Source: Magallana gigas (lineage: Eukaryota). From it: a stretch of DNA of 64,000 bases. Within the stretch, counting starts at the first letter, position 1. Each line of letters opens with the position of its first letter. Positions 1 to 64,000 of this stretch are shown here, piece after piece. Under the pieces are notes generated by a model. The model was not told the origin of the DNA. It was given only the letters and a program-made list of their open reading frames with translations, and searched no databases. The DNA lies in NCBI RefSeq assembly GCF_963853765.1, contig NC_088855.1, positions 38,254,001-38,318,000 of the forward strand, written 5' to 3'. Both the position numbers and the translations under genes were made by a program.

Positions 1-10852: not shown

Positions 10853-13633
10853 ATGAAGACTGTGATAATCTTAATGGCAGTTATTATTCCAATGGTACAC
10901 GTATGTATTGCAAAGCTATTAGACATGATGCATCGGTCGTTTTATATTCATAAATGAACAATTCTTTTACGAATCAATTTGTAAATATGACTGAACAGGT
11001 TGAAATTCATGTAACAGATGTACCTGTAACAGTCATTCTAACGGGAAGAAGGAAAGTAAAGGTATATAAAAGAGTCTCAGAAAATACTTAATAGATAGAA
11101 ATAGATTTAGATATAGATATATAGTTTTCTCTGATCGGTGATAGTTTTATCTCAAGACCCGATCTATTTCCTTTAGTTTAAGTACTATTTAACATAAATT
11201 GTTATAGTGTCCATTATGTAATGAAGAGATTGTAATCTATCTCTTGCTCTGAAAAAAATTAAGAAAATTAAGAATACCTATATGAAAAGGGGGCGAGGTT
11301 AAAAAAAAAGTGTATTCTGATACATTTGTTTTAGGCATTTGCCCTGAGGATGTGTAATACGGGGTCCGAATGTAATGCAGACGAATGTTGTTTGTCCAAC
11401 ACCCCTCCCCGTGGACGCAGATTCCTGGACACCCACAGTCACCTTGGACATTGTGTTCCCATGGGAACGGACGGGTCTAGTAAGACTGAAATATACTGTA
11501 CTAATTCTACGACAATGATCTTTTAGTTTGTTATAGTCTATATTTCACATAGAGATTTCCTCTGAGTAAGTTAGAGAATAGCTAGGTAGGATGCCACTCG
11601 GTTTTTTACTGGTTACTAATGGAAAAGAGAGACAGTTCCGTTAAATTAAAATAAGTTCTCTATTCTTTAAGCGTCGGATGGAAAGTGCATTAAAACAGAA
11701 ACAAATTTCGAAACACCCTGTAGTAGAACACAGCAATGCACAAAGGCGAGATCGTTTTTACGCTTAAAATCTAAGGATCGATAATTCCGCATAAGTATGA
11801 AAATGCATAACGCTTATATGATGTAAGAAAACTAGAAAACAAAATATAAAATGTTTCCCCCTTGCCTAAGAAAGCTTTGTCCTCAAAGCTGCTTATATTT
11901 TCTTTTCTACCAGATATTTTTTAATTTCAATTATTCAATGTAATACTAAACTATGGTACTGTGCAAATTTGAGAAATAGAAATTCCCGTACCTGTCAGTG
12001 AGAAAAATTATGACATTTATAAACATCATTACTATGATATATACTCATCTACAGGATAACTAAAAGACAAACTAACGCTAATATCATGAAATATTAAAGA
12101 AACAAAATGCATTTGAAGTAAATATATACAGCAATAACACATAACGTGTCACAAAATCAATAAAACAAATGTATTTACAACTTGCAGCATAATAAATGAA
12201 TGTTCCAAAAAGAATTGTTATTATAAGTCACATTGTGAGATTTAGCCATATAGTAATTTTGGCCACAGAAGAATAATATTTGTAGATTGCATGAAAACAA
12301 ATGAAGTACAATGTGTTCACAAATGAAATAAATTCACAATTGTTAGTAAAATGAAGGTGAATTTAATGCACATAAGCCTTGACAGTACCAAGTAAAAATG
12401 CAAAAATGTACAAACACAAAAAGAAATGAATTGTAAAACAACGTAAGAGTTGTTAAAGCATCAACAATGAGAGAACCATAATGTGGTAATGGCTGATACA
12501 AATCATGGTGAGTGATAAAAACATGTATAATTTACCTTAAGGTTTCATGAATGTAAGAGGGAGGACAAATTTTCCAAAATGAAGGACATAATGGGAAATT
12601 TAAAACAGGGATCAAAATACATTCATGTCCATTTGTCAATTCAAAAACAATTTTTGTATATCTGTGCTTTTGTTTATTATAGAAATAATAAAGTGTCAAT
12701 GCCAAAAGAATGAAAATAATAAAAATTGTTATACATGTAGATATTTTTAAATTTTCTGAATTTTAAAACTTCAATGTAACATATATACAATCTAATATTA
12801 TACAAAATTCCTCAAACATCTGATGGATATGTATAGGTTGTCTTGTGAGATAATCACATCTAACAACGAGACCGGAAGATGTTGTATACGCATGCCCATG
12901 TAGCAATGGTCTACATTGTCATGGCAATGGTGTGAATGAGGTTCCACTCGGAGAAAGAGGTAACCAATCCCGGTCTTATTTACATCTTTTCCTTCTTCTC
13001 ACAATTAACCTTTCAAAAATCGATACATAAAAGCCCAGCCCCATATAAAGTAAAATCTTAAAATTTTCTTTTTAATTTTTTATATATTTTATTCTATTAA
13101 AGGGACTTGTACACGATTTGAGAACAAAAATTTTATTTTCATTTTTTATGTATAAAATGGTTTACTGGAGCATTTTAAATGATTGACCAAAATAGTAAAT
13201 GTTAAAGTCAAGTTACAAGCGAGATACAGCGGTAAGAATTGATAATTATGTAAACAAAGCTCGAGTCTTATAGTTGTTTACAAAAAATGTAATGTAGAAT
13301 TTTACCATTTCTCAGACAAAATGACATGTAAAAAACCAATTTAAACTAATTTAATATCTTCATAAATACTATTATCAACAAAAGAAAGATACATTTGATT
13401 GAAACTTACACCAATACAACACATGTAAAAATGACTATATTCGTGCTTTGTTTATAAAACCAAGAATTATGAACTCTGTATTTTGCTTATAATTTGATAT
13501 TTGAGTTTCACATTTTGACATAATATTATTAACTTCTATATTTATCAGTATAAACATTGAAAATGGAAAAACAAAATTTGAAAATTTTAAGTCAAATCGT
13601 GTCCAAGTCCCTTAAAGTCACTGTGCGTCATGA
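10853..13633 (+). pseudogene. Prokineticin/colipase-fold secreted peptide gene P1 (pseudogene)
   Basis: Exons 10853-10900, 11335-11479, 12837-12959 and 13617-13633. Premature TAA at 12851-12853 (TAT in P2). The last acceptor reads AA instead of AG, directly after a MITE insertion. Confidence 0.85.
13101..13612. mobile_element. Kolobok-type MITE (~512 bp) inserted at the last splice acceptor of P1
   Basis: TIR AGGGACTTG(T/G)ACACGATTTGA, flanked by TTAA-type sites. The empty site CCATTAAGGTCACTG is at ~31294-31308. Confidence 0.8.
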
Positions 13634-13721
13634 GATATGGCTGAAGGTGCAGTTTCTTTTGGTTTAAATAAATATGTTACTGTCAATTGTCTCATTGATT
13701 GATTATTCATCATTAATAGAT

Positions 13722-13873
13722 AAAAAACCCTGAACTTTATTTATTTGACAACGATAAATAAGCAAGTTCTACAACTAATATCAATATCTCTCTTTGGCAC
13801 GGATTTCAAAGCGCGAGGGGGTCATTGGTGTGGGAAGAAGCTGGAGTACCCGGAGAGAACCCACTTGTCCAAT
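13722..13873 (-). mobile_element. SINE 3' fragment
   Basis: Contains GGAGTACCCGGAGAGAACCCAC, the antisense of a widespread SINE central motif, plus an (AAAT)n-like tail on the minus strand. Absent from the duplicate near 31425. Confidence 0.55.
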
Positions 13874-15191
13874 CGATCGAATAATGCGCTGATGAATCGT
13901 TTTGGTTACTAACTTAACGAGACTTTTCAAATAAACCTGAAGGCTACAAATGAATGTGGAAAGAAATAAACATTAACTTATAAAGCTGTTATTGAATGAT
14001 AGTAATGTAACTTATAGTAAGCGCAGAACAACTTATCCATTTATGAAATTAAATATGCGTTACGTTTCCACCAATACAATACATGCAATACATAATTCCT
14101 CACACTCCGGTTTGCTAAAAGGGTGTTAGGAGAGAAACTTAGTACGATTATTGACGGTGCTTAACACTTGAATTAACATTTCCCGTATAAATCTGGTGTT
14201 ATCTGTCATGATGAGTTTTAATTGCCAATGTCATAATGTTCAAAATGTAATGGATGGCCTCCAATTGTTATAGATGGTCCTATTTATTATAATACCTTGG
14301 ACAAAGTTTTAAAGTCAATGCGATTTGTTGCTAAAGAAAGTCATGAAATGTTATCCGATGTGTATCTTAAGTTTGCTTCCGGCACAATACTCCAAAATAT
14401 TAGCCAATGTTGAAATTTTACGGAATTAAATTGTTAAACTGTTGGGTAAAAACTATTTTTAACTTATTGACATTGAGACTTCTTTACAAGATATCCAAAC
14501 TACCGTGGCAGTAAACGTCCTCTTATGTAGCCATGTTTGTTTCATTGTCTGCTTAATTTGCTGCTCTCTGTCCAGGATGGGAGTATCCTATTATGTAACC
14601 ACGAAACAATAAAAATTCTCGAAAACCAGTTTATGGTGAGGATCCAATTTTTTGTTGAAACGGGAAATGAAATTTTTTACTTAGTCTTTAGCACTTTTCT
14701 TCTTTGGGTGTGGGTGGAATAAGCTGATCAACCTCTAGCGGTTCTTGCAGAAAAGTGGAAAGGATGGAACTATTTAATTTTAAAAATCGGTGCATTTAAG
14801 AAGATTGATATGGCAGGCATGAAATATAAACTATTTTGTGTTTCAAAGCAAAAACTGCTGTTTTTAAATTTTATAAATGCTTATCATAAGTACCATTTGA
14901 AAAAAAAAACCACGAAACTAGTCAGAGGATTATTTTTTCCAGTATTTGCTCATTTAAAATCAAACTGAATTAGAAAAATCTCCGGAAACCTCCTCTAAAC
15001 ACAGACCATTCAAATTCTTCCTTTTAGATTAAAGCTTCCTTGAGTACATTTAATTCTTTACAATTAAAGTGTTTCACATTTCGACATAGCAATCATACTC
15101 AACTGCGATGTAGAGTTGAATTTAAAGTCGATGACCATGAAACTTATCTAAAACACCTGTTTATACACTGGATGTCTTTTTTAGTTGTGCA

Positions 15192-16634
15192 TTGAAATGG
15201 CATGACGGAATGGGGACAGCAAGCCGATTTCTCTCTCCTGTTGAATGTGCTCGCGGGGAGGAGGGTGGTGAAATTGGATCCATCCTCATCATGTCCATTG
15301 TGCTTGGGACACTTGTGGTGCCTACTGTTGTGTATGGACAACGGCCGGAGTCCGACCTCGATGCCGTAAATATCGTCAACGGGATCAATGTAACCGTTAG
15401 ATTGCTAGCGGCGGTGACGCTGGTTGTTGCATTTACTGCGATTCACTACAACATGCAGGAGTGGGTCAACTATAAGAGCTCCAACATGATAATAAAAACC
15501 AAATTGGTATTTATCTGGATTTTCGGATTCGCCAAAATGGTATTCATTGTGATAGAAGTAGTTTTCTATCTGAAATGCAGATATCTAATATCACTGGAGT
15601 TGACAGAAATTATAATCACTGACTGCTTCACAAGCATCATATTTGTGATTTTACAGCTTGTCTTTTTTCAGTTTGTTGCGCACTATACGTTTACGACCAA
15701 ACCCATCATTAAATATGTCTCCTCTGTTATTGCCATTGCAAATTTTATGGATTTTTTCATAGCGCTTACTTTAAGTGTCAACGAAAACAAAGATCTCATC
15801 TTCGACAGAAATAGGACAGATATAGAAAACTGCACCGGATATAGCCTGAAAGCTGTCAACAACATCATGTTTATCACTGAAGCTTTCAAAGCACCAATCG
15901 CTCTCCAATTTTCAGCGCTGGCAATAGCACTTGCTTTCAGTATGAAGCCAGATGCTGTAAAATCATCCAGTCAGTGTAATATTTTGGGCTTAAAATTTTT
16001 ATGGACGTCTCCGAAGAGGTTGGGAAGAGGTTGGGAAAGATTATCACTATCATTGTACTTATGAATGTCCCCCTTCTGGTTTGTGCACCATTCAATATTC
16101 TAAATTCCGAGAGTGAAATTCAATCCCGGATATGGTTGAGTTTATATATAGTTTGAGTTCATTTTATCTATTAATTATCTGATGTTTAAAAAACTGAAAT
16201 TAACCGTAAAATATGTCAGCATCAATGCTAATGAATTCATGCTTTTACTGAGTACCATCGCGGTAATATCTTACATGTCGATTCAAGCGTTTTACCAACG
16301 TGACGTCGATGGTATTCTGACGTCATTGATTGTCATTAGCCTGCCCTCTATTCTATACCAGGTCATCATCATCTTATTTGGGAGACGGATGGATCTCATT
16401 GGCAATGACATTTCCGCTGTTCACTCGATTCAGCAACTTGTGCTTATCCTTGGTTGCCAGAACATAGCAGTATGGTTCAATGATTTTCTATACGGCGTCT
16501 GGGACATGTTAAATGACCATATACTCCGACATGGTGTATTCAAGTATATAGCACTCATGTTGTACCCTTTGTTAGCCTACTATAGGTTTCAGTCGGCTAT
16601 GGAGCTGATGGAGTTGTACCACCATGTGTCTTGA
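15192..16634 (+). pseudogene. OTOP-like: Otopetrin-like copy B (pseudogene)
   Basis: 11-nt tandem duplication GAAGAGGTTGG (16013-16034) shifts the frame, and a second deletion lies near 16145-16160. First in-frame ATG at 15210; C-terminus YPLLAYYRFQSAMELMELY. Confidence 0.85.
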
Positions 16635-17058
16635 TATACAAATGTATAAAAAATATGCAATTGCTTTGAATAAAAGTTTATGAATAAAAAAGTTGTGATT
16701 GTAAATCCAAATGAACAACGACCGAGGCTAATGAAAGTAAACCCTACAATTTATCTTGAATGTTAACTAGACGAAATAAAAATTCTATATATGATAAAGA
16801 ATATTATGACGGTCAAACGTCGAATATTAAAAAGGCAGATAAGCAACCATTAACAGGATTTCATTCCAAATTTTCCGTGTACTATACATTTAAATTAAAT
16901 GTCGCGTTGGGTACCATTTAGTAATACAGAAAACACGGAAAGTTTTGATTTGGTTAGGTTGGTTGTTTCTTTAAATAAACACACTCAGATAGGAAGGGAG
17001 GTTGATAGCATCTGAGATAAACAGATTAACAGGTGTGAATATAAGACGTCCGATAGAC

Positions 17059-17966
17059 ATGACCCCCTAAAAACCCAACAATACTTGCAATATGCTTTGG
17101 ACTCTGTTTAGTACTTAATATTTTGTGTCATTAACGTATTTACATCTTATTTCACGTAATATGATGTTGTATTTGCCTAATATATCACGTTGTTTGACCA
17201 CTGGTATACATATATTGATACTAAATTGTTTGATCAATCTATATCGTAATATTTAAGGTACATCATACTGTCCTTTCATCAATAATGTTGGAAGACAAGA
17301 AACCAGATACAAATTGAGCTGTATTTATATATTCATTTAAACGCAAAAAATATTTCTAATACTTTCGACGTGTGAATATTGATACATGCTCTGATTCTAA
17401 GTTTTAGAAAAAAACTTTATAACAACAGACGTTTGTAATCAAGAAAACAATGGAACCTCGAATATGTTACCTAGCAACTGACTGTCATGAATGCTGTGAC
17501 GAATATGCTGTGTTTCTAACGTCCGACCGATCGGGAAAAGGCAGACGAGTTTCCATGGTCACTGCATTCCATTAGGAAAAGTCGGTGACGGTAACCGAGT
17601 ATCATGCGCATGGTTCAATGACCTTTTTGAATAAGACTGGTAAACAATGACTATAATAGTGAAATTTTCTTTGGAAAATAGGCAGATGTAAAGGCTCTTT
17701 CTGTTACATACTGAATAACGTGCTGTTTTGCATGATGTCTTGTGAGGAATGGTAACGCTACATCCAGACCCACTGAGCTCTTGTTTGCCTTTCCCTGTAC
17801 ACCCGGTCTATATTTTCATGGAGACCACCATTATGATATACCCTTAAGAGAAATTGGTACTCATGTTCTCTTTTTCATTTAGACATTCAATTGTCTGATT
17901 TTTAACTTTACCTTGCCTCAATTTCGCATGTTTTCTTTTTATTAAAGTCATTGTGCAAATCCATAA
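17059..17966 (+). pseudogene. Prokineticin/colipase-fold peptide gene P3 (pseudogene, P6 type)
   Basis: ATG ACC CCC TAA stop in exon 1; frameshift in exon 2 near 17500; exon 3 acceptor CAG>CAT; two Cys>Phe changes; exon 4 acceptor lost. Confidence 0.85.
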
Positions 17967-18800
17967 ATGATGGCTCTCTCTGACCCAAGATCCCGGCGTA
18001 TTTGTTATTTTAAAAAATATATTAATGTTGGAAAAAAATACAAAATATAAATTAAATATGAATGTCAAGGAAGAGGAAAGTGCAAAAATTATAATTTTCT
18101 TAATAGAGAGCTAATGTATGGGTTTTGTGTTATTACGTAATTTGCACAAGATATTTGATATGTACGGTTTCCTCTGAATAGGTTCTACATTGTTATTTGC
18201 TTAGCTGTTAGGCCAAGGTTTACAAATAAGAACAACATACATTTCTCTACAAAAAAAACCCCGAGTGCTTCGGTTGCTTACTACCCCAAGCATTGTTCCG
18301 AAAAGGTTAAAGGTAAGAATCGATAAGTTTAAAACTAAAATTTGAAATAACAGTAAGCAAGAAGCAAAGTGCAGAAAACTTAAGTAAAAAACTATGATAG
18401 GTAGCCGGATAGGACATGCAGATTCTCTTAACTCATAATTTATGAATTTTTCCAAAACTTTGTTATCTGAAAAAGTTGTTCTAAAAAAGATTTGTCAATT
18501 GGTTTGTTTTATTTGATTTGACATATTTAACACATCTAACTTTATATCTATATATCTGTCCATTTAACTATCAAAGTTGAGGTTGTGATCAAATAACGCA
18601 TTAACCCATTATTTACGCTTTACGTTTTAACTGACCTGTTAAAATTGTGATTTATTTCCTTGCTCTGACCAAAGATTTTATTCATATACATATAATTAGA
18701 ACGAGCAGTTTTTAGTCAAGGATAAACTGTAAATCAGAGTTGAAGCCAGCTAACCTTCCATGCATATAAACCGTTACCTATGGATTGTCTTATTAGCTAG

Positions 18801-19755
18801 GTTGTCTTGTGAGATATTCACAACGAGACCGGAAGACGTTGTATATCCATATTTATGTAGCGATGGTATTCCGCCACAAAAACTCCCAAGTCAGTTTGAT
18901 AGTTTATTGGCAGACAGATAACCACATGTGTGCACTGAGTCACGTGGTGCTCGTTCGTGTGCGTGTGTGAGTGTGGTAAAAAGCTACAAAATACAGAAAA
19001 ACCAAATTAAGTTTTAACACTAACTGCTTTCCATACAAAATTTTCTTGAACCTGACTTTAGTACATACAGTGAATCTTAAGTTCTATAAACTATTTCTCA
19101 ATATCACTATTTGATAAGTTCTTAAATTGATATGTCCAATTCAATTCACAAACAAAGATATAAAGATAATTATTGCCAACAATTACATGTATATATGTTA
19201 CTATTCAAACAAAAATGGCGCACCATACAATGAGCACATGGCAAATTGTAAACACAATTTATGCAAAATCGCATCTATATGCATTGTTGACAGTGTAGCT
19301 ACAGGTAACTAATAATGCAATCAAAGTAATGAGTAAAGTGTGCAATAATAAAAATGACTTACACCGTGGTTTACGAGCACTTAGACCAGCGGGTTGAATC
19401 GCCGTGCAACAATGGCGCCACAAAAACATACAATAGTTAACTCATGCGTGAAAGTATTCGTATTCGATTTGAGTCTAACCGACATAATAGAAAATAAACA
19501 AATTTCTCAACATTGAATATAAAATAAAGGGAACAGACAGAATAGATGGTCTGCATCGCCAAGGCAATGGTTTGAAAGAAGTTACACTCGGAGAAAGAGG
19601 TAACAAATCCCAGTCTTATTACCATCATTCCCCCCATCTGACAACCTACCTTTCTAAATTCGATATTGATAAGCCCAAGCCCAATTTAAAGCAAAATCTT
19701 AAATTTTTTTTTTATTTCATTTATTTTATTCCATTAAGGTAACTGTACGTTATGA
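18801..19755 (+). pseudogene. Orphan exon 3 + exon 4 relic of a P1/P2-type peptide gene
   Basis: Exon 3 remnant (18801-19599) has a 7-nt deletion and is split by an insertion; exon 4 remnant at 19739-19755. No exons 1-2 upstream. Confidence 0.8.
18867..19544. mobile_element. 678-bp insertion with 5-bp target duplication GATGG
   Basis: GATGG at 18862-18866 and 19545-19549; short imperfect TIR TATTC(C/T)G(C/T)C. Empty site at ~36413-36425. Confidence 0.75.
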
Positions 19756-20676
19756 AATTTAAGAATGGCCGAAGGACTATAAAGACAACCTAGTTCTTAA
19801 TGTTTAAATAAATATGCTGTCTCGTTGATATATTTTTCATCAATTAATTTATTGATTGAATGATGGATTGATTGATTTTGATATAATATCTTAACATGAC
19901 TATTGAACTAAACATGAAGGCTACAAACGAATGTGGAAACAAAAAAAAACCCGTTAACTTGTAAAGCTGTTATTGAATGATGATACCGGGGGTTATAGTA
20001 TTTTTAGTATTTGCGGAACAGCATATCTCTATGTTTAACTATGTTTAACATATTGACTTTGAAACACATTTACAAGGTATCCAAACTACTCTGGTAGTAA
20101 ATGTGTAGCTATGTTTGGTTCCTTGGCTGCTTAGTTTACTGCTACTAGTCCAGGACGGGAGTATCCTATTATGTAACCACGAAACTATAAAATTCTCGAA
20201 AACCAGTTTTGGGGAGGATGCAATTTTCTGCTGGATGGATTAAGCTGTTCAACCTCGAGTGGTTCTTGTAGAGAAGTTGAAAGGATGGAACTATTTGATA
20301 TTAAAAATCGGTTATTGCGCTCAGGAAGCCTAATATAGTAGGCATCAGATATAGAGTTTTATGTGTTTCCAAGCAATCTGACGCTTTTATACATCATAAA
20401 TAATCATTATTACCATTATTACCACAAAAAATATACGGAAGTACTCAGAGTATTTTTTTTTCCAGTATTAAGCTCATTTATAATCAAACTGAATCAGAAA
20501 AACTCCAAAAACCTCTTGAACATACAGACCATTCAATCTCTTCCATTTATATTAAAGATTCCTGCGTACTTTCAGTTGTTTACAATTAAAGTTTCTGACA
20601 TTTTGACATAGCAATCGCACTCAACTGCGATGTAGAGTTGACATGTCTTTTATACTCTGTGTGACTTCTTTTCAGA

Positions 20677-22120
20677 TTGGAATGGCATGGCGGAATGGGG
20701 ACAGCAAGCCGATTTCTTTCTCCTTTTAAATTCGCCGGCGGGGAGGAGGGTGGTGCAATTGGATCCATCCTTATTATATCCATCGTGCTTGGGATACTTG
20801 TGGTGCCTACTGTTGTGTATGGACAACGGCCGGAGTCCGACCTCGATGCCGTAAATATCGTCACCGGGATCAACGTAACCTTTAGATTGCTAAGCGGCGG
20901 TGACGCTGGTTGTTGCATTTACTACGATTCGTTATAACATGCAGGAGTGGGTCAACGATATGAGCTCCGACATTATAATGAAAACCAAATTGGTATATAT
21001 CTGGATTTTTGGATGCACCAAAACGGTATTCATTGTGATACAAGTCCTAATTTATCTGAAATGCAGATATCTAATATCACTCGAGTTGACAGAAACTATA
21101 ATCACTGACTGCTTCACAAGCATCATATTTGTGATTTTACAGCTTGTCTTTTTTCAGTATGTTGCGCGCTATACGTTTACGACCAAACCCATCATTAAAT
21201 ATGTCTCCTCTGTTATTGCCAATTCAAATTTTATGGATTTTTTCATAGTGCTTACTTTAAGTGTCAACGAAAACAAAGATCTCATCTTCGACAGAAATAA
21301 GACAGACACAAAAAACTGCACCGGATTTAGGCACAAAACTGTCAACAAAATCATGTTTATCACTGAAGCTTTCAAAGCACCAATCGCTCTCCAATTTTCG
21401 GCGCTGGCAATAACACTTGTTTTCAGTATGAAGCCAGATGCTGAAAAATCACCAAGTCAGTGTAATATCTTGGGCTTAAAGTTTTCATGGACGTCTTCGA
21501 AGAGGTTGTCAAAGATTATCACTATCATTGTACTTATAAATGTCCCCCCTCTGATTTGTGCACCATTCAATATTCTAAATTTCGAGAGTGAAACTCAATC
21601 CTGGATATGGTTGAGTTATGTTTTGGCACAGAAGACGGCTGCTCTTATTTGCATTTTGTCTATAAATTATCTGATGTTTAAGAAACTGAATTTGACCGTG
21701 AAATATATCAGCATGAATGCCAATGAATTCATGCTTTTATTGAGTGCCATCGGGGTAATGTCCTGTATGTCGATGCTAGCGTTTTACCAACGTGAAGTTG
21801 ATAGTATTTTGACGTCATTGATTGTCATTAGCCTGTCCTCTATTCTATACCAGGTCATCATCATCTTATTTGGGAGACGAATGGATCTCATTGGCAATGA
21901 AATTCCCTACTTGATTCAACAACTTGTGCTTATCCTTGGGTGTCAGAACATAACACTATGGTTCAACGATTTTCTTTACGGCCTTTGGGACATGTCCAAT
22001 GATCATATACTTCGGCATAGGGTATTTAAGTATATAGCACTCATATTGAACCCTTTGATAGCCTACTATAGGTTTCAGTCGGCTATGGAGCTTATGGAGT
22101 TGTACCGCCATGTGTCTTGA
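20677..22120 (+). pseudogene. OTOP-like: Otopetrin-like copy C, one +1 frameshift (pseudogene or sequencing error)
   Basis: CTAAGCG versus CTAGCG in paralogs at ~20892; otherwise open from ATG 20695 to TGA 22120. Confidence 0.75.
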
Positions 22121-22352
22121 TATAGTTTAAGAAGTATTTTCTTCAGAAATGAACACAGAGGTATAAAAATGAATATTGATCGAACAGTAGGCCAAAAACA
22201 GCCTATATTAGTTCTTTCCATTAAAGATAAAGACATATACATGTATATTTATAACAGAAGAAGTGTATATATCTTTAAGTTTTACATGTATATTTTACTA
22301 ATTTATAGAGGATACGAAGATAGAGCGACTAATTAATAACAGATTTGAGCTT

Positions 22353-22365
22353 AGAGAGAGAGAGG

Positions 22366-22413
<48 letters not shown>
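22353..22413. repeat. Imperfect (GA)n microsatellite
   Basis: Direct read; shorter counterpart at 39263-39312. Confidence 0.95.
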
Positions 22414-22422
<9 letters not shown>

Positions 22423-22429
22423 TATTTGT

Positions 22430-24989
22430 AATCATATAGCAGCTATGATAGGCTGAGGATTTGTCCTACATTTGCATGTAAGATACATTTAGTACAATGT
22501 TTATCATTGATGTTAAGTTACATTCTAAAATCGTTTACTGCCCAAATCAGCAGTAAAATTGCTAAAAAAAAATGTCTTAGTTGACAATAAAATATACACT
22601 TATTTAGATTTTTTTGTCCATGGTTATATAATTAACATGGTTTTTGCTTTGTATACTTTGCTTAAATTTGGCTATACTAGTTGAAGATTTTATACTGTCT
22701 GGCGAAGTGTTCCATAACTTAACTGTTGAGGGCAAAAAGCTATTTTAGAGTGCAACAGTTCTAGTAATTGGAATGTGAAATTAGTTATCATTGCGTAGGG
22801 ATAAATTATGTTTAACTGGTAAACATTGTTCAACCATATCATACAAATATTCAGGTGTATAATTATTAAGTATTTTGTACGTAAAGGTAATTTTCTGTTT
22901 TCTTTTCTTCTAGCACTAAATGTTTCCTACCCTAATTCATTATATACGTTTTTTGAGGATGTGCGTCTGAATCCGTTGATGATGCGCCCAGCCTCAATTT
23001 GTTAACATTCTAATGAATTACTCTTGTGTACAGTTATCCCATACTACATCACAATATTCTAAAAGAGGTCAGATTAAAGAAAAGTAAACTAACTAAAGAC
23101 TCCCTGTTTAGTTTATACTTAAGGCGCAAAGATTATTTAAACGCTGATATGCTTTATCAAAGAATTTTAAGAATATGTGCACTCCAAAATCCATTTCATG
23201 TGAGAGTAAGTCAGTGGCTTCGTTGTGGACCTTTTTGTGAACAAGATCATTTGTTAAAGATACCGGTCCTATTGCATCGGAGTCTACAATTATCATCGGT
23301 AAATAACCAAATTAGATTTTTAAGATTAACAGTTATATCATTGATATTTATCAAAAACAAAAATAAATCAAGTGCAGAGCCTTGGGGAATACCTGCATTC
23401 GTATTTTGTTTGGTAGAAGAGTATCCTTCTAGCAATATATGTTGTTCACGGTCAGAAAGATAATCTCAAATCCAATCTAGTATGCTTCTAAATATTCCAT
23501 TTTGTTGAGGTTTGTATAATACACCCTTATGCCAAACCTTATCAAACGCTTTTGAAATAACTCAGAAAATAAACCCTTTGGTCTAGATTTCTGATGATTG
23601 TATTATATATTTCTAAAAGTTGATACACAGAAGAATCTCTTCGTTAAAAATTATTTTCCCCAAATTTTGCATAGAAGACTAGTTAAAGCAATTTGTCTAT
23701 AGTTTCCTAGTTCGTCGGGACTACCTTTCTATTATAAACTGGTGTGATTTTAGAACGTTTTCACACATGTTAGTTGTTTACTAGTTAATGACGCATTGTA
23801 CAGTTTCAGTTTTGTAAGGGGTCCAATAATGGAAGGAATAATATTTTTAAGTATCCGTGGAGAAATGTCAGTAGGTCCTGGGGGTTTAGAGGGATGTATA
23901 TTTTTAACGGATCGTCTATGTTTAATATGTTCACAGAAAATGGAGGACCAGGTCCTTGAGGAGGTAATAGGGGTTCTGAACTATCCTCAACTTCTATATT
24001 TGCAAAATGTTTGTTGAGTACATTGACTTTGTCAATCGGGTGTATAAAAATTCTACAATTTGATTTAATTGGTGCGGATTTAATGTTTTTTTTGGTTTGG
24101 TTTTGTTTGTTTTGTTTCTTTTTTTTTTTCTTTATTGAAAATTTGGATATTGGTTTAGATATTCTTAGCCATTCTCCGGGGGGAATTGCTTTATTAAATA
24201 TCTGTGAGGTAATTTTTTCTTTGTAATTCTATTTTGATTTGCGTACCATGCTTAAAACTTCATTACGTAAATATAGATATTTATCCCATTGGTAATCATT
24301 GTTTTTTAAATTTTGCATTACAGTGTACCCTTTTCTTTGTCGCATTTTACGTCTAATAGCACTTAAATGAATGATTTATCCGAGGGTCGAATAGAACCTA
24401 CTTTTTCCTACAATTTGGAATGTTTTTGTCAACATAATGATTGTATTCTTTATTAAAATTGTCAAAAATATCATTAATGCTGTGATTATTAGATATCTCC
24501 CTATCCCAATCGACAACTAATGAATATAATCGTAACTGTTTGTAGCTAGCATTTGCAAACTTCTTACATATCTTTAGTATGAATGTTATTTAAATGTTAT
24601 AAAATGTAGATGTGCACTCACTGGGCAATGTGTACTACAAAAAGGTGTAAATACATTTACAGATTCAATATTTTTAACAACGTTGGTTATAAAAAGATCA
24701 ATACCCGTACTTCTTGATGCGGAAAAATTTATTGGTAATTTTGCAACATTTGAAAGAGAAAAATTTTGCAACATTTGTTTAAATGCATATCAGCTAATAT
24801 ATCAAAATTAAAATCGCCCAAGAAAAATATTGGCAATTCAGTATTCAATGCTCTTTATATGAATAGAGAAACCAGACTTAAAAGATCTGCTTTGGCACTT
24901 GGAGGTCTGTATAAAACACCAACGAAAATTTTCCTATTACCATTTTCTATCTCAAGTCATATAATTTCAATATAAGGAACATACATGAT
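22430..24989 (-). mobile_element. Degenerate CR1/L2-group LINE (APE endonuclease + RT remnants)
   Basis: Minus-strand remnants VGVLYRPP and FLGDFNFD (APE), IDLFIT..HCPV, AGIPQGSALD and LFTDD (RT), then C-terminal remnants. Many stops. Truncated at the duplication breakpoint 24989/24990. Confidence 0.85.
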
Positions 24990-25300
24990 CGTTTCTTATG
25001 GCATCTAGCTTACTTGGAGGATTCTTTGCTCCGATTATATCGTACAATGAATTTAAGGAAGCCAAAATAACTGTTGGATACATTTGCTTTCTTGTAGAAT
25101 TGATGGCATCTGCAGCTATAGCGTATGCTTGTTTGGGTATTTACAAAGACAGGGATAACTGGATTAAATAAAAGCGACGATCGACTGTAATAATAATCAA
25201 AATCATTGTACTTTGGATTTTAGGAATCCTCCAATGCCTGTTGTATGTTTTTTATGGTATATTGCATATGCACTGTGGTGGTAAAATGTATTTACTTCTA
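24990..25300 (+). pseudogene. OTOP-like: Otopetrin-like copy A' (5' fragment)
   Basis: Matches 3570-3880 (~4-5% divergent by eye). GAA>TAA stop at 25169-25171, then jumps to the equivalent of 6097 (2.2-kb deletion). Confidence 0.9.
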
Positions 25301-26374
25301 CTAAACAATAGAGGATTAAAAAAATTGCGCAAAGTTTCTGCTAAGAATTATATATTGTATGTATATAGAATAATTAATAAAATAATCAGAAAGGGTCCTG
25401 GTTTGTGCAGAACATGTTTAAATCAGATTCAGTCGCCTCTCCTGTTACCACTGCACAAGTCCCCAATGCAACAATGAAAGATTGTATCACGTTGTCATTT
25501 ACCAACTAAGGATAGCAAAATTCAATATTGTCATACAAAGCATATATAAAACGTACAATACAGAGGCGGTGATTGAAGCAACATTATATTATTGTCTGTC
25601 TATTCATCAATTTTTTTTCTGTATACAGTAGTTTTAGTAGACTTTTGTTCGTCTTATAGAATCTAATGATTTATTTTAATCTTAATTGTCATAGAGGTTT
25701 TAATAAAATGTAAAAATATAGAAGATCATTAAAGCAAAATAACAAACAGCTCATATTCCTTTTAAAATATGTTTTTCAAGAAAAAAACCCACAACTGTAA
25801 TAAGAAAAGTAACTCTTTTACGTCACCATATTACCGTTCTAATGCAAAGTTATCCTTCCTGAAAAATTACGTACTTTTTTTTTATTCATCCATTCATCTT
25901 TTTTTCCCCCTGTATTGAGATTAATGTTACAATTAAAATATAACATAATAAAAAAAATAATATCAAAAGTAAAAAAACGAGAAAGAATATTCATTTTTTT
26001 TTTCAAAACTGTAAATATAGGCTTATTTTGATGGTTTGGAAATTGAAAATATCATTTGCAACTGACAGTCCCAATTATGGTCTAATGGCTATAAGATATG
26101 TTATCGAATATTTTTTAGAGCGTTATTAAACATTTCAGAACACTTCGGGTAATGCAGAGTCGCTGGTTCACGGAATAGAAGCACAACCACAAGAATAGCA
26201 TACCCCAACCTATCGATATATAATTCTACCTCGGAAAATGACCCCCCAGTCATTATTCTACGGGGTTATAATTCTACTTTACATCGGCACAAGGAGACGA
26301 GAAGACGACCTGTTGTAAAAAACCTGAAGAGAAGAAGCTTGACCATGGAGACAACACTTCGGGATGTTTGCTAT

Positions 26375-28169
26375 GATTGTTATTACGATATAATATCTAT
26401 AACAAATATCAGTCAGGATTTCAACACGGTGATTCCACAACCAATCAGTTAGTTGAAATATATAATGCAATAATATCTAGTTTTGCTGAAGGTAGAGATA
26501 TCAGATTTGTGTTTTGCGACATCTCTAAAGCTTTTGATAGAGTGTGGCACAAAGGTATCCTATGCAAATTAAAATGCTATGGAATCTCTGATAAATTAAT
26601 ACGTTGGGTTGAAAACTACTTGTCTGATATAGCCCAGAAAGTAGTCTTTTTTGGTTTCTCATCAACATTGCGAAGTGCTAACTCTGGTGTCCAACAAGGG
26701 TCAGCGTTAGACCCCTTTTATTCCTTTTGTACATTAATGACATATCAACACACTTAGACAACCCAGTTAGATTATTTGCTGATGACACATTTTTGTATAT
26801 TATAGTAGATAATGATATTTTGACATATGTAAATTAACTAATGGTTTGGGTAAAATTAAGGAATGGTCTGATATGTGGGCAGTTGAATTGAGTCCAAATA
26901 AAACAGTTAATTTAGATTTTCGTAGAAGGAGTGTAAGTCATCCCAAAGTTAAACTTGGTGCTGATGGGCCTGCTATTGAACATGTTGAAACACATACTCA
27001 TCTAGATAAAAATTCCAGCAGGATGTAAATTGGAGAAAACATATTCTTGATTTTCTTGACAAAAATCAGTCTAAACCCTGTACTCGTTTGGATATCTTAA
27101 GAATGTTGAAACACACCCTTTAAAAGGGATGCTTTGATAAAAATTTACTTTACCTTTGTTCGCCTAGTTTTCGAATACTGGAATAATTGTTCCGATAGAG
27201 ATGCTAATCAACTTGAAGAAATTCAAGTTGCAGCAGCTGGAATTATTTCAGAATTATGTAAAATTCTTCAAGATCCTTGCTTTATGTTGAACTTGGTTGG
27301 GATACACTCGAAGTTCCACGTAAAATACATAAGCTTGTGTTATTTTATAAGATAGTTTATGGATTAGCATCTCAGTATTTAGTTGATCTGCTTAGACAAT
27401 GTTTACTACCTCAAAATTCTCATCCCCTAAGGAACCAGGACAGCCTTAAATTTCATGTCCACAAAAGAGAAAACAACCTCTTATATGAAAAGTTTCCCCC
27501 CTCAACAATTAGACTCTGGAATGAACTCCCATATAACATCCGTAGTCTTAAACAATCTCAACTTTTACACCTACCAAAATAAAATATATTGCTCCATAGC
27601 GCAGAAATACTTTAACTTCGAAAGGAAAATGTAATCCATTGTCAACTTCGTAACGCAAACTATTGATTCCTGAAGACTGACACTACCTTTTTCAATTCAA
27701 CTCATTCTTAATGGTGACATTAGTCTTACTTATGAACAAAATATTGCAATATTTAAATATGTTCATAATTTACTAAATATACAAAGAGATTTTAATAATC
27801 CATCTAGTCCTTCTTATTGTCCTAAACCACAGAACCTGAACCTGTGTATAAAACCTTTTGTTTGTATTTTTTCTTTTTTTCTTCTGATGAATATTATCAT
27901 TACTAGTTGCTACAAATTAAAGCATTATAATGAGTATTATGTTACATATTGTAATTTCTGGTCATTTGTTTTATATATACATGTACATATATGCATATAT
28001 TTATCAATATAATATATATTATAAAATTATTGTCAATATTGATAGACACTAAATCTTGTCTACATGACCCTAATCTTGTATGTCAGAGATAATTTATATA
28101 AGTAATGCCTGCTATCCCATCCCTTTATGTAATATATTGTATAATAAGTTATTGTTTGAATTAAATTAA
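26375..28169 (+). mobile_element. Degenerate CR1/L2-group LINE, 5'-truncated
   Basis: QSGFQHGDSTTNQL, FCDISKAFDRVWHKGIL, GVQQGSALDP and LFADDT RT motifs; frameshifted; 3' tail ending ~28169. Confidence 0.9.
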
Positions 28170-28293
28170 CTTCGCTGTCATTGTGTAGAGGCCATGATTT
28201 ATATGTGTAACTGTGTGTAAAGACTTTTGCTGATAAAATGGGTCTGATGAAACTTCTAAGTATGACACAGGTTCACTGCTAACAACCATCAAC

Positions 28294-31200
28294 ATGAAGG
28301 CTGTGATAATCTTAATGGCAGTTATTACTCCAATGGTACACGTATGTATTGCAAAAATATTAGATGTGATGCATTGGTCATTTTATATTCATAAATGAAC
28401 AATTCTCTAACGAATCAATTTGTAATATAAAGACTGAAGAGGTTGAAATTCATGTAACAGATGTACCTTAACAGTATTTCTAACGGGAAGAAGGAAAGTA
28501 AAGGTATATAAAAGAGTATGAGAAAATACTTTATAGATAGATATAGATATAGTTTCCTCTGATCGGTGATAGTTTTATCTGAAGACCCGATCTATTTCCT
28601 TTAATTCAAGTACTATTTAACATGAATTGTTATAATGTCCATTATGTAATGAAGAGATTGTAATCTATCTCTTGCTCTGTAAAAAATTTAAGAAAATTAA
28701 AAATACCTATATGAAAAGGGGAGAGGTTCAAAAAAGTGTATTCTGATACATCTGTTTTACATTGTAGGCATTTGCCCTGAGGATGTGTAATACGGGGTCC
28801 GAATGTAATGCAGACGAATGTTGTGTGTCCAACACCCCTCCCCGTGGACGTAGATTCCTGGACACCCACAGTCACCTTGGACATTGTGTTCCCATGGGAA
28901 CGGACGGGTCTAGTAAGACTAAAATATACTGTACTAACTCAACGACAATGATCTTTTAGTTTGTAATAGACTATATTTCACATAGAGACTTCCTCTGTGA
29001 ATATGAGTAAGTTAGAGAATAGCTAGGTAGGATGCCACTCGGCTTTCTACTGGTTGCTAATGGAAAAGAGAGACAATTCCGTTAAATTAAAACAAGTTCT
29101 TTATTCTTTAAGCGTCGGATGGAAAGTGCATTAAAACAGAAAGAAATTTCGAAACACCCTGTAGTAGAACACAGCAATGCGAAAAGGCCAGATTGTTTTT
29201 ACGCTTAAAATCTAAGGATCGATAATTCCGCATAAGTATGAAAATGTATAACGCTTATATGATTAAGAAAACTAGAAAACAAAATATAAAATATTTCCCC
29301 CTTGCCTAAGAAAACTTTGTCCTCGAAGCTGCTTAAATTTTCTTTTCTACAAGATATTTTTTTTATTTCAATTATTCAATGTAATACTAAACTATAGTAC
29401 TGTGCAAAAATATATACTCAAAATTTGAGAAATAGAAAATCACGTATCTGTCAGTGAGAAAAATTATGACAAATGCAATACATGTATAAACATCATTACT
29501 ATGAGATATACTCATCATCAGGATGACTAAAAGACAAACTAACACTAATATCATGAAATATTAAAGAAACAAAATGCCTTTGAAGTGAATATACATGTAT
29601 ATAGCGATGACACATATCGTGTTACAAAATCAATAAAACAAATGTATTTACAAGCTGGAGCATAATAAATGAATGTTAAAAAAAAATGTTATTATATGTC
29701 ACATTGTGAGATTTAGCCATATAGTAATTTCGGCCACAGAAGAATAATGTTTGTAGATTGCATGAAAACAAATGAAGAACAATGTACTCACAAATAAAAT
29801 AAATCCACAATTGTATGTAAAATGAAGGTACATATAATGCACATAAACCTTGATAGTACCAAGATTAAATGCAAAAATGTACAAACACAAAAAGAAATGA
29901 ATTGTAAAACAACTTAAGGGAGGTGTTCTTTGGTAGTTAAAGCATCAACAATGAGAGTACCATAATGTGGTAATGACTGATACAAACCATGGTGAGTGAT
30001 AAAAACTTGTTTATCGCAAGGTTGTTGAGTTATTCTTTTGGCTTGTAGAGCGGCGAAAAAAATTCAAGGGAATGGTTGATTTAACATTAATTGTACGTGT
30101 CCCAGAAATATTTCTGACATTAAAATCTGTCCAATAAATTCGCATTTACGAAGAAAATGGGTGTACATAAACATCAATTTCATGAATGTTAGAGGGAGGA
30201 CAAATTTTCAAAATGAAGGACATAATGGGAGATTGAAAACAGGGATCAAAATACATTCATGTCCATTTGTCAATTCAAAAACAATTTTTTTATATCTGTG
30301 CTTTTGCTTATTATAGAATAATAAAGTGTCAATACCAAAAAAATTAAAATAACAAAAATTGTTATAGATGGTTTAAAATTATCTGAATTTTAAAACTTTA
30401 ATGTAACATATATACAATCTAATATTATACAAAATTCCTCAAACATCTATTAAAGATTGACTAACCTATCCGGAGTCGTGTCGATTCAATTCTCAATGTT
30501 AAATAACTCTTTTTAAAAGGCAGTCACACATAAATAATAGTGACAAATAATTTAGTATGTTCAATAAATCTATTGGTCCGGGAAAGTAGATTATCTCATT
30601 TGTGAGTCAAAACCATTATAATACTTATTTCTTAGATCAATACGTTTAAATGAATATGAAAATATATCAACATGATTTTTTTTGTTCTAATTAAGATGAA
30701 TTACAAGCTTTTTTCTTGGAAGAAAACTATTCCCTTCTAAAAAGATTTTTTCAATTGGTTTGTTTTATTTTATTGGCATATATAACATTTTATTTTTATA
30801 CCATTAAACTATCTGAGTGGACGTTGTGTTCAAATCACGAATTAACCCATTATTTAAGCTCTAAGTTTTTAACCCAGCTGTTACAATGTAATGTATTTCA
30901 TTGCTCGGACCAAAGATTTTATATATAAATATAATTAGAAAGAGCAGTTTTGAGCCAATAGTAAGCAAGTTAATGACAGCTCATCTTCCATGCATATATA
31001 CTGTTACCAGTGGATTGTCTTACATGTATAGGTTGTCTTGTGAAATATTCACATCTTACAACAAGACCGGAAGATGTTGTGTACGCATGCCCATGCAGCA
31101 ATGGTCTGCATTGTCATGGCGATGGTGTGAACGAAGTTCCACTCGGAGAAAGAGGTAACCAATCCCGGTCTTACTTTCATCTTTCCCCTCCTCTCATAAT

Positions 31201-31318
31201 TTACCTTTAAAAATTCGATGCATATAAGCCTCAGCTCCATATAAAGCAAAATCTTAAAATTTTCTTTTTAATTTCACATGCATGTATTTTATTCCATTAA
31301 GGTCACTGTGCGTCGTGA
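28294..31318 (+). CDS. Prokineticin/colipase-fold (astakine-like, non-AVIT) secreted 10-Cys peptide P2, 110 aa, intact
   Basis: Exons 28294-28341, 28768-28912, 31032-31154 and 31302-31318, all GT-AG with phases 0/1/1. MKAVIILMAVITPMVHAFALRMCNTGSECNADECCVSNTPPRGRRFLDTHSHLGHCVPMGTDGSSCLVKYSHLTTRPEDVVYACPCSNGLHCHGDGVNEVPLGERGHCAS. Cys spacing C-x5-C-x4-CC-x20-C-x9-C-x17-CPC-x4-C-x14-C matches the prokineticin/MIT1 pattern. Confidence 0.85.
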
Positions 31319-32681
31319 AATTGAAGAAATCCATCCAATGGCTGAAGGCCTAGCTTCTTTTTGTTTAAATAAATATGTTACTGTCATTTGTCTTGTTGAT
31401 TCATCATTATTCATCATTAATAGATTGATCAAATAATGCACTGATGGATCGTTTTAGTTACTTACTTAACTAGACAATTCAACTAAACCTGAAGGCTACA
31501 AATGAATGTGGAAACAAATAAACATGAACTTACAAAGCTTTTGAATGATAGTAATGTAATTTATAGTAAGCGCAGAACTTATCCATTTATGAAATTAAAT
31601 ATGCGTTTCCACCAATGCAATACGTGCAAATACATAATTCCTCACACTCAGGTTTGCTAAAAGGGTCCTAGGAGAGAAACTTAGTACGATTATTGACGGT
31701 GCTTAACACTTGAATTAAAATTTCCCGTATAAATCTGGTGTTATCTGTCATGATGAGTTTTAATTGCCAATGTCATACTGTTCAAAATGTAATGGATGGC
31801 CTCCAGTTGTTATAGATGGTCCTATTTATTATAATACCTTGGACAAAGTTTTAAAGTTAATGCGATTTGTTCGTAAGGAAAGTCAAGAAATGTTATCCAA
31901 TGTGTATCTAAAGTTTGCTTCCGGCATAATACTCCAAAATATCAGCCAATGTTGAAATTTTACGGAATTAAATTGTTAAACTGTTGGGTAAAACTATTTT
32001 CAACTTATTGACTTTGAGACATCTTTACAAGGTATCCAAACTACCAGGGCATAAACGTCCTCTTGTGTAGCCATGTTCGGTTCCTTGTCTGCTCTGTCCA
32101 GGATGAGAGTATCCTATTATGTAACCACGAAACAATAAAATTCTGGAAAACCAGTTCATGGTGAGGATACAATTTTCTGTTGAAACGGGAAATGAAATTC
32201 TTTATTTAGTTTTTTGCACCTTTTATGTTTTAAGTGTGGATGGATTAAGCTGTTCAACCCCGAGTGATTCCTGTAGAAAAGTTGAAAGATGGAATTATTT
32301 GATTTTAAAAATCGGTTAGTGCATTTAAGTAGATTGATATAACAGGCATCAAATATATACCATTTTGTGTTTCAAAACAAACATTTCTGCTTTTAAATTT
32401 TATCAATGGTAATCATACGTACCATTTAAAAAACCCCGGAACTACTCAGAGTATTTTTTCCCAGTATTAAGCTCATTTAAAATCAAACTGAATCAGAAAA
32501 TCTCCGGAAAACTCTTGTAAATACAGACCATTCAAATTCTTCCTTTTAGATTAAAGCTTCCTTGATTGTTTACAATTAAAGTGTTTGACATTTGGACATA
32601 GCAAACATACTCAACTGCAATGTAAAATTGAATTAAGTCAATGACCATGAAGCTTATCTAAAACACCTGTTTATACACTGG

Positions 32682-34150
32682 ATGTCTTTTTTCAGTTGTT
32701 CATTGAAATGGCATAACAGAATGAAGACAGCAAGCCGATTTCTTTCTCCTGTTGAATGTGCTCGCGGGGAGGAGGTTGGTGAAATTGGATCCATCCTCAT
32801 CATGTCCATTGTGCTTGGGATACTTGTAGTGCCTATTGTTGTGTATGGACAACGGCCGGAGTCCGACACCGATGCCGTTAATATCGTCACGGGAATCAAC
32901 GTAACCGTTAGATTGCTAGCGGCGGTAACGCTGGTTGTTGCATTTTCTGCAATTCGCAATAACATGCAGGAGTGGGTCAACGATAAGAGCTCCAACATGA
33001 TAATAAAAACCAAATTGGTATTTATCTGGATTTTTGGATTCGCCAAGATGGTATTCATTACGATAAAAGTCCTGTTCTATCTGAAATGCAGATATTTAAT
33101 ATCACTCGAGTTGACAAAAACTATAATCACTGACTGCTTCACAAGCATCATATTTGTGATTTTACAGCTTGTCTTTTTTCAGTATGTTGCGCGCTATACC
33201 TTTACGACCAAACCCATCATTAAATATATCTCCTCAGTTGTCGCCATTGCAAATGTTATGGAATTTTCATAGCGCTTACATTAAGTGTCAACGAAAACAA
33301 AGATCTCATTTTCGATAGAAATGAGACAGATATAGAAAACTGCACCGGATATAGCCTCAAAACAGTCAACAACATCATGTTTATCAATGAAGCTTTCAAA
33401 GCACCAATCAATCTTCAATTTTCGGCGCTGGCAATAACTCTTGCTTTCAGTATGAAGGCAGATGCTGAAAATCTATTAAGTCAGTGCAATATCTTGGGCT
33501 TAAAATTTTCATGGACGTCTCCGAAGAGGTTGGCAAAGATTATCACTACCATTTTACTTATGAATGTTCCCCTTCTGGTTTGTGCACCATTCAATATTTT
33601 AAATTCCGAGAGTGAAACTCAATCCCGGATATGGTTGAGTTTAATGTTTGCACAAAAGACGGCTGCTCTAATTTGCATTTTATCTATAAATTATCTGATG
33701 TTTAAGAAACTGAAATTGACCGTGAAATATGTCAGCATCAATGCAAATGAATTCATGCTTTTACTGAGTACTATCGGGGTAATGTCTTACATGTCGATGC
33801 AGGCATTTTACCAACGTGACGTCGATGGTATTCTGACGTCATTGATTGTCATTAGCCTGCCCTCTATTCTATACCAGGTTATCATCATTTTATTTGGGAG
33901 ACGAGTGGACCTTATTGGCAATGAAATTTCCGCTGTACATTCGATTCAACAACTTGTGCTTATCCTTGGTTGCCAGAACATAGCAGTATGGTTCAACGAT
34001 TTTCTTTACGGCGTTTGGGACATGTCTAATGACCATATACTTCGACATAGTGTATTCAAGTATATAGCACTCATACTGTACCCTTTGTTAGCCTACTATA
34101 GGTTTCAATCGGCTATGGAGCTTATGGAGTTGTACTGCCATGTGTCTTGA
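32682..34150 (+). pseudogene. OTOP-like: Otopetrin-like copy B', one -1 frameshift (pseudogene or sequencing error)
   Basis: ATGGAATTTTCATAG versus ATGGATTTTTTCATAG in paralogs (~33258-33272), a 1-nt loss in a T run. Otherwise open to TGA 34150. Confidence 0.75.
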
Positions 34151-34554
34151 AATACAACATATGCAATTGCTTTGAATTAAAAGTTAATGTATAAAAAAAG
34201 ATGTGATTGTAAATCCAAATAAAATGATCGAGTCTTATGAAAATAAAACCTATTGTTTATCTGGAATGTTGACTAAACGAAATTAAAATTTTATATATGA
34301 TAAAGATTATTATGACGGTCAAACGTCGAATATAAAAAGGCAGATGAGCATACATTTTATTTCAATTTTTCCGTGTACGATACATGTAAATTAAATGTCG
34401 CGTTGGGTACTTTTTAGTAATACAGAAAACACGGAAATTTTTGATTTGGTTCAGTTGGTTGTTTCATTAAATAAATACACTCAGATAGGAAGGGAGTTTG
34501 ATAACATCTAAGATAAACAGATTAACAGGTGTGAATATAAGACGTCCGATAGAC

Positions 34555-35487
34555 ATTGCCCCTATAAACCAAACCATTCTTGCAATATGCTTTGGACTCT
34601 GTTCAATATGTAATATTTTGTGTCATTAATGTATTTACATCTTATTTAAGGTCGTATGATGTTGTATTTACAACTTATTTCAAGTTGTATGACCACTGGT
34701 ATAGACATGTTGATATTAAATCGTTTTATCTATCTATATCATAATATTTAACGTACATTATACTGTCCTTTCATGAAAAATGATCGAAGACAAGAAACAA
34801 GATACACATTGAGCTGTAGTAATATATTCATTTAAACGCAAAAAATATTTCTAATAATTTTTGACGTGTGAATATTTATACATGCTCTAATTCTAAATTT
34901 ACAAAAAAATAACTTAATAAAAACAGACGTTTGTAATCAAGAAAATAATGGAACCTCAAATATGTTACCTAGCAACTGACTGCCATGATAACAAATGCTG
35001 TTTCTAACGTCCGACCGATCGGGAAAAGGCAGACGAGTTTCCATGGTCACTGCGTTCCATTTTGAAAAGCTAGAGACGGTATATGAAGAGTATTAAGATT
35101 TAACCAAGTATCACATGCACTGGTTCAATGACCTTCTGAATAATACTGGCAAACATTGATTATAACAGTTAAATTTTCTTTGGAAAATAGGCAGATGTAA
35201 AGGCTCTTTCTGTTACACACTGAGTAGCGTGCTGTTTTGCAGGATGTCTTGTGAGGAATGGTAACGCCACCTTCAGACCCACTGAGCAGGTGTTTGCATG
35301 TCCCTGTACACCGGGTCTATATTGTCATGGAGACCACCACTATGACATACCCTCGGGAAAAATTGTTACTCATGTTCTCCTTTTCGTTTAGACATAGAAT
35401 TTTCTGATTTTCAAATTTACAACTATACCTTATCACAATTTCGCACGTTTTCTTTTTTTTTTTTTAGGTTATTGTGAAAATCCATAG
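34555..35487 (+). pseudogene. Prokineticin/colipase-fold peptide gene P5 (pseudogene, P6 type)
   Basis: ATG>ATT; exon 1 donor GT>AT; 2-nt deletion and stops in exon 2 (34927-35078); exon 3 (35243-35365) donor GT>TT; exon 4 at 35468-35487. Confidence 0.85.
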
Positions 35488-36353
35488 ATTATTGCTCTGA
35501 CCCAAGATCCCGGCGTATTTGTTATTTTTAAAAATGATAATCGTGTAGGGAAAAAAATACAAAAAGAAATTAAAAATGAATGACAAGGAAGAAAAAAGTG
35601 CAAAAAATATATTTTTCTTAATAGACAGCTAATGTATGCGTTTTGTGTTATTACGTAATTTGCACAAGATATTTGATATGTACGCTCTCCTGGTAATAGG
35701 TTCTACATTGTATTATTTGCTTAGCTGTAAGCCCAAGGTTCACAAATAAGTACAACATACATTTCTCTACAAAAAAAACAACAACCCCGAGTGCCTCGGT
35801 TGCTTACTACTCCAAGCATTGTTCCGAAAAGGTTAAAGGTAAGAATTGATAAGTTTAAAACTATAATTTGAAATATCAGTAAGCAAGAAGCAAAGTGCAG
35901 AAAACTTAAGTAAAAAACTATGATAGGTAGGATAGATATGGGATAGATAGATAGGACATGCAAATTCTCTTAACTCATAATTTATGAATTTTCCCAAAAC
36001 TTTAAAGACAATTAGTTATCTGAAAAAGTTGTTCTAAAAAGGATTTGTCAATTGGTTTGTTTTATTTGATTTGACATATTTAATACATCGAACTTTTTAT
36101 CTATATATCTGTCCATTTAACTATATAAGTGAAAGTTGTGTTCAAATAACGCATTAACCCATTATTTACGCTTTACGTTTTAACCGACCTGATAAAATTG
36201 TGATGTATTTCCTTGCTCTGACCAAAGATTTTATTCATATACATATAATTAGAACGAGCAGTTTTTAGTCAAGGATAAGTTGTAAATCAGAGTTGAAGCC
36301 AGCTAATCTTCCATGCATATAAACCGTTACCTATGGATTGTCTTATTAGCTAG

Positions 36354-36621
36354 GTTGTCTTGTGAGATATTCACAACGAGACCGGAAGAGTTGTATATGC
36401 ATATTCATGTTGCAATGGTCTGCATCGCCTAGGCAATGCTTTGAACGAGGTTTCACTCGGAGAAAGAGGTAACAAATCCCAGTCGTATCATCATCATTCC
36501 CCTTATCTAACAACCTACCTTTCAAAATTCGCTACTGATAAGCCCCAGTCCAATTTAAAATCTTATAATTTTCTTTTTCATTTCCTTTATTTTATTCCAT
36601 TAAGGTCACTGTACGTCATGA
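36354..36621 (+). pseudogene. Orphan exon 3 + exon 4 relic of a P1/P2-type peptide gene
   Basis: Frameshifted exon 3 at 36354-36468 and exon 4 at 36605-36621; no exons 1-2. Confidence 0.8.
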
Positions 36622-37600
36622 AATTTAAGAAATTCATCCAATGGCCGAAGGACTATAAACACAACCTAGTTCTTAATGTTTGAATAAATATGTTGTCTCG
36701 TTGATTTCTTTTTCATCAATTGATTTATTGATCGAATGATGGATTGATTGATTTTGGTTTAATATCTTAACAAAACTATTCAATTAAACATGAAGGCTAT
36801 AAACGAATGTGGAAACAAATAACCCGTTAACTTGTAAAGCTGTTATTGAATGATTATACCGGGGGTATAGTATTTTTGGTATTTGCGGAACAGCATATTT
36901 CTATATATATGTTTAACTATGTTTAACTTATTGGCTTTAATAACATTTACAAGGTATCCAAACTACTGTGGTAGTAAATGTGTGGCTATGTTTGGTTCCT
37001 TGGCTGCTTAGTTTACTGCTACTTGTCCAGGACGGGAGTATCCTATTATGTAACCACGAAACTATAAAATTCTCGAAAACCAGTTTTTGGAGGATACAAT
37101 TTTCTACTGAAACGGAAAATGAGATTTTTTATTCAGTCTTTAGCACCTTTTATGCTTTAAGTGTGGATGGATTAAGCTGTTCAACGAATGGTTCTTGTAG
37201 AGAAGTTGAAAGGATGGAACTATTTGATTTTTAAAATCGTTTAGTGCGTTCAGGTAGCCTTATAGAGCAGGCATCAGATATAGAGTTTTATGTGTTTCCA
37301 AGCAATCTGACGCTTTTATACATCATAAATAATCATTATTACCATTTCAATATACGGAAGTACTTAGAGAATTTTTTTTCCAGTATTAAGCTCATTTATA
37401 ATCAAACTGAATCAGAAAATCTCCAAAAACCTCTTGAACATACAGACCATTCAAACTCTTCTATTTATATTAAAGTTTCCGGAGTACATTCAGTTGTTTA
37501 CAAATAACGTTTCTGACATTTTGACATAGCAATCGCACTCAACTGCGATGTAGAGTTGACATGTCTTTTATACTCTGTGTGACTTCTTTTCAGTTGTGCA

Positions 37601-39027
37601 TTGGAATGGCATGACGGAATGGGAACAGCAAGCCGATTTCTTTCTCCTTTTAAATTCGCCGGTGGGGAGGAGGGTGGTGAAATTGGATCCATCCTGATCA
37701 TATCCATCGTGCTTGGGATACTTGTGGTGCCTACTGTTGTGTATGGACAACGGCCGGAGTCCGACCTCGATGCCGTAAATATCGTCACCGGGATCAACGT
37801 AACCGTTAGATTGCTAGCGGCGGTGACACTGGTTGTTGCATTTACTGCGATTCGTTATAACATGCAGGAGTGGGTCAACGATAAGAGCTCCGACATGATA
37901 ATAAGAACCAAATTGGTATTTATCTGGATGTTCGGAGTCGCCAAAATGGTATTCATTGTGATACAAGTCCTAATTTATCTGAAGTGCAGGTATCTAATAT
38001 CACTCGAGTTGACAGAAACTATAATCACTGACTGCTTCACAAGCTTATTTTTTTTCAGCATGTTGCGCGCTATACGTTTACGACTAAACCCATCATTAAA
38101 TATGTCTCCTCTGTTATTGCCATAGCAAATTTTATGGATTTTTTCATAGTGCTTACTTTAAGTGTTTACGAAAACAAAGATCTCATTTTCGACAGAAATA
38201 AGACAGATATAGAAAACTGCACCGGATTTCGCCACAAAACTGTCAACAACATCATGTTTATCACTGAAGCTTTCAAAGCACCAATCGCTCTCCAATTTTC
38301 TGCGCTGGCAATAACACTTGCTTTCAGGATGAAGTCAGATGCTGAAAAATCATCAACTCAGTGTAATATTTTGGGCTTAAAGTTTTCATGGACGTCTCAG
38401 AAGAGGTTGTCAAAGATTATCGCTATCATTGTACTTATGAATGTCCCCCTTCTGGTTTGTGCACCATTCAATATTCTAAATTTCGAGAGTGAAACTCAAT
38501 CCCGGATATGGTTGAGTTTAGTTTTGGCACAGAAAACGGCTGCTCTTATTTGCATTTTGTCTATAAATTATCTGATGTTTAAGAAACTGAAATTGACCGT
38601 GAAATATGTCAGCATCAATGCCAATGAATTCATGCTTTTACTGAGTACCATCGGGGTAATGTCCTGTATGTCGATGCTAGCGTTTTACCAACGTGAAGTC
38701 GATGGTTTTTTGACGTCATTGATTGTCATTAGCCTGCCCTCAATTCTATACCAGGTTATCATCATCTTATTCGGGAGACGAATGGATCTCATTGGCAATG
38801 AAATTTCCGCTGTTCACTCGATTCAACAACTTGTGCTTATCCTTGGTTGTCAGAACATAACACTATGGTTCAACGATTTTCTTTACGGCGTTTGGGACAT
38901 GTCTAATGACCATATACTTCGGCATAGTGTATTCAAGTATATAGCACTCATATTGTACCCTTTGATAGCCTACTATAGGTTTCAGTCGGCTATGGAGCTT
39001 ATGGAGTTGTACCGCCATGTGTCTTGA
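37601..39027 (+). pseudogene. OTOP-like: Otopetrin-like copy C' (pseudogene)
   Basis: 22-nt deletion at ~38045 between AGC microhomologies shifts the frame; first in-frame ATG at 37619. Confidence 0.85.
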
Positions 39028-39262
39028 TATAGTTTAAGAAGTATTTTCTTCAGAAATGTACACAGAGATATAAAAATGAATATTGATCGAACAGTAGGCC
39101 AAAAACAGCCTATATTAGTTCTTTTCATTAAAGATCAAGGCACATATACATGTATATTTATAACAGAAGAAGTGTATATATCTTTAAGTTTTACATGTAT
39201 ATTTTACTAATTTATAGAGGATACGAAGATAGAGCGACTAATTAATAACAGATTTGAGCTTA

Positions 39263-39312
39263 GAGAGAGAGAGGGAGAGAGAGAGATAGAGAGAGAGAGG
39301 GAGGAAGGAAGG
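39263..39312. repeat. Imperfect (GA)n / GGAA tract
   Basis: Direct read. Confidence 0.9.
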
Positions 39313-39329
39313 AAAAATATTTGTATATA

Positions 39330-41589
39330 TATAGCAGCTATGATAGACTGAGGATTTGTTCTACATTTACATGTAAGATACATTTAGTACATTGTTTATC
39401 ATTGATGTTAAGTTACATTCTAAAATCTTTTATTGCCCAAATCAGCATTAAAATTGCTAAAAAAAAAATGTCTTAGTTGACAATGAAATATATTTTAATT
39501 TTTTTGTCCATGGTTATATAATTTACTGGATTTTTGCTTTGTATACTTTGCTTAAATTTGGGTATTCTAGTTGAAGATTTTACATTGTCTGGCAAAGTGT
39601 TCCATAACTTGACTGTTGAGGGCAAACAGCTATTTTAGTGTGCAACAGTTCTAGTAATTGGAATGTGAAATTAGTTATCATTGCGTAGGGAATAATTATG
39701 TGAAACTGGTAGACATTGTTCAACCATATCATACAAATATTCAGGTGTATAATTATTAAGTATTTTGTACGTAAAGGTAATTTTCTGTTTTCTTTTCTTC
39801 TAGCACTAAATGTTTCCTACCCTAATTCATTATATACGTTTTTTGAGGATGTGCGTCTGAATCCTTTGATGATGTGCGCAGCCTCAATTTGTAAACATTC
39901 TAATAAATTACTCTTGTGTACAGTTATCCCATACTTCATCACCATATTCTAAAAGAGGTCGGATAAAAGAAAAGTAAACTAACTAAAGACTCCCTGTTTA
40001 GTTTATACCTAAAGGCGCGAAGATTATTTAAAGCTGATATGCTTTATCAAACAATTTTAAGAATATGTTCAGTCCAAAAACCATTTCATGTGAGAGTAAG
40101 TCAGTGGCTTTGTTGTCGACCTTTTTGTGAACAAGATCATTTGTTAAAGATACAGGTCCTATTGCATCGGAGTCTACAATTATCATCGGTAAATAACCGA
40201 ATTGATTTTCAAAATTAACAGTTATATCATTGATATATATCAAAATCAGAAAATAGACCAAATGCAGAGCCTTGGGGAACACCTGCATTCGTATTTTGTT
40301 TGGTAGAAGAGTATCCTTCTAGCAATATATTTTGTTCATGGTCAGAAAGATAATCTCAAATCCAATCTAGTATGCTTCCAAATATGCCATTTTGTTGAGG
40401 TTTGTATAATAGACCCTTATGCCAAACCTTATCAAACGCTTTTGAAATAACACAGAAAATAAACCCAACATCTTTTCCGTTGGTCTAGATTTCTAATGAT
40501 TGTATTACATATTTCTAAAAGTTGATACACAGAAGAATATCTGCGTTGAAATTCTGATTGGTTTTTAGATAAAAGATTATGCTCTAACATGTAGTTGTAG
40601 AGGTATTTAAAAATTATTTTCCCCTGATTTTGCATAGAATACTAGTTAAAGCAATTTGTCTATAGTTTCCTAGCTCGTCGGGACTACCTTTCTATTATAA
40701 ACTGGTGTAATTTTAGAAAGTTTTCACACATGTGTGAGTTGTTTACAAGTCAATGATGCTTTGTACATTTTGGTAAGGGGTCCAGTGATGGAAGGAATAA
40801 TATTCTTAAGTTCCTGGGGTTTAGATGGATTTATTTTTTAAACTGATCTTCTATTTTAAATATGTTCACAGAAAATGGAGGACCAGGTCCTTGAGGAGGT
40901 AATAGGGGTTCTGAACTATCCTCATCTCGTGAGATATTTGCAAAATGTTTGTTGTTGTTTGTTGTCAATCGGGTGTATACTAAATGCTAAATATATGTAA
41001 ATATATGTATACTAAATGCTGTATACTAAATGCTACCATTTGATTTAATTGGTGGGGATTTAGTTTTTTTGTTTTTGTTTTGTTTTTGTTTTGTTTTTTT
41101 TGGTTTTGTTTTGTTTTTGGTGTTTTTTTATGGAGAATTTAGTTATTGATTAAATATTCTAAGCCATTCCCCAGGGGGAATTGCTTTATTCAATATATGC
41201 AAGGTAAATTTTTCTTTGTAATTTTGTTTTGATTTGCGTACCATGCTTAAAACTTCATTACGTATATGTTGATATTTATCCCATTGGTAATCATTGTTTT
41301 TTAAATTTTGCCTTATAGTGTACCCTGTTTCTTTGTCGCATTTTACGTCTAATCTCACTAGTAATGAATGGTTTATCCGACGGTTGAATAGTACCTAATT
41401 TTTTGGAATTTATTGTCAACATAATGATTGTATTCTTTATTAAAATTGTCAAAAACATCATTAATGCTGTGATTATTGGATATCTCCCTATCCCAATCGA
41501 CATCTAATCGTAATTGTTTGAAGCTAGCATTTGCAAACTTCTTATATATCTTTAGTATGAATGTTATTTAAATGTTATAAAATGTAGAT
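39330..41589 (-). mobile_element. Degenerate CR1/L2-group LINE (duplicate of 22430-24611)
   Basis: Colinear with the unit-1 copy; homology stops at 41589. Confidence 0.85.
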
Positions 41590-41960
41590 AACTAGTGGTC
41601 AATAAGTTTGATAAATGAGTTCACTATCACAGTCTTTTCTTTGCCAATTTACACATATTTATTTATTTATTTATATACCAGTATACTGAGCATTTACTTT
41701 GTGTATAAATTCCTGTATATCTGTCACACTTAGCAGATGTCAATGGCAAACGTTGTATCTTTACACAAAGAAAACTTTTGAAATAACATTCTTAGTAAAA
41801 TAAAAAAAACTTAACTTTGTGTCCACCGTGTGTATTTATAGTCAAAGAATCACAATTCCCACATGAAAATTAGATAATTATCCAAAAGCCATATATTTAC
41901 ACTAGAGCTGAGAAAAGAACCTACACTATGTTTGACCTTGACCCACATTTGCCTTGGCCT

Positions 41961-42533
41961 TGGTATTTATCTGGATGTTCGAATCGCCTAGATAGAATTC
42001 ATTGTGATAGAAGTCTTGTCTGAAATGCAGATACATGTATCTAATATCACTCGAGTTGACAGGAACTATAATCACTGACTGCTTCAAAAGCATCATACTT
42101 GTGATTTTACAGTTTGTCTTTTTTCAGTATGTTGCGCGTTATACGTTTACGACCAAACCCATCATTAAATATATTTTCTCTGTTATTGCCATCGCAAATT
42201 TTATGGATTTTTTCATAGTGCTTACTTTAAGTGTCAACGAAAACAAAGATCTCATCTTCGACAGAAACAAGACAGATATAGAAAACTATTAGTATACCAG
42301 ATCATCATCATCTTATTCGGGAGATGAGTGGACCTCATTGGCAATGAAATCTCCGCTGTACACTTGATTCAGGAACTTGTGCTTATCCTTAGTTGCCAGA
42401 ACATAGCAGGATTGTTCAATGATTTTCTTTACGGCGTTTAGGACATGTCCAATGACCATATACTTCGGTATAGTGATACAATAGGTTTCAGTTGGCTATG
42501 GAGCTTATGGAGTTGTACAGCCATGTGTCTTGA
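41961..42533 (+). pseudogene. OTOP-like: Otopetrin-like copy D (degenerate relic)
   Basis: Starts mid-gene (LVFIWMF-like); large internal deletion after TDIEN; stops and indels; ends ...MELMELYSHVS*. Confidence 0.85.
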
Positions 42534-42944
42534 TATACAATTATGCAATTGCTTTTAATTAAAGTTAATGAGTAAAAATTAAATATGTGATTGCGAATGA
42601 ACAATGATAGAGTCTCATTAAAGTCCTACTATTTATATTGAATGTTGACTAAACCAAATAAAAATATATATACGATAAAGAATGTTAAAACGATCAAACG
42701 TCGAATACTAAAAAGGCAGATGGACAAACATAAAACAGTATTGTCCCAATTTTTCAGTGTATCACATATACACATGTGAATTAAATGTCTCGTAATGTAA
42801 TTTTTAGTAATACAGAAAACACGGAAATTTTTGATTTGGTTAAGTTGGATGTTTCTTTAAATAAATACACTTAGATAGGAAGGGGGTTTGATAACATCTA
42901 AGATAAACAGATTAACAGGTGTGAATATAAGACCTCCGATAGAC

Positions 42945-43895
42945 ATGGCCCCTATAAACCCATCAATACTTGCAATATGCTTTGGACTCTGTTCAGTACG
43001 TAATATTTTGTGTCATTAATGTATTTACATCTAATTTCAGGTTGCATGACGTTGTAATTACAAGATATTTCAGGTATGACCACTGGTATACATAACTGTT
43101 CGATCTACCTGTACATCGGACATTAATATTTAACGTATATATTCTGAACTTTCATTGATAATGATAATTGGAAGACAAGAAACAAGATGTATATTGAGCT
43201 GTATTAATATATTCATTTTAACGCATAAAAATATATATTTATAATAATATTTGCGGCATGGTCTTGTGAATACTGAAACATGCTCTGATTCTACTTTTTA
43301 AAAACCATGGCTACAGACATTTGTGATCAAGGACACGGTTGAACCTCGAATGTGTAACCTAGCAACTGACTGCCAGGATAACGAATGCTGTGTTTCTAAC
43401 GTCCGACCGATCGGGAAAAGGCAGACGAGTTTCCATGGTCACTGCATTCCATTAGGAAAAGTCGGGGACGGTATTTGAAGAATATTTAGATTTATTTCGG
43501 TTTAACCGAGTATCACGTGCATGGTTCTATGACCTTCTGAATAATACTGGCAAACAATGACTATAATAGTGAAATTTTCTTTGGAAAATAGACAGATGTA
43601 AAGGCTATTTCTGTTACATACTGAATAACGTGCTGTTTTGCAGGATGTCTTGTGAGGAATGGTAACGCGACCTCCAGACCCACTGAGCTGGTGTTTGCAT
43701 GTCCCTGTACACCGGGTCTATATTGTCATGGAGACCACCACTATGACATACCCTTGGGAGAAATTGGTATCGTATTCTCTTTTGAATTTAATTGAATACA
43801 ATTTTTTTTCTGATTTTTAACTTTACAACAGTTACTATACCTTATCTCAATTTCACATGTTTCTTTTTTATTTAGGTCATTGTGCAAATCCATAG
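42945..43895 (+). CDS. Prokineticin/colipase-fold secreted 10-Cys peptide P6, 115 aa, intact
   Basis: Exons 42945-42995, 43317-43470, 43644-43766 and 43876-43895. MAPINPSILAICFGLCSTFVIKDTVEPRMCNLATDCQDNECCVSNVRPIGKRQTSFHGHCIPLGKVGDGCLVRNGNATSRPTELVFACPCTPGLYCHGDHHYDIPLGEIGHCANP. Exon 1 is the least certain. Confidence 0.8.
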
Positions 43896-44691
43896 ATTAT
43901 GGCTCTGACCCAAGATCCCGGCGTATTTATTATTCCGCAAAATGATATTATTGTTGAAAACAAATACAAATATAAATTAAAAATGGATGACAAGGAAGAG
44001 AAAAGTGCAAAAACTATTTTTCTTTATAAAGAGCTAATGTATGGGTTATGTGTTATTACATAATCCGTACACGATATTTGATATGTACGATCTCCTGACA
44101 ATAGCTTCTATTATTTGCTTAGCTGTAAGCACAAGGTTTACAAATACGAAATATATATACATTACTTTACCAAAAAATAACGAGAGCCTCGGTTACTGCC
44201 TACTCCATGCATTGTTTTGAAAAGATGAACGTATTAAACATATGGTATGATTCGGTGAAATTCAAAACTATAAAATAAAATACTAGTAAGCAAGAAGCAA
44301 AGTGCAGAAAATTTGGAGTAAAAAACCATAATATAGGTAGCCGGAATGGACATGCAGATTCTCTAAACTCATAATTTATAAATTTCCCCAAACTTTGAAG
44401 ACAATTCGTTGTCTAAAAAGTTGGGTTTTTTTTGAAATTCCGAGAATAGTTCGATTTTGTCAGAACAGATCGGCAAAGCGATGTTTTACTGCAAACGAAG
44501 GGAAACTTCTGTCATTTTTTTAGAATTGTCTAATCGTAAAAACAGGATTTTGAAACGAAAAAGAATGTTCAGTTAGAGATCTCCCCTTTCTTCGTCCTTA
44601 CATGGTTTTCATGATAACATTATACACTAAACATGGTATGATAAGGAGTGGTTACAATAAGGCTGAACTAGTTCTAGACCATATTGCCATA

Positions 44692-45676
44692 ATGACGCTG
44701 ACACGCGCTCTCTGGATTTTGTTAGTATGTTATCACGGAGCTGTGCTTTATGTGAGTAACTTTTTACATTTCGACAATGTGGTCCATCGAACGTAAAATA
44801 ACACATACAAAATGTTTCATTGATGAAAACATATTTCCTCATTACTCTTAATTTTCTCTTTCAAAATGTTAAAAAAACATTCTTCCTCGTTTTCCTCATT
44901 AAGACTGATGCAGCAGCGACAAATAAAGGTTGCAACTCGGCAACGGAATGTCTAGACAATGAGTGCTGTGTTTCCATTAACCAACCCATTGGGAGAAGGC
45001 AGCTTCACGGCCATTACAGTGGGCACTGTGTACCCATGGGTATGGACGGGGACGGTAAGTAAAGATTAAGGCTGGATCTCTCTGTATGTTTGCTTTTTTA
45101 GACCAAGGTCTTGTTTCCCTAATGAATTAAGAGAAGTGTTGCTATATAATTTTTTTTCGTTTTCAATTCATTTCCTCTTCCTGAATTAAAAACTAATTTA
45201 AAAGTGCATATAATGCTAAGTGATCGTGCATCACAGTCATCACCATTGTCTGAAAAAATAATGATTTACAAGTCCAGGAAGTAAATAAGAAATTGTGGAA
45301 AGTGTTTAGATCTGGTATTACATGTCCCATAACCAGTTCGAATTATTCGTCGTACAGGTTGTCTAGTCAGAACAGGAAATGCCACTACCCGCCCCCTTGA
45401 CGTGGTGTTATCCTGCCCCTGTACCCCCGGGCTCTACTGCCACGGTGATCATCTTTACGTCGTACCCATGGGAGAGCAAGGTTCTTCAAAATTTGACAGG
45501 GTTAAATAATTAATAAATTTTTTATCGATTTTGAAAAAGGTCTTGAAATAATATTGAACCTTTATCAAATTAATTGACGGAAATCGGAAGATGTAGATAT
45601 TTTTTTTTTTTTATTTTGATAAAAATAATGAATGTTAAATTTTGCGTGTATTGTAGGTCACTGTACCAGTCCTTGA
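44692..45676 (+). CDS. Prokineticin/colipase-fold secreted 10-Cys peptide P7, 117 aa, intact
   Basis: Exons 44692-44751, 44904-45054, 45358-45480 and 45657-45676. MTLTRALWILLVCYHGAVLYTDAAATNKGCNSATECLDNECCVSINQPIGRRQLHGHYSGHCVPMGMDGDGCLVRTGNATTRPLDVVLSCPCTPGLYCHGDHLYVVPMGEQGHCTSP. Confidence 0.88.
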
Positions 45677-46502
45677 TGGAATATGTCAGCTTGTATACTA
45701 CAATGTATTTCAAGATTCTAAGACATATTTTAAAAAAAAATCTTTCGTTATGTTTACTAATTTAATTCAATAGCTCGTGCTTGCTTTTGAAGAAAATAAT
45801 AAAAAGCAATGCAGAGAACCGTGTATCATTTAACCCGAGTTGTAGATCGTTAGCATTTTATCAGGTGATCTCTAAAATCACATGTACTTTAAAACAACTC
45901 TCTACTTTTGCTGAACGACGATAAAATGTCCTTATAGGATGAGTCCAATAGATTTGTTTGTTTGATAGATAAGACAATTCAACGTTTCGGTCCGAGCCAA
46001 TTTATATTAAAATTCAAAACCTAACAACACATCTCATCAATCAAACCTCTCCACAAGGTCACACGCTATGCGGGTCGACATTAAAGAGGTATTAATCCAT
46101 GATCAGTCAATGTCAGTACAAACTAAGGCGGCCATGCTTCAATGCAGTGTCCTGGACGCTTGAACTGACGAGTTGTGCCGTATGCAGGTATTACCAATTG
46201 AAATACAAGTCCACTCATGTGAATATCACATTTTATCGTTGTATGGATAAAGATTATGAAACCAATTTTATTGGATTGGTAACCATATGAGGTATTTCTA
46301 GTATCTAGCACAGACCTCAAAAAGACCAAAAAAACCCAACTTAAGACCGAAACTAAATTTCTTGTGTTTACTTATAAAACTATCATAATACTTCAATTTT
46401 TCATAAAGAAATTAAAGAATTCTAAGAAGTAAGTAAGAAGTAAGACAAGTCTAATTATTAAACATAAGTGAAACTAGTATGCTGAATACAAAGTTGCAGA
46501 CT

Positions 46503-52276
<5,774 letters not shown>

Positions 52277-52753
52277 TTTTGGGGGTTGGGGGTAGACACT
52301 CCAAGCAACTCCAAGATACTCACGAGGTAAAAAACGTGCGACTGACAGACCTGGTACCCGGTTACTAAACCATCTACTCGAATTATAAAATCAAGAAGAA
52401 AAAAGAATCCGCAAACCGACGCAAGATTTTATCTTTCCAGTTTTTGGTAGGTCAATATATGAAACAGTACTACTCAAAGACTGCTGAAAAGTCAAACTTT
52501 AAATCCCCGGAGAATCTTATCTCTCCTGACTAGCCACGCCTTTTCTTAAGATTTTCTCCATTTTAACCTTTACAATAAGGGCTTTTACCTTACAAGAGAA
52601 GATTCCCTTGCGGTTACTTTACTTACCGAGCGACAGGGGAAAGGGTCGCAGATTTACAAACCAAGTGATAAAATTTAAGGAGTAGAGTCTCTGTTCTATG
52701 ATTTTTTAGATATTGAAATGTTACTTTGATTTGGAGAACATCAGTTACGAACC
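52277..52753. promoter_or_regulatory. Putative shared/bidirectional promoter between the two GH1 genes
   Basis: 477 bp separate the divergent ATGs; more GC-rich than flanking introns; a minus-strand donor-like CG|GTAAGT lies at 52627/52626. Inferred, with no TSS data. Confidence 0.55.
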
Positions 52754-55700
52754 ATGTTGCTTGCTGTGACAGGAATAGGACTTTTGATGTCTTTACAATG
52801 TTTAACAAGAGGTAAGGAATTCAAATCTTGATAGAACAATGTGGTTTACTGGCGCAGTATTTTTACTTTGTAGATAGAATTTTAGTTATAAATAGACAAT
52901 GCAAAAAATACCAAATTTCAATTCAAATATAGTTGCCGTAAATCGGTTTCACATACATCAGTTTATGTATTTTTGTTGTTGTATTGTTATCATTGTGCAT
53001 TGAGATGAAAATGTGTGTTTAGAATAAAAACCAGTCTCGTGATGTCGTTAAGAAACGCCTTAATTAATAATTTAAGGGGGCATCCGATTATTCCTACATT
53101 TATTTTTTCTTAATATTTTGACATTTTATAGGAAAGTTACATAACGTTTGGTAGTATATTATTCAGCGCTGAAGTCAAATAAATTTACCAATTGCCTTAG
53201 GCATTGTGTCCCGCTTTATAATGGTGAACAAATTACATATTATGAGACATTTAATTATTGCACAATAATAAGCCCATGCAGAGCAAGTATGCAAGCTATG
53301 CATCTTTATAAAATGCATATTTATAAGACACCTTTTATTAACTTTCAACTTGGAAAAGAAAGGAAGTGAAATGTAATTGAAAAGTAATTTAAAATATAAG
53401 GCATTTTTGGGAATGTATTAAAATACATTCAACTACTTGTAAATGAAGCCATAGTTAATTACAAATTACTTCCAATTACTTTGAAAAATGTAATTAGTTA
53501 CGCTTAATTATAATTACTCTTTTTCATTTACCCCATGATGGCATCCCTGATATGCAGTTTTGCAATTTGACAAGTTGTTGTGGAAAGGGTATCAATGCCA
53601 TCGCTCTGTGTATGCAATTATGTTTAATGTTTGTGTACAGTTGTTTGTGGCAAGATTCTACATGACTGTATATTTGGTGAACAGTGCAAAATGACAGTTG
53701 TTAATAAATTGATATGCAAAATGGTAAAAAAAAAAAAAAAATTGAAAGGCGAAATAAGAAATCAACATAATCTAAAAATAATTCTACTTGGTCAGCTGGT
53801 TCAACGAAGGGTAAGGTCGAATTCTACATCGTACATGTATCAACGATACATACATTCACTTCATCCCGAAGAATGATTATGAAAATTTTAACCCTGTTTA
53901 CCTTTATGACATGTGTTCAAACTGAATATCTAGCTCTGTTTTGTTTATAAATGACTATTACAATTACTCAAACTTTCTGCAGCTCAACTGTTGTCGGACG
54001 GGGGTACGTACTACGGCAAGTTTCCAAGCGACTTTGCGTGGAGCGCGGCGACTGCGGCCTATCAAATCGAGGGGGCGTGGAACGAGGACGGTAGGTCCCC
54101 ATAAGCAATAGTTCTTATGATGTCAAGGTCGTAAATATTTGATTCGTTTATTTCCATGCGATTAAATTCTAACAAATAATTGGTCAATTATTTATCGAAT
54201 AGTTTATAGACTTAACTTTTACCAATTATTCCCTCCATCTTGAATATACAAGTTTATAATCCCATTCCCACCTCAAACATCTTCCAACAATTAACAACAA
54301 TTACAGTAAGCCCTAACAATTGATCTAATATGAAAAAGAGCCATAATAAGGGAATAAAATTACTGTCTCTTCAAAACTGACCTTTTTTCTATCGATATAG
54401 GTAGAGGGCCAAGCATTTGGGACACTTACTCGCACGTCAAGGGAAACATCGAAAACAACGACACGGGAGATATTGCCTGTGACAGTTATCATAATTACAT
54501 GAGCGATGTAGAACTCCTCAAAGAATTAGGGGTAAAGGCATCGTTTTGTATTTCATTGTTCAATTTATTTGAGAAAAGTTTTACCTGGAACAACCTTACA
54601 GATCTATTGTAATTGGGTTTCTTAATAGTTCAGAAAAATTAGTAAGCAGATTTTGTATTTCATAGAAGAAAAGTAATCATAATATAAAAATTTATGAATC
54701 TTATAACATTCCTTACTTTCGTTGAAAGATTGCATACTACATTTGAGCTTATTATTAACTATATACCTTTTTCAGGTTTCCCACTATAGGTTCTCTATAT
54801 CCTGGTCACGTATATACCCCCTGGGGACCACAGAGATGTTGAACCCTCGAGGAGTGGACTACTACCACAGATTGATAGACGCCCTCATAACCAATAACAT
54901 TGAGCCCATGGTTACCCTCTACCACTGGGACCTACCCCAGGCTCTGGAAGATGTCGGCGGGTGGCTAAATGAGTCCACTGTTGACCATTTTCATAACTAT
55001 ACCGATCTCTGTTTTAAGGAATATGGTGATAAGGTTTGGTTTTTTAATGTTTTAAAAGTGTGTTTTTTTAACATAACGAAAGAATACACAATACGTTATA
55101 ATATTTTTGCGAAAATGCATCATAGAAGTGACTCTTTCAACAGGTAAAAATTTGGATAACGTTCAACGAGCCTTGGATAATAGCCTGGAGAGGATATGGT
55201 ACTGGAGACTTTGCGCCCGGTAAAAAGGATAGTCCTGGAACTTATCCGTACATAGCTGGTCATAATCTTATAAAAGCACACGCCAAGACCTACAGATCTT
55301 ACAAAAAGAATTACAGTGCACAAAACGGTATCATAGAGTTAACTATCATCATTTATAACCTAAGTACTGAATTTTATTTATACCGAGTATATTTGTATAG
55401 AAAGTAAAATAAATTGTACAATGTCACTTGCAGGAAAAGTTGGGATCGTGTTAAACATCCATTGGGCACAACCTAAGAACCCGGATGACGCTAGTCACGT
55501 GGAGGCCTCTGAGAGAATGATGCAGTTTGACTTCGGATGGTTTGCCAATCCGTTATTTGTGAACGGTTCCTACCCAGGTGTCATGGTAGACAATGTCGAA
55601 AAGAGGAGTATAGCCCAAGGTTACACAGAATCAAGACTTCCAAAATTCACCCCACAAGAACGGCAAGAGATCAATGGTAATCAGCATGTTCGCAATATAG

Positions 55701-58700
55701 AAGATTATTTTGTACCATTGATGTACATTCTTGAACTCGTATTACAATTTTTTATCCGTAGGGTCTGCGGACTTTGTTGGGATAAACTTCTACACATCAT
55801 CCCGAGTATTTCCATCCAAATTTCCAGTAAATGACGTAAGCTACGGTACAGACAAAGAAGCAGATTTTGATCTGGATCCAAGCTGGCCAAGGTAATGGTT
55901 GCTTATTCTTCGAAGATTTTCGCTTTACTACACGACTCTTACAGTAATGGGTGTGACTTTTTAAAATAACTATACTATATGAATATAATCACTTGTTGCT
56001 GTTGTTATAGGTCTGGATCGAGTTGGTTGAGGGTCACTCCATTTGCAATAAGAAAACAGTTAAAATGGATCAAAGATCGTTATAACAATATTCCAATGTA
56101 CATCACAGAGAATGGAGTGACTGATAGAAATGGTTCATTGATAGACACACATAGAATCAGCTATTATAGAGCTTACATCAATGAAGTACTCAAAGGTACC
56201 TTCAACCTACAATTTATTACGTTGAAGAAAAAGTGTAATTATTCTTATAAACAACGTCAAAAACATGATGTTAGACTTTTGCATTTAACTTTTATTAAAC
56301 TTTGCATATGTGTGTATTAAATTGCATTATCAAAACATATGACTGCACTTTCAAATGAACAATATTCTGCTTGATTCTAACAATTCTGATTATGTTGATA
56401 GCCATAAGATTGGACAGTTGCAACGTGTTGGGATACACGGCATGGTCTCTTATTGACAACTTTGAATGGAACAGTGGCTATTCCGAAAAATTTGGACTAT
56501 ACCACGTAGATTTCAATGATCCCGGCAAAAAACGCACACCAAAGGCGTCCGCGAGATTCTATAAGCAAATTATAGCTGAGAACGGCTTCAGCCACGGATA
56601 CACTGGAATAGGTGGGCGTGGCACTGCCCCTAAGCACGAGGACGGGATTTACTACGACACGTTTCCGGATGGGTTTGTCTGGAGTTCGGCTACCGCGGCC
56701 TATCAGGTGGAGGGGGCATGGAACGAGGATGGTAGGGATACTTTTTATTTTAAATTTTCTTGAATAAAAAGCGTGAATGTGATTAAGTATGATGCTAAGT
56801 TTATGTTTTGGGGTGAAACACTGTGTAACGTGAACACTGTGTAACGTGAAGTGTGAATATATTCCTCATAAATATATACATGTATCATTATTGACATATG
56901 TGTTAAAACCACCTGGTTTTCAGAATGTCCATTGTACATATTTTAAATTTGTTTTTTGAATGTTCCACCGTAAAAAGCACACATCCTGAAGGTTATGACT
57001 TACGACAAACATTTGCCAGCTAGGCTGAACTTTTGTCAATTGAAACATAAAAATATCTAGATTTTTATATTAAATATTTATTTTGGCAAAAAGATGAATA
57101 TGGAAAAAATGATATACGAATGTGGGTCTAGTGCCTAATGACAAATAGCCGTAGATATGATGCTATTTGCTTGATTTATCGTATCCCGTAGTCTCCACAG
57201 CTGTGCAAGTTGCTCTAAATAACGACAAGCTTGTTTAAACATTTCGCAGCGAGGATGGGCTCATATATTAATCCCATTGACATTTTTTTACCTTATCTCC
57301 TGGAGAAACTAAAGAATCTAACTTTCAAAACGCCAAGATGTACCCTAAGTGTATTTGCGCATTCTAACGTTTCATATATTCTGAAGTCTGCATCTCCGAA
57401 ACAAGCATTTTATAGATCACTAGGTGGAAGGTTCTTGCCATAGCAAAAGTTAGTCATTAGTGCAAATGTACTTTGCGTGTATATGTAAACCACTACATTT
57501 ACATGTAAGCCATTTGAACAAAACGTTCAATTTCTTTAAGTAAGATTTGCCTAAATTCAACAATATTCATTTTGTATTTTTAGTTAACTTAAAGAAGCAT
57601 TGTTTTTAAACGTTATGGCCAGACTCATCCGAAATATTGATAAGCCACATAAAAATCAAATTTTGAAAACTTCAACAAAATTTATTTCGTTTATCTTAAA
57701 AGTCCTGTGCTTACTTTTCGTTAATTTATATTCAAATATATCAATTGCTTTCAAAAGCGTATGTGAGGAGGGGGGAGGGCGAAAATGTAGCAAATCAGTT
57801 AAATTGAAGTACATTGTTCATATATTATTTTTCGCTTTGAGGGTGACATTATATAAATAGTGCCTTTTTGGGAGGGTAACAGTTTCGAGGGTTGTCAATT
57901 TCAATTATTACACTTTCATGTTAAATACTGAAATCTGATTGGCTTAGATGCAGTTGATAATCCGTTCTATCACCCTCAGCGTTAGCAACGCACTTGGCAA
58001 CAGGTAACACAACGAATTGTTACATGCGCGTAAGTTATGCGCGTACGGTTCGCCGTAGAATTCATGTCATTTTTATATAAAAGCAGTAAAATTTTCTCTT
58101 AAAATTAAGACATTGTATAATAAAATAAATAGTGCCTGTTTGGGAGGGTAACTGTTGAATTTGACACCCATCGAAAACCACTGTCAACCTCCGCTTCGCG
58201 TCGGTTGACAATGGCTTTCTCGGGGTGTCAATTTCAACAGTTACCCTCCCAAACTGGCACTATTTATATACTGTTATCCTCCCAAACAGGCACTATTCAT
58301 TTTATTATACTGAATGTCTTAATTTTAAGAGAAATTTTTACTGCTTTTATATAGAAATGACGTGAATTCTACGCCAAAACGTACGCGCATAATTTACGCG
58401 CATGTAACAATTTGTTGTGTTACCCGTTGCTAAGTGTGTTGCTAACGCTGAGGGTAATAGAACGAATTGTCAACTGTGTGTCAACCAATCAGATTTCAGT
58501 ATTTAACACGAAAGTATAATAAAAAGAGATGTTTCCGAAAAGCCTGGAATGGTGACTCCCGATGTAGCTGCAGTACTCTAGCTCCCGGTCCGAAAAAATT
58601 CGGATTCATGAACGACCCGATTTTTTTTAATTTTTTTTTTTTTTACATTTTTATGACTGTTTGAATTCGAACTCGGTTATTCATAATCAGATATTATTGC

Positions 58701-61700
58701 ACGCTAGAAAGCATTTTTTCGGTGCAATATAATTGTGGGAGTGGGGGTGTTATATAACTTGTAACACTGTGCCGGATAATTATGCCAGTGCCAAGGTGGC
58801 ATTTTTGCACCCGCTTAAGCTGCATATATCGAAAAATTCAAATATGCCAAATGATAGACCATTGTCTAGAGAGTATATAACCGCTTTTGTTTTTAGTGTG
58901 TTTCACCTGACAGGTGAGATATTTACCTTTCAAAAATAAATTCCTATAGGAAAATAATTTTTCCCATAGGAAAATAAATATTCCTATAGGTAAATTGAAA
59001 TTTCCTATCGGAATACAAGAACTTCCTATAGGAATTTCAATTCCTATCGGATTTGATAAAATCCGATAGGAAAACTTAATATCCTATAGGAAAACTACAT
59101 GTCTGAATCAAATTCCTACAGGAGTTACCATTCTCCTATGGGAAATATAATTCCTACAGGACTTTTACAAAATCCTATAGGATTGTCAATATTTCCTGTA
59201 GGAGAGTCAATTCTCCTATGGGAATTATCATTTTCCGATGGGATATTAATTTTTAAAGGTAAATATCTCACCTGTCAGGTGAAACACACTAAAAACAAGA
59301 GTGGTTATATACTCTCTAGACAATGGTCTATCATTTGGTATACATGGATTTTTCCAAAACTGTATCTTAAGCGGGTGCAAAAATGCCACCTTGGCACTGG
59401 CATAATTATCCGACACAGTGTTTTGTGTTATGCAGTAAGTATTCTTTAAAAACCCTTAAAATTTTCAGGTAAGGGGCCAAGTATCTGGGATGTAAAAGCT
59501 CATGAAAAAGATTACATCAACAACAACGAAAACGGTGACGTGGCATGTGACAGTTACCATAGATACAAAGAGGATGTCCGTCTGCTGAAAGATTTAGGGG
59601 TAATACGTCACTTTTTAATCTTTTTACAAAATATTTTGTCGACATACTTTCCATTAAGTATATCCAATGTTTTTCTTTTTATTTCATTAGCGACTTAACA
59701 GAATTACCCTTTGAAGTAAAACATTACATGTTCCGCGGGTATTAGGAAAGCTCTATACTAGATGTTAATAAAAACCAAGGGCTAAAAAATGTTTGCAAAG
59801 GAATAAATACTCGTCGGTATCTAAATCTTGCACAAGGTGAACGTTGTCAAAGAAATTTTTAAGTACTCACAGCTGCAACCTAAAATGTGTTAACAAATCT
59901 GTTATTCTACTTTTATATCCATATCTGTAACTTTCATGGTAGATTGTTACATTACCTAAATATCAATTATTTCTTTTTCAAAAACAATATTAGTATTTTA
60001 AAAAATAGGTTTCGCACTATCGTTTCTCCATCTCCTGGCCTAGAGTATTTCCTAACGGTACGAAAGAAAGCAAGAACCCGCTAGGAGTCCAGTATTACCA
60101 CAACTTGATTGACGAACTGAAGAAAGCCGGCATAGAACCGATGATCACCCTGTATCACTGGGATCTTCCACAGGCCCTGGAAGAGAGAGAAGGAGGGTGG
60201 ATGAACGAGTCCATTGTTAACCGCTTCCGAGACTATGCGGACTTCTGCTTTAATGAATATGGAAACAAAGTGAAGTTGTGGATCACCTTTAACGAACCTT
60301 GGATTGTGTCGTGGCTGGGATACGGCGTGGCGAGTTTCGCTCCGAACAAATATGGTCCCGGCACCAACACTTATATCGTTACACATAACTTGATCAAATC
60401 TCACGTTGCAGCGTGGCACATATACAATAACACATACAGGGCAACTCAAAAGGGTAATGCATATACATATTTAGAAAATGAATAATTTAAGTATATTATA
60501 AGATATTATATGACTGCTTAAAAAGGTGAAGTATTTTATACCCATGAAAATTATATTTGCTTAGAGCTAGGGACACATATTCCATATTTCAGACAGTTTT
60601 GAGACATATAGTGCCCGTGAACGACGTGCACTGATTAATTCCAAAAATTCTATAGTTCGTATAATGTTTATTTTGACATCAGGGGTTGTTGGAATCACCC
60701 TTAATGTTGGCTGGGCGGAACCGGAAGACCCGTACAATCCAGATCACCTGGAGGCCTCAGAGAGGGACATACTGTTTAACTTTGGTTGGTTCGCAAATCC
60801 AGTAGTATATGGCAACTATCCCCAAGTTATGATCGACAGAATTCAACAGAAAAGTAATATTCAGAAGCTGAATGTTAGCAGACTCCCGGTGTTTTCCAAA
60901 CAAGAACAAGAAAACATGAAAGGTTAGCCTTAACGCTCGATGCATTGCAGAATGTTAACTACAAATTAATTCTAAGGTGAAAATTTACTTTGAGATGAGA
61001 AGTTGTTTATTTTCTTTCTTTGTATATTTATTATTATGCAGGAGCTACAGACTTTCTGGGTTTGAACTTTTATACGTCCAGCATCGTTTATCCGAAAGAC
61101 GACCGGACCGACATCAGCTATGACGCCGACAAAGGAACCGCGGCAAAGTCGGATCCTACCTGGATAGGGTATAAATCTAGCATTAATTGTAGTGTACTTG
61201 TCGTGAAATACTAATCTAAATAGAAGATTCTTCTACGTACTATCAGATATATAAAAAGCTTACTCTATCAAATTGGGTAATGTTATCAGAAATCACCAAC
61301 ATTAATGGCGGACCATATTTAACAGACAATTTTGTTATGGAATTATATCAAATCATACAAGTCACGTTTAATGTATATCTTACCAAAAATGCCATAAAAG
61401 AATTAGGACCATGATTGACTTGTCCTTTCAAATCATACAGATCTGGTTCAGGCTGGCTGAAGGTAACTCCTTTTGGGCTTCGCAAGATGCTGAACTGGAT
61501 AAAAAATCATTACAACAACATGCCAGTATACGTCACCGAAAATGGAATATCGGATAAAAACGGCTCTCTGACTGATTACCATAGAATCCATTATTATAGA
61601 ACCTACATCAATGAAATGCTTAAGGGTAATAAGCGGATTTTTGTTTGTTAACAGAAAATATACTATAAACTAGCCGCGACCATTTAACCACTTTAATTAT

Positions 61701-64000
61701 TTCAAACATCATGATAATTATGAATATTCGTTTTGTTTTTAGCCGTAAAGTTAGATAAATGTAACGTCAAGGGATATACTGCCTGGTCTTTGATGGACAA
61801 TTTGGAGTGGAGAGCGGGATATTCGGAACGTTTCGGACTTCACTACGTCGATTTTAACGATAAAAATAGAACAAGGACACCAAAGGCATCAGCTAAATTT
61901 TACAAGCAGCTGATCACTGAACATGGATTCAAACCGGGCTATTCTAGCATTGGTGGTCGAGGAACGGCGCCAGCTTTAGAACAGGAGTTCTTCTACGACA
62001 CGTTTCCCGACGACTTTGTCTGGAGTACAGCTACGGCTTCTTATCAAGTGGAGGGGGCTTGGAACGAAGACGGTATATAAAGATTGATTTTGGATTGATT
62101 TGCAATTGATCTTAAGTTTATGTAAGAAGCAGATAATTTATGATGTATATTGAATGATATCCAACCCCAATAATTTGCAATGTATAGGTCGAGGTCCAAG
62201 TATCTGGGATACCTTTGCCCATACGCCAAACATCATGGACAACAATGCTACAGGTGATGTGGCTTGTGACAGCTATCATAAATATGAAGAGGACGTAGCG
62301 CTTCTTAGAAACCTTGGGGTATGGACTCGGAGTAAACTACGTTTATTAAAATTTCTATCTTGCAATCAAGTACACCCGCATTACGAACGATAACTCTTAA
62401 TATTAAAAATGTTTGTACAGGTTTCCCACTACAGATTTTCTATATCTTGGTCGCGAGTACTTCCGGACGGAACAACGAAATACGTGAATGAGTTAGGTGT
62501 TGAGTATTATAATAATCTAATTGATGAGCTGCAGAGGAACAACATCCAGCCCATGGTGACCCTCTATCACTGGGATCTACCGCAGGCCCTTGAGGACAAA
62601 GGAGGCTGGTTAAATGAGACCATGGTGGAGTATTTCCAAGAGTATGCCGAATTTTGTTTTCAAAGATTCGGGGATAGAGTAAGAAAAATTATAAGTACTT
62701 CGTTGTTATTCGCTTGTTTTCTAAGTCTGATATAGTAAAAATTCTGTTTATTCTTATATTGGAGAAAAGGGCAATTCTGGTGGGCATTATAGTTGAAAAA
62801 AAAAAATAAAATTGATGAAAGTGACCAACGATTGCATGCGAGAGCAAGATTTTAATCCTGTTATCGATGAAATTATCTATAAAAAAACGGGGAAAAGTTT
62901 TCTGCATGATTAAACTCCACTGTCAAATTTTTTATCATTAAGTCTTCAATTCCATTGATCTACAATTCAAGTCAAAACTATAAAATATACAATTTTTGTA
63001 TGAACCTCGTTAATTTTCTGGCAATTTTCAAGTTGCAAAGATTATTAAATAGTTAGTGTCTACATCCAGCAGGTATTTTAGCTGTATTTCTTCAGATCAT
63101 TGATTGTTAAAATTAAATTTTTATCTCAATATTGCAATCCAATTATTTAATATAAAATTTATTATTACATCATCATTGTACTTTCTAAGTGATATGATTA
63201 TGATATTCATATGTAAGTCTCGACAAGAAATGGAGCTTTGACCCTCTCATATTCAATTGGGTATTTGATTTTTGTATTTGACGATTTTTGAAGAGTGTTC
63301 AGTCAATTTGCTTCAATAATTAAAGTAATTTTAAACAGCATTTTAAATCGATATCATGATAATTAAATAAATGTAGTTCTTTGAGAGAGGACGTTTAACA
63401 TCAAATATTTTGATATAATAATTCATTTTCCTTTTTATGTACACTTTCTTCGCCTTATTCAAAATATTTTAAAATGGATCTAAAAAATTTTGTGATACCA
63501 ATTTGAATTTTCAGGTTAAGTTATGGATATCCTTCAATGAGCCCTGGATAGTATCCTGGTTGGGATATGGTGTCTCATCATTTGCTCCAGCGAAATGGGG
63601 CCCCGGCACCAACACTTACATCGTGTCGCATAACATCATCAAAGCCCACTCGAAATCATTCCACACTTATAACGATACATACAGGAGTACCCAAAACGGT
63701 ATTGATTTGTTTAACTATTTGAAAACATGTTCAATAAGGAAAAAAAATAACAACACAGCATTATGGAGAAAATAAATTTTGTTAAACTTATAGTTTTTGG
63801 AATTCCTTAAAATTAATATTTTGATGACACAGTACATGTATAAGGTTTAGTAAATGCTCTGTTGATTGGTGCACTGTAGGTCAGTTTGGAATTACGTTGA
63901 ACGTCGGATGGTCCGAACCGGATGACCCGTTTAATCCGGATCACTTGAAGGCTTCAGAGAGGGCGCTACAGTTCGACTTTGGTTGGTTCGCTCACCCCAT
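52754..64000 (+). CDS. LCT-like: Multi-domain (>=3) GH1 lactase-phlorizin hydrolase-like protein, 3'-incomplete (>1,259 aa)
   Basis: Exons 52754-52811, 53983-54090, 54401-54531, 54776-55033, 55144-55327, 55434-55676, 55762-55891, 56011-56195, 56402-56731, 59469-59599, 60009-60453, 60683-60922, 61042-61168, 61441-61625, 61743-62072, 62188-62318, 62421-62678, 63515-63698 and 63880->64000, all GT-AG and in phase. Signal peptide [20 protein letters not shown]; NEP in domains I-III and TENG in domains I-II. Confidence 0.92.
57850..58522. mobile_element. Fold-back/MITE composite forming a ~618-bp inverted repeat in an intron
   Basis: Arms ~57905-58140 and ~58270-58522 are reverse complements around an inner hairpin (58127-58265, centre GTCAACC-TCCGCTTCGCGTC-GGTTGAC). 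A truncated extra copy lies at 57850-57904. Confidence 0.8.
58765..59420. mobile_element. Non-autonomous DNA transposon with CACTG...CAGTG ends, ~170-bp TIRs and an internal CCTATAGG array (CMC/EnSpm-like)
   Basis: TIRs ~58765-58935 and ~59250-59420; 15 CCTATAGG-like motifs at 58943-59242; no intact TSD seen. Confidence 0.75.

Follow-up and report, generated by a model that had tools for sequence, protein, structure and literature searches.

Three intact prokineticin/astakine-like genes of Magallana gigas carry, in a single cysteine loop of the encoded peptides, the motif [R/Q]-P-[I/L/R]-G-[K/R]-R, which is deeply conserved and lies seven residues past a CC pair. This motif marks a lophotrochozoan long-loop subfamily of the prokineticin/astakine (colipase-fold) secreted peptides, and by its sequence the site looks like a proprotein-convertase/amidation site in fine features. 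We estimate a probability of roughly 0.45 that the loop is cleaved, giving two disulfide-linked chains of which the short one is probably amidated.

Three intact genes in a region rich in duplications

P2, P6 and P7 are the only intact copies in the window (the whole stretch of 64,000 nucleotides that was analysed). All three lie on the forward strand and encode ten-cysteine peptides, with the motif between the CC pair (C3, C4) and C5 (Table 1). An earlier note, made from the letters of this DNA, had reported G-R-R, G-K-R and G-R-R in the C4-C5 loops of P2, P6 and P7, respectively, and all three were found there in frame. It had also described these loops as 17-20 residues long, against about 11 in vertebrate prokineticins; we measured 20 residues in P2, 17 in P6 and 19 in P7, compared to 11 for Bv8 in the alignment. 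The residue following the site is Gln in P6 and P7, as had been noted, and Phe in P2; among homologs a Gln at this position is common (18/79 loops), though not family-wide.

Table 1. Exons of the three intact genes and pseudogene copies in the window
Feature	Position	Strand	Basis and remarks
P1, duplicate of P2 exon 1	11341..11478	+	PPRGRR kept; pseudogene, TAA stop in exon 2 at 12851-12853
Pseudogene copy of P6 exon 1	17429..17592	+	RPIGKR still readable; frameshift
P2 exon, C1-C5	28768..28912	+	sequence, translation; AG/GT boundaries read off sequence; GGA CGT AGA (G-R-R) at 28846-28854, context PPR-GRR-FLD
P2 exon, C6-C9	31032..31154	+	tblastn to P6/P7 exon 2; 79% identity to P0011
P2 last coding exon, G-H-C-A-S-stop, C10	31302..31318	+	sequence; layout as P6/P7 last exons
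Pseudogene copy of P6 exon 1	34927..35080	+	RPIGKR still readable; 2-base deletion (frameshift), in-frame stop
P6 putative signal-peptide exon	42945..42995	+	tblastn of P0006 residues 1-17; RNA joint 42995>43317, GT..AG
P6 exon, C1-C5	43317..43470	+	sequence; RNA splice joints; GGG AAA AGG (G-K-R) at 43413-43421, context RPI-GKR-QTS
P6 exon, C6-C9	43644..43766	+	RNA joints 43469>43643 and 43765>43875
P6 last coding exon, H-C-A-N-P-stop, C10	43876..43895	+	sequence, RNA
P7 putative signal-peptide exon, from likely start Met	44692..44751	+	tblastn of P0002; RNA joint 44751>44904, GT..AG
P7 exon, C1-C5	44904..45054	+	sequence, RNA; GGG AGA AGG (G-R-R) at 44991-44999, context QPI-GRR-QLH
P7 exon, C6-C9	45358..45480	+	RNA joints 45053>45357 and 45478>45655
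P7 last coding exon, H-C-T-S-P-stop, C10	45657..45676	+	sequence, RNA

RNA reads confirmed how P6 and P7 are spliced and showed that both are expressed. The RNA joints, together with the proteins P0002 and P0006, show that hydrophobic N-terminal exons are spliced onto the domain exons in both genes. P6 is 98% identical to UniProt A0A8W8K8W0_MAGGI (P0006). The exons of P2 were compared one at a time with the 'prokineticin Bm8-f-like' protein P0011 of Ostrea edulis, which also has PPRGRR; the C1-C5 exon of P2 is 68% identical to this protein. The C6-C9 exon of P2 is intact, and the TAA stop of P1 lies in its duplicate at 12836-12961. Two variants in the RNA reads of P7 (44994 A>C and 44999 G>A) fall in the Arg codons of the motif and are both synonymous, and a third (44988 A>C) changes Ile to Leu. 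Between alleles or relatives, GRR and GKR are swapped for one another.

The window is rich in duplications of 80-93% identity. P6 and P7 are adjacent genes whose C1-C5 exons are 57-62% identical, and the exon 2 copy belonging to the pseudogene at 17429-17592 has two Cys-to-Phe changes.

Fold of the peptides and conservation of the motif

The exon translations, P0002 and P0006 all have the ten cysteines in the arrangement C-x5-C-x4-CC ... C ... C ... CxC ... C ... C. When 65 representative domains of homologs were aligned, seven of the Cys columns proved invariant and the remaining three were occupied in 64/65. Pfam scores stayed below the gathering cut-offs, both for Prokineticin (PF06607; 13.1-18.5 bits, cut-off 21.6) and for MIT_LIKE_ACTX (17-21 bits, cut-off 27.5). 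When single exon peptides were searched, the C1-C5 exon gave nothing in Pfam and the second exon gave weak MIT-like/colipase matches. The sub-threshold match to Prokineticin is real, and the UniRef name for the matching proteins is 'Prokineticin domain-containing protein'. A single-sequence AF2 model was unusable (pLDDT 51), and a model built from the 65-sequence alignment, with an overall pLDDT of 82, was used instead. The top Foldseek matches to this model were MIT1, U33-theraphotoxin, colipase, draxin, Dkk and Bv8, with probabilities of 0.69-1.0 and E-values of only ~0.01-0.7 (none <=0.001). The best sequence match in the PDB was Bv8. The model thus points to a colipase/MIT1 fold and would place the site at the tip of the first beta-hairpin finger, between two strands, in the block of lowest confidence (31-40, pLDDT 65). 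The AVITGA hexapeptide is absent from the mature N-termini of P0006 and P0002.

An alignment of homologs, which the earlier note had suggested as a check on its processing proposal, showed that the motif is kept in Mollusca, Annelida, Brachiopoda and Phoronida. Each of the three aligned motif columns is conserved in 62/65 domains (G, K/R and R/K). Apart from the cysteines, no columns are more informative than these three and P72, P88, G90 and G93 (numbering of mature P6, P0006 residues 18-115). Among the proteins with E<=1e-10, 34/35 have G-[KR]-[KR], the lone exception being A-K-R. Bivalves, gastropods, annelids and one brachiopod bear the motif in our survey; further brachiopods and one phoronid have it in sequences from a published supplement. 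Short loops of ~11 residues, lacking the motif, were found in nemertean, Platynereis, shrimp astakine and vertebrate/Bv8 sequences. Judged from these alignments, the motif is conserved well beyond chance and is not peculiar to the oyster paralogs. That molluscs, annelids, brachiopods and a phoronid have all retained this site argues that it is functional. A word-based protein search with the P7 exon returned near-identical oyster fragments only, and the other taxa were reached by a full HMMER search. Left out of the counts were a Deltaproteobacteria hit (P0064) and two long unnamed multi-stretch hits (P0029 and P0084), which are probably unrelated Cys-rich repeats.

Fine structure of the site and its possible processing

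A dibasic run is present in 99/104 distinct loops, and in 79 of these loops it is directly preceded by Gly. The run comprises two to five basic residues (GKR, GRR, GRKKR, GKKKR, GKRKR, GKRRRR and GRRRR), and the distance from the CC pair to the Gly is 7 in 70/79 loops. The loops without the Gly retain a basic pair (AKR, SKR, TKR, RRVRR). At two-residue sites, an extra basic residue is found at position P4 or P6 in 30/44 cases, where ~16% are expected from a K/R content of 8.6%. The P1' residue is S, Q, A, G or D in 67/79 loops and never Pro, and P2' is mostly aliphatic. Downstream of the site the loop is hypervariable, and a few distant homologs have a second basic site there, so that cutting at both would release a short connecting piece. 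The full furin consensus, R-X-K/R-R, is present in about half of the family. Gene P2 has Arg at P4 (PPR-GRR), so that its R-G-R-R matches this consensus. Gene P6 has its Arg at position P6 (RPI-GKR), and gene P7 has a basic residue at neither position. With no Arg at P4, P6 and P7 would be poor substrates for plain furin and would need PC1/3- or PC2-like enzymes, which speaks against processing insofar as published expression is mainly in the digestive gland.

In the two-chain reading, a furin/PC-type convertase would cut past the basic pair in the secretory pathway, after which a carboxypeptidase would remove the basic residues and peptidylglycine alpha-amidating monooxygenase (PAM) would use the exposed Gly. 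The product would be a C1-C4 short chain, amidated at its end (...PPR-, ...RPI- or ...QPI/L-amide), and a C5-C10 long chain, with the disulfides C2-C5 and C3-C7 holding the two together. This topology would follow from the disulfide map of MIT1/colipase (C1-C4, C2-C5, C3-C7, C6-C9, C8-C10), borrowed here by analogy, provided that the loop is cut. The long chains of P6 and P7 may in addition carry a pyroglutamate. The searchable literature yielded no cleaved, amidated product, and text searches of the prokineticin/astakine literature gave no prior mention of the loop site. It is also conceivable, although rather unlikely, that in molluscs, annelids, brachiopods and phoronids alike the long-loop peptides are obligate two-chain ligands with C-terminal amidation, in which the cut creates the receptor-activating ends. 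These would be the amidated short-chain end, the N-terminus newly exposed on the long chain, or both. If true, the ends made by the cut would be the counterpart of the free AVITGA N-terminus of vertebrates, and the peptides, as heterodimeric hormones with a colipase fold, would form a new class and offer a handle on the protostome receptor.

A quite possible alternative, if short of even odds, is that the site is an uncleaved surface element: a P-x-G turn at the tip of finger 1 of a single-chain mature peptide, with the basic pair as a candidate epitope for a receptor, glycosaminoglycan or membrane. The predicted position at a hairpin tip agrees with this. Finger loops are contact surfaces in colipase and Dkk, and the corresponding loop of vertebrate prokineticins holds a residue needed for activity. 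P-x-G makes a good turn, and conservation alone fits either a cut site or an epitope. Dibasic sites are mostly missing from the linkers of tandem-domain homologs and are not avoided elsewhere in the domain (42 pairs observed vs 38 expected), which also favours an uncleaved loop; a depletion would have spoken for exposure to convertases. Furthermore, basic stretches of PK1 and PK2beta bind heparin (PMC8877203), and the Cragi-prokineticins of the Pacific oyster are expressed mainly in the digestive gland (PMC8398477). On the other hand, an epitope is unlikely to allow anything from two to five basic residues with the Gly always adjacent and a hypervariable stretch downstream. In about half of the family a furin consensus lies in a presumably exposed loop of what is a secreted protein, where cutting would be difficult to avoid, and the pattern at P4/P6 and P1' fits convertase preferences.

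The digestive gland expression, together with a disulfide-braced, presumably exposed Arg/Lys loop, would also suit a regulatory nick without amidation, either as a trypsin-like on/off switch or as an inhibitor-type reactive loop with Arg at P1. We consider this improbable: reactive-site residues of inhibitors usually vary fast among paralogs and here hardly vary at all, the Gly ahead of the basic pair, itself near-invariant, is left unexplained, and no similarity to an inhibitor family was found in Pfam or PDB searches. Least credible of all is a functionless motif shared by common descent of young paralogs. The adjacency and identity of P6 and P7 and the duplications throughout the window speak for it, but four phyla retain the motif while the remaining loop diverges freely, and recent paralogy alone was rejected by the homolog survey.

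Comparison with known peptides

Prokineticin/astakine-like peptides are widespread in protostomes, yet no cognate receptor of the type of the prokineticin receptors is known for them (PMC8557429). Missing from them, too, is the AVITGA end on which vertebrate prokineticins depend. The presence of a near-invariant convertase/amidation-type finger-loop site in four lophotrochozoan phyla points to a functional hot spot of these peptides, and the site predicts a concrete mature form. If this form is two-chain and amidated, recombinant single-chain proteins may misrepresent the natural ligand. Cragi-prokineticins 1-5 have been described in the Pacific oyster as intact single 10-Cys chains, with the loop motif unmentioned; the MS approach of that study was not directed at very long peptides (Mar Drugs 2021; PMC8398477). 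They have a signal peptide, which is also likely for the oyster genes studied here, and share with these the ten cysteines and the lack of AVITGA.

Vertebrate prokineticins, Bv8 and MIT1 share the 10-Cys colipase fold with the oyster peptides. Unlike these, they have AVITGA and an 11-residue C4-C5 loop without G-K-R. In the vertebrate PK2L an extra exon supplies a basic insert, which is situated in the C6-C7 loop and not in C4-C5. Cutting of PK2L at basic sites within its domain results in PK2beta (PMC8877203). The annelid prokineticin proneuropeptide of Platynereis and Capitella is a convertase/amidation substrate that yields amidated peptides from ...LFV-G-K-R units (PMC3890597). There, the amidated peptides precede the domain, right after the signal peptide, and the loop of the domain is short and motif-free.

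Two chains kept joined by disulfides after a cut inside a loop are known from the spider toxins CsTx-8/12/13 and omega-agatoxin-1A (PMC6468893) and from the insulin superfamily, which differ from the oyster peptides in fold and in protease (in spiders, the PQM protease). Along with the annelid precursors and PK2L, the spider toxins are precedents for a processing of the oyster peptides. Both insulin and these toxins shed an internal piece, whereas the loops of P2, P6 and P7 have one basic site only and no connecting peptide to be excised. The term 'insulin-like' in the earlier note can therefore be kept for the two-chain topology alone. Neither the insulin fold nor its six-cysteine pattern was found, but a ten-Cys colipase fold instead.

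The arthropod astakines (crayfish, shrimp) and the oyster CgAstakine are likewise protostome prokineticin-domain cytokines with a colipase fold and no AVITGA. Shrimp astakine has a short C4-C5 loop without a basic pair (supplement of PMC8557429). The possibility that P2, P6 or P7 is CgAstakine was also considered. The CgAstakine primers (PMC9797820) have no match in the window, and these genes are therefore not CgAstakine. Among database entries, K1RJZ2_MAGGI joins P6 and P7 in one fused model.

Prokineticin-like genes of the oyster cluster

The window harbours a cluster of small genes on the + strand whose products are 10-cysteine secreted peptides, and the proteins encoded in it are 90–100% identical to entries of Magallana (Crassostrea) gigas. 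Each gene has four coding exons, which carry the signal peptide, C1–C5, C6–C9 and, in a short last exon, C10. Pfam returned sub-threshold matches to Prokineticin and MIT-like atracotoxin, and the best PDB sequence match was Bv8. An AlphaFold model from 65 homologs had a pLDDT of 82, and its closest structural matches were MIT1, a theraphotoxin, colipase, Dkk and Bv8. They group with the Cragi-prokineticins of a 2021 paper, which handled these as single 10-Cys chains with expression mainly in the digestive gland (PMC8398477). Identity of these genes with CgAstakine was rejected.

P7 encodes, at full length, the Logan-derived protein P0002, and P6 encodes UniProt A0A8W8K8W0 (P0006); all splice joints of both genes were seen in RNA runs, with GT..AG ends. 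Compared exon by exon, P2 showed 68% and 79% identity to the Ostrea edulis protein P0011 ('prokineticin Bm8-f-like') in the two main exons. In UniProt K1RJZ2_MAGGI (P0004, 202 residues), P6 and P7 are fused in one model (window 43335–45482). In RNA run X1, a single unbroken contig leads from the last exon of P6 (43875) to the P7 signal exon donor (44751), which points to read-through or to overlap of the P7 first exon with the P6 3′ end. The same run contains a second upstream exon (43040–43070), joined to the P6 domain exon at 43314 (GT..AG, skipping 243) beside 42995>43317, which may be an alternative first exon of P6. In run X22, a minority P7 joint, 44751>44910 in place of the 44751>44904 acceptor, involves six extra letters (ACTGGC) and probably reflects an indel between alleles where the mature peptide begins.

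Loop motifs, duplication and pseudogene copies in the window
Feature	Position	Strand	Remark
P2 GRR	28846-28854	+	context PPR-GRR-FLD
P6 GKR	43413-43421	+	context RPI-GKR-QTS
P7 GRR	44991-44999	+	context QPI-GRR-QLH
Tandem segmental duplication	10148-18867 vs 27584-36419, more copies to ~44400		offset ~17.4 kb; carries prokineticin-like genes
Pseudogene copy (P1)	11341		TAA stop in next exon, 12851-12853
Pseudogene copy	17429		frameshift ~17490
Pseudogene copy	34927		frameshift ~35000

Conservation of the loop motif

The earlier note had placed a Gly-dibasic motif (Gly-Lys/Arg-Arg) in P2, P6 and P7, and sequence and translation locate it exactly there, in all three between the CC pair (C3, C4) and C5. 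The C4–C5 loop has 20 (P2), 17 (P6) and 19 (P7) residues versus 11 in Bv8; in essence, the motif and a variable spacer account for the extra length over vertebrate loops. P2 has a full R-G-R-R, P6 an Arg at position P6 of the site, and both variants of the P7 Arg codons in RNA reads are synonymous.

A full HMMER search with three oyster-family domains as queries yielded 106 relatives. A dibasic run was present in 99 of 104 distinct C4–C5 loops and was directly preceded by Gly in 79 of the 104. The three motif columns (G, K/R and R/K, each in 62/65 aligned domains) were among the most informative non-Cys columns. Among the 35 proteins with E<=1e-10, a subset whose selection the motif columns cannot have driven, 34 had the G-dibasic motif and the lone exception had A-K-R. 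Named members came from bivalves (Ostrea, Mytilus, Mizuhopecten, Dreissena, Sinanodonta, Ruditapes), gastropods (Littorina, Elysia, Haliotis, Aplysia), annelids (Owenia, Lamellibrachia) and a brachiopod (Lingula). An independent published set (supplement of PMC8557429) has G-K-R in three further brachiopod genera and a phoronid, whereas the loops of its nemertean sequences, its shrimp astakine and its bee homolog (Apis florea) are short and lack G-K-R; the motif is absent from Platynereis too. This distribution makes it a mark of a lophotrochozoan long-loop subfamily. The initial observation is borne out, and its conservation in the HMMER relatives and the published set extends it greatly.

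Excluded from the counts were P0064 and its cluster (Deltaproteobacteria MAGs), bacterial 611-residue proteins with E ~1e-7 against the profile and five matched stretches, which are probably unrelated Cys-rich repeats. A distant oyster paralog at another locus (P0089, Magallana gigas LOC105329352) shows R-R-V-R-R but no Gly in the corresponding place of the loop, a putative furin-type site without an amidation donor.

Possible processing within the loop

Several loop features look like those of a processing site. The spacing from CC to Gly is 7 residues in 70/79 loops, while anything from 2 to 22 residues may follow the basic run. The run itself has 2–5 residues (GKR, GRR, GRKKR, GKKKR, GKRKR, GKRRRR, GRRRR), and loops without Gly retain the basic pair. 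An extra basic residue at site position P4 or P6 occurs in 30 of 44 two-residue sites (~16% expected from K/R content). At P1′, 67/79 loops carry Ser, Gln, Ala, Gly or Asp and none has Pro; P2′ is mainly aliphatic. A few loops have a second downstream basic site, and the C4–C5 loop is the lowest-confidence part of the domain model. The synonymous nature of both P7 Arg-codon variants fits this picture too.

Our leading reading, at a probability of roughly 0.45, is that a convertase cut would give two chains joined by disulfides, the short one probably amidated. However, P6 and P7 have no Arg at site position P4, the published expression is non-neuroendocrine, tandem-domain homologs mainly lack dibasic linkers, and dibasic pairs elsewhere in the domain are not avoided; no cut form was reported in the literature searched. 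It is nearly as probable that the motif instead acts uncleaved in binding or as a turn, as finger tips of colipase-type folds are binding surfaces and P-x-G-basic-basic could form a turn and an epitope. The small remaining share goes to regulatory nicking or an inhibitor-like loop.

Cleavage is feasible within a loop of this size closed by disulfides. Furin nicks a number of bacterial AB toxins in loops 14–21 residues long. Two-chain spider toxins are made by the same kind of in-loop cutting (PMC6468893), PK2L is processed by cutting to PK2beta (PMC8877203), and annelid prokineticin precursors give amidated peptides, but from the N-terminal region (PMC3890597). The Platynereis precursor (PMC3890597 supplement) has two N-terminal amidated units, ...RPLFV-GKR and ...LLFV-GKR, like the mollusc loop motif RP[IL]-GKR, whereas the loop of its own domain is short and lacks the motif. 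The likeness of the units may be chance or a relic of common origin.

Cleavage, amidation and pyroglutamate formation are all inferred for these peptides. The processed hormone proposed in the earlier note is thereby supported in part: the motif passes the note's test of conservation in homologs, and "insulin-like" suits only the two-chain topology, as P2, P6 and P7 have one site each and no connecting peptide. Gln often follows the site (18/79 loops), but this is no family-wide rule. The Cragi-prokineticin paper (PMC8398477) makes no mention of the motif, and discussion of it was not found in the literature searched.

Duplications and a repeat among the peptide genes

The region is made of segmental duplications that are 77–93% identical. 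The C1–C5 exon occurs in six copies, three belonging to the intact genes P2, P6 and P7 and three to pseudogenes. A repeat of ~1.45 kb lies five times among the peptide genes (15160–16638, 20676–22124, 32702–34154, 37567–39031 and 41960–42287; 84–90% identical). It contains a Cys/His-rich open frame (15299–15364 and 32810–32875) and is likely a mobile element.
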